Assembly (NCBI RefSeq): GCF_003611605.1 | Contig: NZ_RAVX01000011.1 | Location: 68,811 to 132,810, forward strand | Origin: Corallococcus sp. AB011P | Lineage (GTDB): Bacteria; Myxococcota; Myxococcia; Myxococcales; Myxococcaceae | DNA length: 64,000 nt | Reading direction: 5' to 3' | Shown here: piece by piece, positions 1-64,000 of the stretch | Layout of the letters: each line of letters opens with the position of its first letter | Position numbering within the stretch: the first letter of the stretch is position 1 | Notes under the pieces: model-generated | Told to the model about the DNA's origin: nothing | Seen by the model: the letters and a program-made list of their open reading frames with translations, nothing else | Databases searched by the model: none | Program-made: the position numbers and the translations under genes

Positions 1-1031
1 CCGGCCGCGGCCTCTCGCAGCGCGTCCGCCACCGCCGCCGAGCGCGAGCCGTCGTCCACGATGCACAGCTCCCAGTGCGGGTACACCTGCGCGCGCACGG
101 ACGCGACGCATGCGCGGAGGACGTCCACCGGCGTCTCCCAGGCGGGCGTGACCAGGCTGAACCGCGGCTGGCGCTCCAGCCGGGCCAGCGCGGCGGTCGC
201 GTCGCGGACCTCGCGGGCCTCCTGCGCCAGGGCTTCGCGCGTGTACGTCTCCGGAGCGGGCAAGAGCACGGCGGGACGGGCCGCGCCCAGGAGGTGCCGC
301 AACAGGCGGACGGTCGCGTGATTGAAGGCGACCTGCCGCCGCCACAGCTCGCGCCACAGGGGCAGGCCCACCGCTCCGGCCTCTTGCGACAGCACGTCGC
401 AGCGGGCCTCCAGCGCATCCAGCGCCTCGGCGGCGCCCTCGGTCCGCAAGGGCCATCCGGATCCAGAGAGCAGGTCCACGACCGCGAGGTTCCAGGCCCG
501 CTGCGCCTCCAGCCCTGGCACGGAAGGAAGCCACCGGCCCACCGCGCCCAGGGGCCGCGGATCCGCGAGGCGTGAGAGGTCCTCGCGCGCCAGCTCCGGC
601 AGCGTCCGCTCCGGCCGCCGGATCAACGCCCTCAGCCGCAGGTCGAAGCGCAGCTGGCGGTCCAGCACCCACCGCTGCAAGGGCGAAAGCCCCCGCGTTC
701 CCCAGCGTTTGGCGGCGGTGATAACCGGGCCCCAGCGCGCGCGGTGCGACCGCGGTACGTCGAAGCCCAGCACCTCGACGAAGACATCGTGCGGCGGATG
801 CGCTCGACCGTCGGGAGATCCTGACGCGGACGCCGCAGCGGACGATGGCTTCCGGTCGGTCGACGCCAACGTCGCGACCTCGGCAGCTGAGGATGGTTTC
901 CGGTCGGCTGGGGTCAACGTCGCGACCTCCGCAGCAGAGGAGGGCTTCCGGTCAGCAGGGCCCGACGTCACACCCTCGACGCGTGGTGTCTCTCGCGGGC
1001 CACGAGGGCCGTCACTGCCGGCGGCGCCCAT
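1..1031 (-). CDS. Glycosyltransferase family 2 protein, N-terminal 343 aa only; gene continues past the left window edge
   Basis: Reverse-strand translation from the ATG at 1031 gives MGAAGSDGPRGP... A little before the window edge it reads QVYPHWELCIVDDGS, the canonical GT2 nucleotide-binding motif. The N-terminus contains three 16-aa repeats (DRKPSSAAEVATL). Confidence 0.55.
   Translation of the reverse strand, partial: MGAAGSDGPRGPRETPRVEGVTSGPADRKPSSAAEVATLTPADRKPSSAAEVATLASTDRKPSSAAASASGSPDGRAHPPHDVFVEVLGFDVPRSHRARWGPVITAAKRWGTRGLSPLQRWVLDRQLRFDLRLRALIRRPERTLPELAREDLSRLADPRPLGAVGRWLPSVPGLEAQRAWNLAVVDLLSGSGWPLRTEGAAEALDALEARCDVLSQEAGAVGLPLWRELWRRQVAFNHATVRLLRHLLGAARPAVLLPAPETYTREALAQEAREVRDATAALARLERQPRFSLVTPAWETPVDVLRACVASVRAQVYPHWELCIVDDGSRSAAVADALREAAA
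841..984. repeat. Three tandem 48-bp repeats (third degenerate) inside the partial GT2 gene
   Basis: The unit gacgatggcttccggtcggtcgacgccaacgtcgcgacctcggcagct recurs at 841, 889 and 937. Confidence 0.7.
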
Positions 1032-1035
1032 CGTC

Positions 1036-2457
1036 TCAGCGTCCGTTGCCGGATTTGATCCGGTTCGCCAGGGCCTTGAGCGTGCCGTGGACCCAGGGGA
1101 TGCCATGCACGCGGGCGTTCAGTGCATCCACCACCCGGTGGCGGAACTCCCGGGCCTGGAGCGTCTCGTCGCGGATCCGCGCCACTGCGTCCACCCAGGC
1201 CTCCAGGGGGCGCACCAGCCAGGTCCCCGGAGCCACGGCGACGGCCGGCGGCTCGCGCGGCCCCCGCACCTCGCACGAGGCAATGCCACCCACGAACACC
1301 GGAGGAAACAGCGCCCCCATCCGCGCGGGCAGGTCCTCGAGTCCCGACTCCATCGCCACCGGGAAGGGCCCGATGCGACTACGGTCGATGACCATCGCGT
1401 GGACGAGCTCCGGGTGGAGCACCAACTGCTCCACCTCCAGCCGCTCGCCCAGAGGGAACGGCACCTTCGCGCGCACATAGGGCGGGGTCCCCTCCCCGGA
1501 CGCCCACTCGGTGCGGAACGCCCGCGCCAAAGCCCAGGCCTCACGGCCCGTCTGGAGCGCGCGCACCAACTCCACGAAGTGACGCGGGTACACCACGCAC
1601 CGAGCATCCACGAACGCCAGGTACTGTCCCCGGACCTCGCGCATGGCCTCCGCGTACAGGGCCCCCGAGGGCGCGCGTACGGTGCGCGCCTGGAACGACC
1701 CCAGCCTGCCGTAGCGCTCCAGCGCCGCCTCCGCGGCGGACAGGTCCACACCTTCGGGCGCCGCGAGCAACAGCTCCAGCGGCTGCTGCTCCTGACAAGC
1801 CAGCGCGAAGAGGGTCTCGTCGAGCGCCGCGTCCCGCGTCCCCGGCTCCACCGTGACGACGACGCTCAGCAGCCCCGCCACCGGTGCGCGCACGGGCCCG
1901 TCCGGCACCGCGACGTAGAGCCCCTCTTCCACCTGCGTGGACGGCGACAGTTGGGCCAGCAGCGCCCGCAGCGCCTGCGCGGTGTCCTCCGCCAGCGCCG
2001 TGCCCCCGGGCGCGCACGGCACCACCTCGCGGTGCGCCACGCGGTAGCCCGCCTCGGCCAGCCGCCGCAGCATCCGCTGTTCGGAGAGCCCCGCGCGCAC
2101 CGGCGCTTCCCCCGTCAGCGCGCCCATCAGCGCCCGCGCCGAGCCTGCGTTGCGCAGGCTGAACACCAGCTCCGCCCCCGGCGCCTCGCGCCGCAGCGCC
2201 TCCAGCCCCGCCTCCAGCACCCGCTCGACCGCGTCGCCCTCCAGCACCACCAGCGCCGGCGCGGGGCCCTTGCCCCGCTTCCACTCCGGCCCCGGCAGCT
2301 CCCGCACGGAGCCGCCCCGCGCCCGCAGGGCCTCCGCCAGCGCTGGCGACGCGCCCACCAGGCACACCGCCGCGCCCGCGCGCGCACGCGACAGCACCAG
2401 CGCCACCCACCGCTCGGACGCGGCGGACGGGGGCACCTCTTCGGACAGAGCGTTCAC
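1036..2457 (-). CDS. Hypothetical methyltransferase/glycosyltransferase-like protein of the polysaccharide locus
   Basis: The 602-aa track ORF at 1036..2844 has an Arg-rich junk N-terminus that overlaps the GT2 gene. The likely true start is the GTG at 2455-2457, which overlaps the TGA of the upstream gene (GTGA). The remaining 473 aa have a GT2-like second half (YLAFVDARCVV). Confidence 0.4.
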   Translation of the reverse strand: MNALSEEVPPSAASERWVALVLSRARAGAAVCLVGASPALAEALRARGGSVRELPGPEWKRGKGPAPALVVLEGDAVERVLEAGLEALRREAPGAELVFSLRNAGSARALMGALTGEAPVRAGLSEQRMLRRLAEAGYRVAHREVVPCAPGGTALAEDTAQALRALLAQLSPSTQVEEGLYVAVPDGPVRAPVAGLLSVVVTVEPGTRDAALDETLFALACQEQQPLELLLAAPEGVDLSAAEAALERYGRLGSFQARTVRAPSGALYAEAMREVRGQYLAFVDARCVVYPRHFVELVRALQTGREAWALARAFRTEWASGEGTPPYVRAKVPFPLGERLEVEQLVLHPELVHAMVIDRSRIGPFPVAMESGLEDLPARMGALFPPVFVGGIASCEVRGPREPPAVAVAPGTWLVRPLEAWVDAVARIRDETLQAREFRHRVVDALNARVHGIPWVHGTLKALANRIKSGNGR

Positions 2458-3310
2458 CAGCGCCTCCGAGCGAACTCCAGGTGGTGCCGGAAGTCCGCGA
2501 TGCCCGAGAACCGCCGCCCGGGCTTGAGGATGTCGGGCGTCTGGAACGGCTCGCCGCCCAGCAGCGCGTACTCCCGCAGGCGGGCGTTCATGAAGGCCGC
2601 GTCCCCGTACTTCGCCCCGAGCAGGGCCGCGCTGCGGCGGACCATCCGCTCGCGCACGGGGCTCTCCTCCCGGGTGACGGTGTAGTGGTGCACCAGCGCG
2701 GCGGGCGCCACCCGGATGGACAGCCCGGACGCCCTCGCTCGCCACGACAGGTCCACGTCCTCGCAGTACATGAAGAAGCGCTCGTCGAAGCCACCCACCC
2801 GCGCGTGCAGCTTCTTCGTCATCAGCAGCACGCAGCCGCTGCACCAGGGCGTCTCACCCGTCGACGGATGGTACGGCTTGGGGTGCTCGTCCGGGAACAG
2901 CCGGGCCTCCACCAGCCCCGTGTCCGCCCGCTGATCCGCCTCCCGCGCCAGCTCCCGCACGCAGTCCGGATGCAGCAGCCCGTCCGGGTTCACGCAGACG
3001 TAGTACCGCGCCCCGCCCGAGCCGAAGGCCTCCGCCATCATCCGGTTGTGCGCGGCCCCGAAGCCCAGGTTCCTCCCGGCGTGCCGGTAGTCCGCGTCCG
3101 CGTCCAGCCGCGCCACCCGCGCGCGCAGCGTGTCGTCCGGCGAGTTGTCCAGCCAGACGACCCGGAACGCGGGCGCACCCGGGGCCTCGCGGTTCCACCG
3201 GAGCGACTCCCACAGCCGCTCCAGCTCCCGCTCCGGGTTCCGGTAAAGCACGATGCCCAGCCAGATGCCCGGCCCCCCCCCGTTCGCCGAAGCAGGGCCG
3301 CTCACGATCC
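2454..3310 (-). CDS. Glycosyltransferase family 2 (rhamnosyltransferase-like), O-antigen/polysaccharide biosynthesis
   Basis: GT2 hallmarks are present (VVWLDNSPDD, YYVCVNPDG, CEDVDLSWRA). The ORF lists an ATG at 3419 but it overlaps wzt. A GTG near 3308 (VSGPAS...) is the more plausible start. Confidence 0.7.
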
Positions 3311-4612
3311 GACGTCTCGCACTGGCGCCACGCGAGCCGCGGCGCCCTCCACGATCCACCGGTGAGGAGGCCGCGTCACGCCTCCGTCCTGCACGCTGGA
3401 GCGCACCTCGAAGGTGCACGCCTCCTCACGCTTCTCCCGCACCTGCCCCGCCCGGTCGCGCACCACCACCGTGAACGCGTAGCGCCCCGCGGTGAGGCCC
3501 AGCCGGTCCACCACGAAGCGCACCGTCCCGCTGCCGGCCGCCGCCGCGCAGAAGGGCACGTCCTCCGCGAACGTGTCCGTGGCGTGAACCAGCACCCCGT
3601 CCGCCCGGGTGAGCTCCAGCCCCAGGCCCAGCTCCGGCGCGGGCGTGCGCGCGGTGTACGCCACGCTCAGCTCCAGGCCGTCCTCCGTGTCCACGCACTC
3701 CACCGCCCCGCCGTCCCGGCCCCGCAGCCGCACCGCGTCCACGGTGAGCGGGGACGGTTCGCCCTGGGACGCCGCCAGCGACGGCAGCGCACCGCCGTCC
3801 GACGCCAGCGCGGGCGACTCCATGGACATGCCGCGCTCCTCCGCCAGCGCCACCGCGCGGCGGTAGCTGCGGATGACGTCCGCGGGCGGGCCGAACTCGC
3901 GGATGCGCCCGGCGTCGATCCACGCGCCCAGGTCGCACCAGCGCTCCAGCGTCCCCAGGTCGTGGGTGACGATGACGATGGTCTTCCCGGCCCGCTTGAA
4001 CTCCGTCATCTTCGCCAGGCTCTTCTTGCCGAAGTGCTCGTCACCGACGGCGAGGATCTCGTCGATGATGAGGATGTCCGGGTCCACGTGCGTGGCCACG
4101 GAGAACGCCAGGCGCATGTACATGCCGCTGGAGTAGGTGCGCACCGGCTCGTCGATGAAGTCGCCCAGCTCGCTGAAGGCGATGATCTCATCCATGCGCG
4201 CCTTCACCTCCGCGCGCGACATCCCCAGGATGATGCCGTTGATGAGGATGTTCTCCCGGCCGGAGAAGTCCGGGTGGAAGCCCGCGCCCAGGTCCAACAG
4301 CGCGCTGATGCGCCCGTTGATGTCGATGGTGCCCGTGGTGGGCGTGTAGATGCCGGTGATGAGCTTGAGCAGCGTGCTCTTGCCGGAGCCGTTGCGCCCG
4401 ATGATGCCCACCGTCTTGCCGCGGGGCACCACCAGGTCAATGCCCCGGAGCGCTTCGATCATGGACCTGCCGTCCGTGTCGCGCTGGCCGCGAAGGAGGC
4501 GGATGAGCTCCGACTTGATGGTGGTGTACTCGCGCCGGATGGTGCTCTTCCGGAAGCGCTTCACCACGTTGCGGAGCACGATGGCGTCCGGAGACGCGAT
4601 GGCACTGGTCAT
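3302..4612 (-). CDS. wzt: Polysaccharide/O-antigen ABC transporter ATP-binding protein with C-terminal carbohydrate-binding extension
   Basis: It has Walker A GRNGSGKST, a signature YSSGMYMRLAF and Walker B ILIIDE, plus a roughly 190-aa C-terminal extension typical of Wzt. The true start is the ATG at 4610-4612 (MTSAIASP), which overlaps the wzm stop as ATGA. Confidence 0.85.
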   Translation of the reverse strand: MTSAIASPDAIVLRNVVKRFRKSTIRREYTTIKSELIRLLRGQRDTDGRSMIEALRGIDLVVPRGKTVGIIGRNGSGKSTLLKLITGIYTPTTGTIDINGRISALLDLGAGFHPDFSGRENILINGIILGMSRAEVKARMDEIIAFSELGDFIDEPVRTYSSGMYMRLAFSVATHVDPDILIIDEILAVGDEHFGKKSLAKMTEFKRAGKTIVIVTHDLGTLERWCDLGAWIDAGRIREFGPPADVIRSYRRAVALAEERGMSMESPALASDGGALPSLAASQGEPSPLTVDAVRLRGRDGGAVECVDTEDGLELSVAYTARTPAPELGLGLELTRADGVLVHATDTFAEDVPFCAAAAGSGTVRFVVDRLGLTAGRYAFTVVVRDRAGQVREKREEACTFEVRSSVQDGGVTRPPHRWIVEGAAARVAPVRDVGS

Positions 4613-5445
4613 ATGAACTCCGCGAAGTCCTCGCGGCGGCGCTCGAAGATGCCCGCCGCGATCCACAGCAGCGCCAGGGAAATGCCCAACCACATCAGGA
4701 GCGGGCCGGGCTGCGGCAGCTGGTGTTCGTAGAAGATGGCCTGGTAGGACGTCACCATCACCCCCATGGGGTTGAGCAGCACGACCGGCGCCCGGACCGC
4801 CTCTGGCAGCGAGTCCACCCGGTAGAACACCGGCGTGACGAAGAACCACATCGTCAGCAGGTTGGCGATGATCTGCTGCAGGTCCCGGAACGTCACGTTG
4901 AGCGCGGACACGATGTAGACGAGCGCCACCGTCATGCACAGCTGGGTGAGCATCACCACCGGGAAGGCCACCACGTGCCAGGTGGGCACGTAGCCCAGGA
5001 GCAGCCCCAGCGCCACCATCAGCGGCAGGGACAGCACGTAGTTGCACAGGTTGGTCACCACCACCGTGGCCGGCAGCACCTGCGCGGGGAAGCGCACCTT
5101 GGTGAGCAGGTCGCGCCGGTCACTGATGGCGCTGGCGCCGGTCCCCAGGGACGTGGCGAACCAGATCCATGGGAGCAACCCCACGAAGACGAAGAACGTG
5201 TACCCGGGGATGTTCTGCCGCATGTAGACGGTGAACAGCAGCGAGTAGACGCCCATCTGGAGCATCGGGTTGAGGAACGTCCAGAAGAAGCCGAGCACCG
5301 AGTTCCGGTACCGCGCCTTCAGCTCGCGCTGGGTCAGGCTGAGCAGGAGGCCCCGGTACAGGTAGAGCTCACGGAGGTTGCGAAGCATGCGGCGCCATCC
5401 ATACCTCAAGCCCCCGGAAGGTGTCAGGCACGGGACTCCAGCCAT
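4609..5445 (-). CDS. wzm: ABC-2 type polysaccharide/O-antigen exporter permease
   Basis: The protein is ABC-2 permease-like with six predicted TM segments (…YRNSVLGFFWTFLNPML…). An alternative start is MLRNL at 5390. Confidence 0.85.
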   Translation of the reverse strand: MAGVPCLTPSGGLRYGWRRMLRNLRELYLYRGLLLSLTQRELKARYRNSVLGFFWTFLNPMLQMGVYSLLFTVYMRQNIPGYTFFVFVGLLPWIWFATSLGTGASAISDRRDLLTKVRFPAQVLPATVVVTNLCNYVLSLPLMVALGLLLGYVPTWHVVAFPVVMLTQLCMTVALVYIVSALNVTFRDLQQIIANLLTMWFFVTPVFYRVDSLPEAVRAPVVLLNPMGVMVTSYQAIFYEHQLPQPGPLLMWLGISLALLWIAAGIFERRREDFAEFI

Positions 5446-5499
5446 CCACGCGAAAGCCCGTCTGGCTGGCAGCCCTCGCGACCCTCCGTGAGGACGTCT

Positions 5500-5540
5500 G
5501 GGAAAAGAAAAAGGCCCCCTGGTTTCCCAGAGGGCCTTTG
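5500..5540 (-). terminator. Rho-independent terminator downstream of the tRNA-Gly pair
   Basis: On the minus strand a GC hairpin (aggccctctgg/ccagggggcct) is followed by TTTTTCTTTTCCC. Confidence 0.5.
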
Positions 5541-5542
5541 AT

Positions 5543-5617
5543 TGGAGCGGGAAAAGGGATTTGAACCCTCGACCCTCGCCTTGGCAAGGCGATGCTCTAC
5601 CGCTGAGCTATTCCCGC
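5543..5617 (-). tRNA. tRNA-Gly (anticodon GCC), CCA encoded
   Basis: The reverse complement is GCGGGAATAGCTCAGCGGTAGAGCATCGCCTTGCCAAGGCGAGGGTCGAGGGTTCAAATCCCTTTTCCCGCTCCA. It folds as a cloverleaf with anticodon loop CTTGCCAAG. Confidence 0.9.
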
Positions 5618-5647
5618 ATCAGGTACTGCGGTGCTGCGTGCTTCGTT

Positions 5648-5722
5648 TGGAGCGGGAAAAGGGATTTGAACCCTCGACCCTCGCCTTGGCAAGGCGATGC
5701 TCTACCGCTGAGCTATTCCCGC
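5648..5722 (-). tRNA. tRNA-Gly (anticodon GCC), identical second copy
   Basis: This is an identical 75-nt copy 105 bp upstream of the first, separated from it by a 30-bp spacer. Confidence 0.9.
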
Positions 5723-5804
5723 ATCAGGTACCGCTGTGTTGCTTGCCACCCGGTTGGTGCCGCGCCGGAGGTGGGGTGCGATATACAGAGGCCCTTCGGA
5801 CACG

Positions 5805-6494
5805 TCAAACACTTTTCGCATCCGGATCCGTGCTGCCCCGGCGGGCAAGCATGTTGAGGAACGCGCGAAAGTAGACGACGGCGCTCCACACGGAGAACGC
5901 ACCCGACAGGTACACCAGCACCTTGCCCACCTGGTTGTAGTCCACGGTGACGACGCGGAAGCCCACGTCCAGCGGGTGCACGTAGTGGACGCACAGGGAG
6001 ATGATCCCCACCAGCTGGAGGGACGTCTTCCACTTCCCCTCCTGCCCCGCGGCGATGACCATGCCTTCACTGGCGGCGATGGTGCGCAGGCCGGTGACGA
6101 TGAACTCGCGGGCCAGGAGCACGATGACGACCCAGGCGGCGATGCGGCCCAGGCGCACCATCATCACCAGGGCGGCCATGGCGATGAGCTTGTCCGCCAG
6201 CGGATCCATGAACTTGCCCACCACGGTGATGAGGTTCCAGCGGCGGGCCAGGTAGCCGTCAATCACGTCGGTGATGGCGGCCAGCGCGAACACCAGGGCG
6301 GCCACCAGCGAGTGCAGGGGATCCGCGTCGTAGGTGAGCCAGACGAACACGGGGATGAGGAGGATGCGCCCCAGCGTCAGCATGTTGGGCAGGTTCCAGA
6401 ACTCCTGCACCAGGATGCTGGGACGGCGGGACGCGCGGCGGCGGGCCCGCTCCTCGCGCTTGCGCTGCTTCCTGAGGGCTCGCTCGGTGGCCAT
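5805..6494 (-). CDS. pgsA: CDP-diacylglycerol--glycerol-3-phosphate 3-phosphatidyltransferase
   Basis: It carries the CDP-alcohol phosphatidyltransferase motif DVIDGYLAR...GKFMDPLADK and is a multi-TM protein. The Lys/Arg-rich N-terminal 37 aa may be spurious, and an alternative start at 6383 is possible. Confidence 0.8.
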   Translation of the reverse strand: MATERALRKQRKREERARRRASRRPSILVQEFWNLPNMLTLGRILLIPVFVWLTYDADPLHSLVAALVFALAAITDVIDGYLARRWNLITVVGKFMDPLADKLIAMAALVMMVRLGRIAAWVVIVLLAREFIVTGLRTIAASEGMVIAAGQEGKWKTSLQLVGIISLCVHYVHPLDVGFRVVTVDYNQVGKVLVYLSGAFSVWSAVVYFRAFLNMLARRGSTDPDAKSV

Positions 6495-6505
6495 GGGCGC
6501 GCGTT

Positions 6506-8266
6506 CTACCGGACCCCGAGTGCGATGAGGGCAAATCCTTCACCGCCCAGCTCCACCGCCGCCTTCAGTGTCTCCCCGCCAGCGGAGGTCACGAGCGGCA
6601 CCACGCGGGGCGTGAGGTTGCCCACCCAGCCCACCAGGTGCGTGAGGGGCACCATCACCGGCTGGTCCATGGCCACCGGCACCGAGCGCAGCGGACCCGT
6701 CAGGCTGAGCAGCACCCGCCCCTGCCCGCGCAGGTGCACCAGGTCCAGGTCCTGGGCCAGGTCCGACGGCACGCGGCCGTTCTCGAAGACGACGGGCTCC
6801 TCGAAGGCGAAGACGCACGCGTCGCGCAGGTAGACGGACTCGTCGTCCAGGGAGACAGCGACCCACTGCCGCCCGGACACGGGCTCCAGGTGCAGCGTCC
6901 CCTGCCCCCGGGCGCGCACCATGGACTGGTCGCCCTCGCCAAAGGGCTTGTCCGTGGCCCGGCCCCGGAAGCGCTTCATCTCCGGCTGGAAGGTGACCTG
7001 GCCGCGCACGGCGATCAGCCCCTCCAGGCGCGTGAGCAGCTCGCCCTCCACCGCGAGCGCCATGGCGGACGCGCCCTGGGTGAAGGGCTGGCCCGGCGCC
7101 GCGCCCGGCAGCGCCACCGAGGGCACCCACGCGGTGAGCACGGGCGGATTCGCGCCCGCTCCGGCGTCAGTCGAGGAAGGCGGCTCGGCGGAGCGGGTCA
7201 GCTGAACCGGCGCGGCGGGCCGGGTCGCTTCCGGCGGCTCGCTCGTGGCCAGCGCGGCGAAGGTCTCCGCGAAGGCGTCGCCGGGCTCCGACTCCAGGTC
7301 GGACGCGAGGACGGGCGGCTCCTCGGAGACCTCGATCTCCTCCGACACCGGCGTGGGGGGCAGCTCGTCGGCGACCTCGACGTCGGCCCCGGAGGTGTCC
7401 GCGTCCGTGGTGGCGGCGAGCTCCGCGTCTTCCTCGAAGGTGCTCGCGCCAGCGGCGAGGCTGGGGTCCTCATCCTCCTGGACCTGGGTCGCGGCGCGCG
7501 AGGTGAAGGCGTGGTCGTCCGTGGGAGCGGGCGGGCCCTCTTCCTCCGCGAAGAGCAGGTCATCGTCCGGTGCCTTCGCGGCGGCCTGGGGCGGCGGCGC
7601 GGCGGGGGTGCGAGGAGCGCGGGGCGCCTCATCCAGACCGAACTGGGCTCCCCAGTCGCTCTCGCCAGAAGCAGACGTGGTCGCGGGCGGCGCGGCGGTG
7701 GCGGGCTCCTCCTCCTCGCGCGGACGGGCCGGCGCGGGGGCCGCGGGCGGACGGCTGTAGACCTCGCCAGCGATGGCGCGCGACATCTTCTCCGCCATGG
7801 CGTCGCTGCCGGACAGCAGGAAGTGCTCGCGCGCGCGGCCGTACTCGCCCATCTGGGCGAAGGTCAGGCCCAGGTAGTTGTGGGCCTTCTTGTGGTCCGG
7901 GGCCAGGTCGGTGGCGGTCTCGAACTCGCGCGCCGCGCGCTGGAGCGCGTTCGTCTTCAGGTAGACGAGCCCCAGGTTCACCCGCAGCGTGGGGTCCACC
8001 GGGTTGTCCCGCACGAGCATCTCGTACAGGTCGGCGGCGCGGTCGAAGAGGCCCAGCTTGAAATACGTCAGGCCCAGGAGGTTCTGGGCCTTCTCGTGGC
8101 GCGGCTGGAGCTGGTGCGCACGCTCCAGGAAGTCCTTCGCTTCGGTGACCTTGCCGGCGCCCAGCAGCTCGCTCCCGCGATGGAGCTGCTGCAGGAACTC
8201 CTCGTCAGCGGGGCCCGGTGGCTTCGTCCCCTTCGTGCGCGTCGTCATTCTCGGGTGTGGGCTCAC
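6506..8266 (-). CDS. TPR-repeat protein with low-complexity linker and C-terminal AIM24-like (DUF124) domain
   Basis: The N-terminus has TPR helices, the middle is Pro/Ala/Glu-rich, and the last roughly 200 aa resemble AIM24/TRAP-like beta-rich domains. Confidence 0.55.
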   Translation of the reverse strand: MSPHPRMTTRTKGTKPPGPADEEFLQQLHRGSELLGAGKVTEAKDFLERAHQLQPRHEKAQNLLGLTYFKLGLFDRAADLYEMLVRDNPVDPTLRVNLGLVYLKTNALQRAAREFETATDLAPDHKKAHNYLGLTFAQMGEYGRAREHFLLSGSDAMAEKMSRAIAGEVYSRPPAAPAPARPREEEEPATAAPPATTSASGESDWGAQFGLDEAPRAPRTPAAPPPQAAAKAPDDDLLFAEEEGPPAPTDDHAFTSRAATQVQEDEDPSLAAGASTFEEDAELAATTDADTSGADVEVADELPPTPVSEEIEVSEEPPVLASDLESEPGDAFAETFAALATSEPPEATRPAAPVQLTRSAEPPSSTDAGAGANPPVLTAWVPSVALPGAAPGQPFTQGASAMALAVEGELLTRLEGLIAVRGQVTFQPEMKRFRGRATDKPFGEGDQSMVRARGQGTLHLEPVSGRQWVAVSLDDESVYLRDACVFAFEEPVVFENGRVPSDLAQDLDLVHLRGQGRVLLSLTGPLRSVPVAMDQPVMVPLTHLVGWVGNLTPRVVPLVTSAGGETLKAAVELGGEGFALIALGVR

Positions 8267-8894
8267 GGCTGCTGGCCTCGGCCTGGGCGAGCCGCTCGCG
8301 CTCCTTGTAGTGTTGGTAGAGCTGGAGGACCTTGCGCACGTATTCCTGCGTCTCGGCGTACGGCGGCACCTGGCCTCCGTACTTCTTCACCGCGTCAGGC
8401 CCGGCGTTGTACGCGGCGACCATCTTCACCATGTCGCCGTCGAACATGTTGGCCAGCACGCGCAGGTACCGCACGCCGCCCTCGATGTTTTCCTTCGAGT
8501 CGAAGATGTCCTTCACGTACATGTCCGACGCGGTGCCCGGCATGAGCTGCATCAACCCGCTGGCGCCCTTGTGGCTGAGCGCGTTCGGGTTGAAGTTGCT
8601 CTCCGTGTGCATGATGGCGCGCACCAGCGCCGGCGGGATGCGATAGCGCAGCGCCGCGGTGGTGATGTGCGGATCCAGCTCCGCGGGCGTCCGCGAGCGG
8701 CCCCGCACGGGCGCGGACTTGGCCGGCGCGGGCGTGAAGGTCCCGGACAGCTTGCGGGCCTTGCGCGCGCCTCCGGGCGGCACGTTCGTGTAGACGATGG
8801 TGCCGTCCTTCTCCACGTAGCTGTAGATACCGTCCGAGGCGGCGGCCGGGAGGGCGGCGGTCAGCAGGACGACGAGGGCGGTCAGGACACGCAT
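8205..8894 (-). CDS. Lytic transglycosylase (SLT domain) with signal peptide
   Basis: The SLT catalytic motif is present (ES...GLMQL...AYNAG), preceded by an N-terminal signal peptide. Confidence 0.8.
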   Translation of the reverse strand: MRVLTALVVLLTAALPAAASDGIYSYVEKDGTIVYTNVPPGGARKARKLSGTFTPAPAKSAPVRGRSRTPAELDPHITTAALRYRIPPALVRAIMHTESNFNPNALSHKGASGLMQLMPGTASDMYVKDIFDSKENIEGGVRYLRVLANMFDGDMVKMVAAYNAGPDAVKKYGGQVPPYAETQEYVRKVLQLYQHYKERERLAQAEASSREPTPENDDAHEGDEATGPR

Positions 8895-8977
8895 GGCGGC
8901 GGTGCGAAACCTTAGACAACGCCCGGAAAGTCCTCAAGAAAACGCCTTGTTTCCAGCACTTACCGCCATTAAGGCTG

Positions 8978-10570
8978 TTGGCCATGCCCCATCGGTTCGA
9001 TTTCCTGGTCATGGGCGGCGGCGTGGCCGGACTGTCGTTCGCCCTGCAGGCGGCCCGGCACGGCACGGTCGCCGTGCTCACCAAGCGTGAGCGCGGCGAA
9101 GGCAACACCGCCTACGCCCAGGGGGGCATCGCCGGAGTGTTGTCCCCCACGGACACCTTCGACTCGCACATCGATGACACGCTCGTCGCGGGTGCGGGCC
9201 TGTGCCACCGCGACGCGGTGGAGGTGACGGTGCGGGAGGGCCCCGCGCGCCTCAAGGAGCTGGTGGCGCTGGGCGCGGCGTTCGACCAGCGGAGCGGCGA
9301 GTTCGACCTCACGCGCGAGGGTGGCCATTCCGCCCGCCGGATCATCCACGCGGGCGACATCACCGGCCGCGAGGTGCAGCGGGCGCTGCTGGCCGCGTGC
9401 GACGAGCAGCCCAACATCACCTTCTTCCAGAACACGGCCGCCATCGACCTCATCCTGGACCGGCGTCCGCATACCCCGGCCGGCAGCCGGTGCCTGGGCA
9501 CGTACGCGCTGATGGAGGACGGCTCCATCGAGCGTTTCCTCTCCAAGGTGACGGTGCTGGCCACCGGCGGCGCGGGCAAGGTGTACCTCTACACGTCCAA
9601 CCCGGACGTCGCGACGGGTGACGGCGTGGCCATGGCGTACCGCGCGGGCGCGCGCGTGGCGAACATGGAGTTCTACCAGTTCCACCCCACGTGCCTCTTC
9701 CACCCGGAGGCCAAGAGCTTCCTGATCAGCGAAGCGCTGCGCGGCGAGGGCGGCAAGCTGCGGCTCAAGGGCGGCCAGACGTTCATGGACCGCTACCACC
9801 CCATGAGGGATCTGGCCCCGCGCGACGTGGTGGCGCGCGCCATCGACGCGGAGCTCAAGCGCACGGGCAACGACTGCGTCTACCTGGACATGACGCACCT
9901 GGGCCGCGCGTTCCTCACCGAGCGCTTCCCCAACATCTACGCCACCTGCAAGGCCTTCAACATCGACATGGCGGTGCAGCCCATCCCAGTGGTGCCCGCG
10001 GCCCACTACCAGTGCGGCGGCGTGGTGACGGACCTGCACGGGCGCACCAACATCCCGGGCCTCTACGCCATCGGCGAGGTGTCCTGCACGGGCCTGCATG
10101 GCGCGAACCGGCTCGCGTCCAACTCGCTGCTGGAGGGCCTGGTGTTCGGCCACCGCGCGGTGCAGGTGGCGTCGGAGGAGCTGGCGTCGCTGACGCTGCC
10201 GAAGGAGGACCCGCCAGCCTGGGACTCCGGCAGCGCGGTGGACTCCGACGAGAGCGTGGTCGTCACCCACAACTGGGATGAGATCCGCCGGCTGATGTGG
10301 AACTACGTGGGCATCGTCCGCACGGACAAGCGGCTGATGCGCGCGCGGCGGCGGCTGGAGCTGCTGCGCGAGGAGATCCGCGACTACTACTGGCGCTTCA
10401 AGGTCACCCGCGACGTCATCGAGCTGCGCAACATCGCGGAGGTGGCGCACCTCATCGTGGACTGCGCGAGCCGCCGCAAGGAGAGCCGGGGCCTGCACTA
10501 CACCCTGGACTATCCCCACACGGACGAGCACCAGGGCACGCGCGACACCGTCCTCTCCCGGGAGCTGTGA
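8978..10570 (+). CDS. nadB: L-aspartate oxidase
   Basis: It has the FAD-binding GGGVAGL motif and is full-length with fumarate reductase/succinate dehydrogenase flavoprotein-family motifs. Confidence 0.9.
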   Translation: MAMPHRFDFLVMGGGVAGLSFALQAARHGTVAVLTKRERGEGNTAYAQGGIAGVLSPTDTFDSHIDDTLVAGAGLCHRDAVEVTVREGPARLKELVALGAAFDQRSGEFDLTREGGHSARRIIHAGDITGREVQRALLAACDEQPNITFFQNTAAIDLILDRRPHTPAGSRCLGTYALMEDGSIERFLSKVTVLATGGAGKVYLYTSNPDVATGDGVAMAYRAGARVANMEFYQFHPTCLFHPEAKSFLISEALRGEGGKLRLKGGQTFMDRYHPMRDLAPRDVVARAIDAELKRTGNDCVYLDMTHLGRAFLTERFPNIYATCKAFNIDMAVQPIPVVPAAHYQCGGVVTDLHGRTNIPGLYAIGEVSCTGLHGANRLASNSLLEGLVFGHRAVQVASEELASLTLPKEDPPAWDSGSAVDSDESVVVTHNWDEIRRLMWNYVGIVRTDKRLMRARRRLELLREEIRDYYWRFKVTRDVIELRNIAEVAHLIVDCASRRKESRGLHYTLDYPHTDEHQGTRDTVLSREL

Positions 10571-10576
10571 GCACCC

Positions 10577-11341
10577 ATGTCCCGTCCGCGCCGCATGCTG
10601 GATGACCTCCCCGGCCCCTCCGGGCTGGGAGACACGCAGGACAACGCGCCACGTGGACAGGGCGGGGACGGACCGCCCCCTGGCCCGCAGCAGCCCCGGC
10701 CCGCGCTGCCCACGCCCTACGTCAGCTTCGCCATCATCGCGGGCGCGGTGGTGATGTTCTTCCTCAGCCAGTCACTGGGCCGGCCGCTCATCGTCGACAG
10801 GACGAACTACGGCATCGTGGGGCCGCTGGCGCTCTACGGGCCGTGGGTTCGCGACGGCGAGTACTGGCGCCTGCTGGGCATGGTGTTCGAGCACGGCGGC
10901 GCGATGCACCTGTTCTTCAACATGGCCGCCGTCTATTCGCTGGGCGCGTCGCTGGAGCGCGGCATTGGAAGCCTGAGGTTCCTGGGGCTGTCGCTCGTCA
11001 CCGCGCTGGGCGGCTCCGCGTTCGCGCTCTTCTTCAACTTCGACATCGTGACGGTGGGCGCGTCCGGAATGATTCTCGGCTGGGGCGGCGCGATGCTGCC
11101 CATCCTCAACCAGCAGGGCCGCCGGGAGCATCTCTTCTGGCTCCTGCAGGTGGCGGTCATCAGCGTGCTGCCCGGGGTGAGCTGGGCGGGGCACCTGGGC
11201 GGCTTCGTCTTCGGCCTGCCCTGCGGCATGGCGCTGCGCATGGGCCCGAAGTTCTACTCGCGCGCCATCCCCGTCCTGCTGTTCATCGCCGCGGCGCTGG
11301 CCGTGGTCGCCGCCCATCCCGGGCGCCTTGGAGGCCTTTGA
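10577..11341 (+). CDS. Rhomboid family intramembrane serine protease
   Basis: The catalytic GASGMILGW and AGHLGGF motifs are present in a multi-TM protein. Confidence 0.8.
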   Translation: MSRPRRMLDDLPGPSGLGDTQDNAPRGQGGDGPPPGPQQPRPALPTPYVSFAIIAGAVVMFFLSQSLGRPLIVDRTNYGIVGPLALYGPWVRDGEYWRLLGMVFEHGGAMHLFFNMAAVYSLGASLERGIGSLRFLGLSLVTALGGSAFALFFNFDIVTVGASGMILGWGGAMLPILNQQGRREHLFWLLQVAVISVLPGVSWAGHLGGFVFGLPCGMALRMGPKFYSRAIPVLLFIAAALAVVAAHPGRLGGL

Positions 11342-11343
11342 CG

Positions 11344-11946
11344 ATGGCTGAAACCCCCGTGCGCAGCGTCTGCGTCTTCTGTGGCTCGCGCTCCGGCGTG
11401 CGCGCCGAGTACCGCGAGGCCGCGTCCAGGATGGGGGCCGCGCTGGCGAAGCGGGGCCTGACGCTCGTCTACGGCGGCGCCAGCGTGGGGTTGATGGGCG
11501 CGGTGGCGGACGCGGTCATCGCCAACGGCGGCAAGACCGTGGGCGTGCTGCCCCACTTCATGGACGCGAAGGAGCTGGCCCACCCGCGGCTGACGGAGCT
11601 GCACCGGGTGGACTCCATGCACTCGCGCAAGGCGATGATGGCCGAGCGCGCGGACGCCTTCGTCGCCCTGCCCGGCGGCTTCGGCACGCTGGACGAGCTC
11701 TTCGAAATCGTCACCTGGGCGCAGCTGGGCCTGCACCGCAAGCCCATGGGCCTGTTGGACGTGGACGGCTTCTTCCAGCCGCTGCTCGCGATGGCGAAAC
11801 AGATGGTGGAGGCGGGCTTCGTCCCGGAGACGCAGGGCGTGCCCTTCGCGGTGAATGCCTCGCCGGACGCGCTCCTGGACCGCCTGCTCGCGGGACCCAC
11901 GATGCCGCTCACGTCGAAGTGGCTGAAGGACGGCCAGCAGACCTGA
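11344..11946 (+). CDS. LOG family protein (cytokinin riboside 5'-monophosphate phosphoribohydrolase-like)
   Basis: The PGGFGTLDELFE and GGASVGLMG motifs are present. The start is the ATG at 11344. The 367-aa track ORF is an out-of-context N-terminal extension. Confidence 0.85.
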   Translation: MAETPVRSVCVFCGSRSGVRAEYREAASRMGAALAKRGLTLVYGGASVGLMGAVADAVIANGGKTVGVLPHFMDAKELAHPRLTELHRVDSMHSRKAMMAERADAFVALPGGFGTLDELFEIVTWAQLGLHRKPMGLLDVDGFFQPLLAMAKQMVEAGFVPETQGVPFAVNASPDALLDRLLAGPTMPLTSKWLKDGQQT

Positions 11947-11964
11947 GGGCCGTCCCCGCCGCGT

Positions 11965-12594
11965 TCAGCGCGCGTGGACCTTCAGCTCCGCGTTCCCCAG
12001 CGACGAGGCGACGCGGAGCATCACCTTCTCGGTGCCATCCGGGATGACGGGCTGGCCGTCCGCGAACGTCTTGGGGAAGCGCACGCGGTAGCCCACCCAG
12101 AAGAGGCTGGCGTACGGGTAGTAGGCGCGCACGTTGAGGTCCGCCCGGCCCAGGCGGCGGATCTCCATGGGCGTGATTTCGCCCGCGGGCGTCACCAGCG
12201 CGATCCGCCAGATGCTGTTGCGGTGGGCGAAGTCGTCGTAGCGGTAGTCGTTGACGTGCACCGCCAGGTAGAACTCGTGGAACTTCGCCGCGTCCGCCTG
12301 TTCCTCCGACAGGAGCTGCTCCACCTTCGCGGCGGGCAGCGTCTGGAAGATGGCGCGGCGGTGGACACGGGCCTCGCGGAAGGCGGGCGTCTGGAACGTG
12401 GCCCCCGCGAAGACGCGCGTGTCGAAGCCGTCGTAGATCTCCTTGCGGTCCGAGTACCGGTCCAACACCGCGAGGTAGGCGGCCTCCTGCTTGGGGTCAT
12501 CCAGCGTGGGCGCGGGCTCACCGACGACGGGGGGCGCGGTGGAGCAGCCGCCCAGCGCGCCCAGCAGCACCGCGGCCACCAGCAGCCTTCTCAC
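11965..12594 (-). CDS. Hypothetical lipoprotein
   Basis: It has a lipobox LGALGGC and no recognisable domain. Confidence 0.5.
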   Translation of the reverse strand: MRRLLVAAVLLGALGGCSTAPPVVGEPAPTLDDPKQEAAYLAVLDRYSDRKEIYDGFDTRVFAGATFQTPAFREARVHRRAIFQTLPAAKVEQLLSEEQADAAKFHEFYLAVHVNDYRYDDFAHRNSIWRIALVTPAGEITPMEIRRLGRADLNVRAYYPYASLFWVGYRVRFPKTFADGQPVIPDGTEKVMLRVASSLGNAELKVHAR

Positions 12595-13166
12595 GGGATG
12601 AAGTCCTTGCGCGTGAACAGCGTGGTGAGGCGGTGGCCGGTGGCTTCCACGGCCTCGCGTCCGCCCTCCAGCCGGTCCACCAGCGCGAAGGCGCCCAGCA
12701 CCGTCAGGCCCTCCAGCTTCGCGCGCTCAATCGCCTTGAGCGTGGACGCACCGGTGGTCACCACGTCCTCCACGATGGCCACCGGGGCGCCGGGGCCCAG
12801 CGCGGACAGGCCTTCAATCCACTGGCCGGTGCCGTGGCCCTTGGGCTCCTTGCGCACGATGAACGCGTGCAGGGACTTCTGGCCGCCGCCCTCCAGGAAG
12901 CTGGTGAGGCTCACCGCCGACGCGAGCGGATCCGCGCCCAGCGTCAGCCCGCCCGCGGCCACCGCGGACGGAGCGTCGCGCCGGATGGCCTCCAGCAGCA
13001 GCCGGCCGATGAGGTAGTGGCCCTCGGCGAGCAGCGCCGTGCGCTTGCAGTCGATGTAGAAATCCGACTCCTTGCCGGAGGAGAGCACCACGCGCCTGCG
13101 CTCGAAGGAGCGCTGCGTGAGCACCTCCAGGAGCCGGGCGCGGTCGCGTTCGAGCGTTTCCGCCAT
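12591..13166 (-). CDS. pyrE: Orotate phosphoribosyltransferase
   Basis: It has the PRTase motif VAIVEDVVTTGAS and is full-length. Confidence 0.9.
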   Translation of the reverse strand: MAETLERDRARLLEVLTQRSFERRRVVLSSGKESDFYIDCKRTALLAEGHYLIGRLLLEAIRRDAPSAVAAGGLTLGADPLASAVSLTSFLEGGGQKSLHAFIVRKEPKGHGTGQWIEGLSALGPGAPVAIVEDVVTTGASTLKAIERAKLEGLTVLGAFALVDRLEGGREAVEATGHRLTTLFTRKDFIP

Positions 13167-13169
13167 GGC

Positions 13170-14486
13170 CTACAGACCCTCCAGGTACGCCACCAGCTGC
13201 GCCGAGTAGCGCAGCTGCATCAGCAGCTCCGCCTTGCGCGATTCGTCCAGCGCGGCGAACACGTCCGCGAGCAGCGAGAGGTCCTGGTTGAGGGCGCCCA
13301 TGCGCTGCGCGACGTCCACCGCCAGCTCGTCCGCGTCGATCTCCTCCTCGACGCCCTCCGGAGCCAGCGTCTCCTCGGTGGCGAGCGCCTTCTCCAGCAT
13401 GTCGCGCACCGGCGCCGTCAGCCGGCCTTCGGCCTCCAGCGACTCGCGCTTGGCCTCCAGCACGTCGTGCTCCACCGGCGAGGCGTGGATGGCCTCCGCC
13501 AGGGACAACAGGAGCGCGTCCTCGTCGGACAGCTCCTCGTGCACGCGCACCTGGACCTGGTCGCGCTTGAGGAAGCGCAGCGCCGCCACGCGCCGGAAGC
13601 CGCAGATGAGCTGATAGCGCTCCTCGCCGCGCGGGCGCACGTCCACCGGGAACAGCTGGCCCAGGCGCGCCAGGTCCGTCGCCAGCTCGGACACGTCGCC
13701 CTCGTCCCGCAGGCGGAAGGTGGTGTCCTCCTCCAATCGCTCCAGCGGCAACACCATCGACGTCACCTGTCCCATCACGCGCGGCTCGATGGCCTGCGCG
13801 TGGGGCTCCCCTTCCGAAGTCGCCGCGCCATCGTTGGCGCCCTGTTCCGAACTTTCGCCGGAGCCCGCGTCCTCCTGGCTCGCACGGCTCGCCACGTCCC
13901 AGATGCCGGCGCTCAGCAGCGCGTCGTCCGCGCCCGATACCGGACCGGAGGGCGGCTCCGCCACCACGTCCTTCGCCTCGCCGCCACCGTCGCTGCCCGT
14001 GCCAGAGGCGTCCTGGACGCTCTCACCCGAGGACAGCTCCACGTAGCGGCCGGGGCCGGCAGAGGCCTCCGCGTCCGCCGGGGGACTGGTGCCCTCGCCC
14101 TGCCCGGTCGCACCTGCTCCTTCCGGTTCGCCACCGTGAGCGGAAGCTCCGCCCGGCGTCGCGGCGTCCCCGGTGGGAGCCTCCTCTCCGGTGCGGCTCG
14201 GCGACTCGCCGCCCTCGGTACGTGCCTCCGGTTCACCGGACGCTCCGGCGGCCGTGCTGGCCTCGGTCGCGCTCGCGGTGGCCTGCCCACCCTCTCCGGG
14301 CAGGTCGGTCTGCGCCCCACCCGCTTCAGCCTGGGGGGCACCTTCCGGCGGCACGTCTCCACTCGCGCCCTCGCCGTGCTTCGGCGCGGACGCGTCAGCC
14401 GCTCCCTCCTGCTGGGACGGCATTGCGTTCTCCCCAGGCGTGCCCGGCATCCCTTCCTGTCCCTCGGCCCTGTGCTCGGCGTCCAT
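13170..14486 (-). CDS. padC: ParB/Srx-like domain protein (PadC-like bactofilin adaptor) with long acidic disordered N-terminus
   Basis: The C-terminal ParB-like nuclease fold motif ([14 protein letters not shown]) is present and the gene sits immediately downstream of three bactofilin genes, the same arrangement as bacNOP-padC in Myxococcus xanthus. Confidence 0.6.
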
Positions 14487-14547
14487 GGTGGCACCCCCGG
14501 TTGTTCCACCCCCGCGCCGCCGGAAACGACGGCGCGGCGGGCGGGCT

Positions 14548-15261
14548 CTAACGGGACTTCTTCACCACGACCTTCTTCTTCGCGCCAGCACCCATCACGC
14601 GGGTAAGGGGCGCGCCGGCACTGCTCGCCTGCTCAGTGACTACCGGACGCGGAGGCTCCGGAGCCCGGGTCGTGGTCGCGGCGGGCGGCGGGGGCGGCGG
14701 CAGCGGCTTGGCCGACGGACGGGCCACGACGGTGGCCGGCGCCGACGCGGGCTGCGTGCGCGCGGGAGGCGGGGGCGGCGTCGGGGCGGCGCGCGGCGGG
14801 GCGGCCGGCGGCGTCGGAGGACGCGGCGGGGTGGCGCCCGGACGCACCGTGGGGCGCGTCACCGCCTGGGGGCGGGCCACGGCGGGGCGTTCGGACGGCA
14901 GCCGGCCCGGTTCCACGTCTCCCATGTCCACGCGGCCGCGGAAGCTGGCCCCGTCCACGATGATGACGCGGGGGGCGCGGATGTCGCCCACCATGCGGCC
15001 CTCGCGGGTGAGTTCCACGCTCTCCGTGGCGTTGATGTTGCCCACCACCACGCCGCTGACGATGGCGTTTCGCACCGCCACGTTGGCCTTCACCACGCCG
15101 GACGGCTCCACGATGAGGGTGCGGCTGAGGGTGAGCTCACCCTCGACGCGCCCGCGGACCGTGAGGTCCTCGTCACCCGTGAGCCGACCGCTGATGAGGA
15201 TGGAAGGCCCCACCACGGTGTTGTCGACGGAGTTGCCTGCAAGATCCTTCGCGGTCGCCAC
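14548..15261 (-). CDS. bacP: Bactofilin with long Pro-rich C-terminal tail
   Basis: It has a DUF583/bactofilin beta-helical core and a roughly 110-aa Pro/Ala tail. Confidence 0.8.
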
Positions 15262-15264
15262 GGA

Positions 15265-15588
15265 TCAGCGCTCCTTCATGTCCATGTCGACGTTGCCCTT
15301 GAAGGAGGCACCGTCGGCGATGAGGATGCGCGGGGCCTTGATGTCGCCCACCACGCGGCAGTCCGTCTTCAGCTCGACCTTGTCGCTGGCGGCGATGTTG
15401 CCCGTCACGCGGCCGGCGATCTCCACGTTCTGCGTCTCGATGTCCGCCTCGACGACGCCCGAGCCCTCCACGTAGAGGCTCTCCTTGAGGGAGATCTTCC
15501 CCTTCACGGTGCCCTGGATGACCAGGTCCTCGTCCCCGGAGATCTCCCCGTCGATGACGATGCTCGAGCCAATGATCGTATTCGCCAT
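15265..15588 (-). CDS. bacO: Bactofilin
   Basis: It is a 107-aa protein consisting of a bactofilin core. Confidence 0.8.
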   Translation of the reverse strand: MANTIIGSSIVIDGEISGDEDLVIQGTVKGKISLKESLYVEGSGVVEADIETQNVEIAGRVTGNIAASDKVELKTDCRVVGDIKAPRILIADGASFKGNVDMDMKER

Positions 15589-15650
15589 GAGTGTGTCCGC
15601 CTTCTCGAAGCTGTGCGCATGGGGGGCCGTGGGTCGGTCCCCGGTGGATG

Positions 15651-15992
15651 CTAGATGTCGTCCGGCAACTTCACGTCCATCTCGATGGAGCCGTTGAACA
15701 CGGCGCCATCCTCGATGACGACCCGCGGGGCCTTGATGTCGCCCGCGACCTTCGCCGAGGCGTTGATGGCCACGCGCGTGGAGGCGTCGATGTTGCCGCT
15801 CGCCTCGCCGTTGATGGTCAGTTCCTCGGCGCGGATGTCCGCCTGCACCTTGCCGGTGCCTTCGATGGTGAGGTGGTTCTTCAGGGCGATCTGCCCCTCC
15901 ACGCGTCCTTCGATGACCAGGTCCCCTCCGCCCGTGAGGTTGCCCCTGATGACGATGCCCTTGCCAATGATGCCCGTTTCACCCTGTGCCAT
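15651..15992 (-). CDS. bacN: Bactofilin
   Basis: It is a 113-aa protein consisting of a bactofilin core. Confidence 0.8.
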   Translation of the reverse strand: MAQGETGIIGKGIVIRGNLTGGGDLVIEGRVEGQIALKNHLTIEGTGKVQADIRAEELTINGEASGNIDASTRVAINASAKVAGDIKAPRVVIEDGAVFNGSIEMDVKLPDDI

Positions 15993-16045
15993 GAGGTGAT
16001 CCTCGCCAGCGCCTGCTCCGTCGGGAGCGGGGCGACCTGATTATG

Positions 16046-16882
16046 TCAGAGATGCGCGGAGATCCAGCCGGAGATGTCCTGGAACACCGTCGCGCGGTCC
16101 CGCTCGTTGAGCGGCTCGTGCCGCATGCCGGGGTACTCCTTGAACTTCTTGTCCGCCGTCCCCGCCGCTTCGAAGAAGGCCCGCGCCGCCGCCGGCAGCG
16201 CCACCCCGTCCTCCTGGCCGCACAGCACGAACAGCGGCACTTGAATCTTCGGCGCCAGCCCGAGCGTCTGGGCCTGGGCGGCCGTGGACTCCACGAACCA
16301 GCGAGGCGTGGCGAAGGGCACGTAGAGCGGGTCCGCCCCGACCGCCTTCTGGATGTCCGGGTCGGTGCTGAGCATGTCCGGGGCCAGGCCCGAGGGGACC
16401 TTCATCCACGGCACCAGGGTGCCCACCATGCGCGCGGCGAGCACCTTCGCGGCCGGCGGGGTGATGGCCAGCTTGAGGTAGGGCGCGGAGAGGATGGCGC
16501 CGGAGAGGCCCTCCAGCCTCCCGGCCAGGGCGTGCGCCGCCATCAGGCCGCCGTGGCTGTGGGCGAGCAGGAAGATCTTCTCGTTGCCCGCGGCCTTGCG
16601 CACGCGCTGCCAGAAGCCGTCCAGGTCGTCGAGGAACTCGGTCCACTTCGCGGCGTAGGCGCGCCGGCCGTCCGCGCGGCCGTGGCCCCGGTAGTCGAAG
16701 CCGTGCACGGCGAAGCCGTCCTGCACCAGCGCGTCGATGACGGGCCGGTAGCGGCCGATGTGGTCGCCGTAGCCGTGGACGATGGCGACGTGCGCGCGGG
16801 GAGCCGTGTCCGGCAGGTCCAGCGTCCAGAACAGCCGGGTGTTGTCCTTCCCGGTGAAGAAGCCTTCGTCGTGGCGGGCCAT
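16046..16882 (-). CDS. Alpha/beta hydrolase (lysophospholipase/monoacylglycerol lipase-like)
   Basis: It has HGYGDH and the nucleophile elbow AHSHGG. Confidence 0.8.
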   Translation of the reverse strand: MARHDEGFFTGKDNTRLFWTLDLPDTAPRAHVAIVHGYGDHIGRYRPVIDALVQDGFAVHGFDYRGHGRADGRRAYAAKWTEFLDDLDGFWQRVRKAAGNEKIFLLAHSHGGLMAAHALAGRLEGLSGAILSAPYLKLAITPPAAKVLAARMVGTLVPWMKVPSGLAPDMLSTDPDIQKAVGADPLYVPFATPRWFVESTAAQAQTLGLAPKIQVPLFVLCGQEDGVALPAAARAFFEAAGTADKKFKEYPGMRHEPLNERDRATVFQDISGWISAHL

Positions 16883-16894
16883 GAGCCCGGGACC

Positions 16895-18745
16895 TTAGCG
16901 GCCCGGCGCGGTCGAGGGTAGCGCCTTCAACTTGCGCTCCAGGGTGGTGCGCTGGTCCGCGGGCTCGGCGGCCTCCGGCTCCAGCGTCAGCACCTCCAGC
17001 GCGCGCTGCCAGGTCCGGACGGCCTCCGGGGCGCGGCCCGCCTTGAGGTACGCGTCCCCCAGGTGCTCCAGGATGGCGGGGTCGTCCGGGGACAGCTCCA
17101 CCGCGCGCTCCAGGACCTCCACGGCCTTCTTCGCGTCGCCGCGCTGGAAGAGCACCCACCCCAGCGAGTCCACGTAGGCCCCGTTGTCCGGCCGGAGCGC
17201 CAGCGCGCGGCGCACCAGCCGCTCCGCCTCGTCCAGGCCCCGGCCCCGCTGCGCCATCACGTAGCCCATGAAGTTCAGCGCGGCGGAATGGTCCGGCTTC
17301 AGCGCGAGCACCGCCCGCATGCGCGACAGCGCCCCCGGTACGTCGCCCTGGCGCTCCAGCAGGGTGCCCAGGGCGAACTGCAGGTCCTGGTTCCTCGGCG
17401 CCTTCGCGACGGCGTCCCTCAAGAGCGCGAGCGCGTCCGGAGCCCGGCCCTGGCGCTCCAGCAGGATGGCCAGCGCGTCGTACGCCAGCGCCCCGCCCTC
17501 CCCCGCCAGCACCTCGCGCAGCACGCCTTCCGCTCGCGCCGCGTCCCCGCCGCGCTCCAGCGCCCGGGCGTAGCCGACGCGCACCTCCACGTCGTCAGGC
17601 GCTTCCGACATGGCCGCGCGGTAGAGCGCCAGCGCGCGCGGATGGTCTCCCGCCAGCGACAAGCAGCGGGCCTGGCGCACTCGGGCGTCGGGGAACACCT
17701 CCGAGTCCGGGGGCACGCCCGCGAAGTCCGCGGCCGCGATGGAGAAGCGGCGCGTGCGCTCCGCGACGAGCCCCGCGTAGTACGCCAGCCGGGGCTCGTC
17801 CGGCGCGTCCTTGCGCGCGGCGTCCAGCACCTCCTTCGCGGCGGCGGACTCTCCGGAGGCCAGGTAGTTGAAGGCCACGCGCACGGCGAGCTCCGGCGAC
17901 GCGGAGAGCGACAGCAGCCGGTCGAAGTACGCCCGCGCCCGGGTCACCGACCCGCCCTTCAGCGCGGCACGGCCCGCGGACAGCAGCACCTCACGGCTGT
18001 CCGGATCCGCCTCCAGCGCGCGGGCCAGCGCGTCCTCCGCATCCCTCGGCTTGCCGGAGTCCTCGTAGAGCCGGGCCAGCGTGGACCACACCTCCACGTC
18101 GCCCGGGTCGCGCTCGGAGGCCTTCGCGAGCAGGCGCTCCGCGCGGGCCGCGTCGCCGCGCTCGGCCAGGACGAGCCCCAGCCGCCGGTAGCCGGAGGCC
18201 TCTCCGGGCAGCGCGTGGGCCAGCGACTCCACGACCTTCACCGCCTCGTCGGGGTCCTTCGCGTCCAGGTACAGCTGCGACAGGACGAGGTACGCCTCCG
18301 GTTCGCGAGGGCGCAGGGCCACCGCGCGGCGCAGGTGCTGCTTCGCGCGCGCCGTGCGGCCGGACTCCAGCAACACCCGGCCCAGGAGCACGTGGGCGGC
18401 GTAGTGCGTGGGGGCCTTCTCCACGGCCCGGCGCAGCTCGCGCTCGGCGCGCTCCAGGTCGCCCAGGCGAGCGTACTCCTCGCCCAACTGGGTGAGGAGG
18501 GTCGGGTTGCCGTCGTCGGTGGCGAGCGCCAGCCGCAGCTCGTCCACCGAGGCCCGGTGGTTGCCCTCCAGGTGCATCAGCCGCGCCTGGAGGTAGTGCG
18601 CGTAGCTGGCGGACGACGCGGACGGCTCGTCGTCGCGGCTGCTCGCATCCATGGCCTCGCGCATCGCCTCGCGGTCGACGTGCGGGGCCGGAGCCTTCCT
18701 CGCGGGCGCGGCCCCCGAACCCCCGGCGGCCAGCGCGAGGCACAT
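16895..18745 (-). CDS. Secreted TPR-repeat protein
   Basis: Multiple TPR repeats are present. The ATG at 18952 overlaps the upstream histidine kinase gene. The plausible start is at or near the ATG at 18745 (MCLALAAG signal-like) or a GTG just upstream. Confidence 0.65.
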   Translation of the reverse strand: MCLALAAGGSGAAPARKAPAPHVDREAMREAMDASSRDDEPSASSASYAHYLQARLMHLEGNHRASVDELRLALATDDGNPTLLTQLGEEYARLGDLERAERELRRAVEKAPTHYAAHVLLGRVLLESGRTARAKQHLRRAVALRPREPEAYLVLSQLYLDAKDPDEAVKVVESLAHALPGEASGYRRLGLVLAERGDAARAERLLAKASERDPGDVEVWSTLARLYEDSGKPRDAEDALARALEADPDSREVLLSAGRAALKGGSVTRARAYFDRLLSLSASPELAVRVAFNYLASGESAAAKEVLDAARKDAPDEPRLAYYAGLVAERTRRFSIAAADFAGVPPDSEVFPDARVRQARCLSLAGDHPRALALYRAAMSEAPDDVEVRVGYARALERGGDAARAEGVLREVLAGEGGALAYDALAILLERQGRAPDALALLRDAVAKAPRNQDLQFALGTLLERQGDVPGALSRMRAVLALKPDHSAALNFMGYVMAQRGRGLDEAERLVRRALALRPDNGAYVDSLGWVLFQRGDAKKAVEVLERAVELSPDDPAILEHLGDAYLKAGRAPEAVRTWQRALEVLTLEPEAAEPADQRTTLERKLKALPSTAPGR

Positions 18746-18786
18746 CACGGCGGCACGGCTGAGGAGCGGGAGCGGGCGCACGCGGG

Positions 18787-21300
18787 CTAGTGGACCTCGG
18801 GCGGGGGCGCCCCCAGCTTCTCCAGCAGCTTCTCCACCGGATCGCTGTCCTGGCTGACGTCCGCCATGGCGGCCCGGTACTCGATGGAGGTCACCTGCTC
18901 CACGTCCGGCATCAGGCGGTTGATGACCGTGCGCGCCGCGTCCGCGTTGCACTCGGGCAGCACCACCGCGAAGACGCCCAGCCCCAGATGGGAGATGGAG
19001 TCCGGGTGGCGCACGCGCTTGCGCATCACCTCCGCCATGTTGGGCGGCATGACGTCCAGCTCGCGGTCCGGACGCAGCACCGCCAGCGTGAGGGCGCGGT
19101 GGTAGCGCCGGCTGCGGGCCACCTCCTGCTCCAAGCGCAGGAGCAGGCCGCGGCGGTCGAGCAGGCCCGTCGCCGGATCGCTGCCGGTGCGCCGCTGCAG
19201 CGAGTTCGTCTTGTCCTGCTGTTCCTTGTCGCCCTGGCGCAGCTTGAGCGCGCGCTCGGTGCGGTTGAGCAGCTCCACCGCGTTGAAGGGCTTGGCCATG
19301 TAGTCCACCGCGCCCAGGTTGAGCGCGCGGACCTTGTCGGCCACGCCCTGGTGGGCGGACAGGAGGATGACCGGGATGTGCGCCGTGTCCGACGAGGACT
19401 TGAGCGCCATGGCCGCGTCCAGACCGTCCAGCTTGGGCAGGAACACGTCCATCACCACCAGGTCCGGCCGTGAAGCGCGCGCCTTCGCCAGGCCCTCCGC
19501 GCCGTCGCGCGCCACCTCCACGCGGTACTTCGAGCGCAGCACCTCCGACAGCACCGCCGCGATTTCGGGCTCGTCCTCCACCACCAGCACGCGCGGCTGC
19601 TCGGGCGCGGCGCCGGGCGCGGGCTGCGGCCGGGGGTTGCGCGCGGCCTCCTGCGCCAGGGGCAGCGTGAAGACGAAGGTGCAGCCGCCGTCGGCCGGGC
19701 TCTCCGCCCAGATTTCACCGCCGTGCAGCTCCACGAACTCCTTGCAGATGGCCAGCCCCAGCCCCGTGCCCTTGGGCCCGTGACGGTACCGGTCGAAGAC
19801 GAGGTGCAGCTCGTCCGGGGGAATGCCCACCCCGTTGTCGCTCACCATCACCCGCACCGCGTCGCCGTCCGGCCGCGACAGCCGCTGCGTGCGCACCACC
19901 ACCACGCCCGGGTCGCTGGCGTGCTGGATGGCATTGCTGATGAGGTTCTGCAGCACCTCGTGCAGCTTCACCTCGTCGCCAATCAGCATCAGGCTGTCGG
20001 GGCACTCGGAGCGCAGCGACACGGCCTTCTCCGCCGCGAGGATCTCCAGCTCCGCCACGGCGTCGCGGCACAGCTGCGCCACGTCCAGCACGCGGGGCTC
20101 GATGGAGAGACGCGCCGCCTCGCCCTTGCCCTTCTCCAGCAGGGACTCGACCAGGGTGAGGATCTTCCGGCCCTGGCGGATCATCGCCTCCGCGGACTGC
20201 TTCTGCTGCGTCTCCAGCGGCCCTTCCAACAGCAGCCGGCCGTGCCCCAGGAGCACCTGGAGCGGCGCGCGCAGGTCGTGGCTGCACACCGCGATGATCT
20301 CATCCTTGAGGCGGTTGAGCTCCTTCAGGCGGCGGTTCGCGTCGTTGAGCTCGCGGTAGCGCTCCACGTACGCCAGCTCCAGGTCCTCGCGCTTCTTCTT
20401 CACCGCCGTGTGCAGGCGCGCGTTGCGGATGGAGTTGGCGAGCACACCCGCCACCGCCTCCGCGAACTCCTGCTCGTCGCGCCCGATGGACGCCTCGCCC
20501 TTGGACACGCGCAGGAAGAGCGCGCCCAGCAGGTCGTCCTGGCAGATGAGCGGCTGCACCAGGATGGACTTCACGCCTTGCGGCAACAGCGACGTGCGCA
20601 CCTCCGCCATCAGCGGGTCGCGCTGCGCCTCTTCAATCAGGACGGGCTGCCGCGTCTCCAGCGCGCGGCGCAGCTCCGGGTAGCGCGCCACCTCGATGTC
20701 CAGCTGGACGAGGCTGGGGTCCTCCTGCGTCGCGACGACCGTGGCCGTGCGCGCGTGGCTGCCCTCCACCAGCACCACGGAGCAGCGGTCCGTGCCCGTC
20801 ACCTGGCCGACCTTCTCCACCGCGATGCGGAGGATCTCCTCCAGCTCCAGCGAGCTGGTGGCCGCCTGGGTGATTTCGAGCAGCATCCCCATGCGCATCC
20901 GGATGCGCTCCTCGCGCTCCTTGAGCCTCCAGGCGCGCAGGGCGGACTCCAGCCGGGGCACCAGCTCATCCGCGCCACGCACGAAGTCGTCCACCGCCAG
21001 CCGCTTGAAGGCCTCCGCCGAGCGCGCGCGGCCCTGATCCACCAGCACCGGCAGGCGCTGGAGCTTGTCCGTCTTGCGCACCGTCTCCAGCAGCTCCGCC
21101 GCCCGCTTGGCCGTCACCGCCAGGAGCACCACCTCCGGCTGGAGCTGATCCACCATCTCCGCCAGCCCGGTCTCCCGTTCCGTGGAGGCGCACTGGTAGC
21201 CACTCGCCGTGAGCCGCTCCACCAGCGCGTCACCCGCGGCCTTCGCCGCGAGCACCAGCACCCGCCCCCGCTGCTCAGACGACAACATCTCGATCCTCAC
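18787..21300 (-). CDS. sgmT: Hybrid sensor histidine kinase: pseudo-receiver, GAF, HisKA/HATPase, REC, degenerate GGDEF (SgmT-like c-di-GMP receptor kinase)
   Basis: It has an H-box AVCSHDLRAPL, an N/G box DNGVGIP...GTGLGLAI and a REC domain (LVVEDE...DLVVMDVFLPKLDG). A C-terminal GGDEF-fold domain is present but GGDEF is replaced by HLGLGVF. The architecture and genomic position match M. xanthus SgmT. Confidence 0.75.
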   Translation of the reverse strand: MRIEMLSSEQRGRVLVLAAKAAGDALVERLTASGYQCASTERETGLAEMVDQLQPEVVLLAVTAKRAAELLETVRKTDKLQRLPVLVDQGRARSAEAFKRLAVDDFVRGADELVPRLESALRAWRLKEREERIRMRMGMLLEITQAATSSLELEEILRIAVEKVGQVTGTDRCSVVLVEGSHARTATVVATQEDPSLVQLDIEVARYPELRRALETRQPVLIEEAQRDPLMAEVRTSLLPQGVKSILVQPLICQDDLLGALFLRVSKGEASIGRDEQEFAEAVAGVLANSIRNARLHTAVKKKREDLELAYVERYRELNDANRRLKELNRLKDEIIAVCSHDLRAPLQVLLGHGRLLLEGPLETQQKQSAEAMIRQGRKILTLVESLLEKGKGEAARLSIEPRVLDVAQLCRDAVAELEILAAEKAVSLRSECPDSLMLIGDEVKLHEVLQNLISNAIQHASDPGVVVVRTQRLSRPDGDAVRVMVSDNGVGIPPDELHLVFDRYRHGPKGTGLGLAICKEFVELHGGEIWAESPADGGCTFVFTLPLAQEAARNPRPQPAPGAAPEQPRVLVVEDEPEIAAVLSEVLRSKYRVEVARDGAEGLAKARASRPDLVVMDVFLPKLDGLDAAMALKSSSDTAHIPVILLSAHQGVADKVRALNLGAVDYMAKPFNAVELLNRTERALKLRQGDKEQQDKTNSLQRRTGSDPATGLLDRRGLLLRLEQEVARSRRYHRALTLAVLRPDRELDVMPPNMAEVMRKRVRHPDSISHLGLGVFAVVLPECNADAARTVINRLMPDVEQVTSIEYRAAMADVSQDSDPVEKLLEKLGAPPPEVH

Positions 21301-21742
21301 GGCGCGCCTCCGCCCCGCCCAGACAGGGAACGACGTCGCGGAAACCCGTTGGGTGCGAAAGAGGTCATGGTCGATTCCGGATCATGCCGTCTAACCCGTC
21401 CGCGGGCCAGCAGATGAACAGGGCTCTCCTCAAGCGAGAGGGGTGGGAAAAGGCGCGCGACGTATACCCCGGACCGGTGTTCTTCCTCCGGAATCCCGCA
21501 CGCGCGTGATGGTCCGATGACCGGAAACCGCCCGCCCACCCCCTTGTAGGGGTGGAATCCCACGAAAACAGTCAGGCTGTCACTTTCTTCCAACACCACC
21601 CTTCCCGTCCGGTTGGCGGCTGGGCGGGCGGGCAGGCGCCGGGCGGGGATTTTCAGGGGTTCTCTCGATCAGGACTCCGGGGGAAGGGCCCTGGGACGTG
21701 GCCCCGCCCGCTTCCCGAGGGAGCGCGGTAGAGTGCGAAACC

Positions 21743-23320
21743 ATGCACTCCGTCCCTTCGCGCCCGTTCGCGCCGCGGGCCTTCCTGGCCTTGCTGACCC
21801 TCTGTGCTTCCGTGTTCGCCGCCTGTGGTGGTGAGAAGCCGGCTCCCATTCCGGACCCGCCGACGGTGACACTCACCGTGCCGCAGCCGAACACGGCGGC
21901 CCCGTCGCTGACGGTGCGGGTCATCGTGTCCGGGTGTGACTCCGTGTCGCGGGTGGACATCTACGACCGGGACACGTTCCTGAAGACCGTGCCCTACACC
22001 AGCGGGTCCATGGACTTCGAGCTGGCCCAGAATGAGATCAAGTACACCCGCGGGCTCGCCGTCAGCCTGTCGCTCAACGCGCGGGCGACGTGCGCGGACG
22101 GCCGGACGAACTCGTCCCAGCCTCAGCCGGCCACGTTCCTGCCGGTGACGAAGGTCATCAAGGATCCGGATCCCAACGGCCAGGTGGTGACGGACTTCTT
22201 CACCGCCGAGGGCAGCGGCACGAACGTCGCCTTCATCGGGTGCGGCATCACCACGACCGGCACCGGCACGCTCTACCGCGTGGACTCGGCGGGCGTGGTG
22301 AGAAACTCCCTGGAGATGCAGATCCCCTGCAGCGCGGCCACGGTCGTCACCGAACTGAATCCGACCAGCAACAAGCGCTGGGTGTGGACCCCGGGCTTCG
22401 GCGCGATCGCCGTGGACTCGAACTTCGTCGTCTCGGGCAAGACGGCGCCGTCCTACAAACTGAAGAACCTGTCCGTCATGAGCAACGGCGACGCGCTCGT
22501 GAGTGACGGTCCTACCGTGTCGCGGCTCCAGCACACTGCGACGGGCGGCACCTTCCAGTGGACCTACCAGCAGCCGTGGGCGCCCGTGGGGCCGGCGAAG
22601 CAGGTGGCCGAGAAGGTCCTCATCCCCATCGTGCGCGTGCCCCAGGTGTCGACCGGGCTCCTGGTGGAGCTGGTGGTGGTCACGGTCGACGCGACCAAGA
22701 CGGGGGGGGGAGCCCCCTCCACGGTGGATGAGCGCACCATTCTGCAGTTCACGGGCGCGGTGGAGCATCCCCCGCTCACTGCGTTCAACACCGACGGCTC
22801 GGTCATCTACATCTCCTTCCCCTTCAACAACAACCAGGCGCGCGTGCAGGCGTGCCTGACCGCACAGGACGGCTGCGAGGGCTCGGCGCACAAGTGGGAT
22901 TCGCAATTCTTCCCCGTGGAGATCCAGGGCGTGTTCCCCTATGCGGCGGGCTCGCGGCTGGCCATCGTGGGCCTGCAGCGCGTCTGGTTCCTGGACAGCG
23001 AAAACGGCCTCGTCGCCAACAAGGGCGGCACCTCCGTGGACGCGTCCGGCCAGTTGCTGATCCTCCAGGTCCAGATGGGCCGCGCCACCAGCTCCGAGTT
23101 CTACATCCTGGCCGGCCCGGCCCCGGGTTCCTCCGGCCTGCCCACCATGCCCCAGGAGATCATCGCGGTGGACACCGCCGAAAAGGGCGAGCTGTTCCGC
23201 TACGAGGTCTCCAGCAGCCTGTCCTGCTCCGTGGATGACAGCGGGCGGCTGTGGATGCGCCTGGGCAACAACCTGGTCCAGGCACTCACGCTGCCCGAAT
23301 ACCGCGCCGTCAAGCCGTGA
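21743..23320 (+). CDS. Hypothetical secreted lipoprotein (about 526 aa)
   Basis: It has a lipoprotein signal ALLTLCASVFAACGG and no recognised domain. A start at MHSVP is preferred over the upstream ATG at 21698. Confidence 0.55.
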   Translation: MHSVPSRPFAPRAFLALLTLCASVFAACGGEKPAPIPDPPTVTLTVPQPNTAAPSLTVRVIVSGCDSVSRVDIYDRDTFLKTVPYTSGSMDFELAQNEIKYTRGLAVSLSLNARATCADGRTNSSQPQPATFLPVTKVIKDPDPNGQVVTDFFTAEGSGTNVAFIGCGITTTGTGTLYRVDSAGVVRNSLEMQIPCSAATVVTELNPTSNKRWVWTPGFGAIAVDSNFVVSGKTAPSYKLKNLSVMSNGDALVSDGPTVSRLQHTATGGTFQWTYQQPWAPVGPAKQVAEKVLIPIVRVPQVSTGLLVELVVVTVDATKTGGGAPSTVDERTILQFTGAVEHPPLTAFNTDGSVIYISFPFNNNQARVQACLTAQDGCEGSAHKWDSQFFPVEIQGVFPYAAGSRLAIVGLQRVWFLDSENGLVANKGGTSVDASGQLLILQVQMGRATSSEFYILAGPAPGSSGLPTMPQEIIAVDTAEKGELFRYEVSSSLSCSVDDSGRLWMRLGNNLVQALTLPEYRAVKP

Positions 23321-23329
23321 CGGCGGCCC

Positions 23330-24070
23330 TCAGGGCCTGTCGGCGACGAGGAGCGCTTCCACGTTGCCGGCGGGCCCGGGCACGGGTGAGTCCATCACCC
23401 CACGAACGCTGAGCCCGTGCTCGCGCACGAACGCCGTCACGGTGTCGATGGCGTCCTGCCGCGCTTCCGGGTCGCGCACCACGCCGCCCTTGCCCACCCG
23501 CTCCGGCCCCACCTCGAACTGGGGCTTCACCAGGGCGATGAGCAGGCCGCCCGGTGAGAGGAACGGCAGCACCGACGGCAGCACCTGGGTGAGCGAGATG
23601 AAGCTCACGTCGATGACGACCACGCCCACCTTCTCCGGCAGGTCCTCGTCCGTGAGGTAGCGCGCGTTGACCCGCTCGCGGGAGCGCACGCGCGGGTCCA
23701 CGCGCAGCTTCTCGTGCAGTTGGCCGTAGCCCACGTCGATGGCGTGCACCCGCACCGCGCCGTGCTGGAGAAGGCAGTCGGTGAAGCCGCCGGTGCTGGC
23801 GCCGATGTCCGCGCCCACGCGGCCCGTCACGTCCAGGCCGAAGCGGTCCATGGCCGCCTTCAGCTTGAGGCCGCCGCGCGACACGTACGGCAGCACCTCG
23901 CCCTTGAGGCGCAGCTCGGCCTCCACGGGGACCAGGGAGCCGGGCTTGTCCACGCGCTGGTCCGCCACCACCACCTGGCCGGCGAGGATGAGCGCCTGCG
24001 CCTTGGTGCGCGACTCGGCGAGCCCGCGCTCCACGACCAGCACGTCCAGGCGTTCCTTCTTCGGCTTCAC
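23330..24070 (-). CDS. tlyA: TlyA family rRNA (cytidine-2'-O)-methyltransferase
   Basis: It has an S4 domain plus an FtsJ-like methyltransferase domain (GADIGASTGGFTD). Confidence 0.85.
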   Translation of the reverse strand: MKPKKERLDVLVVERGLAESRTKAQALILAGQVVVADQRVDKPGSLVPVEAELRLKGEVLPYVSRGGLKLKAAMDRFGLDVTGRVGADIGASTGGFTDCLLQHGAVRVHAIDVGYGQLHEKLRVDPRVRSRERVNARYLTDEDLPEKVGVVVIDVSFISLTQVLPSVLPFLSPGGLLIALVKPQFEVGPERVGKGGVVRDPEARQDAIDTVTAFVREHGLSVRGVMDSPVPGPAGNVEALLVADRP

Positions 24071-25824
24071 CGGCTCTCCTCTCCCAGCAGCGCACGGCCC
24101 GCGCGCCGCAGGCCCGCCGCGTCCAGTCCCAGCTGCGTGCGCTGCACCCGCGCGTCCCCGTGCGGCAGGAAGACATCCGGCATGCCCAGGAGCGTCACCC
24201 GGGGGGACACGCCCGACGCGGCGTACAGCTCCAGCACCGCGCTGCCCAGGCCGCCCCGCACGGTGCCCTCCTCCGCCACCACCACGTGCCCGCCCGCCGC
24301 GGCCTCCAGGAGCGCGGCCTCATCCAGGGGCCACGCCCGGCGCGCGTCCAGCACGCTCCAGTCCGGCTCGCTCCGCACGGCCTCCAGCGCGGACAGGCCC
24401 AGCGGGCCCAGCGTCACCAGCGTCAGCCGCGAGCCGGCCACGCGCTTCAGCCAGCGGGCGCCCGACACAGACACCTCGGACTCCGTTCGCGCCAGCTCCG
24501 GCGGGAGGTCCGGCAACGTGCCGCGCGGGAAGCGCAGCACGGAGGGCCCGGGGGCCTGGAGCGCGGTGGCGAGCATGGGCCCCAGGTCCTCCCCCACCAC
24601 CGGGGCCCACTGCGTGAGGCCCGGCAGCGGCCGGAGGAAGGACACGTCGTAGGCGCCCTGGTGCGTGGCGCCGTCCGCGCCCACGAGCCCCGCCCGGTCC
24701 ACCGCGAAGACGACGGGCAACCCCGGCAGGCACACGTCGTGGACGATCTGGTCGTACGCGCGCTGGAGGAAGGTGGAGTAGATGACGCACACCGGCTTCG
24801 CGCCCGCCGCGGCCAGCCCCGCGCAGAACGTCACCGCGTGCTGCTCCGCGATGCCCACGTCGTGCACGCGGTCCGGGAAGCGCGCCTTCAGGCCGGTGAG
24901 CGCGCTGCCCTCCAGCATCGCGGGCGTCACGGCCACCACGCGCGGATCCCGCTCCAGCGCATCACCCAGCACCTGGGCGAAGGCCTCGCTGTACGTGGGC
25001 CGTCCCCCGCGCGAGCGCACCAGCTTGCCGTCGCGCCACTCGTACGGCCCCATCGCGTGGCCGCGCGTCTGCTCGTCGGCCTCCGCGGGCGGAAAGCCCC
25101 GCCCCTTCTTCGTCAGCGCGTGCACCACCACCGGGCGCGATGACGCCTTCGCCTCGCGCAGCGCCCGCGTGAGCGCGCCCAGGTCGTGCCCGTCCACCGG
25201 GCCCAGGTAGGTGAAGCCCAGCGACTCGAAGAAGGCGCGGGCGTTGCGCGTGCGCAGGAGCGCGGGGATGGCGCCCACGTTCGCGCTGATGGACATCTGG
25301 TTGTCGTTGAGCACCACCACGAGCGGCAGCGGGCTGCCCCCCGCGTTGTTGAGCCCCTCGAAGCTCAGGCCCCCGGTGAGCGCGCCGTCGCCCACCACCG
25401 CCACCACGTGGCCCGAGTGGCCCAGCTGCCGCCGGCCGGAGAGCAGGCCCAGCGCAGCGGAGATGGCCGTGCACGCATGCCCGGCCGCCAGCGCGTCATG
25501 GTGGCTCTCCCGCGGATCCAGGAACGGCGCGATGCCGTCCGCCTGCCGCAGCGTGTGCATGCGGTCGCGCCGGCCGGTGAGCAGCTTGTGCGCGTACGCT
25601 TGGTGCCCCACGTCGAAGAGGAGCGCGTCCTGCGGCGTGTGGAAGACGCGGTGCAGGGCCACCACCAATTCCACCGCGCCCAGCGACGCGCCCAGGTGGC
25701 CGCCCACGCGGCCACACGTGGTGATGATGGCCTCGCGCAGCTCCTCGCACAGGCCGGGCAGCGCGTCCTCGGGGAGCGCGCGCACATCCGCGGGAGACGC
25801 GACACCAGACAGCACGTCCGCCAT
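24067..25824 (-). CDS. dxs: 1-deoxy-D-xylulose-5-phosphate synthase
   Basis: It has TPP-binding and transketolase-like motifs (GHLGASLG, GDGALTGG). Confidence 0.9.
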   Translation of the reverse strand: MADVLSGVASPADVRALPEDALPGLCEELREAIITTCGRVGGHLGASLGAVELVVALHRVFHTPQDALLFDVGHQAYAHKLLTGRRDRMHTLRQADGIAPFLDPRESHHDALAAGHACTAISAALGLLSGRRQLGHSGHVVAVVGDGALTGGLSFEGLNNAGGSPLPLVVVLNDNQMSISANVGAIPALLRTRNARAFFESLGFTYLGPVDGHDLGALTRALREAKASSRPVVVHALTKKGRGFPPAEADEQTRGHAMGPYEWRDGKLVRSRGGRPTYSEAFAQVLGDALERDPRVVAVTPAMLEGSALTGLKARFPDRVHDVGIAEQHAVTFCAGLAAAGAKPVCVIYSTFLQRAYDQIVHDVCLPGLPVVFAVDRAGLVGADGATHQGAYDVSFLRPLPGLTQWAPVVGEDLGPMLATALQAPGPSVLRFPRGTLPDLPPELARTESEVSVSGARWLKRVAGSRLTLVTLGPLGLSALEAVRSEPDWSVLDARRAWPLDEAALLEAAAGGHVVVAEEGTVRGGLGSAVLELYAASGVSPRVTLLGMPDVFLPHGDARVQRTQLGLDAAGLRRAGRALLGEESR

Positions 25825-26717
25825 CAGGACTTCCGCTCCACCGTGTAGCGCGCCAGCGCCGCCAGCGGACCGTCCACGCCCTCCAGTGGGCGCACCGCCG
25901 CCTCCGCCCGGGCCACCAGCTCATCGGCCATGCGGCGCGACTCGTCCAGCCCCACCACCGCCGGGAAGGTGAAGCGCCCGGCCTCCGCGTCCGCGCCCAC
26001 CGGCTTGCCCATGGCCTCCGCGCTGGAGGTCACGTCCAGCACGTCGTCGGCGATCTGGAAGGCCAGGCCCACCGCTTCACCGTACGTCACCGCGCTCACG
26101 AGCGCCGCCGCGTCGCCCCCGGCAGCCAGGACGCCCATCCGGCACGCCGCGAGGATGAGCGCGCCCGTCTTCATCCGGTGCAGCCGCAGGAGGTAGTCCA
26201 GCGTCGCGGTCCGGTCCGCCGCGATGTCCAGCACCTGCCCGCCCACCATCCCGCTCGCGCCCGCCGCGCGCGCCAGCTCCACGCACAGGATGCCGCGCAC
26301 CGGCTCCGGCCCTCCGGCGAGCACGTGGAAGGCCTCCGTCAACAGGCCGTCTCCGGCCAGCAGCGCCAGCGGTTCGCCGTAGACCTTGTGGCTCGTGGGC
26401 AGGCCCCGGCGCAGGTCGTCGTTGTCCAGGCAGGGCAGGTCGTCGTGCACCAGCGAATAGGTGTGCACGTACTCCAGCGCGCACGCCGCGTCCGCCACCA
26501 CGGCGTTGTCGGTGCTCGCCTTCGCCACCGCGTCCGCGAAGGCCAGGCACAGCACCGGGCGCAGGCGCTTGCCGCCCGCGAGCAGCGAGTAGCGCATGGC
26601 CTCCGCCAGCCGCGGCGGTGTGCCCTCGGGACCCAGGCGGTCCGCGCGTTCGAGCAGGAGCGCCTCCACTCGCGACTGATGCGTGCGCATGAAGGGTTCC
26701 AGGTTGAAAGCGGCCAT
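25824..26717 (-). CDS. ispA: Polyprenyl synthetase (farnesyl/geranylgeranyl diphosphate synthase)
   Basis: Both aspartate-rich motifs are present, LVHDDLPCLDNDDLRRG and FQIADDVLD. Confidence 0.85.
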   Translation of the reverse strand: MAAFNLEPFMRTHQSRVEALLLERADRLGPEGTPPRLAEAMRYSLLAGGKRLRPVLCLAFADAVAKASTDNAVVADAACALEYVHTYSLVHDDLPCLDNDDLRRGLPTSHKVYGEPLALLAGDGLLTEAFHVLAGGPEPVRGILCVELARAAGASGMVGGQVLDIAADRTATLDYLLRLHRMKTGALILAACRMGVLAAGGDAAALVSAVTYGEAVGLAFQIADDVLDVTSSAEAMGKPVGADAEAGRFTFPAVVGLDESRRMADELVARAEAAVRPLEGVDGPLAALARYTVERKS

Positions 26718-26722
26718 CGGCG

Positions 26723-27112
26723 TCAGGGCTCCTTCGCCACGTCAGCGGGGATGAGTTCGCGGATGCGCTTGACGAGCGCGTCCAGCTCCAGCGGCTTCAC
26801 GAAGTAGTCGGCCGCGCCGACCTCCATGCCGCGCCGCTTGTCCTCCGGGTCTCCCCGCCCGCTGATGAAGATGATGGGGATGTCCCGGAACTGCTTGTTC
26901 TGCTTCACGGCCTGACACAGCTCGAAGCCGTTGATCCAGGACATGTTCACGTCCAGGAGGATGGCGTGCGGCCGGTGCAGCTCGAGCGACGCGACGAGCC
27001 GCAGGCCATTGGCCGCGGACGTGACCTCGAACCCCTCGGCCCCCAGGGCCTCGGCGAGCAGCTCACGCGTGTCGCGGTCGTCATCGACAATCGTAATCTT
27101 CGGCTTCGACAT
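26723..27112 (-). CDS. Single-domain response regulator (REC)
   Basis: It is 129 aa with a CheY-like D-D-K constellation (DDD...LLDVNM...K). Confidence 0.8.
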   Translation of the reverse strand: MSKPKITIVDDDRDTRELLAEALGAEGFEVTSAANGLRLVASLELHRPHAILLDVNMSWINGFELCQAVKQNKQFRDIPIIFISGRGDPEDKRRGMEVGAADYFVKPLELDALVKRIRELIPADVAKEP

Positions 27113-27139
27113 GCCCGGCCTCCGCCCTTCCCCTGATGC

Positions 27140-27478
27140 CTAGAACGGGACATCGTCCTCCGGTGGCGGACGCGCCTGCGCGGTCGTCCGGGGGGCAGCC
27201 TGGGGAGCGGGACGGGCCGCCACCGCCAGCGGCGCCACCACGTCCTGGCCGTCCTCGTCCACCAGCAGCTGCTCGATTCGCTGCTCGGCCTCCGTGAGCA
27301 GCTTCTCGCCCCGGCGGACGAGGCGGATGCCCTCCTCGAACGCCTTGAGCGACTCTTCCAGTGACAGGTCGCCGCCTTCCAGCCGCGCCACTGTCTCTTC
27401 CAGGCGCGACACCACGTCCCCGTACTGCTCCGGGGCAGGCTCCACCTTGGGGTTCTTGTCCGACTTCGCCACGGCCAT
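27140..27478 (-). CDS. xseB: Exodeoxyribonuclease VII small subunit
   Basis: It is XseB-like (LEESLKAFEEGIRLVR) and lies adjacent to xseA. Confidence 0.8.
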   Translation of the reverse strand: MAVAKSDKNPKVEPAPEQYGDVVSRLEETVARLEGGDLSLEESLKAFEEGIRLVRRGEKLLTEAEQRIEQLLVDEDGQDVVAPLAVAARPAPQAAPRTTAQARPPPEDDVPF

Positions 27479-27521
27479 CCACCTCTCCCCGAGCGGGGCG
27501 CGGAATGTAGAGGGTGGCCCG

Positions 27522-29234
27522 CTAGCAGTCCACCGGGCCTTTCAGGCTGGTAACGGTCGCTTCGATTTCTTCACACCCTCCCAGGGTTTTCGCCCCGTGG
27601 GCCGCCAGCTTGATGCCCAGCACGTCCCCCACCACCACGTCCGCCATGGAGCGCACCACGACGCCGTCCCGCTGGCGGAACGTCACCGCGTAGCCGCGAG
27701 ACATCACCTTCAGGGGGCTCAGGGCGTCCAGGCGGCCCCCCAACCGTCCGAAGTGCGTCTGCGCGGAGGCCAACATGCCCCGCTGCAGCTCCAGGAGCCG
27801 CGAGCGCGCCTGGGCCACCTTCGCCCGCTCGGCCGCCACCCGCGCCGTGGGGGATTGCCGCTCCAGCCCCAGCCGCGCGTCCGCCAGCGCGCCCCGCCGC
27901 CGGGTGACTCCCGCGCGCGCCGCCTCCGACAGGCGCATGGCCAGCTTGAGCAGGTGCGCCCGCTGCTCCGACAACCGCGTCTGGGGCCGCGCCCGCTGCA
28001 GCCGCTCCTGAAGGGCGCGCAGCGTCTCCCGGTGCTCGCGCGTGCGGGGGCGCAGCACGCGCATCATCGCCTCCACCTGTTCGGACAGGTGCAGGCGCTG
28101 GTGGTTCACCTCGCGGCGAGGGTCCGGCAGCCGCGCGCGAAGCTGGCCCTGGCGCCCGCGCAGCTCCAGCACCCGCCGCTCCATGGCCCGGCGCAGCCGG
28201 CCAGACTGCGTGGCCAGCGTCAGCTCCAGGTCGGCGAGAACCGGGGCCAGCCGCTCCGCCGCCGCGCTGGGCGTGGGCGCGCGCAGGTCCGCGACGAAGT
28301 CCGAGATGGTGAAGTCGATTTCGTGGCCGATGGCGGACACCACCGGCACCGGCGAGGCGAAGATGGCGCGCGCCACCCGCTCCTCGTTGAACGTCCAGAG
28401 GTCCTCCACGGAGCCTCCGCCGCGCGTCACGACGATGACGTCCACGTCGGTGCGCGAAAGCCGCTCGATGGCCCGCGCCACGTCCTCCGCGGCGCCCTCG
28501 CCCTGCACGCGCGCGTCCGCCAGCAGCACGCCCAGCCGGGGGTTGCGCGAGTGCAGCACGCGCAGGAAGTCCTGGAGCGCCGCGCCGGTGCGGCTGGTGA
28601 CGACGCCGATGCGCCGGGGCAGGAACGGCACGGGCCGGGGCGGCCGCACGCGCCGGTCGCCAATGAGCCCCTCCGCCGCCAGCCGCTGCTTGAGCTGCTC
28701 GAACGCGAGCGCCAGCGCACCCTCGCCCACCGGCTCCAGCCGGGACACGATGAGGCTGTAGCGGCCCTGCGGCTCGTACAGGTCCACGCTGCCCTCGGCC
28801 ACCACCTCCATGCCGTCGCGCAGCGCGAAGCGGATCCGCCCCGCCATGGACGCCCACACCTTCGCGTCGATGGAGGCGTCCGCGTCCTTGAGCGTGAAGT
28901 ACCAGTGGCCGCGCGCGTTGGCGCCGCGGAAGCTGGACACCTCGCCGCGCACCAGCACGCGCGGGAAGCGCGACTCCACCGTCTGCTTGATCTGCCGGGT
29001 GAGCTCGCCCACCGACAACACCGTGCGCTCCGGGCGCGGCGGCGGGGTGACGGCGGCCGGGGGCGGCGGAGCGACTTCGGCCGCCGGCGCGGTGGGCGGG
29101 GCCGCGGGCGGCTTGCCTCCACTGGCGGCCTTCGCCGGCGCGGGACGCAAGGGGGGGAGCAGCGACGTGCCGAACAGGTCGCCCTGCCCCGGCGTCTCGG
29201 CCGGGGGCGGCTCCAGCCCCTTGCGCTTCTTCAT
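27522..29234 (-). CDS. xseA: Exodeoxyribonuclease VII large subunit with Pro-rich N-terminal extension
   Basis: It has an OB-fold plus the XseA catalytic domain. The start is the ATG at 29232-29234 (MKKRKG), which overlaps the upstream stop as ATGA. The 725-aa track ORF over-extends. Confidence 0.85.
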   Translation of the reverse strand: MKKRKGLEPPPAETPGQGDLFGTSLLPPLRPAPAKAASGGKPPAAPPTAPAAEVAPPPPAAVTPPPRPERTVLSVGELTRQIKQTVESRFPRVLVRGEVSSFRGANARGHWYFTLKDADASIDAKVWASMAGRIRFALRDGMEVVAEGSVDLYEPQGRYSLIVSRLEPVGEGALALAFEQLKQRLAAEGLIGDRRVRPPRPVPFLPRRIGVVTSRTGAALQDFLRVLHSRNPRLGVLLADARVQGEGAAEDVARAIERLSRTDVDVIVVTRGGGSVEDLWTFNEERVARAIFASPVPVVSAIGHEIDFTISDFVADLRAPTPSAAAERLAPVLADLELTLATQSGRLRRAMERRVLELRGRQGQLRARLPDPRREVNHQRLHLSEQVEAMMRVLRPRTREHRETLRALQERLQRARPQTRLSEQRAHLLKLAMRLSEAARAGVTRRRGALADARLGLERQSPTARVAAERAKVAQARSRLLELQRGMLASAQTHFGRLGGRLDALSPLKVMSRGYAVTFRQRDGVVVRSMADVVVGDVLGIKLAAHGAKTLGGCEEIEATVTSLKGPVDC

Positions 29235-30979
29235 CGCGACAGCTTCTCGACCCAGCCCTGGGCCTTGCCGTGCAGCTCGTCGTCGGGCGGCGTCATCGCG
29301 ACGACGTCGCGGAACTTGGGCAGCGCGTCCTCCGGGCTGGAGTCCTTGATGGAGTAGGCCTGCATGTACAGGTCCTTCGCCTTGGCCTTGAGGTCGTTGA
29401 CGATGTTGGCGGCGCCCGTGTGGCTGGGGTCCGCCTGGAGCGCGCGGCGGGCGAACTCCATGGCGCGCGACCACTGGCCGGCGGCCTTCGCGCCCGCGGC
29501 GCTCTTGTAATAGATGTTCCCCGCGCGGGTGCCCGCGTTGCGCGCCATCTTGCTCGTGCGCCCGTCGGTGATGTCCTTGTCCAGCGCGAGCAGGCGGGTG
29601 AGGCCCTTGGCGTCCAGGTCCTCCAGCTTCTTGTAGAGGTTGCCGAACTCCGTCATCTGCCCCATCAGCTGCTTGCACTGGGGCGTCTTGGCCGAGCACG
29701 CGTTGAGGATGGCCACCGCGCCGGTGATGTCAGCGTCGCGGAAGCGGTCCACCGCGGGCTCCCACGGCTTGGGCACCGCGGCCACACGCACGGGGTCCGG
29801 ACGCGTCAGGTCCGCGATGACGCGCACGGCGTCGTCGTTGACGAGCTTGCCGTCGCGGTGCTCGGGGAAGGTCGCGAGCACGTCGTCGGTGATGGCCTTG
29901 GCCTTCTGCACGTTCTCCAGCTGGCGGGAGTCCAGCAGCCCCTTGGCCTCCTTCGTGCGCTTGTCGGCGGCGTCCGTCAGGTTCCTGCGCGCCGTCTTCA
30001 GCTGCTCGTAGAGCTGGGTGTCGCTGGTCACCTTCTCGATGGACGCCTTCGCGCTGGCCAGCTCGCCCTTGTCCAGCGCCGCCTGGGCCGTGCCCAGGTG
30101 GTTCTGGTTGGGGATCTCCCGCTCCGCGGCCTTCAGGTAGTCCGCCACGCCGGGGTAGTCCGGCGCCTGGGCGTGGAGCTCCTCCAGCTTCGCCTTGGCC
30201 TGCTGCCACTGGCCCTCGCGCACCAGGTTCTTGGCATCCTGGAAGAGGCCGCCCAGCTGCTCGCGGTAGTTGCGCTGCTCCGCCTCGATGCGGCCCTGCT
30301 CCTCCGCCTGTTGCCGCATGCGCGAGCGCACGACGCCCAGGCCCGCGAAGAGCACCACCAGCACGGCGACGCCCGCGAGCTTCATCCGCATGCGCTTGCG
30401 CTGCGCCTCCGGAGTGAGCTCCGCGGCGGCAGCGGCGCGCGACGTCTGCGGGCGCGCGCGGCCCTCCCGGGCGGGACGCGGGGGCACGGCCGTGGGACCG
30501 CGGCCCGCCGCCGTGGACGGACGGGGCCGGGGGCCGGTGGGGGCCTGCACCTTCGCGGTGCTGTTGGCGGTGTCCTCGTAGCGCAGCTCCGAGTCACCCA
30601 GCGTGATGACGTCGCCGTTGGCGAGGAGCGTCTCCTCGGAGATGGGCTCGCCGTTGACGATGGTTCCGTTGCCGGAGCCCATGTCACTGACCATCCAGCC
30701 GGCGGACTCCTTGCGCAGCGTCACGTGCTTGCGCGAGACGGACGTGTCCTGGATGCAGATGGGGTTGTCGGTGGCGCGGCCGACCGTGTACTCGAGCTCG
30801 GAGAGCGCGAACTCCTCGCCCTCCATGGGGCCGGCGACGACGACGAGCTTCGCGGGGCGGGCCGCGGCGGCACCGGCGGTCGACCGGCGGACCGGCGCGC
30901 GCGAACCAGTCCCCGAGGAGGGCGTACCGGATGTAGGCCGTCGGCGGGCGGGGGGAGGTGCGTTCGACATGGAGGTCAC
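29231..30979 (-). CDS. FHA-domain protein with one TM segment and C-terminal TPR-like helical domain
   Basis: The N-terminus has FHA motifs (GRATDNPICIQDTSVSRKHV...GSGNGTIVNG). A TM segment KLAGVAVLVVLFAGLGVV is followed by a roughly 350-aa helical domain. Confidence 0.7.
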   Translation of the reverse strand: MTSMSNAPPPARRRPTSGTPSSGTGSRAPVRRSTAGAAAARPAKLVVVAGPMEGEEFALSELEYTVGRATDNPICIQDTSVSRKHVTLRKESAGWMVSDMGSGNGTIVNGEPISEETLLANGDVITLGDSELRYEDTANSTAKVQAPTGPRPRPSTAAGRGPTAVPPRPAREGRARPQTSRAAAAAELTPEAQRKRMRMKLAGVAVLVVLFAGLGVVRSRMRQQAEEQGRIEAEQRNYREQLGGLFQDAKNLVREGQWQQAKAKLEELHAQAPDYPGVADYLKAAEREIPNQNHLGTAQAALDKGELASAKASIEKVTSDTQLYEQLKTARRNLTDAADKRTKEAKGLLDSRQLENVQKAKAITDDVLATFPEHRDGKLVNDDAVRVIADLTRPDPVRVAAVPKPWEPAVDRFRDADITGAVAILNACSAKTPQCKQLMGQMTEFGNLYKKLEDLDAKGLTRLLALDKDITDGRTSKMARNAGTRAGNIYYKSAAGAKAAGQWSRAMEFARRALQADPSHTGAANIVNDLKAKAKDLYMQAYSIKDSSPEDALPKFRDVVAMTPPDDELHGKAQGWVEKLSR

Positions 30980-31006
30980 CGCGTCCTGCTGAGGGGGGCA
31001 CGGGCC

Positions 31007-34000
31007 CTAAAGCTCGTGCTCATAGGCTTTTTCCTGCGCGAGATTGTGGCAGCGATGCTCGGCCGTAGGGAAGCGTCTCCGTACGTCTTCCAGGGTCGCG
31101 ACCGCATCCCGTCGGCTGCGGAACTGAACCGCCCGCTGGAACTGCATCATCAGCTGGCTGCAGCGGTGGTCCAGCTCCGTTGAAATCTGGGCGATCCGCT
31201 CCCGGACGTCCTCGTAAAGCTCCGGCTTTTCGTCCAGCGCTTCCAGGGTGATCCACGCGGCGCGGTACTCCCGCCACGCCTTGAACAGGTTCTCCGCGCC
31301 CACGTCCTTGAGCTCGTAGAAGCGGGCCCCCGCCTTCGCGGCCTCCCGGGCGGAGGAGACCAGCTGATCCGGCGGCAGCTCCGGCACCGGGATGACCTCC
31401 AGCCGCAGGTTCCAGATGCGCCACGGGTCGCGGCCGGGCGGGTTGAGGGCGTTGTCGAAGAGGAGCTGGTTGTTGGCGTTGCGCCGCAGGAGGCTGGGCG
31501 GGAGGACCTGCTCCAGCTCGCGCTCGGCCGTCTGCGCAGTGTCCGGGGGCACCCAGCCCAGGGATACGCCGTTGAGGGACAGGTTGACCTCGTCCCGGGC
31601 GATGCCGCTGGCCTGGTAGTGCAGCACCGCCACCGCGCGCGTGGGGGACACGAAGCGGAAGTCGAAGAGCTTGTCGTCGGCGTGGACCCAGCGCACACCG
31701 TCGCCCAGGCCGAAGGAGTCCGTCACCGGCTCCATGCCCAGCTTGAAGGGTTCGCGGCCCGGGAGCCGGATGGCCGTGGGGGCCGCGAGCGCTACGAGCA
31801 GCGTCACCACGCCCAGCATGGCCACGACCGCCAGCGACGCGAAGCCGATGCGCTTGGGCAGCGACTGGCGCTGCCAGAAGAGGAGGAACCGGCCCTGGAG
31901 CGACTTGCCCAGCTGACGCCGCTTGCGGGCCTTGTCGGCGGCGGACGAGGGCTCGACCTTCGCGACGACCGTCACCGGGCCGTTGGGCACGGGCTGGGCG
32001 ACGGAGTCCTCCAGGTCGGCGGGCACGGGCAGGGTGGCGTCACCCTCCACGTCCGGAGCGGGTACGCGGGCCAGTGGGGATTCGCCCGGCGGCGGGCCGG
32101 GGGGGATCCAGGCCGGAGGAGGCGCCACGGCCGGTGCGGCGGGCCCGGGCGCGACCTGGCCCGTGAAGGTCCCCGAGGCCCGAGTCTCCTCGGGGGCCGC
32201 GGAGAAATCATCGTCCTGGCCGACGAAGGTCGAGGGCTCGCTGGAGTCGATCGCGGCGGCGGGCGCGCTCACGACGCGGACCGGCGGGGCCACGAGCGGA
32301 CTGACCGGGGTGATGGGCCGGAGTTCGAGGAGCGTCCGCTCCTCGGGCTCCTCCATCGCCGGCGGAGGCAGCGCGGGCGAGGCCTCCTGCTGCGGCGGCG
32401 CCACTTCCAGGGGCGGCGCTTCCGGGGCCGCCGGAATCGCCATCAGCGTGCGCTCCTCGGGCTCGTCCAGCTCCGGGAAGGGCAGCACGGGAGGCGGCAC
32501 GGCGGCGGGATTGGGCGAGCCCACCGTGGAGATCGCCATCAGCGTGCGCTCCTCGGGCTCGTCCAGCTCCGGGAAGGGCAGCACGGGAGGCGGCGCGGCG
32601 GCGGGATTGGGCGAGCCCACCGTGGAGATCGCCATCAGCGTGCGCTCCTCGGGCTCGTCCAGCTCCGGGAAGGGCAGCACGGGAGGCGGCGCGGCGGCGG
32701 GCTCGGGTGCGGCCGCCGTGGGAATCGCCATCAGCGTGCGCTCCTCGGGTTCGTCCGGCACCATGGGGGCCAAGCCCACGGGAGGCGGTGCGACGGAAGG
32801 CCGTGCTGGAGGCGGCGGAGCCATCAGCCCCGGCGGCGACATCAACGGCAGGCCGGGCGCGGAAGCCGCGGCCCCCCGGGCCGCCGGAGCAGTGGACGCG
32901 CGCGCGGCGCCAAGCCCCAGCGAGGGACGGTTCAGCGCGGGCGCACCGACACCGGGCAGGTTCGCGACGGCGTGCCGCTTCGCGGGAGCCGCTGGTTCAA
33001 CGGGAACTGCCGCGACCTTCTCCGGAGCGGAGGCCGCCGTCGGGGCAGGAGTTCCGGCCGCGGGAAGCTCGATCGCCGTGGGGTGCGAGGGCGCCGGGGC
33101 AGCCTCCGGCGCGGACGACCGGCCCGGTCCCGAGGCACCGACCGCTGACAGTCCCGGCCCGGAGGCCCGGACGGAGGCGGAAGCGCCCGAAGCCTTGTTC
33201 GCCGCCGAGGCGCTCAGCACCGGGGGGCCAGCAGGAGCCTTGGCCGGAGCACCCGGCGCCGAAGGCCCCGACACGGGAGGTGCGGCGGGAACCTTGCCCG
33301 AAGCAGCGGACGCGGAGGCTCCCAGCACAGGAGGCCCGGCGGGAACCTTGCCCGAAGCAGCGGACGCGGAGGCCCCCAGCACAGGAGGCCCGGCGGGAAC
33401 CTTGCCCGAAGCAGCGGACGCGGAGGCCCCCAGCACTGGAGGTCCGGCGGGAACCTTGCCCGAAGCAGCGGACGCGGAGGCACCCAGCACTGGAGGCCCG
33501 GCGGGAGGCTTGAGCGAAGTCGCCGCACCCGGCGCGGAGGCCCCCAGCACAGGAGGCCCCGGAGGAGTCCGGACCGGTGCAGCCGCGCCTGGCACCGAGG
33601 CACTGACCGCAGGAAGATCCGGAGCGGAGGGCCGCTTCGGTGTAGCGGCCGCGGGCAGCGGCATCGCCGGGGTCGCCCCACCCTTCGCGGCGGGCACGGC
33701 CATTCCCGGGCGCGGTAGGGATGCAGGCCGGGCCATGGCCGGCATCGACTGCTGGTAGCTCGTGGGCGCCGCTTCGATCTCCGCGAGCGAGGCCTGCTCC
33801 ACGCCCTGCGGCGACACCCTCGCGTGGGGCGGCGCGAGCACCCGCCGGATGGGCCGGGTGACGTCGTTGTCATCCTCCGGCGGCACCCACACGAAGGTGA
33901 ACTCCACCGGCCCCACGGTGATGCGGTCGCCGTCGCGCAGCTGCTTCTCGCCGCCCAGCGGCTGGCCGTTCAGCTGCGTGCCGTTCGCGCTGCCAACGTC

Positions 34001-34105
34001 CTCCGCGAAGTAGCGCCCATCCCTGGCCGTGATGCGGGCATGACGCCGGGAGACACCGTGGTCATGCAGCACCAGGTCGTTCTCCGAGGTCCGGCCGATC
34101 TTCAC
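31007..34105 (-). CDS. Giant FHA-domain protein (1032 aa): FHA, long Pro/Ala-rich repeat linker, TM, C-terminal globular domain
   Basis: The N-terminus is an FHA domain (GRTSENDLVLHDHGVSRRHARI...GSANGTQLNG). It is followed by 18-aa repeats (x4) and 32-aa repeats (about x4), then a TM segment FASLAVVAMLGVVTLLVALAA and a roughly 270-aa C-terminal domain. Confidence 0.7.
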   Translation of the reverse strand: MKIGRTSENDLVLHDHGVSRRHARITARDGRYFAEDVGSANGTQLNGQPLGGEKQLRDGDRITVGPVEFTFVWVPPEDDNDVTRPIRRVLAPPHARVSPQGVEQASLAEIEAAPTSYQQSMPAMARPASLPRPGMAVPAAKGGATPAMPLPAAATPKRPSAPDLPAVSASVPGAAAPVRTPPGPPVLGASAPGAATSLKPPAGPPVLGASASAASGKVPAGPPVLGASASAASGKVPAGPPVLGASASAASGKVPAGPPVLGASASAASGKVPAAPPVSGPSAPGAPAKAPAGPPVLSASAANKASGASASVRASGPGLSAVGASGPGRSSAPEAAPAPSHPTAIELPAAGTPAPTAASAPEKVAAVPVEPAAPAKRHAVANLPGVGAPALNRPSLGLGAARASTAPAARGAAASAPGLPLMSPPGLMAPPPPARPSVAPPPVGLAPMVPDEPEERTLMAIPTAAAPEPAAAPPPVLPFPELDEPEERTLMAISTVGSPNPAAAPPPVLPFPELDEPEERTLMAISTVGSPNPAAVPPPVLPFPELDEPEERTLMAIPAAPEAPPLEVAPPQQEASPALPPPAMEEPEERTLLELRPITPVSPLVAPPVRVVSAPAAAIDSSEPSTFVGQDDDFSAAPEETRASGTFTGQVAPGPAAPAVAPPPAWIPPGPPPGESPLARVPAPDVEGDATLPVPADLEDSVAQPVPNGPVTVVAKVEPSSAADKARKRRQLGKSLQGRFLLFWQRQSLPKRIGFASLAVVAMLGVVTLLVALAAPTAIRLPGREPFKLGMEPVTDSFGLGDGVRWVHADDKLFDFRFVSPTRAVAVLHYQASGIARDEVNLSLNGVSLGWVPPDTAQTAERELEQVLPPSLLRRNANNQLLFDNALNPPGRDPWRIWNLRLEVIPVPELPPDQLVSSAREAAKAGARFYELKDVGAENLFKAWREYRAAWITLEALDEKPELYEDVRERIAQISTELDHRCSQLMMQFQRAVQFRSRRDAVATLEDVRRRFPTAEHRCHNLAQEKAYEHEL
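32330..32790. repeat. 96-bp tandem repeats (three near-perfect copies plus degenerate flanking copies) encoding PVLPFPELDEPEERTLMAI... units
   Basis: The unit atcgccatcagcgtgcgctcctcgggctcgtccagctccgggaagggcagcacgggaggcggc... starts at 32436, 32532, 32628 and 32724. Confidence 0.8.
33291..33510. repeat. Four tandem 54-bp repeats encoding (GKVPAGPPVLGASASAAS)x4
   Basis: The unit accttgcccgaagcagcggacgcggaggcccccagcacaggaggcccggcggga recurs at 33291, 33345, 33399 and 33453. Confidence 0.8.
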
Positions 34106-34178
34106 TTCGGCCTGCTCGAAGGCGAGCTCCCGTCCAACCTGGAGCCCCTGGGTGATGGTGAGCAGGATGGGCAGAGGA

Positions 34179-35069
34179 CTAGCCCCCGACGTTGCCGAAC
34201 ATGAACTGGAACACGATGGGCCCGAAGAGCACCATGAACACCGTCGGGAAGATGCAGGCGATGAGCGGGAAGAGCATCTTCACCGGTGCCTCGCCCGCCA
34301 GCTTCTCCGCGCGCTGCGTGCGGTCGATGCGCATCTGCGTGGACTGGATGCGCAGCACCTTGCCCAGGCTCGTGCCCATCTTGTCCGCCTGGATCAGCGC
34401 CGTGACGAACGTCGTCAGGGACGGCAGGTCCACACGCACGATCATGCTCTTGAGCCCCTCTTCACGCGTCTTGCCCATCTTGAGCTGCTTGAGCACCAGC
34501 TGCAGCTCTTCACGCAGCGGACCCTGGCGGCCCTTCTCCACCACCTTCGCCAGAGCACCCGTGAAGTCCATGCCCGCTTCCACCGACAGCGTCAGCAGGT
34601 CCAGGTTGTACGGAAGCGCGCGGCTGATGGCCAGGTGCCGGCGCTTCACCTGATCGTTCAACCAGATGAGCGGATAGAACAGGCCCAGCAGCATCACCAG
34701 CAGCGACCAGGCCAGGTTCGACCCGAGGCCGTTGACGACGAACAGGCCGACCAGCAGGCCGAAGAAGGCGCTGATCTCCTGCAGCGCCATGATGTCCTCG
34801 GGCTTGTACTGGGACGGCTCGCCCGCCTTGATCAGCTTGCGGCGCGTCTTGGACTCGTAGCCCGGCCACATGAAGCGCCGGTTCATCGCGCCCAGCTTGC
34901 GGATGGCGACGGAGCCCGCGCCCTTCATGCCGCCCGCGGACTCGTCGCGGACTTCCGTGAGGAAGCGCTCCAGGAGGTTGGAGTACAGGCCGATGCCCAG
35001 GAACGCCACCGCGCCCGCGGTCAGCAGTGCCGAGCCGCCCATCAGCAGAAATGTCAGGACTTCCTGCAC
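34179..35069 (-). CDS. tadC: Type II secretion system F family protein (TadC-like inner membrane platform)
   Basis: It has the GspF/T2SSF domain with three TM segments. Confidence 0.8.
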   Translation of the reverse strand: MQEVLTFLLMGGSALLTAGAVAFLGIGLYSNLLERFLTEVRDESAGGMKGAGSVAIRKLGAMNRRFMWPGYESKTRRKLIKAGEPSQYKPEDIMALQEISAFFGLLVGLFVVNGLGSNLAWSLLVMLLGLFYPLIWLNDQVKRRHLAISRALPYNLDLLTLSVEAGMDFTGALAKVVEKGRQGPLREELQLVLKQLKMGKTREEGLKSMIVRVDLPSLTTFVTALIQADKMGTSLGKVLRIQSTQMRIDRTQRAEKLAGEAPVKMLFPLIACIFPTVFMVLFGPIVFQFMFGNVGG

Positions 35070-35082
35070 GGTGCGCCTCGTT

Positions 35083-35928
35083 TCAGATGTCGATGTTGAC
35101 GATGCGCCGGATGATGAGGATGCCCATGATCTCCATGATGGCGATGATGGTCACCAGGATGTAGCCGAAGATGTGGTTCATCATCGGCTCCATCAGGTCC
35201 GGACGCATGTAGTTGAGCACCAGGCCGAGCACCGCCGGCATGGCCGCGACGATCCACCCTTGAAGCTTGCCCTGGGACGTCAGCGCGTCGATCTTGCCTT
35301 CCAGACGGAAGCGCTCGCGGATCACCGTGGAGATGGTCTCGAACATCTCCGCCATGTTGCCGCCCAGCTGGCGCGCGATGTTGGTGGACACCACCACCAG
35401 CTCCAGGTCGTCGCTGCCCACGCGGCGGCCCATGTTGATGAGCGCCTCCTCCAGCGGCACGCCCAGCTTCACTTCCTTCACGAAGAGGCCGAACTCCTGG
35501 GACAGGGGCGGCATCGCTTCGCGCGCCACGTGCTCGATGGCCTGGGGGAACGTGAGGCCCGCCTTGAACGCGTTGGCCATGGCCTGCAGCGCGTCCACCA
35601 ACTGCACGTTGAACTTCTTGATGCGGCGCTTGCGGTAGTGCTTCACGAGCAGCATCGGCAGGAAGAAGCCGAAGATGGTCGCGAGCACCGCCAGGATGGG
35701 GTTGAAGATGATGTAGCTGAGGATGCCCAGGAGGCACATGCAGGCGATGTTGAGGATCAACATCTGCCGCGGGTCGATGAAGAGGAACATGTCGCTCAAG
35801 TCGTTCATCGACTTGGCGACGTACCGCTCCTGGTACTGCTCATACGCCTTCGACAGGACGCTGAAGATCACCAGGCTGAAGAAGAACACCGAGCCGGTGA
35901 CGAGAAGGAGGACGATACCTGCGAGCAT
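35083..35928 (-). CDS. tadB: Type II secretion system F family protein (TadB-like inner membrane platform)
   Basis: It has a T2SSF domain and is the paralogous partner of the adjacent gene. Confidence 0.8.
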   Translation of the reverse strand: MLAGIVLLLVTGSVFFFSLVIFSVLSKAYEQYQERYVAKSMNDLSDMFLFIDPRQMLILNIACMCLLGILSYIIFNPILAVLATIFGFFLPMLLVKHYRKRRIKKFNVQLVDALQAMANAFKAGLTFPQAIEHVAREAMPPLSQEFGLFVKEVKLGVPLEEALINMGRRVGSDDLELVVVSTNIARQLGGNMAEMFETISTVIRERFRLEGKIDALTSQGKLQGWIVAAMPAVLGLVLNYMRPDLMEPMMNHIFGYILVTIIAIMEIMGILIIRRIVNIDI

Positions 35929-36006
35929 GGGCGCGAATCCCCGGGGGATGAGGGAGGGGTCGGCAGGGCCGCTTCAGCCTTGAACGAAGCGGCCCCGCGC
36001 GCGGAA

Positions 36007-36825
36007 CTACGGAGAGCCGGCCGAGGCCTTCTCGCCGCCGCCGCTGCCCTTGATGATCTGGATGATCTCCCGGCGCTTCTGCTCCAGCACGCGGGTGCGC
36101 TCACCGGAGAGCAGCGTGCTGATGGTGGCGCGGCCGCGTTCCTCGATGAGGTCCACGTCGTCCTCGTTGCGCAGGGACAGGGTCAGCTGCCCCAGCTCCG
36201 CCGCCAGCACCAGGATCTCCGCCTCTTCCGGCAGCACCATCAGCGAGACGTTGGAGTACTCGCGCTGGTTCTCCGGGATGAGGTTGATGTTCGTGGTGCC
36301 GGTGATCTTGCCCGTGGCGACCACGATGATGTTCTGCAGCAGCGTCACCGCGACGCTCTCGTCCGTCTGCGGATCGCGGAACGTGCCGATGATGTCCACG
36401 TGGTCGTTCGGGCGGATCCACCCGCCCACGGACGTGGTCTGCTTCGCCTCGATGGTGATGGCGCGCGCCTTCTTCTGCACCTTCGTGGACAGGCGCTCGG
36501 CGGCCTTCGTCGTCTCGAACTGGCTCCAGAGGATGGGGTCGCCGGCCTGCAGCGCCACCAGCACCTTCTGGTTCACGATGTAGTTGGCGGAGTCCGGCTT
36601 CACCACCGACGAGGTGACGAACTGCTCCGGCACGGAGCGCTGGGAGATCATCTCGTACGTGATGACCGAACCCTCGGGCATGTCCTGGCCCGCCACCACC
36701 ACGGGCACCAGGTTCCACCCGCGGCGCACATCCGATTCCTTCTTCTTGATGGCCGAGTAGGCCACGATGCCCGCGAGCAAACCGAGCACCAGTGCGACGA
36801 CGAGTGGGGTCTTACCCTTCAACAT
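36007..36825 (-). CDS. cpaB: Flp pilus assembly protein CpaB/RcpC
   Basis: It has an N-terminal TM segment followed by SAF/RcpC-like domains. Confidence 0.8.
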   Translation of the reverse strand: MLKGKTPLVVALVLGLLAGIVAYSAIKKKESDVRRGWNLVPVVVAGQDMPEGSVITYEMISQRSVPEQFVTSSVVKPDSANYIVNQKVLVALQAGDPILWSQFETTKAAERLSTKVQKKARAITIEAKQTTSVGGWIRPNDHVDIIGTFRDPQTDESVAVTLLQNIIVVATGKITGTTNINLIPENQREYSNVSLMVLPEEAEILVLAAELGQLTLSLRNEDDVDLIEERGRATISTLLSGERTRVLEQKRREIIQIIKGSGGGEKASAGSP

Positions 36826-37058
36826 GGTTCAAAGTCCTCCAGAACGGTGGGGCGCCGTCGTGGCGGCAGGACTGCTTTGGACGAGGGGGCAATGCCAGGG
36901 CGCGAACGAGGCAAGATGTTAGCCATGCCCCAGAGCAGGTGTCAAAACCACCTCTCGCGACAAAGCGGAATCCCGGGACCTCCGGAGCTCACGGAGCCTG
37001 CCCGCCCAAGGGGGAGGACGGCTCGACGCAGCGAGTTGATCCGCGGCCTTTGCGTCCC

Positions 37059-37361
37059 TCAGGGGAACGGCAGGTTCAGCACGAAGTAAAACGAGTCGTA
37101 ATAGATCTGGTACGCCTCGAGGAACAGGTCGATGACGTTGGTCTGCCGGTCGTCCGTCCAGCGGATCTTCACCGTGGCGCCGATGACGAGCCCGACGATC
37201 AACACCCAGTTGATCATCGAGTACTCCACCATGGCCTGGCCACGGCGGGCCCGGCGCGGGGAGCGCGGCGGTGACTTCCGGGGGCTGTTCACGGGGGGAG
37301 CGTGCACGTCCGACGTCATGTCCCCATTATCCAGGACCCGGGCCCCGGACGCATCGGTCAT
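37059..37361 (-). CDS. Flp/Tad-type pilin (class III signal peptide)
   Basis: It has the Flp motif G/QAMVEYSMINWVLIVGLVIG (G-x4-EY followed by a hydrophobic stretch). It has an unusually long leader of 27-41 aa depending on the start. Its GC content is locally lower, about 55%. Confidence 0.6.
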   Translation of the reverse strand: MTDASGARVLDNGDMTSDVHAPPVNSPRKSPPRSPRRARRGQAMVEYSMINWVLIVGLVIGATVKIRWTDDRQTNVIDLFLEAYQIYYDSFYFVLNLPFP

Positions 37362-37379
37362 GTGGACTGCCGCCCTCCC

Positions 37380-38837
37380 CTACTGGGCGGGCTGGGAAGG
37401 GGCGGCCTTGGCCGGAGCAGACGCCGGAGCCGTGGGGGGCGCGGCCTGACGCAGGCGGCGCTGGGCCAGCTGCGCCGCGCTGGAGCCGGGGGCCTCCGTG
37501 AGGATCTGCCCGCAGACGGCGGCGGCCTCCTGGGTCCGGCCCTGGACGGACTCCGACTCGCAGAGCCGTGAGAGCAGGGCCACCCGCTCGCTGCCGCTGG
37601 CTCCGGCCGCGAGCGCGGCGCGCAGCAGCTGGGCCTCCCGGGCGCGGTCACCCTGGTTCGCGGCGGCCTGGGCCTGGGCGGACAGGTCGCGCGCCGTCAT
37701 CGCCTCCTTGGAGGCGGACTTCTCCATGGGCGCCGGCTTCGAGGCCTCCGCGCGGGCGGACTCCCGCTTGGGCATGGCGGTCGAAGGCGCCGGGGGCGTG
37801 GACGGAGGCGTCGCACCTCCGAGGGAGCCCACGGCGGAGGGGGCCATGGGCGCGGCCTGGACCACGGGCGCGGAGGCCACGGAAGGAGGCGGCGGAGGCG
37901 CACCCGCGGCGACGCTCTCGTCGTCGTCCGAGGCGAGCCCACGGCCATAGGCCGCCTCACCCAGCCGCAGGGAGGCGCCCGCCGAGCCCATGGCCTTGTC
38001 GCTGAGCTTGCCCGAGGAGCGCCGTCGCGCGGGTTCATCCTTCGCGACGTAGCCGTCGTTGGCCGCCTCTTCCTTCGGAGGCGCCTCCGGCATGACCGCC
38101 CCGGCCGTCGCCTGCTCGAGCGCGGCGAACTCGCCGTCCGCGTCCCGGACGGCCTTGGACATCTTCTTCTTGGGAGCCTCGGCGTCCGCGCGGCGCTCCA
38201 GCAGCGCGCCACCGCTGCCCGCGTTCATCCAGTCCGACGGACGGGCCGCGGCGGTGCCCTTGCGCTGCACCTTGGCCTCCACCTGGTTCTTCTGGAGCTC
38301 CATCTCGCTCGGCGCGGCCGCCAGTGCGTCCGAGGCACCTTCGGGCACGTCCACTTCGAGGGTCGCGCTCGAAGGCGCGGGGGCCATCGCGGCCGGGGCG
38401 CGCTTGTCCCGCGTCTGCGATTCCTGCTTCGCCGCCAACATCGGGCTGGGGGCCTCCCGCTGCGACAGGTTTGGCGCCAGATCGATGTTCTCGCTCACCG
38501 TCAACGTCAGGAGGCCGAAGGTACCCACCGTAGCCAGGCCCACCGCGGGCAGCAGGAAGCGGCGCCAGCGCGAGGGCTTCGGCTCGGGGCCGGCGGCGGC
38601 GCGGCGCGCGGACTGCTGCGCGTACGCGAGCAGCGACTCCAGGCCCGCGTCCGGCGCGGGCTCCGACGACAGCTGCGCCATGGTGGTGCGCACGCCGCGG
38701 ATGTCCGCCAGCGCCTTCGTGCAGCGCGCACAGCCCTGGACGTGCTGCTCCAGTGCGTGGGCCTCCGACGCGGGCAGCTCGCCGTAGGCGAAGTCGAGGA
38801 GCCGGTCCTCGTGCGCGTGGGCATTCTGGGCATTCAT
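37380..38837 (-). CDS. Zinc-finger anti-sigma factor with TM segment and large extracytoplasmic domain ending in a TPR-like segment
   Basis: The N-terminus has the ZAS motif HxxxCxxC (HVQGCARCTKAL). It has a single TM segment, and its start overlaps the ECF sigma stop as ATGA. Confidence 0.7.
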   Translation of the reverse strand: MNAQNAHAHEDRLLDFAYGELPASEAHALEQHVQGCARCTKALADIRGVRTTMAQLSSEPAPDAGLESLLAYAQQSARRAAAGPEPKPSRWRRFLLPAVGLATVGTFGLLTLTVSENIDLAPNLSQREAPSPMLAAKQESQTRDKRAPAAMAPAPSSATLEVDVPEGASDALAAAPSEMELQKNQVEAKVQRKGTAAARPSDWMNAGSGGALLERRADAEAPKKKMSKAVRDADGEFAALEQATAGAVMPEAPPKEEAANDGYVAKDEPARRRSSGKLSDKAMGSAGASLRLGEAAYGRGLASDDDESVAAGAPPPPPSVASAPVVQAAPMAPSAVGSLGGATPPSTPPAPSTAMPKRESARAEASKPAPMEKSASKEAMTARDLSAQAQAAANQGDRAREAQLLRAALAAGASGSERVALLSRLCESESVQGRTQEAAAVCGQILTEAPGSSAAQLAQRRLRQAAPPTAPASAPAKAAPSQPAQ

Positions 38838-39514
38838 CCCGCCACCGTCCTTCCATCCTCCGACAGGTCGCCGTCCACGCCCAGCTCACCCAGGCGGCGG
38901 CGCAGGCCCTCCAACGCGTAGCGCATGCGGCTCTTCACCGTGTTCTCGGACACGCCCGTCACCTCGGCGATCTCCTTGAACGGGATGCCGCTGTACTCGC
39001 GCAGCACGAACACCTCGCGCTGCTCCTCCGGCAGGGCCGACAGGGCCCGCTCCAACAGGGGCCGGAGGCGGGCGTTGTGCGCGCCCCGCTCCGGGCTGGC
39101 CCCGGCATCCGGCAGCCCCTCGCCCAGCGGACGTCCCTCGTCGCCGTCGGCACCCGCCGAGGGGGCTTCCAGGGACGTCGTCTGGCGGTAGCTCTCTTTG
39201 CGCGTGCTGTCCACGCAGAGGTTCCTCGCGATGGTGTACAGCCAGGTCGTGAACCGGGCCTTGGGCTCGTATTCCCGGGCGCTGCGGACCACCTTGAGCC
39301 AGGTCTCCTGCAGCACGTCCTCCGCCCGCGCCCTGTGGCCCACGAAGCGCAGGATGAAGTTGAACACCGGCGCGCGGTGCTTGCGCACCAACGCATCGAA
39401 CGCACGCGCGTTTCCCGCCTGGAAGGCGAGCATCAGCTGCTCGTCTGAGGTTTCGGGTGCCAAACTTCCCCCAGTGCCCATGAAGCCACGGGTGCCATCC
39501 CCTTCACCGCCCAA
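38834..39514 (-). CDS. ECF-family RNA polymerase sigma factor
   Basis: Sigma70 region 2 (FDALVRKHRAPVFNFILRFV...DVLQETWLKV) and region 4 are present. An alternative start is MGTGG at 39481. Confidence 0.8.
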   Translation of the reverse strand: MGGEGDGTRGFMGTGGSLAPETSDEQLMLAFQAGNARAFDALVRKHRAPVFNFILRFVGHRARAEDVLQETWLKVVRSAREYEPKARFTTWLYTIARNLCVDSTRKESYRQTTSLEAPSAGADGDEGRPLGEGLPDAGASPERGAHNARLRPLLERALSALPEEQREVFVLREYSGIPFKEIAEVTGVSENTVKSRMRYALEGLRRRLGELGVDGDLSEDGRTVAG

Positions 39515-39545
39515 GGCCTGTAACGGACAGCCGTGCGCGAAAGGT

Positions 39546-39965
39546 CTATTCCGGCCGTGGCCGCCGGTAAGTGGCGAGAATGACAGGGACCGCCACCCCT
39601 GTCACCAGAAGTGCCTGCGCCAGCAGCACCGCCGGTAACGGGCGCTGCACATGCACGTACAGCGAGCGGCCGAGCCCCACTCCCAACAGGATGCCCGTCA
39701 GCGTACGAACCGCGTTGGAACCCGAAGCGGGCCGGAAGCGTCCCACCGCCCAGTCCACGAGCGCGGGCAGCGTGAGCGCCAGCACCACCGGCACGTCCCA
39801 CTCCCACCTGAGCGGCGCCTTCAGCGCGAACAGTCCGAGGAACACGGCGGCGAGCACCGGATACGTGCCCAGGCACCGCGCGCACACGCGCACGCCCGCG
39901 AGCACGTACGTGCGGTTGTACTCATCCGGGTGATGATGGCTGAGCCAGAACACCGGCACCTCCTC
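39546..39965 (-). CDS. DUF2085 family membrane protein
   Basis: It has the [10 protein letters not shown] motif and three or four TM segments. The start is uncertain: the ATG at 40094 overlaps the upstream ABC gene and a GTG near 39965 is likelier. Confidence 0.5.
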
Positions 39966-40973
39966 CGGACGCGGAAACAGCGGGCCCGTCCTGCACGTTG
40001 CGCGAATCCCCTTCGGCCAGGAAGCACGCCGCGGCGTGGCCTCCACCCAGGGGATACAGCGGGGGTGACTCGCGGCGGCAGCGCTCCATCGCATGCGGGC
40101 AGCGCGGATGGAACGCGCAGCCGGTCGGCGGCGACAGGGGCGAAGGCGGCTCTCCCGGCAGCAGCAGCCGCGCGCTGGGACGCTCCGGATCCGGCACCGG
40201 CACCGCGGACAGCAGCGCCTGCGTGTACGGATGGCGAGGCCCTGCGTACAGCGACCGGGACGGCGCCACCTCCACGATGCGGCCCAGGTACATCACCGCC
40301 ACGCGCGTGGACACGTACTCAACAATCTTCAGGTCGTGCGCGATGAAGACGTACGTGAGCCCGCGCTCGCGCTGCAGGTCCACCAGCAGGTTGACGATCT
40401 GCGCCTGGATGGAGACGTCCAGCGCGCTGATGGGCTCGTCCGCCACCACCAGGTCCGGACGCAACGCGATGGCACGTGCAATGCCGATGCGTTGACGCTG
40501 GCCGCCGGAGAACTCGTGCGGGTAGCGGTGCCGCGCCTCGCGAGGCAGCCCCATGGCGTCGAGCAGCGCCAGCACCTCGTCCTCGCGCGCCTTGCCCTTC
40601 GCGAGGCCGTGGATGGCGAAGGGCTCCGCGAGGATGTCCCCCACCGTCATGCGCGGGTTGAGCGACGCGTAGGGGTCCTGGAAGACGAGCTGCATCTGTC
40701 GTCGTAGCGGCCGCAGCTCGCGCTGCGACAGGCCGGTCAGCTCGCGCCCGGCCACGCGGATGGAGCCGGATGTCGGGTCGATGAGCCGCAGCACCGCGCG
40801 GCCCAACGTGCTCTTGCCGCAGCCGCTCTCCCCCACCAGGCCCAGCGTCTCGCCGCGGGCGACGTCGAAGGACACGCCGTCCACCGCGCGCACCGTGCCG
40901 CGCGTGCGGCCCAACAAGCCGCCCTTCACCGGGAAGTGCACCTTGAGGTCGCGCACCTGGACCAGCGGTTCGC

Positions 40974-40977
<4 letters not shown>
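39922..40977 (-). CDS. ABC transporter ATP-binding protein, DppF/OppF type with C-terminal oligo_HPY domain
   Basis: It has [23 protein letters not shown] and the C-terminal GCAFHPRCP. The start is the ATG at 40977 (MSEPLVQ). Confidence 0.85.
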
Positions 40978-41980
<1,003 letters not shown>

Positions 41981-41984
<4 letters not shown>

Positions 41985-43000
41985 TTCTGGGCCAGCTCCT
42001 CCAGGAACTCCGCCTCCTGGATGAGCCCCTTGCGGATGAGCAGGCGGATGAGGCTCGCGACCATGCGCGCGGGCTTCACCTTCTCCGTGTCCAGGCTGGC
42101 CTCTTCACCGCGCGAGATGCGGTCGATGTCGTCCAGCACCGCCAGGTCCTCCTCGGAGAAGTCCGGCTTGGGCGTGAGCGCCACGGACGGCTTCACGCCC
42201 TGCGCGGCGCCGCCGAAGAGCACCACCGGCACGCGCGGCTTGCTCGGGTCCTCCGGCTCCGCGGGGGGCGGAGGCGGGGCCGGCGGACGGGCCGCGGCGG
42301 GCGGAGGCGGCGGACGCGGGGCCTTGGGGACCTTGGGACGGGGCGTGGAGCCCAGGATGTCCTCCAGCACCTCCGCGCCGTCGGCGGACGCGTCGCCCTC
42401 GTGCGGCGGCGGCGGCGGCAGGTCCCAGTCCAGCGTCGGCGGCGCGGGCGGACGCGGCGGCGTGGGCGCACGCGCGGCGGCCGGGGGGGGCGGCGGCGAC
42501 GGCAGGATGTCCGGCGAATCGTCTTCGTCCATGTCCATCGGTTCAGCCTCCACGATGTCCAGGGGCTCGCCCCGGCCTCTCGCCAGTGCCTGCTCCAGGT
42601 CGTCCGACGAGGCGACGAACACCTTGAGCGGCTTGCGCAGCTGGAAGCGCAGCTCATCCACCAGCATCAGGTTGCCCGGGTCTTCCACCGCGACGTGGAT
42701 CTTCTCACTGCGGCCGTCCTGCTCCGAAGCGAAGAGGAGCACCCGGTGCTCGCTCTGGAAGTCCATGGACACCAGCGAGGACACCGCATGCGGGATGTAC
42801 TCGGGGAGCTCCACGAACGGCAGCTCGTGCTGCGCCGCCAGCGCCTTCGCGATGTCCCGGCCCGTGCACAGGCCCATGGACACCAGCACCTCACCCAGCT
42901 TGCGGCCCTGGCCGCGCCGTCCGGACGCGAGGGCCTGCTTCACCTGCTCGTCCGTCACCACTCCGGCCTGGACGAGGAGTTCACCAATCTTCTTGCGCAT
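41981..43000 (-). CDS. Stand-alone MshEN / T2SSE_N domain protein (predicted c-di-GMP receptor), no ATPase domain
   Basis: The N-terminus has tandem 24-aa MshEN motifs, [24 protein letters not shown]...Q and [25 protein letters not shown]. These are followed by a GspE_N fold, a Pro-rich linker and a conserved C-terminal helix. Confidence 0.7.
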
Positions 43001-43009
43001 GGCCGGGGG

Positions 43010-43759
43010 CTACCGCTTGACCTTGGCGAGGTATTCCTCGCGGGAGAAAACGCCCTTCTCGATGAGCAGCTCCACCATGGCCTTCAGCGCCGCGACCTCC
43101 TTGCGCTGGACCTCCTCCACGCTCTTGAGCAGCTCCGCGGGGCTGCCAGAGGCCGCGCGAGGCGGCTCCGGCGGGGGGGCCTGGCGGGGAGGCGGAGCGG
43201 CGGCGGGCTTGGGGGACATGGCGACGGCGGCGGCCGGGTCCAGGTCCTTGAGGTTCTTCACGACGGTGCGGCCCTGCGCGTCCACCACCTTGAAGTTGGT
43301 GTCCGCGTCCTCCAGCTCCGCCGTCTCCTCGTAGAGGCGCGCGAACGCCCGCGCCACGGAGGTGCGCCCCGCCACGTTGGCCACGATGCGGCACTTGGAC
43401 AGGGCCCGCAGCTCGTCCAGCACACGCACGTTGAGCGGGTCCGACATGGCGACGACCAGCGTCTTGCCGTCGTCGCGCAGTTGCAGCGGCACCACGGAGA
43501 AGTCGCGCGCCGTCTGCGCCGGAATCTTGGCCTTCACGTGCGGCGGCACCATCTGCACGGAGTCCAGGTTCACCGCCGGCATGCCCAGCTGCTTCGACAA
43601 GGCGCGCACGAGGATGTCCTCGGAGACGAGGTTCATCCGGACGAGGATCTCGCCCAGCTTCCCGCCCCACTTGGCCTGCTCGGCGAGCGCCGCCTTGAGC
43701 TGGCTCTCCTGCAGGACGTTCGCCTTGATCAGCAGTTCTCCAAGCTTGATCTGTGCCAT
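43010..43759 (-). CDS. Stand-alone MshEN / T2SSE_N domain protein (second paralog)
   Basis: It has tandem motifs KLGELLIKANVLQESQLKAALAEQ and KLGEILVRMNLVSEDILVRALSKQ. Its architecture matches the downstream paralog. Confidence 0.7.
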   Translation of the reverse strand: MAQIKLGELLIKANVLQESQLKAALAEQAKWGGKLGEILVRMNLVSEDILVRALSKQLGMPAVNLDSVQMVPPHVKAKIPAQTARDFSVVPLQLRDDGKTLVVAMSDPLNVRVLDELRALSKCRIVANVAGRTSVARAFARLYEETAELEDADTNFKVVDAQGRTVVKNLKDLDPAAAVAMSPKPAAAPPPRQAPPPEPPRAASGSPAELLKSVEEVQRKEVAALKAMVELLIEKGVFSREEYLAKVKR

Positions 43760-43818
43760 GTCGTGCGCGCCATAGTACCCGGTTTGCGCCGGGACGCTGC
43801 CTTTCGACGCCTGGAAGC

Positions 43819-44649
43819 TCAGGAACCCGGCGCGGGGGGCGGCTGAGACACCGCCCCCTCCGAGCGGACCTCCTGGCCCCGCGCGTCGACGTCCACCACC
43901 TTCGCCCCCTCGGGCGCGCCCAGCTCGTAGAGGGTCAGGTCCGGGCGGCCGTTGAGGCGGATGTCCGTGTACTTCAGGTCCAGCCGGGTGTCCGCCGTGG
44001 CGGCGATGAGGTGCACCTTGTCCGGGAAGAACTGGTCGCCCCGCTGCTGGAAGTCCTCGAACGCCAGGTCGTAGCCCGGCACGCCCCGGACCTCGCTCTT
44101 CACCACGCGCAGGTGCTTGGGATCCACGCGCAGTGTCTGCGTCGCCGGTCCCCGCTGGAGCTTGAGCACGTACACCCGCTCCTTCTCGTCCAGCTCCAGG
44201 GTCATGGACTCCGGCGGCAGGAGGGGGACCTGCCCCAGCATCACCGCCACCAGCTCCTCGCTCGGCAGGACGACAGGCAGGAAGCGGGACACGTTCTCCG
44301 CGCTCGCGGGGCCCTGGAGGTACGTGTTCTCCCGCGCCTGGTAGATGCCGAAGCGCTCGCCATCGGACACGAGCGAGGCCACCGGGCGGTTGAAGAAGTC
44401 GTACGTCTCCAGGTGGATGAGGGCCGGGCGGGTGATGGAGAGATAGGTGGAGAGCGTTCCACTGCCCTGGGGCGAGTCGACGTGCAGCTTGGCGTCACCC
44501 TCCAGGGTCACCACCTTCGCCTGCCGCTCGCGCACGTGCTGGTAGAGCGTCTGGGCATCCTCGATGCGGCCCTCCGGACCGAACTCGAGACGTTTGGGGC
44601 AGGCCGAACAGAGGAGGACCAGGAAGATTGCGGCGGCTGCGCGGTTCAT
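43819..44649 (-). CDS. LolA/LolB-like outer-membrane lipoprotein (DUF4292-like)
   Basis: It has a lipobox LVLLCSAC and an all-beta predicted fold. It is divergent from tolQ. Confidence 0.45.
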   Translation of the reverse strand: MNRAAAAIFLVLLCSACPKRLEFGPEGRIEDAQTLYQHVRERQAKVVTLEGDAKLHVDSPQGSGTLSTYLSITRPALIHLETYDFFNRPVASLVSDGERFGIYQARENTYLQGPASAENVSRFLPVVLPSEELVAVMLGQVPLLPPESMTLELDEKERVYVLKLQRGPATQTLRVDPKHLRVVKSEVRGVPGYDLAFEDFQQRGDQFFPDKVHLIAATADTRLDLKYTDIRLNGRPDLTLYELGAPEGAKVVDVDARGQEVRSEGAVSQPPPAPGS

Positions 44650-44691
44650 ATGTCCTAGTGTGAGCCAGGGCCGCCTGCCCGGTCATCCATC

Positions 44692-45423
44692 ATGAGCCTG
44701 AACGATCTACTTCATTACCTTCGCCTGGGCGGCGTCACCCTCGCCCTCCTCCTGGGCGCCTCCGTGGTGGCCCTGGGCGTGGCCATCGAGCGGCTCATCG
44801 CCCTCTGGGGCGTGAGCGAGCGCTCCCGCAACCTGGGGGAGATCGTCCAGAAGCACCTCCTCCGGGGTGACATGGCCGCCGCCCGCACCGCCGCCGAGCG
44901 CTCCGACGCCGTGGCGGCCGACATCTTCCTCGCCGGGTTCGACCGCTGGGAGCGCTCCCGCTCCACTGGCGGCAACGGCATCGAGTCCGCCGTTGAGCGC
45001 GAGCGCGCCCAGGTGGGGCTCAAGCTGCGGCGCAACCTGTGGCTGCTCGCCACCATCGGTTCGACGACGCCCTTCGTGGGCCTCTTCGGCACCGTGGCCG
45101 GCATCATGCGCTCCTTCAAGGACCTGGGCGTGGACGTGGAGGCCGGTGGCACCGGCGGCTCCGCGGCCGTGATGACGGGCATCTCCGAAGCGCTCGTCGC
45201 CACCGCCGTGGGCATCCTCGTCGCCGTGCAGGCGATGGTCTTCTACAACTACTTCCAGGCCCGGCTGTCCCGCGTGCTGGTGGAGCTGCGCCTCCTGGGC
45301 GACGAGTTCGCGGAGGTGCTCAAGGAGCGCTCGGCCGGCGGCCCGCTGCCGGACGCCACGCCGCCCCCGCGTGAGAGCGCCACGCCCCCGGCTGCCCGCC
45401 CGGATCCGCAGCCCGCCTCGTAA
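44692..45423 (+). CDS. MotA/TolQ/ExbB proton channel family protein
   Basis: It has three TM segments and a conserved C-terminal TM motif (TTPFVGLFGTVAGIM). Confidence 0.8.
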   Translation: MSLNDLLHYLRLGGVTLALLLGASVVALGVAIERLIALWGVSERSRNLGEIVQKHLLRGDMAAARTAAERSDAVAADIFLAGFDRWERSRSTGGNGIESAVERERAQVGLKLRRNLWLLATIGSTTPFVGLFGTVAGIMRSFKDLGVDVEAGGTGGSAAVMTGISEALVATAVGILVAVQAMVFYNYFQARLSRVLVELRLLGDEFAEVLKERSAGGPLPDATPPPRESATPPAARPDPQPAS

Positions 45424-45438
45424 GGAGACACGCCCACC

Positions 45439-45894
45439 ATGGCCATGGGAAAGACGCCCGGCTCGGGCGACGACGAGGTGGAGGGCGCGGGCTTCGCGGA
45501 GATCAACATCACGCCGCTGACGGACGTGATGCTCGTGCTGCTCATCATCTTCATGGTGACCAGCTCGGTCATCACCCAGCAGGGCCCGGGCGGCGGCGCC
45601 AAGGCGGGCCTCAAGGTGAACCTGCCCAAGGGCGGCGCCGCGGACGTCACCGCGCGCACCACCGACCTGTCCGTGGCGGTGCTGGCGGACGGCCGCTTCG
45701 TGCTCGCGGGCAACGTCGTCGCGGAGGCGGAGCTGAAGCAGGCCTTCGACAACGCGAAGAACCAGAACCCCGACACCGTGGTGATTGTTCAGGCGGACGA
45801 AGGCGTCCCCCACGGCACCGTGGTGCAGGTGATGGAGCTGGCGAAGAAGGCCGGCCTCGCGCAGCTCGCCATCGGCGTGCGCGAAGGCGACTAG
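45439..45894 (+). CDS. ExbD/TolR family protein
   Basis: It has an N-terminal TM segment INITPLTDVMLVLLIIFMV and the conserved Asp of the ExbD fold. Confidence 0.8.
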   Translation: MAMGKTPGSGDDEVEGAGFAEINITPLTDVMLVLLIIFMVTSSVITQQGPGGGAKAGLKVNLPKGGAADVTARTTDLSVAVLADGRFVLAGNVVAEAELKQAFDNAKNQNPDTVVIVQADEGVPHGTVVQVMELAKKAGLAQLAIGVREGD

Positions 45895-45927
45895 TCGGCG
45901 TGCGCTAAAGCAACCAGGCTCAGGCCC

Positions 45928-45980
45928 GAAAAGGAAAAGGCCCCCCGGCGCGTCACGTGCCGGAGGGCCTTCTTCATTTC
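45928..45980. terminator. Bidirectional rho-independent terminator between convergent exbD and acyl-CoA dehydrogenase genes
   Basis: A hairpin ggccccccggc-loop-gccggagggcc is flanked by A-rich (aaaaggaaaagg) and T-rich (ttcttcattt) tracts. Confidence 0.5.
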
Positions 45981-45998
45981 AGGACTTCAGACGCCGCT

Positions 45999-47843
<1,845 letters not shown>

Positions 47844-48041
47844 GGCCACTCCTGCGTAGGGGCTCGCTGCCTGCCTGCTTCCCGCAGGGCGGGAAAAAGT
47901 AAGGGTCAGCGGCCCATGTGACGCAGGAAGTGTGGCGTCGACTGATTTTTGAGTCAACCCAAGATGACACCCCGCGTTGACGAGCGGTCGAAGCCGCCCT
48001 TCTCGAACGCGGGAATTCGCCTTGGAACGCCCCTGGAAAGC

Positions 48042-48746
48042 CTACTTCTTGGCCTTCTTCGCGGCCGGGAGGGACGCCGTCTTGGCGGCCGGCTTCTCCC
48101 GGGGGGCGGTCTTCTTGGACGAGGCGCCGGTGCGGGGCTCGCCCGCCTCCTCGTCATCGTCCTCGTCGTCTTCGTCCCGGTCGCGTTCCGGGGCAGCGGG
48201 CGGCGGGGCGTTGGTGGCGGCCTCCGGGGTGGCGGGCGCCGGGACGACCAGGCTCTCGCGGGGCACCTCCACCACGATGGGGGACTGGCCGGAGCGCTGC
48301 CGGTTCTCGTCCTCCAGGGAGTAGAAGAGCTGGATCTGCGAGCCGCCCTTCATGACGAGCTCGCCCTTCTGGTTCTCCGCCCAGAGGTCGATTTCGACGA
48401 AGTACCGGCCGCCGGAGCCGTGGCGGTCGCTCACGCGGCCCTTGCAGACCACGGTGTCGCCCGGCCACACCATCTTGATGAAGCGGACGTTGTAGCGCCG
48501 CAGCTGGCCGCCGCGGGCCCAGTCGCTGATGAGCTGGCCCAACATGCCCATGACGAGCATGCCGGGGGCGTAGACGGACGGCATGCCCACGCTCTTGGCG
48601 TAGAGCTCGTCCACGTGCACGGGGTTGTAGTCGCCGGAGGCGCCCGCGTAGCGCGACAGCTGGACGCGGTCCACCGGGGCCTTGGCCAGCGCCGGCAGCT
48701 CGTCACCGACGCGGATGGATTCGAAGTAGAGCTTGCGCGCGGGCAT
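48042..48746 (-). CDS. MaoC-like (R)-specific enoyl-CoA hydratase hot-dog subunit with acidic and Lys/Ala-rich histone-H1-like C-terminal tail
   Basis: It has a MaoC hot-dog core, followed by DEDDEDDDEE and then AAKTASLPAAKKAKK. Confidence 0.75.
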   Translation of the reverse strand: MPARKLYFESIRVGDELPALAKAPVDRVQLSRYAGASGDYNPVHVDELYAKSVGMPSVYAPGMLVMGMLGQLISDWARGGQLRRYNVRFIKMVWPGDTVVCKGRVSDRHGSGGRYFVEIDLWAENQKGELVMKGGSQIQLFYSLEDENRQRSGQSPIVVEVPRESLVVPAPATPEAATNAPPPAAPERDRDEDDEDDDEEAGEPRTGASSKKTAPREKPAAKTASLPAAKKAKK

Positions 48747-49195
48747 CAGGCGTTCTCCTTGGCGGCACGCACCACGAGGGTCCGGCGGGCGCGGAAGACG
48801 AGGTTGCCCTCTTCGTCCCGGCCTTCGTCCTCGATGACCGCGATGTCCATCTTGCCGGACATGCCCGGCCGCTCGAAGACGTCCGACACGCGGGTGGACA
48901 CGTAGATGCGGTCCCCCGCGAAGATGGGCCGCTCGTAGTCGAAGCCCTGCTCGGCGTGCAGCAGGCTCTTGATGCCCACCCCCAGCAGCTCACGGAGGTC
49001 CGCGGCGGAATGGAACGACGCGGGGAACGTGGGCGGTGCGACGATGGTGGGGTAGCCCGAGGCGCGGGCGTACTCCTCGTCGTAGTAGATGGGATTGTAG
49101 TCGCCGATTGCCTCGGCGAAGCGCCGGATGGCGCCCTTCTCCACCTCGTTGAGCGTCGGCGGCGAGGCGCGGCCAATCGCGTTCTTGTCCAGCAT
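48746..49195 (-). CDS. MaoC N-terminal-type hot-dog subunit (HadA-like partner)
   Basis: It is a 149-aa hot-dog fold protein translationally coupled to the downstream MaoC gene. Confidence 0.7.
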   Translation of the reverse strand: MLDKNAIGRASPPTLNEVEKGAIRRFAEAIGDYNPIYYDEEYARASGYPTIVAPPTFPASFHSAADLRELLGVGIKSLLHAEQGFDYERPIFAGDRIYVSTRVSDVFERPGMSGKMDIAVIEDEGRDEEGNLVFRARRTLVVRAAKENA

Positions 49196-49215
49196 TTGCC
49201 TCTCCTGATGAACCT

Positions 49216-50217
49216 TCAGCGACCTGACGGAAGCTCGAGCACCGTCAGGAGCCCGGCCTCCGCGGCCGTCAAACGTGGCGCGGCATTCACCAGCGCGTTC
49301 GCGGTGGCCCGGTCGCCCGCCACTCCCCCCGGTATCTCAAGCACCAGCCTGGGATCCGCGTCGATCTCAATGCGATCCCGTGGGTTGTCCGCCCCTACCG
49401 CGATGGTCAGCTCCAGGCGGACCCGCTCCTGCCCCTCCTCCAAACCCACCACGGACTGGAACATGCCCGCGACGCGGCCTTTCTTCACGACAAATGCGCC
49501 GCCGTTGATGTCCTCCTCGGCGAACACGGGCGTGACCTCCTCCTCGAAGTCGTCGCAGTCCAGCCCCAGCCCCACCGCCGCCAGCGCCGCGGACTCCACC
49601 AGCCCCACGTGGCCCAGCTCCTCGCGGTCCACCAGGTCGAAGAACTCCTCCTCCGACAGGCCCGCGCCCACCTTGCGCTGCAGGGCCTCACGGCGCGTGC
49701 GAGCGTCCACCACGCGGCTGGCCAGCACCTTGCGCACGGGGCCGCACACCTGACCGGCGGTGGCCACCAGGCGGTCCAGCACGAAGCCCGGGTTCACGCC
49801 CGTGCCCACGATGGCGACGCCCGCCTTCTCCGCGGCGCGCTCCAGCTTCTCCGCCAGCTCCGGGTACTTGAGGTGCGGGAACGCCAGCTCCTCGCAGGTG
49901 CTGGCCACCGGCAGGCCCAGCTTCAGCGCGTCCAGCAGCTGATCCATCACCTGGGCGAGCCGCGAGCTGGTGGCGTGCAGCACCACCACGCCCTTGCGGC
50001 GCCCCACGGCGCGCTCCAGCGAGTCCGCCACCTTGAAGCGCGGGCCGGCCAGCCCCAGCACGTCGCCCAGGGGACGACCCACCAGGGAGGGCTGCGAATC
50101 CACCGCGCCCATCAACTCCACTTCGGGGGACGACAGGGCGGCCCTGGCAATCTCCTGCCCGATAAACCCCAGCCCCATCACCACCACCGGCACCGGCCCA
50201 TCAGGGGCTCTAGCCAT
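49216..50217 (-). CDS. DapB-like NAD(P)-binding oxidoreductase (amine dehydrogenase / dihydrodipicolinate reductase family)
   Basis: It has a Rossmann fold with VMGLGFIGQ and DapB-family-like topology. Confidence 0.55.
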   Translation of the reverse strand: MARAPDGPVPVVVMGLGFIGQEIARAALSSPEVELMGAVDSQPSLVGRPLGDVLGLAGPRFKVADSLERAVGRRKGVVVLHATSSRLAQVMDQLLDALKLGLPVASTCEELAFPHLKYPELAEKLERAAEKAGVAIVGTGVNPGFVLDRLVATAGQVCGPVRKVLASRVVDARTRREALQRKVGAGLSEEEFFDLVDREELGHVGLVESAALAAVGLGLDCDDFEEEVTPVFAEEDINGGAFVVKKGRVAGMFQSVVGLEEGQERVRLELTIAVGADNPRDRIEIDADPRLVLEIPGGVAGDRATANALVNAAPRLTAAEAGLLTVLELPSGR

Positions 50218-50463
50218 CGGAGATTGCTCCCGAATTCCAAGGGGTTACAGCCATTTACGTTGGGTAGGAGGCCACCATAGAACACGGCTCGACGGGCAGG
50301 CAAGCAGGACGTGGAATCCAGCGACCGCCTGTTTCAGGGAAACCTCAAGAATTCCGGTAGTTTGGCGGTACTGGAAAGCTTGGGGGGGCCTGTTTGGCCG
50401 CCTGCGGACCGGCTATAAGAGTCTGAGAAAAACGCAGCCCACTCGCTCGGAGCGTATCAGCCC

Positions 50464-51585
50464 ATGGCCCGAATCCTCGTGGTGGACGACGACGTGCTCA
50501 TCCTCGCGGCGCTGTCCCGGATCCTCCACGCGGAGGGTTACGAGGTCGTGACACACAGCGACCCCGTGCTGGCGGCGCGGGAGCAGGGGTTCGACGTCGT
50601 CCTCACGGACTTCATGATGCCGTACCTCAACGGCATCGAGCTGTTGTCGGCGCTCCGGGAGAAGAACCCTCGCGCGGTGCGGCTGATGCTGACGGCGGCG
50701 GCGGACTTCAAGACGGCGTCGGAGGCGGTGAACCGGGGCGAGGTCTTCCGGTTGCTGGGCAAGCCGTGGGCGCTGAGCGAGCTGACCAGCAGCGTGAGGC
50801 AGGCCATCGAGCACCACCGGCTGGTGGCGGCCAACGAGCGGCTGACACGCGAGGTCGCGGAGAAGAACGCGGAGCTCCTGTCCATCAACGAGGGGCTGGA
50901 GCGACGGGTCATCGAGCGCACCACGGGGCTTCTGGACGGGCTCATCAGCGCGCTGGACTACCGCGACACGGAGACGCAGTGGCACTCGCGGCGCGTGTCG
51001 CTGTACGCGCGGCGGCTGGCGCAGGAGATCGGCCTCACCGGACCGGCGCTGGACGTGGTGGAGCAGGGCGCGCTCCTGCACGACATCGGGAAGATTGGCG
51101 TGCGGGACTCCATCCTGCTCAAGCCCGGGCCGCTCACGCCGGATGAATGGGTGGAGATGAAGCTGCACCCGGAGTTCGGCTACCGGATGCTGGCGAAGAT
51201 GCCCTATCTGCATGAGGCGGCGCTCATCGTCCTGCAGCACCAGGAGCGCTGGGACGGCAAGGGCTATCCGCTGGGGCTCCAGGGCGAGGAGATCGTCATC
51301 GGGGCGCGCATCTTCTGCCTCGTGGACACGCTGGACGCCATCACCTCCGACCGGCCCTATCGCAAGGGACGCCCCATGAGCGTGGCGCGCGACGAGGTCC
51401 GCCGCTGCGCGGGCACGCAGTTCGACCCGATGCTCGCGGAGGCGTTCCTCGGTCTGCCGGAGACGGAGTGGGCCCGCATCCGCCGCGAGGTGGAGATGAT
51501 GGAGGAGTCGGAGAGCCACCGCTGGACGGGCGCGAAGCTCAACGCCCAGGGCGAGCCGGTGCCCGCGCGCGCCGCCGGGGCCTGA
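50464..51585 (+). CDS. Response regulator with HD-GYP c-di-GMP phosphodiesterase domain
   Basis: It has a REC domain (VVDDD...DVVLTDFMMP...K), an HD motif HDIGK and a GYP motif HQERWDGKGYP. Confidence 0.85.
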   Translation: MARILVVDDDVLILAALSRILHAEGYEVVTHSDPVLAAREQGFDVVLTDFMMPYLNGIELLSALREKNPRAVRLMLTAAADFKTASEAVNRGEVFRLLGKPWALSELTSSVRQAIEHHRLVAANERLTREVAEKNAELLSINEGLERRVIERTTGLLDGLISALDYRDTETQWHSRRVSLYARRLAQEIGLTGPALDVVEQGALLHDIGKIGVRDSILLKPGPLTPDEWVEMKLHPEFGYRMLAKMPYLHEAALIVLQHQERWDGKGYPLGLQGEEIVIGARIFCLVDTLDAITSDRPYRKGRPMSVARDEVRRCAGTQFDPMLAEAFLGLPETEWARIRREVEMMEESESHRWTGAKLNAQGEPVPARAAGA

Positions 51586-51602
51586 CGCGCGAGGGGCCGG
51601 CC

Positions 51603-53699
51603 TCAGGGGGCGCGAGTGCCGACGACGACCTCGTCGATGATCGTGCCCTCCAGGAGCGCGTCCACGACGTCCAGGCCTTGAATCACTTCGCCGAAGGCCG
51701 TGTAGCGGCCGTCCAGGTGCGGCTGCGGCGAGTGGGTGAAGAAGAACTGGCTGCCGCCGGTGTCCTTGCCCGACAGCGCCATCCCCACGGTGCCCCGCGC
51801 ATACGGCCGGCGCGTCATCTCACAGCGGATGGAGTAGCCGGGACCACCCTCCCCGTCTCCGCGCGGGTCTCCGCCCTGCGCGACGAAGTCCGGCACCACG
51901 CGGTGGAAGGTGATGCCCCGGAAGTAGCCCTGCTTCGCGAGCGCCACCAGGTTGCCGCCCGTGAGCGGCGCTTCCGGATCCAACAGGACGGTGATGTCGC
52001 CCTTGCGCGTGCGCAGCGTGAGCGTCGTGCCAGAAGGCGCTGCCGGCGGACGGTACGTCTCCGGAGGCAACTCCACGCGGGCGGAACGGACCGGAGCACC
52101 CAAGAGTGACGTGAGCGACTCGGCCGCGACCCGGCGCACGTTGGCGTGAGGATGGCTCAGCCACTCGCGCAGGCGCGGTTCCGCGGCCTTTCCCTGCAAC
52201 GCGACGAGCGCGCCGGCCACCGCCTCCGCCAGGTCCGGCTCCTTGGGGACGCGGTCGGCCAGGGCCTGCACCGCGGTCAGGGCCTCGGCGTCCTTCAGCT
52301 TGCCGGCGGCGGCCGCGGCCTGCCCCGCCACCACCGCGTCCCCTCCTCCGATGAGCGCGCGAATGGGCGCCATCGCTTCGGGCACGGGACGTTCGGAGAG
52401 GGCATCCAGCGCGGCGCCGCGCACGATGGGACTGACGTGGTCCAGGTACGGCACCGCGAACGCAGCGCCGGTGGGCTGCCCCTTGAACTGCGCCACCTCG
52501 TGCAGTCCCAGCGCGAGCCATCGGGCTTCGGGGACGCGGCCGTAGCCGCACTGGAGCACCTGATCCAACGCGCCCTGCTGCCTGTCCATGGCCGCCGCGA
52601 AACGGCAGTCCAGCCAGGCGAGGTCCGCGCGGGCTTCGTCGGACACAGCGGCGCGGTCTGCTTCCGCCAGCGCACTCCTCAGGCGCGACAACACCGGCCG
52701 GCCCTGGAGCGGAAGTCCCTGCTGCGCCACCGCCAGCAACGCGTGGCCCTGCGCCGCCTTTCCCTCCGCGACCTGCTTCGCCCGGTACACCTGGCCTTCC
52801 AATGCGAGCAGCGGATTACAAGGCGATCCGGCCTCGCACTTCGCGGCGAGCTTCGCCAGTGCACGCGCCGCCTCCGCCGACACGCGGGGCGTGGCGTCGC
52901 CCAGCGTCAGGTTCAGCGCCAGCCAGTCCCGCGGGCTGCCCACGTCGCCCAGGCCCTTCACGCAGAGGGCCATCACATCCGGATGCCCGTTGGCCGGACA
53001 GGAGCGAAGTGCATCCACGGCGTCCAGCCGCTTCGACGCCGCCAGGAGGTACGCCCCGGCGAGGTTCACCTCGCTCCGCACGCGGGGGTTCAGCAGCGCG
53101 CGGATCGTCTCCAAGGGGACGCTCGCCACGGCCGCGGCTCCGGCCTTGCGCGCGGCCACGCCCAGCGCCGTCGCCGCGGCCTCGGACCAGGGACCACTGG
53201 CCGGAGACAGCCGGGCCGTCAGCACCTCCACCGCACCGGGCGTGGCCAGCTTGCCCAGGGCCTCCAGCAGCGTGATGCGCACCCAGCCGTCGGCTTCCGT
53301 GGCCTCGGCGTGCACCAGCGCTTGCGTAAGCGCTGTCCGTGCGTCCTCCGGCAGCGGCTCCCACGACTGCGCCAGCTCACCCGCCGCGAAGGCGGCCTCG
53401 TCGCGCACGGCCTTGTCCGGCGCCGTCAGCCCGGAGAGGACGGCGTCCAACGTCGCCACGTCCTGGATGCGCGCCAGGGCCCGGAGGGCGCGCACACGCA
53501 CGGCCACTTCCGGCGCGGCGGTGGCGAGCCGCACCAGGTCACCGCCTCCCAGCGAGCGGCGGTCCTCCCAGTCCTGGATTTGCTCGATGACCCGTGAGGG
53601 CTCGACCTGGGGCGGGGGCACGTCGGGTGTCGGCACCGAACGGACACAAGCGCTCACGAGGAGGAATCCGGCGGACACGGCGGCGGGCAGGCGGGCCAT
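51603..53699 (-). CDS. HEAT-repeat lipoprotein fused to C-terminal cyclophilin-type peptidyl-prolyl isomerase
   Basis: The start is the ATG at 53699 (MARLPAAVSAGFLLVSAC lipobox). About 500 aa of HEAT/PBS-lyase-like repeats are followed by a cyclophilin domain (FHRVVPDFVAQGGDP). The 1228-aa track ORF is over-extended. Confidence 0.75.
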   Translation of the reverse strand: MARLPAAVSAGFLLVSACVRSVPTPDVPPPQVEPSRVIEQIQDWEDRRSLGGGDLVRLATAAPEVAVRVRALRALARIQDVATLDAVLSGLTAPDKAVRDEAAFAAGELAQSWEPLPEDARTALTQALVHAEATEADGWVRITLLEALGKLATPGAVEVLTARLSPASGPWSEAAATALGVAARKAGAAAVASVPLETIRALLNPRVRSEVNLAGAYLLAASKRLDAVDALRSCPANGHPDVMALCVKGLGDVGSPRDWLALNLTLGDATPRVSAEAARALAKLAAKCEAGSPCNPLLALEGQVYRAKQVAEGKAAQGHALLAVAQQGLPLQGRPVLSRLRSALAEADRAAVSDEARADLAWLDCRFAAAMDRQQGALDQVLQCGYGRVPEARWLALGLHEVAQFKGQPTGAAFAVPYLDHVSPIVRGAALDALSERPVPEAMAPIRALIGGGDAVVAGQAAAAAGKLKDAEALTAVQALADRVPKEPDLAEAVAGALVALQGKAAEPRLREWLSHPHANVRRVAAESLTSLLGAPVRSARVELPPETYRPPAAPSGTTLTLRTRKGDITVLLDPEAPLTGGNLVALAKQGYFRGITFHRVVPDFVAQGGDPRGDGEGGPGYSIRCEMTRRPYARGTVGMALSGKDTGGSQFFFTHSPQPHLDGRYTAFGEVIQGLDVVDALLEGTIIDEVVVGTRAP

Positions 53700-54092
53700 G
53701 CTCGACTGGGCTAGGTCAATTCCCCGCGAAAATCCAGGGGTTATGCCGCTGAACAGGTTTGACAGCCGCGCGCCGGGGCCGGGAAGATATCGGGCCGTTT
53801 CCCCCCTCCCGGAGCACCGGCCCTGAACTGCCCAGGCTGCAATCGCAAGGTCGCGGAAGACACCGCCATCTGCCCACACTGCGACCACATCATCGACGAG
53901 TCCTTCCTCGGGGGAGCCGGGGATGAGGGGGACTCGGGCGGCGATGACGAGAGCACCGGAGTCCGCCCGCCGCCGCGGTCGCGGCCCCCTCCGGCCCGCG
54001 CCGCTCCGGAGCCTCGCGCACGCCCTGCTCCGGCCCGCGCCAGGACGGGCGCCCGCCCCGCCACGCCGCCGCCGAGCGACGACGCCACCAAC

Positions 54093-54770
54093 GTGCGCAG
54101 CATGGACGACATCGCCCGGGAGAAGGCCCAGCGTGCCGCTCCTCCCGCCCGGGGCGGTGGCGCAGCCAAGGCCGCTCCCGCCCGCGCGCCGGCCCGTCGC
54201 GCCCCGGCGCCCGCCCGCGTCGAGGAGGACGAGGACGACGTGGGCGACGCGGTGGCGGATCCCTGGTCCCGCGAGGCCCGGGAGCTGGAGTCGCCCCGCT
54301 CGCCCATTGACGATCCGGAGGTCCTGCTGGACGACGCGCGCTCGTTCCTGCGCGAGCTGGAGGGCGGCGACCGCATCGCGTTCTGGGGCGCGACGCTGGT
54401 GGTGCTCTCCTGCTTCATGCCGTGGAAGGAGACGGCGGCGGACGGCGACTTCCTGGGCCTCATCAGCCTGGGGTTCATCTCCTTCCTCTTCGCCGTGGCG
54501 ACCATGGTCTTCGTGGGCCTGCGGGCGCGTCAGGTGATGACCTGGGTGAACCCCATGCTGCCGTGGGGCGCGCAGATGTTCTGCAGCGTGGTGACCCTCG
54601 TCTGGTCGCTGGTGTTCCTGAAGCTGTCCTCGGACACCACCCTCGTGCCGTCGCCGCTGGGCAACGCGGAGATGATGAACTCGTCGCCGAGCATCGGCTG
54701 TTTCCTGGGCATCCTCGGCGGCGTCGTCGCGGTGCTGGGCACCCTGATGGGCCTGAAGCGCCAGGACTAG
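54093..54770 (+). CDS. Membrane protein (three or four TM segments); probably longer, with an upstream in-frame zinc ribbon (see findings)
   Basis: Its C-terminal half is hydrophobic. The in-frame upstream region 53763-54092 encodes CPGC...CPHC. Confidence 0.5.
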   Translation: MRSMDDIAREKAQRAAPPARGGGAAKAAPARAPARRAPAPARVEEDEDDVGDAVADPWSREARELESPRSPIDDPEVLLDDARSFLRELEGGDRIAFWGATLVVLSCFMPWKETAADGDFLGLISLGFISFLFAVATMVFVGLRARQVMTWVNPMLPWGAQMFCSVVTLVWSLVFLKLSSDTTLVPSPLGNAEMMNSSPSIGCFLGILGGVVAVLGTLMGLKRQD

Positions 54771-54828
54771 GCCCCCGAGTTTTTCGCTGCCGCGCCGGAC
54801 GTGAGGCGGGCTACCGTCGCCCGCCATC

Positions 54829-55764
54829 ATGTCCGACGCCACGCCCCTCTCCCGCCTCCTCGACGCGCTGGGCTCGGCCGTCGTGGGCCAGCCCCGCGTG
54901 CTGGCCGACCTGGTGACGGCCTTCCTCGCGCGCGGCCACGTGCTGCTGGAAGGCGTGCCCGGGGTCGCCAAGACGCTCACCGCGCGCAGCATGGCGGGAG
55001 CGCTGGGCCTGTCCTTCTCCCGCGTGCAGTTCACCCCGGACCTGATGCCCGCGGACATCCTGGGCACCAACGTCTTCCAGCCGCAGGAGCAGACCTTCCG
55101 CCTGATGAAGGGCCCCGTCTTCACGGAGGTCCTGGTCGCGGATGAGATCAACCGCACGCCGCCCAAGACGCAGGCGGCGCTCCTGGAGGCCATGGAGGAG
55201 CGGCAGGTCACCATCGACGGCGTCACCCACGCGCTGCCGCCGCAATTCTTCGTCGTCGCCACGCAGAACCCGCTGGAGCTGGAGGGCACCTATCCCCTCC
55301 CCGAGGCGCAGCTGGACCGCTTCCTCATGCGCGTGCGCGTGGGCTACCCGGATGGCGAAGCGGAGACCTCGCTCCTGCGCGCCTTCCACCAGCGCGAGGG
55401 CCGGCCACCCGCGGTGTCCCGCGTGCTGGACGCTGGCACGCTGACGGAGCTGCAGGACCGCGCGGCGCGCGTCGCGTGCGACGACTCCATCCTCCAGTAC
55501 GTGGTGCAGCTCGTGCGCGACACCCGCGCCCACCCCCGCGTGCGGCTGGGCGCGAGCCCCCGTGCCGCGCAGGCCCTGCTCGCGGCGGCCAAGGCGCACG
55601 CGGCGCTCCGGGGCACCGACTTCGTCACGCCGGATGACGTGAAGGCCGTCACGCCGAGCGTCCTCAACCACCGCCTCCTCCTCAAGGCCGAGGCGGAGGT
55701 GGAGGGCCTCACCGCGGACGACGTGCTGAAGCAGATGCTCGAACGGGTGCGAGTGCCCCGGTGA
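54829..55764 (+). CDS. MoxR-family AAA+ ATPase
   Basis: It has Walker A GVPGVAKT and Walker B VLVADEINR, with AAA_3 architecture. Confidence 0.9.
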   Translation: MSDATPLSRLLDALGSAVVGQPRVLADLVTAFLARGHVLLEGVPGVAKTLTARSMAGALGLSFSRVQFTPDLMPADILGTNVFQPQEQTFRLMKGPVFTEVLVADEINRTPPKTQAALLEAMEERQVTIDGVTHALPPQFFVVATQNPLELEGTYPLPEAQLDRFLMRVRVGYPDGEAETSLLRAFHQREGRPPAVSRVLDAGTLTELQDRAARVACDDSILQYVVQLVRDTRAHPRVRLGASPRAAQALLAAAKAHAALRGTDFVTPDDVKAVTPSVLNHRLLLKAEAEVEGLTADDVLKQMLERVRVPR

Positions 55765-57086
55765 GCCTCGGGCGCCCCGTCCCCAGCGGCCTCGCCGTGG
55801 CGCTGTTCGCCGGAGCGATGGTGCCCGCCGCGCTCGCGGTGGCGAGCCCCGCCTTCGGGTGGCTGGCGCTCGCGGTGGACGTGGCCGTCCTGCTCCTGTG
55901 CGCGGTGGACTTCCTGCGCGCGCCGCATGCCCGAGACGTCGACGCGCGCCGCGAGGTGGAGCCCATCCTCTCCTCCGGCGTGGACAACACCGTGCGCTGG
56001 GAGCTGCGTTCGCGCACGGACCGGCCCGTGCGCGGTGAGCTGCGCGACGAGCCGCCCCTGGACGTGGAGAGCCACGGCCACCGTCAGGCCTTCTCACTGG
56101 AGCCGAACGACGCCACGCGGCTGACGTACCGCGTGCACCCTCCCTCCCGGGGCGACGCGCGCTTTGGCGACGTGAACCTGCGCCTGATGGGGCCGCTGGG
56201 CCTGTGCTCGCGGCAGGTGCGGCTGCCCGCGGGCCAGGACGTGAAGGTGTATCCGGACCTGCGCGCCCTGTCGCGCGAGGCGCTGACGCTGGCGCGCTCG
56301 TCGGAGGCCGTGTCCGCGCGCACGCTCCTGCGCAAGTCCGTGGAGGGCCGCGAGTTCGAATCGCTGCGCGAGTACCGGCCCGGCGACGACTACCGCCACA
56401 TCGACTGGAAGTCCTCCGCGCGCCATGGCCACACGCTGGTGCGCACGTGGCAGCCGGAGCGCAACCAGCCGGTGCTGCTGCTGCTGGACTGCGGCCGTCA
56501 CATGGCGGGCCGGGTGCAGGGGCGCCGGAAGCTGGACCACGCGGTGGACGCGGCGCTGCGGCTGGCGCGCGTGAGCCTGGACGCGGGCGACGTGGTGGGC
56601 GTGCTCGCGTTCGCCAGCGACGTGCGCACCTTCCTGCCCCCGCGCAAGGGCGCGGAGCACCTGCGCCTCATCACCGAGTCGCTCTACCGCGCGGAGGCCG
56701 GCCTGGAGGAGAGCGACTACGGCCGCGCGTTCGACTTCGCCTTCGCCCGCCAGACGCGCCGCGCGCTGGTGGTGCTCTTCACCGACCTGGTGGACCCGGA
56801 CGCGTCCTCCGCGCTCCTCACGCGCACGCTGGCCCTGCGCCCCCGGCACCTGCCCGTCGTCGCGTCGCTGCTGGACGAGGACCTGGAGGCCGCCGCCACG
56901 GACGTGCCCGGCGACGCGACGTCCGCCTACGCGCGGCAGGTCGCCTCCCGCATGGAGTCCGAGTACCGCCGCACCGCCACCACCCTGCGTGACGCGGGGG
57001 CGCTGGTGGTGCGCGCACCGGCACGCGGATTCGGCGCTGCTGCACTCAACGTGTACCTGGACGTGAAGGCGCGCGGGCGGCTCTGA
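55761..57086 (+). CDS. DUF58 (vWA-like) protein, MoxR partner
   Basis: It has the DUF58 motif LREYRPGDDYRHIDWK. Its start overlaps the moxR stop. Confidence 0.8.
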   Translation: MSLGRPVPSGLAVALFAGAMVPAALAVASPAFGWLALAVDVAVLLLCAVDFLRAPHARDVDARREVEPILSSGVDNTVRWELRSRTDRPVRGELRDEPPLDVESHGHRQAFSLEPNDATRLTYRVHPPSRGDARFGDVNLRLMGPLGLCSRQVRLPAGQDVKVYPDLRALSREALTLARSSEAVSARTLLRKSVEGREFESLREYRPGDDYRHIDWKSSARHGHTLVRTWQPERNQPVLLLLDCGRHMAGRVQGRRKLDHAVDAALRLARVSLDAGDVVGVLAFASDVRTFLPPRKGAEHLRLITESLYRAEAGLEESDYGRAFDFAFARQTRRALVVLFTDLVDPDASSALLTRTLALRPRHLPVVASLLDEDLEAAATDVPGDATSAYARQVASRMESEYRRTATTLRDAGALVVRAPARGFGAAALNVYLDVKARGRL

Positions 57087-57142
57087 GCGCTCACGACGCA
57101 TTCGTCAAGCCCTTTGAGACATTCCCACGCTCGCGCGCGCAT

Positions 57143-60049
57143 GTGTCGCTCCGCCGAACAGCGCGCTTGCCAATCGCGCGGAGGCCGAGTTTTCGGCCTC
57201 CGGGAGGACCCCCTTTACAGATGCGGATCGCTCCCCAGAATGGCGCGCCTCAACTGTTCGCGCGTACGCGCGCACGCTCCAAACCGGACGGGAGGCGGGA
57301 CTTGGCGGAGGTCGCGAGGGGTTTGAAGCTGGAAGTGGAAGCGGACGCCGCGGCCATCGCGGCCCGTGCCGCGGAGGAGCTGGTGGAGGCGGGGCTGACG
57401 CCCTTCCACGAGCGGCTCCTCGCCGAGGAACTGCTCGCGCGCAGCGGTGACACGCAGCAGCGGCTGGCGAACGCGCTGGCCGAAGCGAAGGTGGACCTCA
57501 ACCCCCACCAGGTCGAAGCAGCGATGTTCGCGCTGGACGCGCTGTCGCGCGGCGGCTGCATGCTCGCGGACGAGGTGGGCCTGGGGAAGACCATCGAGGC
57601 GGGCCTCGTCATCGCCCAGCTCATGGCGGAGGGGAAGAACCGCATCCTCATCCTGGCCCCCGCGGTGCTGCGCGCGCAGTGGAACGCTGAGCTGCGCGAG
57701 AAGTTCGACCTGGACAGCGTCCTCGTCGACGGCCGCGACGTGAAGAAGCACAACAACTGCTTCGATCAGCCCTTCCCCGTCATCTGCTCGCACCCGTTCG
57801 CGGCGAACCGCTCCGCGCTCGTGTCGGAGATTCCGTGGGACCTGATCATCATCGACGAGGCCCACCGGCTCCGGAACGCGCACCGTCCCAACAACAAGAC
57901 GGGCCAGGCGCTGCGCGCGTCGCTGGCGGGCCGCCCCAAGCTGCTGCTCACCGCCACCCCGCTCCAGAATGACCTGATGGAGCTGTTCGGCCTGATGTCG
58001 CTCCTGGACGAGCAGATCCTGGGCCCCGAGCACGCCTTCCGCAGCCGCTACCGCGCGGACGAGGGCGGCGGCATGACGGAGGCCGCCGCGTGTGAGCTCA
58101 AGGAGCGGCTGGCCCCGGTGGTGCAACGCACGCTGCGCCGTCAGGTGCGCGAGTACGTCCGCTACACCAACCGCCGCAGCATCGTGGAGGACTTCCTCCC
58201 CTCCCCCGAGGAGCACGACCTCTACGAGAAGGTCAGTGAGTACCTGCAGCGCTCGGAGGCCGCGGCCATCGAGCCGGGCAAGAAGACGCTCCTGACGCTG
58301 TGCTACCGCAAGCTGTTGGCCTCCTCCACGTTCGCCATCGCGCCCACGCTGCGGCGGCTGTCGGAGAACCTGGAGAAGCGCCTGACGGCCGCGCGACTGG
58401 GACAGCAGGCCCTGTCGCTCTTCGAGCCGGAAGAGGCCAAGCAGTTCGTGGAGGAAGGCGAGGAGTGGTCCGACGACCCCGCCAAGGCGCCCCAGGTCCG
58501 CACGCTGGAGCAGGAAGTCTGGGAGCTGCGCCAGTACGCGGACCTCGCGGACTCCATCCGCATCAACGCCAAGGGCGAGGCGCTCAAGCGCGCCCTGGAC
58601 CGCACCTTCGCGGTGATGCGCACGCACTCCTGGCCGGAGAAGGCGCTCATCTTCACGGAGTCCAAGCGCACGCAGCAGTACCTCTTCAGGCTGCTGTCGG
58701 AGCACGGCTACAAGGACAAGATCTCCCTCCTGTCCGGCGACGCGGGTGGCACGCCCGAGGAGCGCCGGGCGCTGGTGGAGGAGTTCCGCCACAAGACGCA
58801 GATCCTCATCTGCACGGAGGCCGGTGCCGAAGGCCTCAACCTCCAGTTCTGCAACCTGGTGGTGAACTACGACCTGCCGTGGAACCCGCAGCGCGTGGAG
58901 CAGCGCATCGGCCGGTGCCACCGCTACGGCCAGCAGCGCGACGTGCTGGTGGTGAACTTCCTCAACCGGCAGAACGCGGCGGACGCGCGCCTGTTCGAGC
59001 TGCTGGAGAAGAAGCTCAACCTCTTCGACGGCGTGTTCGGCGCGTCCGACGAAATCCTGGGCGCGCTGGAGAGCGGCGTCGACTTCGAGCGGCGCGTGCT
59101 GGACATCTACCAGTCCTGCCGCGACCCGAAGGACATCAACGTCGCCTTCGACAAGCTGCGCGAGGAGCTGGAGGGCACCATCAACCAGCGCATGACGTCG
59201 ATGCGCTCGGTGGTGCTGGAGCGCTTCGACGGCGACGTGCGCCGCCGGCTGCGCGTGGCGGGAGACGCGGCCAAGGAGGTCGTGGCCAAGCGCCAGCAGG
59301 AGGCGAAGGCGCTCACCGGCTCCGTGCTGGGCAGCCGCACCTCCGGACGGCTCCAGGTGGCCAAGGCCGCCTATGCGGTGCGCGACCGCACCCAGGACAC
59401 CGTCAGCTACCTGCAGCTGGACGCGGCGGGGCTCCCCTCGCGGCTGGCGCGGCTGGCCGGCAGCGAGGGCTGGTGGTTCGTCTACAAGTTCGAAACCACG
59501 GGCCTCAAGCCGGAGGAGAAGCTGGTCCACCTGGTGCTGGTGAAGGACCGGGATGGCGGCTTCCGCGCCCTGCCGCTGACGGACGGTGTCCACTTCACGA
59601 AGCTCGACGCCAAGGAAGAGAAGCGCCGGCAGCCCGCGCCGGTGTCGGTCCAGCTCATGCAAGAGCAGTCGCTCATGACCGCCAAGGATGAGCTGATTCG
59701 GGCCGCGGAACGGCGCAACGCGTTGGAGCTGGACAAGGCCAAGGAGCGCGCGGACCGCTACGTCGAGGACTGCCTGATGGAGTCCCGCGAGGTGGTGGAG
59801 TCCGCCCGCCAGGCGTGGTTCGACGCGCGCAAGGAAGTCTCCGGCATCGAGGACGTCGCGGAGCGCGCGAAGGCGCGGGCGCACTCGGACCGGCAGGAGC
59901 GCGACTACCGCCGCAAGCTGGCGTCGCTGCGCAACGAGGAGGAGAAGCGCTACGCCTCCAAGGACCGGCAGATGGCGGAGCTGGCGAACAAGGCGCGCGT
60001 GACGGAGAAGCGCACCCTCATCGCCTCCGCCTACTTCTGGCTGTCTTGA
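57143..60049 (+). CDS. SNF2-family helicase (RapA/HepA-like) with long C-terminal coiled-coil extension
   Basis: It has DEVGLGKT, DEAHRLRN, LLLTATPLQN and helicase-C NYDLPWNPQRVEQRIGRCHRYGQ. An alternative start is MRIAP at 57221. Confidence 0.85.
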   Translation: MSLRRTARLPIARRPSFRPPGGPPLQMRIAPQNGAPQLFARTRARSKPDGRRDLAEVARGLKLEVEADAAAIAARAAEELVEAGLTPFHERLLAEELLARSGDTQQRLANALAEAKVDLNPHQVEAAMFALDALSRGGCMLADEVGLGKTIEAGLVIAQLMAEGKNRILILAPAVLRAQWNAELREKFDLDSVLVDGRDVKKHNNCFDQPFPVICSHPFAANRSALVSEIPWDLIIIDEAHRLRNAHRPNNKTGQALRASLAGRPKLLLTATPLQNDLMELFGLMSLLDEQILGPEHAFRSRYRADEGGGMTEAAACELKERLAPVVQRTLRRQVREYVRYTNRRSIVEDFLPSPEEHDLYEKVSEYLQRSEAAAIEPGKKTLLTLCYRKLLASSTFAIAPTLRRLSENLEKRLTAARLGQQALSLFEPEEAKQFVEEGEEWSDDPAKAPQVRTLEQEVWELRQYADLADSIRINAKGEALKRALDRTFAVMRTHSWPEKALIFTESKRTQQYLFRLLSEHGYKDKISLLSGDAGGTPEERRALVEEFRHKTQILICTEAGAEGLNLQFCNLVVNYDLPWNPQRVEQRIGRCHRYGQQRDVLVVNFLNRQNAADARLFELLEKKLNLFDGVFGASDEILGALESGVDFERRVLDIYQSCRDPKDINVAFDKLREELEGTINQRMTSMRSVVLERFDGDVRRRLRVAGDAAKEVVAKRQQEAKALTGSVLGSRTSGRLQVAKAAYAVRDRTQDTVSYLQLDAAGLPSRLARLAGSEGWWFVYKFETTGLKPEEKLVHLVLVKDRDGGFRALPLTDGVHFTKLDAKEEKRRQPAPVSVQLMQEQSLMTAKDELIRAAERRNALELDKAKERADRYVEDCLMESREVVESARQAWFDARKEVSGIEDVAERAKARAHSDRQERDYRRKLASLRNEEEKRYASKDRQMAELANKARVTEKRTLIASAYFWLS

Positions 60050-60064
60050 GGAGCACGAGCCCCT

Positions 60065-60415
60065 TCACAGGGGCTTGAGCCGCACCCACGTCGCGCCCCA
60101 GCCTCCGTCCGCTTCGGAGGCGGTCTGGAAGCCTTCCACTTCCGGCAGCGTGGGCAGCAGGGACTGCACGGTGCGCCTCAGCGCGCCCGTGCCCTTGCCG
60201 TGGATGATGCGCACGTCGAGCACGCCCTTCTGGCGGCAGGCCCAGAGGTACTCGGTGACGAGTTCCTTCACCTCGCGAGGCTGGAAGAGATGCAGGTCGA
60301 GGTTTCCATCGACCGGAATTTCTACCGCTCCCAGCTCGCCTCCCAGCTCATCTGGCGTGGGCGGAGGCTCCGGACCCTCCGGCGGCAGGGGCGGGAGTGG
60401 CTTTCGGCGTGACAC
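60065..60415 (-). CDS. Smr-domain protein
   Basis: It is Smr-like (LDLHLF...IIHGKGTGALRRTV). Confidence 0.6.
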   Translation of the reverse strand: MSRRKPLPPLPPEGPEPPPTPDELGGELGAVEIPVDGNLDLHLFQPREVKELVTEYLWACRQKGVLDVRIIHGKGTGALRRTVQSLLPTLPEVEGFQTASEADGGWGATWVRLKPL

Positions 60416-60665
60416 CGTAGCGGGCCTCCTCCTGGCGCTGCTTCTCCTCGGCCGCCAGACGCTGACGCTCGCGCGCCAGCCGGAACTGTTCCTTGAGGCT
60501 GGTGATCTCCCCCTTGAGCGAGGTGATGTCCTCTTTCACTGCTCGCGGGTGGCTCTCATCAGTCTGGTCCACGTGATTGCCCGCACGCTTGCCCTCCGAG
60601 CCGGCTCCACCGGCGGAGGTCATCTGCATCAACAGCGCGGCCAGGGTCATCACCATCATGAGCAT
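60348..60665 (-). CDS. Small hypothetical coiled-coil protein (possible)
   Basis: It has a hydrophobic N-terminus and a heptad-like DITSLKGEITSLKEQ segment. It overlaps the Smr ORF by 68 nt in another frame, so at most one of the two extents is correct. Confidence 0.25.
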   Translation of the reverse strand: MLMMVMTLAALLMQMTSAGGAGSEGKRAGNHVDQTDESHPRAVKEDITSLKGEITSLKEQFRLARERQRLAAEEKQRQEEARYGVTPKATPAPAAGGSGASAHAR

Positions 60666-60697
60666 TCACGTAAGCAAGCGCCGTGCTCGCGCGCAAG

Positions 60698-61756
60698 TCA
60701 TGTTGCGTGAACGGCGCCTCTCTGGCCGCCCTCCTCCTTGTGTGACACGACGCGCTCCGCCAGCCGGACGGCGGACAGGGGGGCGCTCCCTTCCGCCTTG
60801 TTGTTGATGGTCACGAAGACGGGGCGGTCGCGCCGCACCGCGGCCATGCACACGCGGGCCAGCACGTCGCGGGTGCCCACGTCCTCGTCCACCAACTGGT
60901 TGAAGGGCGCGTAGCGGGCGTAGGCCTCCTCGTAGCCCAGGTTCGGCGGAAGCATCCAGCGCACCACCACGGCGCGGGCCTCGAAGGCGCGCGTGAGCTT
61001 CGCCTGCCGCGCGACGGGCGGCATGTGGGCCCACACCGCGAGCACCGGACTCACGCCCGTGTCCGCGAGCGCCTGGGCGAAGCCCTCCGTGAGCAGCTCC
61101 TCGTTGCGCACCTCCACCGCGTACAGCGGGCCCCGGGGCAGCGCGGAGAAGAACGCGTGCAGCCGCTCCACGAAGCGGCCCGCGCCGCCCAGCGCCGCGG
61201 GGTCCTGTGGCGGGAACTGGAAGACGAGCGGCCCGGCCTTGTCGCCCAGCCCTTCCAGGAACGGCGCCACCACGTGGTCCACGGCGTAGGCCGCCTGGAG
61301 GAAGCGCTCGTTCACCTGCCCCCGGTGCGCGCCGTACCGCTCGTGCACGGGGAAGCGCGCCAGCGTGCAGGCCTCGTGGGCCTTCACCAGGAAGCGGAAG
61401 CCGTCCGGCACCTGCTGCGCGTACTCGGCGAAGGTGGTGGCCGGCACCGGCGCGTAGAACGTCCGGTCGATGCCCACCGTGCGCAGCACCGGGTGGTGCG
61501 CGTAGGCAGCCAGGCCCTCGCGCGCCAGCTGGGTCGTGCTGGCCTCATGGTCATAGACGAGCCCGTTCCAACCCGGGAAGGTCCACGACGACGTGCCCAG
61601 GTAGACGCCGCGCGGAAGCTGCTCGCCCAGCATGCGCAGGCTGTCGGACGGCTCGGCGGGCCCCACCGGCTGGGTCCTGCGCCGAGACGACGCCGGGGGC
61701 TCCTCCACCGCGCCGGTGAAGAGGTCGAATTGCGCGGGACGTCGCGGTGCGCTCAT
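60698..61756 (-). CDS. DUF72 family protein
   Basis: It has the DUF72 signature GTSSWTFPGW. Confidence 0.8.
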   Translation of the reverse strand: MSAPRRPAQFDLFTGAVEEPPASSRRRTQPVGPAEPSDSLRMLGEQLPRGVYLGTSSWTFPGWNGLVYDHEASTTQLAREGLAAYAHHPVLRTVGIDRTFYAPVPATTFAEYAQQVPDGFRFLVKAHEACTLARFPVHERYGAHRGQVNERFLQAAYAVDHVVAPFLEGLGDKAGPLVFQFPPQDPAALGGAGRFVERLHAFFSALPRGPLYAVEVRNEELLTEGFAQALADTGVSPVLAVWAHMPPVARQAKLTRAFEARAVVVRWMLPPNLGYEEAYARYAPFNQLVDEDVGTRDVLARVCMAAVRRDRPVFVTINNKAEGSAPLSAVRLAERVVSHKEEGGQRGAVHAT

Positions 61757-62021
61757 GCGTGCAGCTCCTCTCCCACGGAGGGGACGGCGGGGAAGCCCTG
61801 GGAGTAATCCCCGAGCCCAGGCGATGCAGCAGGTTGCCCGGATTCAAGGGGACGTGCCAGGTTTCCGGCACGCTCTCCAGGCGGACGGGCACGCACGGAC
61901 AGTCCTCCTCCGAGCACGACGGTATGTGATTGGACCTTTGTCCAAATGCAAATGCAGTCGCCTCGCTGTAAGCTATTTAAACCGAGGAATTCAGCACTAC
62001 CCATGTAAAGCTTGAACGGGA

Positions 62022-62966
62022 TTGCAACGGCTGGGGGGCATCATGGACTGGTCGTTGACCGCGTCGCTGCTCGCGGAGCGGGACACGCGCCCCATCGTCG
62101 TGATGGACCGGCGCGGCCGCATCGAATTGGCGAACGGCGCGTTCACGTCGCTCCTGGGCCGGCCCCGTGAGGAGTTGTTGGGTCGCCGCTGGACGGATGT
62201 CTGCACACCACGCGAGCACGGGCGCGAGGTGGGACAGGCGCTGCGGGCCATCTTCACCAGCGCCGAGACCCGGCTGGAGACGGAGGTGCTCACGCGTGAC
62301 GGCGAGCGGCTGTCGGTGGAGCTGGACGTGGCCGCAGTGGGCCGCCCTCCCCTGCGGCTGGTGGCCATCATCACGCGCGCCTCTCCGCCCCTCTCCGTCC
62401 CCGAGCGCACCGTCGCCCCGGAGCCGGCCCCGGCCCAGGGGCCCCACCAGGACCTGAGCTACGAAATCTCCACCGAACTGTCGTCGTTCGGGACGCTCAA
62501 GGCGGTGTGGACCTCCGGGGAGGCGCGGCAGGAGGAGATGGTGGGCCGGCAGTGCTTCGGCGCCTTCGCGCAACGCGACGCCCCCTGCCTGGACTGCCCG
62601 CTGACGATGGCCGCGCCTGCCTCCTGGCCGCACACCATCGTGCGGCAGGCCTCCGAGCACGCCGAGGGCTATGAGGTCGTCACCGCCACGCCCACGGGCG
62701 CCGGCACCGCGCGTGTCAGCGTTCACACCATCGGTGATGAAACACTCAGCGGCCTCTTCGAGGCGAAGGTGCGGCGCATGGCGAACGCCGCGCGGCTGTC
62801 CGAGCGGGAAGGCGATGTCTTGCGATATCTCGCGCTCGGCCGCTCGCCGACCGACATCTCGACCGTGTTAGGGATTACCGAGCGCACTGTGAAATTCCAC
62901 CAGGCCAACCTGCTCCGGAAGCTGGGCGCGGAGACGCGGTACGACCTGCTTCGCCTGTTCTTCTGA
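62022..62966 (+). CDS. PAS-domain LuxR-family transcriptional regulator
   Basis: It has an N-terminal PAS-like fold and a C-terminal LuxR HTH (EREGDVLRYLALGRSPTDISTVLGITERTVKFHQANLLRKLG). An alternative start is MDWSL at 62043. Confidence 0.75.
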   Translation: MQRLGGIMDWSLTASLLAERDTRPIVVMDRRGRIELANGAFTSLLGRPREELLGRRWTDVCTPREHGREVGQALRAIFTSAETRLETEVLTRDGERLSVELDVAAVGRPPLRLVAIITRASPPLSVPERTVAPEPAPAQGPHQDLSYEISTELSSFGTLKAVWTSGEARQEEMVGRQCFGAFAQRDAPCLDCPLTMAAPASWPHTIVRQASEHAEGYEVVTATPTGAGTARVSVHTIGDETLSGLFEAKVRRMANAARLSEREGDVLRYLALGRSPTDISTVLGITERTVKFHQANLLRKLGAETRYDLLRLFF

Positions 62967-63141
62967 GCAGGGCACCTTCCCTCCGGGACAGCTTTCACGC
63001 CGTTGACTTTGGAGGATGCTGGGACTTCGACTCCGGAGTCTTGTGGGTCGGGGGGGCCGTTGCCCATGGGCAGCGCCAGTCAAATCCGTCTCATCAAACA
63101 CATACAGTCTATGTGGACTTCCGTCCAAGGGCGTGCTGTCC

Positions 63142-64000
63142 GTGAGTGACACTCCGGGCTGGGACGACGTGATGCGGGAGTTCCTCATCGAGTCCCGCGA
63201 GCACGTGCAGAGCATCGAGGCGACGGTGCTGGAGCTGGAGGCGCGGCCGGGCTCGCAGCCGTTGCTCGCGCAGCTGTTCCGGGCCCTGCACACCGTGAAG
63301 GGCACCTGCGGCTTCCTGGGCTTCAGCCGCCTGGAGGCGCTGATGCACGCCGCCGAGGAGATGCTCGGCCTGGCGCGCGACCGGCGCCTGGTGCTGGACC
63401 GCGAACGTGTGTCCACGCTCCTGGCAGCGGCGGACGCGGCGCGCGGGACGCTGGAGCACATCGAGGCGACAGGCTTGGAGCCCGCGGTGGACCACTCCGC
63501 GCTGCTCGCTCGCATGGCGGGCGCCGCGGCGGGCTCCGCGCCGCTGGAGGTGTCCGAGCCCCTGACGCCTCCGGGCGCCCTGCCCTGGCGCGGCGCCGCG
63601 ACCGGGGTGGACTCCAAGCTGCGCGTGGACGTGGCGCTGCTGGACCGGTTGATGAACCTGATGGGCGAGCTGGTGCTGGCTCGCAACCGCATCCTTCAGT
63701 GCGCGGCCTCGCCCACGCCGGGCGCGGACCTGCTCACCGCGTCGCAGCGGCTGGACGTCGTCACCACGCAGGTGCAGCAGGTGGTGATGAAGACGCGGCT
63801 CCAGCCGGTGGGCCAGGTGTGGAACCGCTTCCCCCGGCTGGTGCGGGAGCTGGCGCACGGGTGCGGCAAGCAGGTGCGGCTGCAACTGCAGGGCGCGGAC
63901 ACGGAGCTGGACAAGACGCTGGTGGAGGCGCTGCATGATCCGCTCACCCACCTCTTGCGCAACGCCGTGGACCACGGCGTGGAGACGCCCGAGCAGCGCC
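63142..64000 (+). CDS. cheA: Chemotaxis histidine kinase CheA, 5' portion (continues past the right window edge)
   Basis: It has an Hpt domain LFRALHTVKGTCGFLGF, a dimerization segment VDVALLDRLMNLMGELVLARN and a start of the HATPase N-box LTHLLRNAVDHGVE. It probably starts at the GTG at 63142 (VSDTPGWDDVMREF); ATG at 63172 is an alternative. Confidence 0.8.
   Translation, partial: MSDTPGWDDVMREFLIESREHVQSIEATVLELEARPGSQPLLAQLFRALHTVKGTCGFLGFSRLEALMHAAEEMLGLARDRRLVLDRERVSTLLAAADAARGTLEHIEATGLEPAVDHSALLARMAGAAAGSAPLEVSEPLTPPGALPWRGAATGVDSKLRVDVALLDRLMNLMGELVLARNRILQCAASPTPGADLLTASQRLDVVTTQVQQVVMKTRLQPVGQVWNRFPRLVRELAHGCGKQVRLQLQGADTELDKTLVEALHDPLTHLLRNAVDHGVETPEQR

Follow-up and report, generated by a model that had tools for sequence, protein, structure and literature searches.

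A compact Corallococcus locus, very probably orthologous to kil gene cluster II of Myxococcus xanthus

Kil and Tad systems related to the locus

The Kil apparatus of Myxococcus xanthus is a Tad-like pilus encoded by two gene clusters that lie ~1500 genes apart. Cluster I specifies the prepilin peptidase KilA, the secretin KilC, the FHA-fused ATPase KilF and the FHA/TPR protein KilD (Herrou 2025). Deletion of kilB, kilG or kilH, which reside in cluster II, abolishes prey lysis, and KilG-NG forms clusters at prey contacts (Seef et al. 2021; Herrou et al. 2025). KilK acts as an adapter pilin for Tip1, Tip2 and Tip4; the gene for the major pilin, KilP, lies at another site in the genome (Herrou 2025). 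In Myxococcus, the Tip4 block and four accessory genes are located between kilB and the anti-sigma gene (Seef et al. 2021), and the latter gene, MXAN_4661 (zf-HC2), is the final member of cluster II (Seef 2021).

Canonical Tad/Flp systems (type IVc), such as Caulobacter cpa and Aggregatibacter tad, share with the Corallococcus locus described here a Flp prepilin containing the G/XXXXEY motif, a CpaB/RcpC protein and two single-T2SSF proteins. However, the Corallococcus locus is devoid of TadA/CpaF, RcpA/CpaC, TadV/CpaA, TadZ/CpaE and TadE/F/G and additionally contains two FHA transmembrane proteins and an ECF/anti-sigma pair. The functions also differ, with prey killing by the M. xanthus ortholog and adhesion by canonical Tad. 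The Kil-like Tad systems of Bdellovibrio bacteriovorus and Bradymonas sediminis belong to the same clade of predatory bacteria, and their tad genes are found near FHA, TPR and other regulatory genes, but they are much more divergent in sequence (published E-values, 1e-10 to 1e-45). The Bradymonas CpaB, secretin, ATPase, KilG and KilH carry consecutive locus tags, DN745_00680-00700 (Seef 2021 Supplementary file 2), which implies one cluster, unlike the split Corallococcus layout.

Gene content and split layout of the Corallococcus locus

How does the Corallococcus locus relate to these systems? We analyzed a 64-kb stretch of DNA (the window) that exhibits ~95% identity to public Corallococcus assemblies (blastn). 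The gene string at 29231-37361 and its upstream edge are very probably the Corallococcus counterpart, by orthology, of MXAN_4648-4661, the kil gene cluster II of M. xanthus. The locus is thus an already-known system, studied before in M. xanthus, in a slightly trimmed form. A first-pass annotation of the window had listed minus-strand genes for a Flp pilin, CpaB, TadB, TadC and two FHA proteins; all six ORFs are present and intact, their domains are recognized by Pfam, NCBIfam or motif, and their lengths agree with those of the orthologs (Table 1). The order FHA/TPR, FHA, kilH, kilG, kilB, ..., kilK, ..., zf-HC2 agrees with that of MXAN_4648-4661 (Seef et al. 2021 Supplementary file 1). A contig of M. 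xanthus AM003 (L018), which contains exactly the 14 genes given for MXAN_4648-4661 in that file, displays the same gene order and strand as the window, with protein identities of 57-96% (KilG, 96%; KilB, 92%; KilH, 83%; KilK, 71-78%; FHA/TPR protein, 61%; C-terminus of the large FHA protein, 57%). The dN/dS values of the cluster genes versus M. xanthus (0.07-0.49) indicate purifying selection and, together with the ortholog-like lengths, show that the genes are not pseudogenes. The neighborhood is also shared. One flank harbors the bacNOP bactofilin genes, an SgmT-like GAF/HisKA/receiver kinase gene, dxs and xseAB, largely as annotated before, and matches the MXAN_463x-464x region; the other flank begins with the zf-HC2 anti-sigma gene, as in M. 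xanthus. These comparisons establish what genes the locus contains, their orthology, synteny and purifying selection, and the split layout detailed below.

Table 1. Features of the Corallococcus locus (positions in the window)
Feature	Position	Strand	Evidence
FHA - TM - TPR-like protein (582 aa), MXAN_4648 ortholog	29231..30979	-	Pfam FHA, Yop-YscD_cpl, TPR
Large FHA - Pro/Ala-rich linker - TM - conserved C-terminal domain protein (~1055 aa), MXAN_4649 ortholog; most likely start	31007..34174	-	Pfam FHA + Yop-YscD_cpl at N-terminus
96-bp tandem repeat x3.3 in large FHA linker	32436..32756		DEPEERTLM units; Tandem Repeats Finder, 95% matches
54-bp tandem repeat x6.5 in large FHA linker	33203..33559		PAGPPVLGASASAASGKV units; Tandem Repeats Finder + translation
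kilH (TadC/CpaH-like platform protein, 296 aa)	34179..35069	-	One T2SSF domain (Pfam); four hydrophobic segments (hydropathy)
kilG (TadB/CpaG-like platform protein, 281 aa)	35083..35928	-	One T2SSF domain (Pfam)
kilB (CpaB/RcpC, 272 aa)	36007..36825	-	Pfam SAF + RcpC; TIGR03177 CpaB, 190 bits vs cut-off 71
Putative sigma-70-like promoter TTGACA-18-TAACAT, ~90 nt upstream of kilB	36916..36945	-	Conserved in upstream regions from Corallococcus to deep MAGs
kilK (Flp-type minor/adapter prepilin; ORF 100 aa)	37059..37361	-	G/QAMVEY motif + hydrophobic helix
zf-HC2 anti-sigma factor (485 aa, one TM), MXAN_4661 ortholog	37380..38837	-	Pfam zf-HC2; weak NCBIfam anti-sigma matches
ECF sigma factor	38834..39514	-	Pfam Sigma70_r2 + r4_2; NF009166, 266 bits vs cut-off 206
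Putative ECF-type promoter-like motif AGACC-N17-CGTT, just upstream of ECF gene	39522..39547	-	Conserved across clades

The kilH-kilG-kilB genes follow the order of the orthologous MXAN_4650-4652, with kilH and kilG each encoding a single-domain T2SSF protein and kilB encoding CpaB. KilG is 75-99% identical across 80 genome loci, and its dN/dS versus M. xanthus is 0.07, compared with 0.27 for kilH. An identical KilB protein occurs in several NCBI assemblies whose proteins are labeled Corallococcus, which, with the 95% DNA identity, identifies the source of the window as Corallococcus.

The kilK product matches neither Pfam nor NCBIfam but contains RRG/QAMVEY, a Flp prepilin motif, with a hydrophobic helix after it. 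It is 78% identical over 60 residues to KilK of the M. xanthus locus, and its C-terminus, NVIDLFLEAYQIYYDSFYFVLNLPFP, is kept across genera. Public annotations start the gene at 37319 (86 aa) instead of using the 100-aa ORF. Judged by its sequence, this gene product corresponds to KilK, a minor adapter pilin, and not to the major one. The earlier description of the locus as a "pilin half" therefore holds for a Flp-type prepilin but not for the major pilin, KilP, which is encoded elsewhere. No TadE/TadF/TadG pseudopilins were found at the locus. When M. xanthus proteins were used as tblastn queries, neither the Tip4 minor pilin genes kilL4, kilN4 and kilM4 (MXAN_4658-4660) nor the accessory genes MXAN_4653, 4654, 4656 and 4657 were found in the window, and kilK alone matched among the block queries; the same block is missing from all Corallococcus loci examined (tblastn). 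Therefore, kilK is the sole gene separating kilB from the anti-sigma gene, and the locus is not a full copy of cluster II. This compact layout is identical in 19 of 19 Corallococcus loci.

As the first-pass annotation had noted, the ATPase, secretin and peptidase are not nearby. Pfam detected no T2SSE ATPase, secretin, prepilin peptidase or TadZ-like protein in the 64-kb window among the larger ORFs, which were hand-picked by codon-position GC as a non-exhaustive candidate set, and no scanned protein matched PF00437, secretin, peptidase_A24 or a ParA/MinD-type model. The annotated genes of a 95%-identical locus that spans 26-47 kb likewise include none of the four components, and a T2SSE-type Walker A motif was not found within ±10 kb of any of 86 loci. 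In four complete Corallococcus genomes, KilA, KilC, KilF and KilD are placed 78-90 gene indexes from KilB/KilG/KilH, and KilP is placed elsewhere in the same genomes (Herrou 2025 Supplementary Data 1). Thus, the two clusters are much closer than in M. xanthus, but in both organisms cluster II has the same genes, order, orientation and neighborhood, and the ATPase, secretin, peptidase and major pilin are encoded elsewhere. Judged by these other Corallococcus genomes, the missing ATPase, secretin and peptidase of the source genome are probably encoded at a second locus. Orthology and synteny with M. xanthus and the distance to cluster I bear out the earlier suggestion that the locus is the platform-and-pilin half of a split Kil-like system.

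FHA proteins and the regulatory edge

The two FHA genes are located directly downstream of kilH, as in cluster II. Hydropathy identifies one hydrophobic segment in each product (residues 199-217 of the 582-aa protein; near ORF residue 749 of the large protein), so they had been correctly labeled membrane proteins. The 582-aa protein has orthologs at 48-95% identity across Cystobacterineae. Its AF2 model (mean pLDDT 79.5) places an FHA domain at 44-135, disorder at 140-189, a long helix at 190-254 and a domain of all-alpha repeats at 258-581. The FHA domain is nearest to the phosphothreonine-binding GarA/OdhI FHA (41% identity), and all 30 orthologs compared share its GR, SxxH and NG residues.

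For the large FHA gene, the most likely start is a CTG at 34174, 5 nt past the kilH stop, rather than the earlier ORF end (34105), because the upstream start restores the conserved first FHA strands PILLTITQGLQ.GREL. A conserved acidic DVTRPIRR (TRPIR) motif follows the FHA domain, and 61 loci share a conserved C-terminal region of ~250 aa with two invariant Cys. The protein comprises ~1055 aa versus ~486 aa in M. xanthus because of its repeat-rich Pro/Ala linker. Across 32,088-33,583, within this gene, blastn identity between strains falls to ~81-88%.

FHA-dependent control of secretion machines by threonine phosphorylation is represented by Pseudomonas aeruginosa T6SS Fha1/PpkA, T3SS SctD/YscD/PrgH and GltG of the M. 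xanthus gliding motor, and these share the architecture of the Corallococcus proteins, in which one TM segment connects a cytoplasmic FHA domain to a periplasmic one. In contrast to those proteins, the FHA domains of the Corallococcus pair retain the residues that bind phosphothreonine and are similar to GarA/OdhI, and their periplasmic regions are either TPR-like or of unknown fold rather than ring-building motifs of the SctD type. An assignment as SctD (YscD/PrgH) was rejected since TIGR02500, which has a cut-off of 86 bits, gives 18.8 and 28 at the N-terminus only, and the periplasmic part of the 582-aa protein is modeled as all-alpha and TPR-like (AF2). The GltG, TagH and SctD models match the FHA proteins weakly and below threshold (GltG, 51 versus a cut-off of 650). 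The first-pass annotation had placed the FHA proteins and the ECF/anti-sigma pair outside any textbook Tad system, with undescribed roles. We likewise found no described role for either pair in the accessible literature; however, they are not an unrecorded addition, as Seef 2021 Supplementary file 1 already records both FHA proteins and the zinc-finger protein as cluster II members of unknown function.

The genes had also been read as one unbroken string. They do share the minus strand, but kilK and kilB are separated by a 233-bp gap that contains a conserved, putative sigma-70-like promoter. TTGACA-18-TAACAT is the sole promoter match in 13.5 kb (shuffles give 0.3). Of 22 upstream regions aligned, ranging from Corallococcus to deep MAGs, 20 keep the block TTTGACAC-N17/18-TAACAT (or TACCAT/TAGCAT), and the DNA flanking it is not alignable across the same regions. 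At the upstream edge, the position of the zf-HC2 gene, whose product has its TM segment at 94-112 (hydropathy), is conserved among loci. The ECF gene overlaps it by 4 nt and is directly upstream of it in all loci whose flank extends there. The motif preceding the ECF gene is conserved as TAGAyC-N16/17-CGTT across clades and occurs once on the minus strand in the window.

Proposed working and alternative readings

By homology, we propose that the Corallococcus locus encodes the inner-membrane half of a Tad-like Kil pilus that would kill prey on contact. Its products would be the platform proteins KilG and KilH, the periplasmic CpaB-type KilB and the minor adapter Flp pilin KilK, to be completed in trans by cluster I (KilA, KilC, KilF and KilD), the major pilin KilP and tip minor-pilin clusters elsewhere. 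If the apparatus works as in M. xanthus, prey contact would lead the parts to assemble at the contact site, where a Tip complex and KilK would prime the polymerization of a short KilP pilus, and the prey would die. From sequence features, we infer roles for the promoter, the ECF pair and the FHA proteins: kilB-kilG-kilH and the two FHA genes may be one unit expressed from the sigma-70-like promoter, kilK may be read with the ECF/anti-sigma genes, and the FHA proteins may be phosphothreonine-dependent transmembrane scaffolds or signal relays that recruit cytoplasmic parts.

CpaB, TadB/TadC-like and Flp parts are common to all Tad systems, and together with the absence of Tip4 they could also describe the platform of an ordinary adhesion or surface-sensing pilus of the Caulobacter or Aggregatibacter style, with no predation role in Corallococcus. 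This reading is highly unlikely, given the 83-96% identity to M. xanthus Kil proteins, the shared synteny and the presence of FHA and anti-sigma accessories specific to Kil. Moreover, the published phylogeny places Kil-type systems in a clade limited to predatory lineages, and Corallococcus is described as a predator in the literature. Could the locus instead be a self-contained, non-canonical Tad-like machine that dispenses with a CpaF-type ATPase, secretin and peptidase and is powered or gated by the orphan ABC ATPases, MshEN proteins or FHA proteins? That none of these components was found in the 64 kb would fit such a machine. Even in distant lineages, the cluster is flanked at conserved positions by two ABC ATPase genes, DUF2085 and the ECF/anti-sigma genes, and two MshEN-only proteins pass a c-di-GMP-binding motif model. 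However, the orthologous M. xanthus genes require the cluster I ATPase KilF and secretin KilC (Seef et al. 2021; Herrou et al. 2025), cluster I orthologs are on record in Corallococcus genomes (Herrou 2025), and the flanking ABC ATPases are of the DppD/F type with an oligo_HPY tail, unrelated to pilus motors. We regard a self-contained machine as still less probable than an adhesion pilus, and the non-canonical energization once offered as an alternative is not needed.

The trimmed form of the Kil cluster raises the question of whether the loss of Tip4 and the accessory genes marks a decaying remnant heading to inactivation, which we consider the least probable of these readings. Seven Myxococcus genes (MXAN_4653, 4654, 4656-4660) are missing in the window, and some public annotations (L003 and L004) show the large FHA gene as fragments. 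The breaks, however, fall in the tandem-repeat region, a likely place for assembly errors. Furthermore, the window ORFs are all intact, the layout is invariant among the Corallococcus loci, dN/dS is well under 1, and the kilB promoter block is conserved.

Orthology with kil cluster II of Myxococcus xanthus

The Kil system of M. xanthus is encoded at two loci (Seef et al. 2021, PMC8460266). Cluster I (MXAN_3102-3108) encodes KilA (peptidase), KilC (secretin), KilF (ATPase fused to an FHA domain) and KilD (FHA/TPR protein). Cluster II (MXAN_4648-4661; gene order in Supplementary file 1 of PMC8460266) starts with an FHA+TPR protein (4648), a PrgH-like FHA protein (4649), KilH (4650), KilG (4651) and KilB (4652), continues with 4653 and 4654 (unknown), KilK (4655), and 4656 and 4657 (unknown), and ends with KilL (4658), a TadG-like protein (4659), KilM (4660) and a zinc finger protein (4661). 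Among the public kil loci that we compared with the window (L001-L086), the M. xanthus AM003 contig (L018) carries the same 14 genes. The window genes match L018 in order and orientation, including the zf-HC2 protein, with identities of 61% for the FHA/TPR protein, 57% for the other FHA protein's C-terminal domain, 83% for KilH, 96% for KilG, 92% for KilB and 71-78% for KilK. The flanks are also those of the MXAN_463x-464x region and contain three bactofilins, an SgmT-like GAF/HisKA/receiver hybrid kinase, a TPR protein, dxs, an ispA-like polyprenyl synthase gene and xseAB. Given this gene-by-gene alignment and the matching flanks, the first-pass annotation correctly read the locus as the platform half of a split Kil-like apparatus beside bacNOP, sgmT and dxs. 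The locus belongs to a known system whose split layout has been published and whose Corallococcus orthologs have been tabulated, and it adds no new kind of machine.

Features of the kil locus and its surroundings
Feature	Position	Strand	Details
Two tandem tRNA-Gly(GCC) genes	5543-5617, 5648-5722	minus	73.1 bits each
FHA/TPR gene, 582 aa (MXAN_4648 ortholog)	29231-30979	minus	FHA/Yop-YscD_cpl and TPRs (Pfam)
Large FHA gene (MXAN_4649 ortholog)	31007-34105	minus	FHA/Yop-YscD_cpl (Pfam); start discussed in the text
Linker tandem repeats	32436-32756		96-bp (32-aa) units
Linker tandem repeats	33203-33559		54-bp (18-aa) units
kilH (TadC-type)	34179-35069	minus	one T2SSF domain (Pfam)
kilG (TadB-type)	35083-35928	minus	one T2SSF domain (Pfam)
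kilB (CpaB)	36007-36825	minus	SAF+RcpC (Pfam); NCBI CpaB equivalog passed, 190 bits vs cut-off 71
Sigma-70-like promoter TTGACA-18-TAACAT	36916-36945	minus	~90 nt upstream of kilB, in the 233-bp kilK-kilB gap
kilK (pilin ORF, 100 aa)	37059-37361	minus	Flp prepilin motif G/XXXXEY, then hydrophobic helix
zf-HC2 anti-sigma gene (MXAN_4661 ortholog)	37380-38837	minus	
ECF sigma gene	38834-39514	minus	
ECF-promoter-like motif AGACC-N17-CGTT	39522-39547	minus	just upstream of the ECF sigma gene; overlaps DUF2085 stop codon

All six minus-strand ORFs of the first-pass annotation were found where it had placed them, and each ORF of the string is intact (window G+C ~71%). The single T2SSF domain of KilG and of KilH is the TadB/TadC layout and not that of the two-domain GspF/PilC proteins. 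The kilK ORF, which is matched by no family model in Pfam or NCBIfam, reads ...RRARRG/QAMVEYSMINWVLIVGLVIGA... and thus combines the Flp prepilin motif with a hydrophobic helix. The reported lack of an ATPase, secretin or peptidase nearby was borne out: Pfam detected neither a T2SS-E/CpaF ATPase nor a secretin, a prepilin peptidase or a TadZ-like protein in a non-exhaustive set of larger candidate ORFs picked by codon-position GC, and none is annotated in a public locus that spans 26-47 kb of the window at 95% identity.

The dN/dS ratios against M. xanthus are 0.07 for KilG, 0.13 for KilB, 0.27 for KilH and ~0.48 for KilK and both FHA proteins. Several NCBI assemblies encode an identical KilB protein in unchanged gene order, with DNA 95% identical to the window. 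A scan of a genome collection with KilG yielded 80 loci, the best matches being Corallococcus species (98-99% identity), followed by Myxococcus/Pyxidicoccus (95-96%), Archangium/Cystobacter (~90%) and the most distant MAGs (~75%). These matches place the source of the window in the coralloides/exiguus group of Corallococcus.

By orthology, KilG and KilH would likely form the inner-membrane platform, which KilB would connect to the KilC secretin. Polymerization of KilP would be driven by KilF and primed by a Tip complex together with KilK, and the machine would assemble where prey is touched and kill it; steps of this sequence have been shown for M. xanthus. Few contact-dependent killing devices have been described for bacterial predators, and the Kil pilus is one of them.

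Split layout and the Tip4-less arrangement of Corallococcus

Where is the missing half? Herrou et al. 2025 (PMC12075869) list HMM matches and gene indexes for complete genomes in their Supplementary Data 1. In C. coralloides GCF_000255295.1, KilH/KilG/KilB are genes 4842-4844, KilD/KilF/KilC/KilA are genes 4932-4935 and KilP is gene 2355. In GCF_004104415.1, KilH/KilG/KilB (4609-4611) are likewise near cluster I (4689-4692), and two more Corallococcus genomes show similar spacing. Cluster I is accordingly recorded in Corallococcus at 78-90 genes from cluster II, and the M. xanthus indexes are 4528-4530 for KilH/KilG/KilB versus 3014-3017 for cluster I (PMC12075869). Extrapolated from the other Corallococcus genomes, cluster I of AB011P would lie some 55-65 genes past the right end of the window. 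Since no T2SSE-type Walker A was found within 10 kb of kilG in any of 86 loci, the family as a whole has the split layout. In direct searches for cluster I proteins, the 582-aa FHA/TPR protein retrieved its orthologs but not a KilD paralog. A KilF fragment of 235 aa from M. xanthus (eLife supermatrix) retrieved just short CpaF fragments (<=412 aa, none from Corallococcus), and a 57-aa KilF-specific piece gave no matches.

The annotated "platform and pilin half" stands for the platform and has to be revised for the pilin. The major pilin is KilP (mxan_5121), and KilK is a low-expressed Flp adapter that joins Tip1, Tip2 and Tip4 to the fibre (Herrou 2025, PMC12075869). Therefore, the window holds the platform and an adapter pilin but not the main pilin.

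Corallococcus differs from M. xanthus in cluster II by lacking Tip4 and four accessory genes, whereas the platform, KilK and both FHA proteins are kept. In M. xanthus, Tip4 (kilL4, kilN4 and kilM4, mxan_4658-4660) sits within cluster II (PMC12075869). We traced the block KilM4-KilN4-KilL4-4657-4656-KilK-4654 by tblastn of the M. xanthus proteins. Myxococcus, Pyxidicoccus, Citreicoccus, Hyalangium and many deep MAGs carry it, and its orientation to kilB is reversed in Archangium, Cystobacter and Vitiosangium (L037-L042, L049, L052-L060). It is missing from all Corallococcus loci, which keep kilK alone in the same compact layout, and from a deep compact clade (L075-L086). Because the block is so widespread, the simplest reading is that Corallococcus has lost or relocated it. 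The archive of Herrou 2025 contains five COCOR tip triplets, with no locus tags near cluster II (PMC12075869). A candidate remnant of MXAN_4654 was rejected, as the 42-aa tblastn match falls in a different reading frame at the 3' end of kilK, where the M. xanthus MXAN_4654 ORF itself overlaps kilK. The inversion of the block in some lineages and its absence from others identify the region that separates the anti-sigma gene from kilB as a rearrangement hot spot. The Corallococcus layout provides a natural comparison that helps tell core cluster II genes from dispensable ones, and the remaining interest of the locus lies in this compact Tip4-less layout and in its FHA and ECF accessories, which are uncharacterised.

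Two public records stand apart. 'Corallococcus terminator BB12-2' (L031) has a Myxococcus-type layout with Tip4, unlike strain CA054A (L030). In the 'Comamonas sp. KCTC 72670' record BNCN01000007.1 (L015), kil cluster II is of the Myxococcus type and its KilK and KilM4 are each 96% identical to M. xanthus, which suggests a mislabelled or contaminated assembly.

FHA proteins and a possible prey-contact relay

Each FHA protein has one TM segment predicted by hydropathy, which spans residues 199-217 in the 582-aa protein and is located near residue 749 in the large protein. The AF2 model of the 582-aa protein (30-sequence alignment, mean pLDDT 79.5) comprises an FHA domain (44-135) and a disordered stretch (140-189), then a long helix (190-254) and finally an all-alpha repeat domain (258-581). 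The closest Foldseek matches of the FHA domain are GarA and OdhI (41% identity), which read phosphothreonine, and DgcB of Bdellovibrio, and the remainder resembles generic TPR proteins. The pocket residues GR, SxxH and NG are invariant among the orthologs in the alignment.

The large protein probably starts at CTG 34174 on the minus strand, 5 nt past the kilH stop. Its conserved first FHA strands (PILLTITQGLQ.GREL...) are encoded upstream of the first canonical start codon, the use of which would remove the first two strands. The equivalent codon, GTG in M. xanthus versus CTG in the window, is used by one public annotation. At ~1055 aa, the window ortholog is longer than that of M. xanthus (486 aa) and shorter than that of M. 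dinghuensis (1397 aa). A Pro/Ala-rich linker with tandem repeats makes up the extra length and is the least conserved stretch across strains, and four or five DEPEERTLM repeats have been added in Corallococcus; some public annotations break the gene within the repeat region. The C-terminal ~250 aa are conserved in 61 loci with two invariant cysteines, which fit a periplasmic location of this domain. A profile search against PDB sequences returned chance-level matches only (E >=0.57), and the single-sequence model (pLDDT 47) was unusable.

In the large protein, the FHA domain is immediately followed by an acidic motif, D-x-(A/V)-T-R-P-I-R(R) (window ~33830-33860, minus strand), which 46 of 67 loci contain one to three times (window, L001-L060). 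Its T-x-x-I spacing fits the preference of many FHA domains (pT-x-x-I), suggesting a phospho-acceptor site that an FHA domain may read. We found no description of this motif in the literature searched, nor any paper that gives MXAN_4648, 4649 or 4661 a role.

An FHA-based signalling cascade was suggested by Seef 2021 (PMC8460266), and in recent literature the trigger of assembly by prey contact is still unknown (PMC8460266; 2026 preprint), as are the spatial determinants of Kil assembly (2026 preprint). The FHA pair with the TRPIR motif and the ECF/anti-sigma pair are candidates for how prey contact triggers assembly. We infer from their sequences that the two FHA proteins may be transmembrane, phosphothreonine-dependent scaffolds or relays for Kil assembly. 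We consider it rather unlikely that these bitopic proteins, possibly with the ECF/anti-sigma pair, constitute the missing prey-contact relay of the Kil system. In such a relay, contact would be sensed by their periplasmic domains, or these would dock to KilB and KilC. A Ser/Thr kinase would phosphorylate the motif beside the FHA domain of the MXAN_4649 ortholog, and FHA-phosphothreonine binding would gather the platform into clusters and bring in KilF, the FHA-fused ATPase. If so, Corallococcus would have lost Tip4, a genus-specific change, and doubled its repeat linker as a re-tuning of the relay and of prey range.

Probable transcription units and neighbourhood of the kil genes

The putative sigma-70-like promoter upstream of kilB is the sole such match in 13.5 kb (0.3 expected). 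In an alignment of the 250 nt upstream of kilB from 22 sources, TTTGACAC-N17/18-TAACAT (or TACCAT/TAGCAT) is kept in 20. This block is conserved from Corallococcus to deep MAGs (L008-L081), whereas the neighbouring intergenic DNA is unalignable, and a CGAGAGGTGGT box immediately upstream of it is conserved in Myxococcaceae. Downstream of kilB, the intergenic gaps measure 78, 13, 4 and 27 nt, and the last FHA gene is overlapped by xseA. Within the string, three weak intrinsic terminator matches were obtained versus 4.9 expected by chance.

The ECF sigma gene shares a 4-nt overlap with the anti-sigma gene, beyond which kilK begins after 18-60 nt. Across clades, the motif upstream of the ECF gene keeps the form TAGAyC-N16/17-CGTT, and it occurs once on the minus strand in 64 kb. 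It resembles ECF-type promoters and may be an autoregulated one. ECF control of the kil genes was rejected, as the window scan found no copy of the motif upstream of kilK or kilB. The sole supported link is possible read-through into kilK, through which the pair may control at least this gene.

Upstream of the kil genes, the stretch 39546-43759 (minus strand) includes two DppD/F-type ABC ATPase genes without a permease and a DUF2085 membrane protein gene. The ATPase pair, DUF2085 and the ECF/anti-sigma pair hold their positions even where KilG is 75% identical (L046, L064, L065, L075-L086). In the window, these genes are preceded by genes for two MshEN-only proteins that pass the NCBI c-di-GMP-binding motif model (65 and 60 bits vs 38). 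In one public Corallococcus contig (L006, 4480-4580), window position 14681 at the bacP 3' end is joined to 42302 in the second MshEN gene across ~44 bp of G+C-rich microhomology. This end-to-start join of a 27.6-kb segment containing the kil cluster could have arisen through chimeric assembly at a low-complexity repeat, or could be what is left of a tandem duplication or a circle. Elsewhere in the window, a Wzm/Wzt-like ABC-2 exporter pair (3302-5445) adjoins the tRNA-Gly genes and accounts for a local G+C dip.

Follow-up and report, generated by a model that had tools for sequence, protein, structure and literature searches.

The window, that is, the whole stretch of 64,000 nucleotides, carries on its minus strand a Tad-like operon resembling the Kil genes of Myxococcus xanthus, whose products form a Tad-like machine by which myxobacteria kill prey on contact. 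In this operon two genes, here called p1 and p2, encode proteins with an FHA domain and a transmembrane (TM) helix. The genes of this region are as follows:

37059..37361, minus strand: Flp-type pilin, KilK-like, with cleavage motif G/QAMVEY (translation)
36007..36825, minus strand: CpaB/RcpC (KilB-like) gene (Pfam RcpC and SAF; TIGR03177, 190 bits)
35083..35928, minus strand: TadB/KilG-like inner-membrane platform gene (Pfam T2SSF)
34179..35069, minus strand: TadC/KilH-like inner-membrane platform gene, directly upstream of p2 (Pfam T2SSF)
31007..34174, minus strand: p2, long FHA-linker-TM-beta-sandwich/helical protein, ~1055 aa from CTG 34174
29231..30979, minus strand: p1, FHA-TM-TPR protein, 582 aa (Pfam FHA and TPR_14 matches)

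Two genes following kilB, kilG and kilH

An earlier note on this DNA had put the two genes inside a Tad-like operon, and this is borne out, as they follow kilB-, kilG- and kilH-like genes. It had also placed them upstream of tadC/tadB/cpaB, which is wrong: because transcription runs from high to low coordinates, p1 and p2 lie downstream (3') of cpaB, tadB and tadC, and upstream of xseA. A sigma-70-like promoter match (36916-36945, promoter scan) is found just upstream of the kilB-like gene. Compared with the M. xanthus locus, identity reaches 83% for the kilH-like gene, 96% for the kilG-like gene and 71% for the KilK-like pilin, KilK having been described as an adapter pilin (PMC12075869). The order kilB-kilG-kilH-p2-p1-xseA is kept in 12 of the 12 ortholog genomes mapped gene by gene, including M. 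xanthus, and in 44 of the 45 ortholog loci with sufficient flanking sequence; among these 45, kilH lies directly upstream of the p2 ortholog in 44, and the p1 ortholog (an FHA-TPR gene) directly downstream of it also in 44. The kilH stop is separated from the p2 start by 4 nt, p2 from p1 by ~27 nt and p1 from xseA by ~8 nt, followed by xseB, ispA and dxs. Given how tightly the housekeeping genes xseA and xseB are joined to this set, co-transcription by itself constitutes weak evidence of p1 and p2 function.

In M. xanthus the orthologs of these two Corallococcus genes are MXAN_4648 (p1) and MXAN_4649 (p2), which they resemble in gene order up to xseA, in 57-61% identity and in agreeing domain annotations. 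With tblastn against the M. xanthus AM003 locus, p1 is 61% identical, and p2 is 57% identical in its C-terminal domain and 79% in its FHA domain. Kil cluster II has been listed in the order MXAN_4648 (FHA + TPR), MXAN_4649 (FHA), KilH, KilG and KilB, with MXAN_4648 and MXAN_4649 as its last two genes (Seef et al. 2021, PMC8460266). The view that such proteins are not a component of described Tad systems is thus wrong for the myxobacterial Kil system. We found no functional test or experimental data for MXAN_4648 or MXAN_4649 in the literature, the published Kil deletions being those of kilA, B, C, D, F, G, H, K, L and M only. Corallococcus p2 differs from MXAN_4649 in being about twice as long (~1055 vs ~484 aa), because of a tandem-repeat expansion in its linker, and in that it appears to start with CTG and not GTG.

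FHA domains, membrane helices and predicted periplasmic parts

Each of the two proteins has hundreds of homologs (E = 0 to 1e-60), and both are therefore real genes rather than chance ORFs; GC3 is of coding type in both (0.96 and 0.85). Between p1 and a protein of C. coralloides identity is 95%, and p1 homologs are spread over Myxococcaceae and Archangiaceae. The two adjacent genes are confirmed to encode proteins built from an FHA domain, a disordered linker, a TM helix and a predicted extracytoplasmic domain, with the following parts:

30581..30841, minus strand: p1 FHA domain, residues 47-133, signature GR / SRKH / NGT
30323..30385, minus strand: single transmembrane helix of p1, ~residues 199-219 (Kyte-Doolittle)
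29234..30322, minus strand: predicted periplasmic domain of p1, a long helix and then an all-alpha TPR-like solenoid (AlphaFold)
34172..34174, minus strand: probable non-canonical CTG start codon of p2 (cross-genus codon comparison and FHA alignments)
33890..34174, minus strand: p2 FHA domain, residues 1-95, signature GR / SRRH / NGT
31862..33889, minus strand: cytoplasmic P/A-rich disordered linker of p2, ~675 aa (composition)
31775..31861, minus strand: single transmembrane helix of p2, ~residues 772-800 (Kyte-Doolittle)
31388..31714, minus strand: predicted periplasmic beta-sandwich of p2, carbohydrate-binding-module-like, residues 821-929 (AlphaFold and Foldseek)
31019..31372, minus strand: predicted periplasmic five-helix TPR-like bundle of p2, residues 935-1052, with a conserved Cys pair

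The span first given for the pair, 29231-34105, does contain both minus-strand ORFs, but p2 most likely begins at a conserved CTG, position 34174, and not at GTG 34105. This CTG stands just 3' of a G-run, 4 nt past the kilH-like stop TAG (34179-34181), and at the homologous place Corallococcus, Pyxidicoccus, Archangium, Vitiosangium, Hyalangium and several Myxococcus likewise have CTG, the M. xanthus group has GTG and a paralog clade ATG. The first canonical start codon of p2 is GTG 34105, the use of which would delete FHA strands b1-b2; the conserved frame, like the alignments to PDB and Pfam entries, already starts ~23 codons before it. For p1, the start is probably ATG 30970 rather than 30979, because the family consensus begins MSN.

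The FHA domains were detected well above the Pfam cutoff of 20.7 in p1 (68.0 bits, residues 64-128) and at the extreme N-terminus of p2 (71.2 bits), with GarA as the best PDB match of p1 (E 2e-15) and OdhI/GarA as that of p2 (E 3e-12). The signature reads VGR...VSRKH...GNGT in p1, with conservation of 90% or more at its residues among 113 homologs, and IGR...VSRRH...ANGT in p2, where it is present in the family consensus. The residues that contact phosphothreonine (Arg of GR, Ser and His of SxxH, Asn of NG) are kept in both proteins and show conservation of 90% or more in the two families, and the closest solved FHA relatives of p1 and p2, GarA, OdhI, EmbR and Rv1747, are phosphothreonine readers. 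Judged by signature and by likeness to GarA and OdhI, both FHA domains are of the canonical phosphothreonine-reader type. These conserved residues and best matches also lend support to the possibility, raised in the earlier note, of a phosphothreonine-dependent scaffold.

The linker between FHA domain and TM helix is A/R/P/T-rich and ~65 aa long in p1. In p2 it is composed of 21% P and 21% A and contains two arrays detected by Tandem Repeats Finder (54 bp x 6.5 at 33203-33559 and 96 bp x 3.3 at 32436-32756), and the length of p2 orthologs varies from 940 to 1124 aa in Corallococcus vs ~484 aa in M. xanthus. Hydropathy singles out one segment in each protein, at residues 197-221 of p1 and 772-805 of p2, with a Kyte-Doolittle maximum of 2.39 in p1 (19-residue window; sole segment above 1.6), where the TM helix runs on as one long helix in the AlphaFold model, and of 2.63 in p2, where it corresponds to an AlphaFold helix at residues 25-50 of the modelled fragment. 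A conserved basic juxtamembrane segment precedes the p2 helix, with ~10 K/R in the preceding 30 residues vs 3 after it (manual count), and residues A2, R3, R6 and W20 of the p2 fragment are each at least 90% conserved. From the hydropathy scan, the charge bias and the conserved Cys pairs, we infer that p1 and p2 are bitopic inner-membrane proteins with the FHA domain inside and the C-terminus in the periplasm. A Cys pair occurs in both C-terminal domains, conserved in p2 and invariant in p1 (CxxxxxxC, C239 and C246 of the modelled fragment, 113 homologs).

Beyond the membrane, the two proteins part. The ~360 aa C-terminal region of p1 (pLDDT 91.3) was modelled as a solenoid whose Foldseek matches are generic TPR proteins (among them P58IPK, OGT and BamD) and whose helical hairpins are of TPR type, which places it among TPR repeat proteins. 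The ~255 aa region of p2 (pLDDT 88.6) forms in the model a beta-sandwich, with strands at fragment residues 74-182, for which Foldseek returned from the PDB Cry toxins, BcsB (4hg6_B), CBM6/35/36 and a collagen-binding domain at E 1e-4 to 1e-2. These predicted periplasmic domains are conserved, with 38 invariant columns in 113 sequences for p1 and 18 in 104 sequences for p2. The pair had been called paralogous; this holds for the FHA domains only (34% identity, E 4e-16) and not for the periplasmic domains (hhalign probability 7.9%).

An exhaustive profile search with the p2 periplasmic domain reached 760 50%-identity clusters at E <= 1e-3, and among distant representatives the FHA signature is present in 76 of 125 and a TM segment in 119 of 125. 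In another Myxococcota lineage, the gene next after a p2 family member encodes a TadE-like pilin. Members of a sister clade, ~40% identical to p2, never adjoin Tad genes; in many genomes they are flanked by a WYL regulator gene and a PLD-like gene. Being a Tad part is therefore not intrinsic to the fold family, and this clade outside Tad loci counts against the adaptor role considered below.

Candidate trans-membrane adaptors of the Kil machine

We propose, with a probability somewhat above one half (about 0.55), that p1 and p2 are trans-membrane adaptors of the Kil machine linking Ser/Thr-phosphorylation signalling, the KilG/KilH inner-membrane platform and the periplasm, their partners and scaffold role being inferred. 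As orthologs of MXAN_4648 and MXAN_4649, p1 and p2 take the two distal places in the kilB-kilG-kilH operon, and each protein would expose on a flexible tether a cytoplasmic FHA domain, followed by one TM helix and by a periplasmic part acting as a binding module and not as a ring-building domain. The FHA domains could dock on Thr-phosphorylated or TPR-bearing cytoplasmic partners, candidates being KilD or another of the FHA/TPR Kil proteins, KilF (an ATPase fused to an FHA domain) or the substrate of a kinase, and the TPR and beta-sandwich modules could bind partners in the envelope, for instance KilB, the KilC secretin, a glycan or peptidoglycan. A phosphorylation signal would thereby be coupled to the site and timing of KilG/KilH platform assembly. 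The absence of any Ser/Thr kinase or phosphatase gene among the scanned window genes counts against this proposal. In its favour, Kil FHA proteins have already been suspected in the literature of a role in contact signalling.

A precedent from the same organisms may be found in GltG, part of the Agl-Glt gliding machine of M. xanthus. Like p1 and p2 it is bitopic and combines an FHA domain at the N-terminus and long disordered segments with one TM helix and a C-terminal domain in the periplasm, and it acts as a trans-envelope connector, as proposed here for p1 and p2. Docking of the GltG FHA domain on the TPR giant GltI has been predicted (PMC11761067). GltG differs by a second FHA domain, a TonB-C-like periplasmic domain, unlike the C-terminal folds predicted for p1 and p2, and a MotA/TolQ-type motor partner; p1 and p2 are not GltG orthologs, because they score 47.7 and 51.2 bits with the NCBIfam GltG model NF033760, far below its cutoff of 650. 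At the level of fold only, the predicted p1 solenoid is also comparable to TadD/PilF/BamD-type periplasmic TPR assembly factors, BamD being among its Foldseek matches. Those factors are outer-membrane lipoproteins, whereas the TM helix of p1 holds it in the inner membrane, and p1 has a cytoplasmic FHA domain. The Kil system is without the TPR pilotin TadD (Seef et al., PMC8460266), and a TadD-type role is therefore left vacant.

Other readings and the assembly of the Kil machine

A possible but unlikely alternative is that the pair senses prey contact from the outside in, the carbohydrate-binding-module-like beta-sandwich of p2 and the TPR modules detecting a prey- or damage-derived envelope ligand, and ligand-driven clustering concentrating the FHA domains and tethers so as to nucleate KilD/KilF assembly at the contact site. 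Among the listed Kil FHA proteins, KilD is described as cytoplasmic and KilF as a cytoplasmic ATPase, p1 and p2 being the membrane-spanning ones found; glycan-binding modules, the BcsB CBD and CBM6/35/36 among them, have a fold like that of the sandwich, and the p2 linker is expanded and length-polymorphic. KilD forms clusters where prey is touched even if the Tad apparatus is not functional (Seef et al., PMC8460266), and an upstream sensor is therefore implied. However, the resemblance between the folds is a generic one (TM-scores 0.2-0.5, 10-20% identity) with no ligand site identified, the predator outer membrane separates the periplasm from the prey, and a p2 paralog clade exists outside Tad loci. 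More doubtful still is the idea that p1 and p2 are the missing trans-membrane trigger of Kil, with their periplasmic carbohydrate-binding-module-like and TPR modules sensing a contact-induced envelope or glycan signal, and with the clustering that follows bringing together the tethered FHA domains, which would recruit phosphorylated KilD or KilF and fix where Tad is assembled; if true, it would be a sensing principle undescribed for any type IV filament system.

It appears improbable that the pair works as a T6SS TagH/Fha1-type switch, in which a PpkA-like kinase phosphorylates a Kil component and the FHA proteins bind it and license firing, with no periplasmic structural role. TagH/Fha1 is, as p1 and p2 may be, an FHA protein on a contact-triggered envelope machine, and Seef et al. 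(PMC8460266) drew the analogy to the threonine-phosphorylation pathway of the P. aeruginosa T6SS. The NCBIfam VI_FHA (TagH) model TIGR03354 matches p2, although with 64.2 bits it stays under the cutoff of 120.25, and it does not match p1. TagH/Fha1 is without the periplasmic domains of p1 and p2, the invariant columns of which argue for an extracytoplasmic function too, and neither a kinase gene among the scanned window genes nor T6SS or PpkA/PppA genes in the scanned window parts were found.

Similarly improbable is the ring of type III secretion (SctD/YscD/PrgH) put forward in the earlier note, the periplasmic domains oligomerising into an extra ring around the Tad platform. The two proteins share with SctD, YscD, PrgH and EscD the order of their parts, from an N-terminal FHA-fold domain in the cytoplasm through a single TM helix to a C-terminus in the periplasm, an arrangement common to many non-SctD proteins, and they match the YscD cytoplasmic model PF16697 (Yop-YscD_cpl) with 71 bits (p1, residues 47-133) and 65 bits (p2), about equal to the generic FHA model on the same residues. 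Both FHA domains keep their phosphothreonine-binding residues, which are degenerate in the YscD FHA fold. The SctD equivalog TIGR02500 gave 28.0 and 18.8 bits for the two proteins vs a cutoff of 86, and only over positions 3-160 of 413, the N-terminal part of the model. MXAN_4649 has an HHpred match to PrgH at 4.1e-10 (Seef et al. 2021, PMC8460266, Supplementary file 1). Yet the solved-structure matches at E <= 0.001 are FHA proteins of the GarA/OdhI type and comprise no T3SS protein, and when the C-terminal domains were run through Foldseek, as had been advised, no SctD-family chain was among the matches shown. The models predict a beta-sandwich with a TPR-like bundle for p2 and a TPR solenoid for p1, neither containing the ring-building motif (alpha-beta-beta-alpha-beta) in AlphaFold and PDB fold searches. 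Within the window parts scanned (18.8-60 kb) no T3SS genes (SctJ, SctC, SctV etc.) turned up, and in myxobacteria the T3SS* cluster encodes an SctD of its own at another place in the genome. The periplasmic ring-building motif is what defines the T3SS ring protein, and on this point, the motif being absent from the predicted models, a ring identity of p1 and p2 fails.

Finally, it is very improbable that the two are general envelope or lipid-homeostasis proteins and mere neighbours of the Kil genes, as might be read from the PLD-like (cardiolipin-synthase-like) gene next to the p2 paralog clade, from the closeness of p1 to xseA, xseB, ispA and dxs, and from a basic juxtamembrane segment that could bind anionic lipid, since the kilH-p2-p1 linkage is near-perfect in two myxobacterial families, kilH stop and p2 start are coupled and an independent lineage ties a p2 family member to TadE-like pilin genes.

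The adaptor proposal for p1 and p2 addresses how the Kil Tad-like machine is assembled exactly at the contact of Myxococcus and its relatives with their prey, a question for which the many FHA proteins of the kil clusters are named in the literature, though with no roles given to them. The predicted folds remove a tempting but mistaken link to the T3SS ring protein that came from an FHA-domain match and has already been propagated in annotations as 'YscD-like' or 'PrgH'. With periplasmic parts predicted to be binding modules and not ring-building domains, the range of possible roles of the two proteins is narrowed.

Two FHA genes at the distal end of a Kil operon

The window (~71% GC) encodes proteins that share 91 to 100% identity with their counterparts in Corallococcus coralloides KYC2213. 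Side by side on its minus strand lie the genes of p1, a short FHA-TM-TPR protein, and p2, a long protein with an extended linker; the GC content at their third codon positions (0.96 and 0.85) is of coding type. The layout attributed to both by the earlier note, namely an FHA domain, a linker, one TM segment, and a C-terminal domain, is present in each of them.

Features of p1 and p2 in the window
29231-30979, minus strand: p1 gene, 582 aa
p1 residues 47-133: FHA domain (Pfam FHA 68 bits, Yop-YscD_cpl 71 bits)
p1, ~65 aa: A/R/P/T-rich linker
p1 residues 197-221: single hydrophobic segment (hydropathy scan)
p1, ~360 aa: C-terminal region with weak TPR matches (Pfam)
p2 extreme N-terminus: FHA domain (Pfam, 71 bits)
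p2, ~675 aa: P/A-rich linker
33203-33559, minus strand: p2 linker array, 18-aa unit GKVPAGPPVLGASASAAS
32436-32756, minus strand: p2 linker array, 32-aa unit containing EPEERTLMAI
p2 residues 772-805: single hydrophobic segment (hydropathy scan)
p2, ~255 residues: C-terminal region

Transcription runs from high to low coordinates in the order ECF sigma factor, anti-sigma factor, Flp pilin, cpaB, tadB, tadC, p2, p1, xseA, and xseB; thus, the FHA genes, previously placed upstream of tadC, are distal genes of the operon. In the myxobacterial Kil prey-killing machine, cpaB, tadB, and tadC are kilB, kilG, and kilH. Cluster II of M. xanthus contains MXAN_4648 (FHA and TPR, with an HHpred match to "protein kinase G"; Seef et al. 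2021, PMC8460266, Supplementary file 1) and MXAN_4649 (FHA, with an HHpred match to "T3SS PrgH-EprH" at 4.1e-10; PMC8460266), and continues with MXAN_4650 (KilH), MXAN_4651 (KilG), MXAN_4652 (KilB), then KilK and further genes (PMC8460266). According to tblastn and the fetched loci, the order kilB-kilG-kilH-p2-p1-xseA is kept in M. xanthus (strain AM003, locus L033), other Myxococcus, Citreicoccus, Archangium, Vitiosangium, and Hyalangium. In the uniform-context set, defined among 80 fetched loci by at least 46% identity to the p2 C-terminal domain, kilH lies directly 5' of the p2 ortholog in 44 of 45 loci, and an FHA-TPR gene and xseA lie directly 3' of it, also in 44/45. This conserved order and linkage identify p2 and p1, at the level of sequence, as the Corallococcus orthologs of MXAN_4649 and MXAN_4648. 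Both genes are thus on record with their FHA domains, as is the resemblance to PrgH; the searchable literature treats the two solely as members of a cluster range, and neither is among the published Kil deletions.

At the 5' side of the operon, a KilK-like Flp pilin gene (G/QAMVEY cleavage motif) adjoins kilB and is directly preceded by an ECF sigma factor and zf-HC2 anti-sigma pair (37059-39514, minus strand). The M. xanthus cluster II genes found between KilB and a zinc-finger protein, MXAN_4653/4654 and the Tip4 pilins KilL4, KilN4, and KilM4, are not at this locus, so that this Corallococcus has the more compact Kil cluster. At the 3' side, xseA begins ~8 nt past the p1 stop (27140-29231, minus strand), and all ortholog genomes with a gene-by-gene map have xseA, xseB, a response regulator, ispA, and dxs next after the pair. 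Read-through of the Kil operon into housekeeping genes is possible.

The 5' end of p2 had been set at 34105, a GTG that is its first canonical start and falls inside the FHA domain. The in-frame sequence further upstream, PILLTITQGLQVGRELAFEQAEV, is conserved across genera and is included in both the Pfam FHA match and the OdhI alignment, so that p2 probably extends beyond this end; no canonical start codon lies ahead of FHA strands b1-b2. The homologous start codon is GTG in M. xanthus and close relatives, ATG in a 40%-identity paralog clade, and CTG in Corallococcus, Pyxidicoccus, Archangium, Vitiosangium, Hyalangium, and several Myxococcus species. In most ortholog genera (loci L001-L054), this CTG is located ~3 to 7 nt from the kilH stop, just 3' of a G-run; in the window, it is 4 nt past the stop, again just 3' of a G-run (34172-34181, minus strand). 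We therefore place the probable p2 start at CTG 34174, giving a predicted protein of ~1055 aa. The kilH stop frame relative to p2 is different in Corallococcus and identical in some other genera, so that a frameshift or readthrough fusion is not the common explanation. The CTG appears to be a weak start, conserved and translationally coupled to kilH, which may account for truncated "hypothetical" gene calls devoid of FHA annotation. The close Corallococcus orthologs were missed when the p2 C-terminal domain was run against a word-indexed protein set, and a genome scan recovered them at 91 to 94% identity; the CTG start and the low-complexity linker could possibly leave p2 gene calls truncated or missing in the protein set.

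At the DNA level, the p2 linker holds two in-frame tandem arrays, one of 54 bp x 6.5 and another, with 95% matches, of 96 bp x 3.3. Ortholog length varies between Corallococcus genomes from 940 to 1124 aa and is ~484 aa in M. xanthus. The linker motif EPEERTL was rejected as a conserved phospho-site, its pattern being matched in 1/103 homologs, and therefore looks like a Corallococcus-specific repeat expansion.

FHA domains and a possible adaptor role

By sequence, the closest solved relatives of both FHA domains are GarA, OdhI, EmbR, and Rv1747, all phosphothreonine readers, and the GR, SRxH, and NGT residues reach at least 90% conservation across the p1 and p2 families. No T3SS structure was found among their solved-structure sequence matches at E 1e-3, and the PF16697 ("YscD") matches score no better than the generic FHA model, over identical residues. 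While the FHA-like domain of YscD lacks phosphothreonine-binding residues, p1 and p2 retain them. The p1 FHA domain is immediately followed by a near-invariant D..N.T motif (reading YEDTANST in the window; 30560-30580, minus strand, residues ~134-140) that could, by analogy with GarA/OdhI, be a phospho-acceptor or auto-inhibitory site.

We infer that p1 and p2 most likely serve the Kil machine as adaptors across the membrane. In the cytoplasm, their flexibly tethered FHA domains would bind partners that carry phosphorylated Thr or TPRs, with KilD (FHA and TPR) and the FHA-fused ATPase KilF as obvious candidates; in the periplasm, the TPR and CBM-like modules would contact components such as KilB, the short secretin KilC, or peptidoglycan. 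According to Seef et al. (PMC8460266), Kil lacks the TPR pilotin TadD, thus leaving a vacancy for a periplasmic TPR role. Among well-studied proteins of these organisms, GltG is the closest analogue: it shares the layout of FHA, linker, TM, and periplasmic domain, and its FHA domain has the TPR giant GltI as its predicted partner (PMC11761067). Nevertheless, the lack of kinase genes among the scanned window genes and the housekeeping genes tightly following p1 both count against an adaptor role. The function of kil-cluster FHA proteins is unassigned in the literature, where they may act in contact signalling (including Seef et al. 2021, PMC8460266); p1 and p2 as a prey-contact sensor is an alternative that we find unlikely.

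Membrane topology and predicted periplasmic folds

Each protein has a single hydrophobic segment, preceded in p2 by ~10 K/R in 30 residues versus 3 after it. C239 and C246 are invariant in p1 homologs, whereas the p2 pair, C258 and C295, is conserved at 90% or more and is kept in distant relatives as well. These Cys pairs, as read from the alignments, would be compatible with periplasmic disulfides in both C-terminal domains. A purely cytoplasmic TagH-like switch appears quite improbable. The basic segment before the p2 TM (consensus AAxRARxRR...W; ~31862-31933, minus strand, residues 748-771) is conserved family-wide, distant members included, and could be an interaction or anionic-lipid-binding site.

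AlphaFold models from the TM helix to the C terminus were built on alignments of 104 (p2) and 113 (p1) homologs. The p2 model (pLDDT 88.6) predicts a TM helix, an eight-strand beta-sandwich, and a five-helix bundle; Foldseek matched the sandwich to Cry-toxin chains, BcsB carbohydrate-binding domains, CBM6/35/36, and a collagen-binding domain (E 1e-4 to 1e-2). The p1 model (pLDDT 91.3, pTM 0.46) predicts a continuous helix from the membrane (fragment residues 2-65) and then an all-alpha solenoid, matching generic TPR proteins, including P58IPK, OGT, APC subunits, and BamD. The predicted periplasmic folds are of binding type. The earlier note regarded p1 and p2 as YscD/PrgH-like ring candidates and proposed structure prediction and Foldseek of their C-terminal domains; this yielded no ring-building motif fold, and no SctD, PrgH, YscD, or EscD chain is among the matches listed for either protein. 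With the NCBIfam SctD equivalog model, whose cutoff is 86 bits, the two proteins reach 28 and 18.8 bits, in a match confined to the N-terminal part of the model (up to position 160 of 413). With these scores, canonical FHA domains, and the predicted sandwich/bundle and TPR solenoid, the ring candidacy is not supported, and an SctD-like ring is, despite the PrgH resemblance, hardly probable. The reading of p1 and p2 as stand-ins for a missing SctD of the needleless T3SS* was discarded because the T3SS* cluster carries its own SctD.

The same note had described p1 and p2 as paralogous copies: their FHA domains do align (34% identity), and their periplasmic profiles show no detectable homology (hhalign probability 7.9%). 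Recent duplication was rejected, the alignment being limited to the FHA domain.

A wider p2 family

Searched exhaustively with HMMER, the p2 periplasmic-domain profile matches 760 clusters (50% identity) at E <= 1e-3, of which 152 reach E <= 1e-30; a profile search through the word index added no further distant relatives. Among 125 distant representatives, 76 carry an FHA signature within the first 200 residues (regex count) and 119 a TM segment (hydropathy count), with a median linker of ~175 aa that puts the Corallococcus linker at the extreme. By sequence, these relatives form a coherent family of FHA-TM-sandwich/bundle proteins.

The ~40%-identity paralog clade is present in many of the same genomes (homolog loci L055, L060, L062, L070, L072, L074, L075, and L077-L080), where a WYL-domain regulator is usually 5', followed by the paralog, a PLD-like (cardiolipin-synthase-like) gene, and aconitase. 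No Tad genes lie beside it (0/22 and 0/21), and this clade outside Tad loci also counts against an adaptor role. An envelope function of p1 and p2 unrelated to Kil is, next to the uniform kilH linkage, very improbable. In a Myxococcota MAG (L057:9197-14534), a TadE-like pilin gene comes directly after a family member (43% identity), together with two genes with no Pfam matches, a second, independent link of the p2 family to Tad components.

To the published description, our analysis adds the conserved CTG start apparently coupled to kilH, a repeat-driven doubling of the p2 linker in Corallococcus, a p2-family clade with no Tad linkage, and predicted folds for the periplasmic domains, whose models argue against ring-building motifs. 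The role of the p1 and p2 genes is now directly testable, which is useful to the Kil field, if unsurprising to the specialist.

Follow-up and report, generated by a model that had tools for sequence, protein, structure and literature searches.

The window analysed here, a stretch of 64,000 nucleotides from Corallococcus sp. AB011P, contains the gene for an FHA-domain protein (Table 1) whose product is 100% identical to the 'FHA domain-containing protein' of that strain (WP_255424215 / WP_233591785). The gene order kilB-kilG-kilH-FHA-FHA/TPR agrees with that of MXAN_4652-4648 in the supplement passages of PMC8460266 from which the kil gene names were taken. By position the gene is the Corallococcus version of the uncharacterised MXAN_4649 and encodes a bitopic inner-membrane protein. 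Kil is a Tad-like, contact-dependent prey-killing (predation) machine, with MXAN_4649 an unnamed gene of its cluster II (Seef et al. 2021, eLife, PMC8460266). The Kil context was absent from a first-pass annotation of the window. No deletion of MXAN_4649 was found in the strain and plasmid supplement passages of PMC8460266, and no report of a phenotype was found in the Kil literature searched.

Table 1. Features of the FHA-protein gene and its neighbours in the window.
Feature	Position	Strand	Details
Whole FHA-protein gene	31007..34174	(-)	1055 aa if CTG 34174-34172 is the start; ortholog by position of M. xanthus MXAN_4649 in Kil cluster II
Canonical FHA domain	33881..34174	(-)	GR, S-R-R-H, N-G-T phosphopeptide-binding residues; Pfam
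Acidic-Thr motif EDDNDV-T83-RPIRR, right after the FHA domain	33842..33877	(-)	Conserved family-wide; pT+3 is Ile
Cytoplasmic disordered linker, aa 91-735 (~645 aa)	31901..33835	(-)	Composition; AlphaFold2
54-bp (18-aa) Pro/Ala/Ser/Gly-rich tandem array, (S)GKVPAGPPVLGASASAA	33194..33603	(-)	~6-7 units; Tandem Repeats Finder and second repeat search
96-bp (32-aa) tandem array, four units and one degenerate	32282..32779	(-)	One EPEERT-x-hydrophobic-x-hydrophobic motif per unit
EERT copy 1, ERTLMAI, T457	32723..32743	(-)	
EERT copy 2, ERTLMAI, T489	32627..32647	(-)	
EERT copy 3, ERTLMAI, T521	32531..32551	(-)	
EERT copy 4, ERTLMAI, T553	32435..32455	(-)	
EERT copy 5, ERTLLEL, T591	32321..32341	(-)	pT+3 is Glu
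Third conserved acidic-Thr motif, EPS-T626-FVGQDDD	32207..32239	(-)	
Basic juxtamembrane segment AADKARKRRQLGK (aa 722-734) and single TM helix (aa 753-775)	31781..31942	(-)	
Conserved periplasmic domain	31010..31774	(-)	CBM/PPC-like beta-sandwich, aa ~785-907; TPR-like five-helix bundle, aa ~912-1029
FHA-TM-TPR protein, downstream neighbour	29231..30979	(-)	Positional ortholog of MXAN_4648; Pfam
kilH (TadC-like), upstream	34179-35069	(-)	Pfam T2SSF
kilG (TadB-like), upstream	35083-35928	(-)	Pfam T2SSF
kilB (CpaB/RcpC), upstream	36007-36825	(-)	Pfam RcpC+SAF
Upstream kilH-kilG-kilB block	34179..36825	(-)	

The first-pass annotation described a giant FHA protein encoded by an open reading frame of 1032 aa at 31007-34105. 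The frame was present as claimed, on the (-) strand, and carried a Pfam FHA domain (aa 2-65, E=1.4e-19 in the 1032-aa numbering), but at 1032-1055 aa the product is long within its family rather than giant, and a start at 34105 cuts the FHA domain short, as beta-strands 1 and 2 are encoded 5' of this annotated GTG. The annotated starts themselves differ, being GTG 34105 in the open reading frame list and some NCBI records (1032 aa) and ATC 34156 in another NCBI record (1049 aa). The true start is probably the conserved CTG at 34174 rather than GTG 34105; the N-terminal extension had been overlooked in the first reading. Residue numbers are those of the 1032-aa form unless stated, and 23 is added for the 1055-aa form. 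The nearest solved structures to the FHA domain were GarA/OdhI (E=2.5e-13), the alignment starting at 'LLTITQG'. Residues G40, V41, S42, R43, H45, G65, T66 and N69 were invariant across the family, and the GR / SxxH / NGT phosphopeptide-binding residues were kept in the FHA domains of both the gene product and its downstream neighbour. The FHA region (residues 1-100 of the 1055-aa model) gave an AlphaFold2 pLDDT of ~94.

The FHA domain and linker were assigned to the cytoplasm by applying the positive-inside rule to the basic juxtamembrane segment, which contains a nearly invariant A-R-x-R-R motif. The only cysteines of the protein, C982 and C1019, both lie in the periplasmic domain and are both invariant. 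The linker is rich in Ala (22%) and Pro (21%) and forms a charge diblock, with a net charge of +15 over aa 91-440 and -28 over aa 441-735; residues 101-746 of the 1055-aa AlphaFold2 model had a pLDDT below 50 and were without secondary structure.

Two tandem arrays were located in the linker. Tandem Repeats Finder placed the 54-bp array at 33203-33559 (6.5 copies, 84% matches, score 427), from where it runs on as a degenerate 60-bp repeat to 33603. Three 'SGKVPAGPPVLGASASAA' units (33463-33302) shared 94-98% pairwise DNA identity, with a fourth unit at 89% and flanking copies at 59-82%. The four 54-bp repeats previously noted at 33291-33510 are thus real, and three to four units are perfect at the protein level, but the DNA is only near-perfect. 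The 96-bp array was placed by Tandem Repeats Finder at 32436-32756 (3.3 copies, 95% matches, score 572), and the second repeat search agreed on both arrays. In the coding register its units occupy 32779-32684, 32683-32588, 32587-32492 and 32491-32396, followed by the degenerate fifth at 32377-32282. An array of this kind had been described as at least three near-perfect 96-bp repeats with degenerate copies; near-identity over the full length is limited to units 2 and 3 (95/96), the remaining pairs being 52-77% identical, and it is the 'PVLPFPELDEPEERTLMAI' stretch that three units have in common. Exact direct repeats reached 106 bp at most, with an offset of 96, and to call the DNA repeats perfect was an overstatement.

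The estimate of about five motif copies was borne out by the five found, and in every listed Corallococcus protein the array-terminal unit is of the ERT[VL]L[DE]L type. Five E-R-T-x-hydrophobic-x-hydrophobic motifs were observed against 0.002 expected, with a maximum of one in 5000 linker shuffles, which excludes a chance origin. Two further acidic-Thr motifs are conserved. The one following the FHA domain occurs as T-[RQ]-x-hydrophobic in 73/85 FHA-bearing family members, with T106/R107 of DVTRPIRR (1055-aa numbering) nearly invariant, and the M. xanthus group has its own tandem expansion of this unit (DPDATRPIR x2-3). The other, EP-x-T-F-[VA]-G, is present in 2-4 copies in other Corallococcus proteins. 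Different acidic-Thr units have been expanded independently in M. dinghuensis (EEDDQTLPPM x4, PEESTAMLAP x3).

The EERT core, [DE]EPEE[RH]T[LV][ML]x[IL], was aligned using an anchor that does not require the Thr. Positions -6 to +4 were occupied at 88-100% by a single residue or residue class, and the Thr was present in 109/110 units from two genera; at the flanking positions the commonest residue reached at most ~57% of units, with the exceptions of L at -12 and P at +12. The invariant Thr in an acidic context noted in the first reading therefore holds across genera, and the codons of invariant residues vary synonymously (GAG/GAA, ACG/ACC, CGC/CGG/AGG, ATT/ATC). At least three motifs were present in all 27 complete proteins, 22 from Corallococcus and five from M. 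stipitatus/fulvus/landrumensis. With the core constant over ~110 units in two genera while spacers and synonymous sites have diverged, the sequence evidence identifies it as a short linear motif under purifying selection.

The EERT peptide, in its five copies, is probably a docking site. Phosphothreonine docking for FHA domains at these motifs is plausible, since the pThr-binding residues are kept in both FHA domains and the Kil clusters are FHA-rich, and the neighbouring FHA-TM-TPR protein, with its second canonical FHA domain, could be a reader of the Thr motifs. The context of a mapped Mtb phosphosite, DDQQD-pT-EAIAIP, is very similar to that of EERT. The pT+3 residue in FHA ligands is usually Ile/Leu/Val or Asp/Glu. 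In most EERT units it is Ala or Gly, and the rule is followed solely by DVTRPIRR and the array-terminal unit (ERTLLEL / ERTVLDL). This counts against pThr docking, as does the lack of any Ser/Thr (Hanks) kinase or PP2C signature in the 64-kb window. DVT83RPIRR, which went unmentioned in the first reading, suits this rule better than the EERT units.

The conserved hydrophobics at +2 and +4 also fit a docking motif that is independent of phosphorylation, in which an acidic tract and a short hydrophobic beta-strand would bind by strand addition or in a groove and the Thr would be structural; candidate partners are the TPR domain of the neighbour or KilD, the KilF ATPase and the cytoplasmic domains of KilG/H. 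This explanation is unlikely, though it accounts for several observations: the hydrophobics alternate as in a beta-strand instead of taking the FHA-typical +3 position, the acidic tract at -6 to -2 and the Pro at -4 are conserved as much as the Thr, TPR proteins are encoded adjacently and in cluster I, no kinase gene lies close by, and relatives with short linkers bear hydrophobic 'ATLxEMxxPT' motifs. However, the lack of Ser, Val or Ala replacement of the Thr in 109 of the 110 units is stricter than would be expected of a purely structural strand residue, and intact pThr-binding residues are found in the protein and its neighbours, all of them FHA proteins. AlphaFold2 modelling of the full protein gave no strand or other secondary structure, no cis docking and no rise in pLDDT at the motifs. 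This counts against both kinds of docking, though only weakly against pThr docking, as phosphorylation is not modelled.

The protein has parallels in several known systems. GarA/OdhI have identical GR...VSRRHA...NGT residues, and their FHA domain binds in cis their own N-terminal acidic Thr motif, ETTS, once this is phosphorylated. GarA is small and soluble with one such motif, while the Corallococcus protein is membrane-anchored and carries its motifs C-terminal to the FHA domain, five of one type and at least two other types, in a 645-aa tether; membership of the GarA/OdhI family was rejected (NCBIfam score 49 against a cut-off of 200 bits). The M. tuberculosis ABC transporter Rv1747, with detectable similarity in its FHA domain (E=3e-8), is also a membrane protein with a cytoplasmic FHA domain and a disordered linker containing phospho-acceptor Thr residues. 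Multivalent FHA-pThr interactions involving T152, T210 and other Thr of this linker drive its oligomerisation, clustering or phase separation. Rv1747 differs in having a second FHA domain, a linker of ~100 aa that lacks tandem DNA repeats, and a kinase gene (pknF) next to its own; the Corallococcus protein has a single FHA domain, lacks a transporter domain and a kinase nearby, and owes its motifs to repeats. SctD (YscD/PrgH/EscD), of the inner-membrane ring of the T3SS, and GltG, of the M. xanthus gliding machine, share the layout of an N-terminal cytoplasmic FHA fold, one TM helix and a domain in the periplasm, and Pfam Yop-YscD_cpl also matches the gene product, but the likeness is limited to the FHA fold. 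Membership was rejected for both SctD (TIGR02500 score 18.8, cut-off 86) and GltG (score 51, cut-off 650). The FHA domains of SctD are generally held not to bind phosphopeptides, whereas the Corallococcus FHA domain keeps all phosphopeptide-binding residues. The HHpred label given to MXAN_4649 in PMC8460266 is 'PrgH'. In the T6SS, a contact-dependent antibacterial nanomachine, the FHA protein Fha1/TagH (with PpkA/PppA) likewise contains a disordered region; Thr phosphorylation triggers assembly there, and condensates of Fha and PpkA recruit components; the analogy to the Kil FHA proteins was proposed by the eLife authors (PMC8460266). Fha1 is soluble with a different phospho-acceptor context, and Kil is a Tad-type pilus, not contractile; T6SS Fha family membership was rejected (TIGR03354 score 64, cut-off 120).

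Linker lengths were compared over >100 homologs and 80 genomic loci, giving 58-200 aa in most relatives and 507-709 aa in Corallococcus. Tandem DNA duplications have made the cytoplasmic tether of the encoded protein about six times longer, and it is repeated, lineage-specific duplications that inflated the Corallococcus tether to 507-709 disordered residues. Among the best 150 of 1.84 billion representatives, no family member carrying the C-terminal domain exceeded 710 aa in protein length except the Corallococcus representative, and the other long proteins among these 150 matched at FHA-profile positions only. MXAN_4649 (MXAN_RS22570) also lies directly 3' of kilH and 5' of the FHA-TPR gene MXAN_4648, has the same order of FHA domain, TM helix and conserved C-terminal domain (this domain 57-60% identical) and a DATRPIRR motif behind the FHA domain. 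It differs in its length of ~484 aa, its linker of ~70-80 aa with two DxDATRPIR copies in place of the EERT motifs and Pro/Ala array, and its GTG start where Corallococcus has CTG.

Copy number proved variable, as had been expected, though its role as an adaptive 'tunable spacer' is conjectural. The 22 Corallococcus proteins have 3, 4 or 5 EERT units and a core length of 885 to 1073 aa, and within C. exiguus and allied strains (one 90%-identity cluster) a single-unit indel of 20 aa separates strains. Repeat periods were specific to each species examined, at 96, 99, 108, 114 or 117 bp for EERT units and 45, 48, 54, 60 or 87 bp for Pro/Ala units. The proteins of AB045 and AB011P are equal in length, but unit 2 is more like unit 1 in one of the two and more like unit 3 in its counterpart, which could reflect gene conversion or assembler mis-threading. 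The repeats are still turning over, as is evident from the near-identity of some units, the periods peculiar to each species, and the gain, loss and swapping of units among close strains.

That the array is partly an assembly artefact, its real unit number or order altered by collapse or mis-threading through the 106-bp identical segments, is improbable. The source is a short-read draft (a 255 kb contig), many Corallococcus drafts break precisely in the linker, as the first-pass annotation foresaw, and AB045 and AB011P differ only in the variable tail that lies between identical segments, as mis-threading would give. Nevertheless, the complete chromosomes of C. coralloides KYC2213, C. exercitus SDU142 and C. 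coralloides CP034669 share this architecture, with 4-5 units and intact frames, two independent assemblies gave equal lengths, and the reading frame is kept throughout. Least likely is a mere low-complexity spacer whose length drifts by replication slippage and unequal recombination, with EERT likeness due to recent duplication and gene conversion (concerted evolution) and an inconsequential copy number. In its favour, units are more similar within than between genomes (ISTVGSPN in the window, IASVDSPV in DSM 2259), periods vary with species, the array is absent from the M. xanthus group and Citreicoccus, and PPVLGAS is the only conserved motif of the Pro/Ala block. Against it, Corallococcus shares the core with the M. 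stipitatus/eversor group although the C-terminal domains of the two are just 56-63% identical and their spacers unalignable, the synonymous differences at its invariant residues indicate long-term purifying selection, and the motifs recur in every complete protein of these two lineages.

The combined reading, tentative and held at somewhat under even confidence, is of an MXAN_4649-type Kil protein with a repeat-inflated tether whose selected EERT motifs may form a pThr array read by FHA domains as a membrane scaffold. The core Kil mechanism must be able to do without the array, since EERT motifs are wholly absent from the M. xanthus ortholog, and motif number (3-5), and hence valency, differs between species. 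Published work describes FHA proteins as over-represented in the kil clusters and puts forward a phospho-signalling role for them; Kil protein clusters form at prey contacts, and their placement has been ascribed to 'unknown spatial determinants'. Under the scaffold reading, the Thr residues of the EERT motifs, DVT83RPIRR and EPST626FVG would be phosphorylated in trans by a Hanks-type kinase, of which myxobacteria have many, and read by the protein's own FHA domain, that of the neighbouring FHA-TPR protein and those of KilF, KilD and MXAN_3104, with the Pro/Ala block as an inert entropic spacer setting their reach. Anchored in the inner membrane, such a multivalent FHA/pThr scaffold would draw Kil components together there, in the manner of Rv1747 and T6SS Fha clustering.

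The 1032-residue ORF was present on the minus strand in the ORF listing of the window, and its product was 100% identical to the 'FHA domain-containing protein' of Corallococcus sp. AB011P. The Pfam domains encoded on this strand, read from 36825 to 29231, were arranged in the order RcpC/SAF, T2SSF, T2SSF, FHA and FHA+TPR, with a CpaB/RcpC gene and two T2SSF genes of the TadC/TadB type upstream and an FHA-TM-TPR gene downstream. The same gene order was found in the C. coralloides locus (CP034669.1) and in the M. xanthus table, where cluster II reads MXAN_4652 (kilB), 4651 (kilG), 4650 (kilH), 4649 (FHA) and 4648 (FHA+TPR) and belongs to Kil, a Tad-like apparatus for contact-dependent prey killing (PMC8460266). 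The C-terminal domain was 57–60% identical to Myxococcus proteins across 99% of its length (E about 1e-112), and for the M. xanthus AM003 locus the identity was 57%. By sequence and gene order the gene is assigned to the FHA superfamily and to the MXAN_4649 orthogroup, as an accessory gene of Kil cluster II; this identity, and the evolutionary statements made on the gene, are held with high confidence. A literature search found no functional assignment for MXAN_4649, no phosphoproteome or other functional data on it and no myxobacterial phosphoproteome covering the studied protein, and no report of a deletion or fusion of MXAN_4649 was found in the literature, including passages of the PMC8460266 supplement. 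The stretch upstream of kilB (37059-39514, minus strand) holds an ORF of 106 aa that matched nothing in Pfam or NCBIfam, the gene of a 485-aa zf-HC2 anti-sigma-like protein and one for an ECF sigma factor. Two oligopeptide-type ABC ATPases and a MshEN-domain protein are encoded beyond these, and the cluster layout past kilB may differ from that of M. xanthus. At 18787-21300 the minus strand encodes a GAF-domain hybrid histidine kinase/response regulator.

The N-terminal FHA domain matched PF00498 with 70.7 bits (cut-off 20.7, E=1.4e-19). The residues that contact pThr are retained in IGR, GVSRRHA and SANGT, with S42, R43, H45, G65, T66 and N69 (1032-aa numbering) invariant across the family. 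The closest solved relatives were GarA/OdhI (E=2.5e-13), with which GR, VSRRHA and NGT are identical, and by profile and binding residues the domain is predicted to be of the phosphopeptide-binding type. The complete 11-strand β-sandwich was obtained only when 23 codons upstream of GTG 34105, the ORF-finder start, were included. The first two FHA β-strands (LPILLTITQGLQVGRELAFEQAE) are encoded 5' of this GTG (34105-34181, minus strand), the GarA alignment begins upstream of it at residue 4 of the extension, and AlphaFold2 modelled the extended protein with strands at residues 3–9 and 16–19 at a pLDDT of ~94. No in-frame ATG, GTG or TTG was found upstream of GTG 34105. Where the M. xanthus gene starts with GTG, the window has CTG (34174-34172), as do 10/10 Corallococcus loci spanning the 5' end of the gene and several loci of Myxococcus, Pyxidicoccus and Citreicoccus; the codon lies 5 nt past the TAG stop of kilH and is preceded by a GGGGG run. 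Because of the GarA alignment, the absence of ATG, GTG or TTG, the conserved CTG position and the AlphaFold2 fold of the 23 residues, the true start is probably CTG 34174, giving a protein of 1055 aa, which suggests CTG initiation or termination-reinitiation coupling to kilH. The NCBI records place the start variously at ATC, GTG or CTG.

The linker spans residues 91–735, contains 22% Ala and 21% Pro, and was predicted by AlphaFold2 to be disordered, with no secondary structure and a pLDDT of <50. Its charge forms a diblock of net +15 followed by net −28. The periplasmic domain beyond the membrane helix contains two invariant cysteines, C982 and C1019, and its matches were to CBM-like and TPR-like folds, with no SctD/PrgH chain among the matches listed. 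MXAN_4649 was labelled 'PrgH' by HHpred (PMC8460266), and the predicted periplasmic fold differs from this label; as modelled, it hints at glycan, peptidoglycan or protein binding. Membership of the SctD/YscD/PrgH family was rejected (TIGR02500, 18.8 bits against a cut-off of 86), as was that of the T6SS TagH/Fha (TIGR03354, 64.2 against 120.25) and GltG (NF033760, 51.2 against 650) families, in both of which the FHA region alone matched. The NCBIfam comparison also showed that the protein is not a member of OdhI.

Features of the FHA protein gene and its product (window positions; residue numbers of the 1032-aa form)
Feature	Position	Strand	Description
ORF	31007..34105	−	1032 aa
EDDNDV-T83-RPIRR	33842-33877	−	directly C-terminal to the FHA domain
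54-bp array	33203-33559		6.5 copies, 84% matches, score 427; degenerate continuation to 33603
96-bp array	32436-32756		3.3 copies, 95% matches, score 572
Four 32-aa units, coding register	32779-32396	−	
Fifth 32-aa unit	32377-32282	−	degenerate
EPS-T626-FVGQDDD	32207-32239	−	third acidic-Thr class
ASGTFTGQ	32165-32185	−	degenerate copy of the EPS-T-FVG class
Membrane anchor	aa 753-775 (TM helix)		after the linker; basic juxtamembrane stretch, then one TM helix
Periplasmic domain	31010-31774	−	CBM/PPC-like β-sandwich and TPR-like five-helix bundle, high-confidence prediction

The two arrays in the table were recovered with Tandem Repeats Finder. The first-pass annotation had described them as perfect tandem repeats; the arrays are real but near-perfect rather than perfect, with near-identity over the whole 96-bp unit confined to two units. 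These are units 2 and 3, which differ at 1/96 bases, while the remaining unit pairs share 52–77% identity. The longest exact direct repeat is 106 bp, and the three 18-aa 'SGKVPAGPPVLGASASAA' units are 94–98% identical to one another at the DNA level. Each ~32-aa unit displays an acidic-Thr peptide (EPEERT-x-hydrophobic-x-hydrophobic, the EERT motif). Five E-R-T-x-hydrophobic-x-hydrophobic motifs were observed where shuffles of the linker gave an expectation of 0.002, and a six-frame scan of the window found no EERT motif outside the studied gene. The gene is overlapped by further long ORFs, on the opposite strand (509 and 611 aa; 31619-33758, plus strand) and in other frames. They translate the same GC-rich sequence (71% GC) into repeat-rich products, and since the codon-position GC filter for likely genes rejected them, they were taken as non-coding.

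Alignment of 86 Corallococcus units gave the consensus [DE]-E-P-E-E-[R/H/S]-T-[L/V]-[M/L]-[A/D]-[I/L], in which the residue before the Thr is R in 76 units, H in 9 and S in 1, and the Thr is present in all 86. At the flanking positions the commonest residue occurs in at most ~57% of the units, except for L at −12 and P at +12. The 24 Myxococcus units gave E-E-[RH]-T-[ED]-[VL]-x-L-[PS]-T. With an anchor that did not require Thr, this residue was kept in 109/110 units, and the invariant residues are encoded by varying synonymous codons (GAG/GAA, ACG/ACC, CGC/CGG/AGG and ATT/ATC), which argues that the motif is held by selection and not solely by recent duplication. A homology search for further carriers of the motif, using two EERT units alone as the query, returned nothing that scored. 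Across the whole family, [DE]xTx-hydrophobic enrichment was found only in expanded linkers (z = 3.6–7.2; M. dinghuensis 2.4); the short-linker members are not enriched because other registers are in use (for example DATRPIR and ATLxEM).

FHA domains select pT-x-x-[ILV] or pT-x-x-[DE] ligands (pT+3; ELM LIG_FHA_1/2), a rule reportedly described by Durocher and colleagues in 2000. The residue at +3 is Ala in the four ERTLMAI units and Ala or Gly in most Myxococcus units, while it is Glu or Asp in the last EERT unit (ERTLLE/ERTVLD) and Ile in DVT83RPI. Since the DVT83RPIRR sequence, unlike EERT, fits the rule with Ile at pT+3, EDDNDV-T83-RPIRR may have been the family's original FHA ligand. At this post-FHA site T-[RQ]-x-hydrophobic occurs in 73/85 FHA-bearing homologs, and the motif is found in tandem in the M. 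xanthus group (2–3 copies of DPDATRPIR) and in Archangium (two copies). The third acidic-Thr class, EP-x-T-F-[VA]-G-[QRK]-[DE], is present in 2–4 copies in other Corallococcus proteins.

The family was compared across >100 homologs and 80 genomic loci. All of these could be assigned to Myxococcaceae, Archangiaceae or unclassified Myxococcota MAGs, and one record was named Comamonas. The typical family member is 460–520 aa long with a linker of 58–200 aa and no EERT motif. Proteins of the M. stipitatus/fulvus/landrumensis/eversor group (627–~690 aa) have linkers of 234–276 aa, those of Corallococcus (903–~1100 aa) have linkers of 507–709 aa, and both carry 3–5 EERT motifs; the M. dinghuensis protein is about 1380 aa long, with a linker of about 965 aa and different acidic-Thr units. 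A profile search of 1.84 billion representatives gave 186,502 hits dominated by the FHA columns, so that it is informative only for the lengths of full-length members; among the 150 best, the one protein of >710 aa with the C-terminal domain was the Corallococcus representative. In a neighbour-joining tree of the conserved domains, built without bootstrap values, each EERT-bearing clade adjoins a short-linker clade that lacks the motif, a topology which implies either two gains or several losses. The M. dinghuensis ortholog (locus L014, about 2750-6891) contains a 108-bp unit '...EEDDQTLPPMS...' in about 4 copies, a 99-bp unit 'DGPEESTAMLAPAAVLAQL' (PEESTAMLAP) in about 3 copies, and EERT-like motifs, and judged from these units represents a second, independent expansion of acidic-Thr units.

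The expectation that copy number varies between relatives was borne out, both in the spread of 3–5 EERT motifs and in single-unit indels among close strains. C. exiguus and allied strains, which form one cluster at 90% identity, are told apart by a single-unit indel of 20 aa, and the two C. interemptor entries differ by 31 aa. Tandem DNA repeats were found in the linkers of all but two of ten Corallococcus loci with periods that are specific to each locus, of 96, 99, 108, 114 or 117 bp for the EERT unit and 45, 48, 54, 60 or 87 bp for the Pro/Ala unit. The gene of the sister strain AB045 is equal in length to that of AB011P and has nine differences from it, five of which convert the tail of unit 2 (aa 494–500) from the unit-1-like PTAAAPEP of AB045 (P0135/P0137) to the unit-3-like STVGSPNP of AB011P. 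The change stems either from gene conversion among the repeats or from an assembly in which the de Bruijn graph was mis-threaded at the identical 106-bp tracts. An 84-bp unit 'PLVAPVAPPRLVPVLADDFPALAPPSGK' was also observed at 2.2–3.3 copies and 92–95% identity in the linkers of L016 (M. qinghaiensis), L017 ('C. terminator BB12-2') and L019 (M. eversor), at gene positions of about 418–696. These loci belong to the Myxococcus long-linker clade. L017 carries the label Corallococcus terminator, but its gene falls among those of Myxococcus, so that mislabelling or contamination of the record is possible.

Draft contigs often break inside the linker, and many homologs are recorded as 'partial' proteins at contig ends. 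Several annotations are N-truncated despite an open frame, including ORFs of 577–607 aa in complete genomes, and other faults are the name 'adenylate cyclase', a spurious 229-aa ORF across the repeats and a frameshifted kilH-FHA fusion record (P0029). The records concerned are the C. coralloides CP034669.1 locus at 2792-5794 and the homologous proteins P0014, P0016, P0018, P0143 and P0139-P0151. A reading of the 577–607-aa forms as genuine truncations or as phase variants was dismissed, as the frame in C. coralloides CP034669.1 is open for ~1001 aa, which makes the short form an annotation error. The gene is flagged as systematically mis-started, mis-named and broken in draft assemblies.

The product, encoded within the Kil cluster, is a canonical FHA domain tethered to the membrane by a disordered linker that repeats have expanded, and this linker carries multiple copies of an acidic-Thr motif under selection. 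A mechanism of pThr docking is proposed tentatively, as possible but short of an even chance. The EERT and other acidic-Thr motifs would be phosphorylated by a Hanks kinase and then bound by FHA domains of the Kil system, giving a multivalent scaffold at the inner membrane. The Mtb kinase motif that Prisic and colleagues are said to have described in 2010 places acidic residues before the pThr and hydrophobic ones after it. The context of the Mtb phosphosite DDQQD-pT-EAIAIP is very similar to that of the EERT motif. GarA and OdhI bind their own phospho-Thr motif in cis. Clustering of Rv1747 through multiple pThr sites in a disordered linker has been described, as have condensates of the T6SS Fha with PpkA that recruit machine components, and by analogy the protein plausibly works like one of these. 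Against pThr docking stand the Ala or Gly at +3 in most units, which leaves the last unit and DVTRPIRR as the sole sites consistent with the pT+3 rule, and the lack of an EERT array in M. xanthus. Phospho-independent strand docking by the EERT motif also fits, given the hydrophobic pattern at +2/+4. Docking of the EERT motifs in cis on the FHA domain was not seen in the AlphaFold2 model of the full 1055 aa, in which the pLDDT was <50 throughout the linker with no bump; with a linker this uniform the result is either uninformative or negative. A further point against docking is that signature regexes in all frames of the 64-kb window, together with Pfam on the neighbours, detected no Hanks-type kinase (HRDxKxxN) or PP2C signature.

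An extension of the pThr-docking mechanism, in which the linker is an evolvable, membrane-anchored multivalent pThr array, is considered unlikely. Contact with prey would prompt phosphorylation of 5–7 acidic-Thr motifs by a Hanks kinase acting in trans, and at least five Kil FHA proteins, the FHA-ATPase KilF included, would then bind them. These interactions would build an FHA/pThr network, possibly in the form of a 2-D condensate, that nucleates the Tad-like machine and positions it at the contact. By tandem duplication each lineage would be able to adjust the reach of its tether and its valency, with 3–5 motifs or, in M. dinghuensis, at least ten of the acidic-Thr type. Assembly of the Kil machine is restricted to sites of contact between Myxococcus cells and prey; a 2026 preprint describes the spatial determinants of this assembly as unknown, and reviews list the FHA proteins of the kil clusters as candidate components of signalling. 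If true, the multivalent array would answer what spatially determines Kil assembly.

A literature search found no description of a valency-variable, repeat-generated Thr-motif array on a Kil protein, and an array made by repeats is unsurprising in principle. In this gene the valency of a short linear motif has evolved through tandem DNA repeats, which makes it a clear bacterial example of that process. For the Kil FHA proteins it provides a concrete candidate ligand within the system itself, an acidic-Thr peptide in 3–5 copies on a membrane tether adjoining the platform proteins KilG and KilH. Candidate ligands also include two more conserved Thr motifs, of which DxTRPIRR occurs in the genetically tractable M. 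xanthus. The question of what the Kil FHA domains bind, and how assembly is nucleated, is now open to specific experiments.
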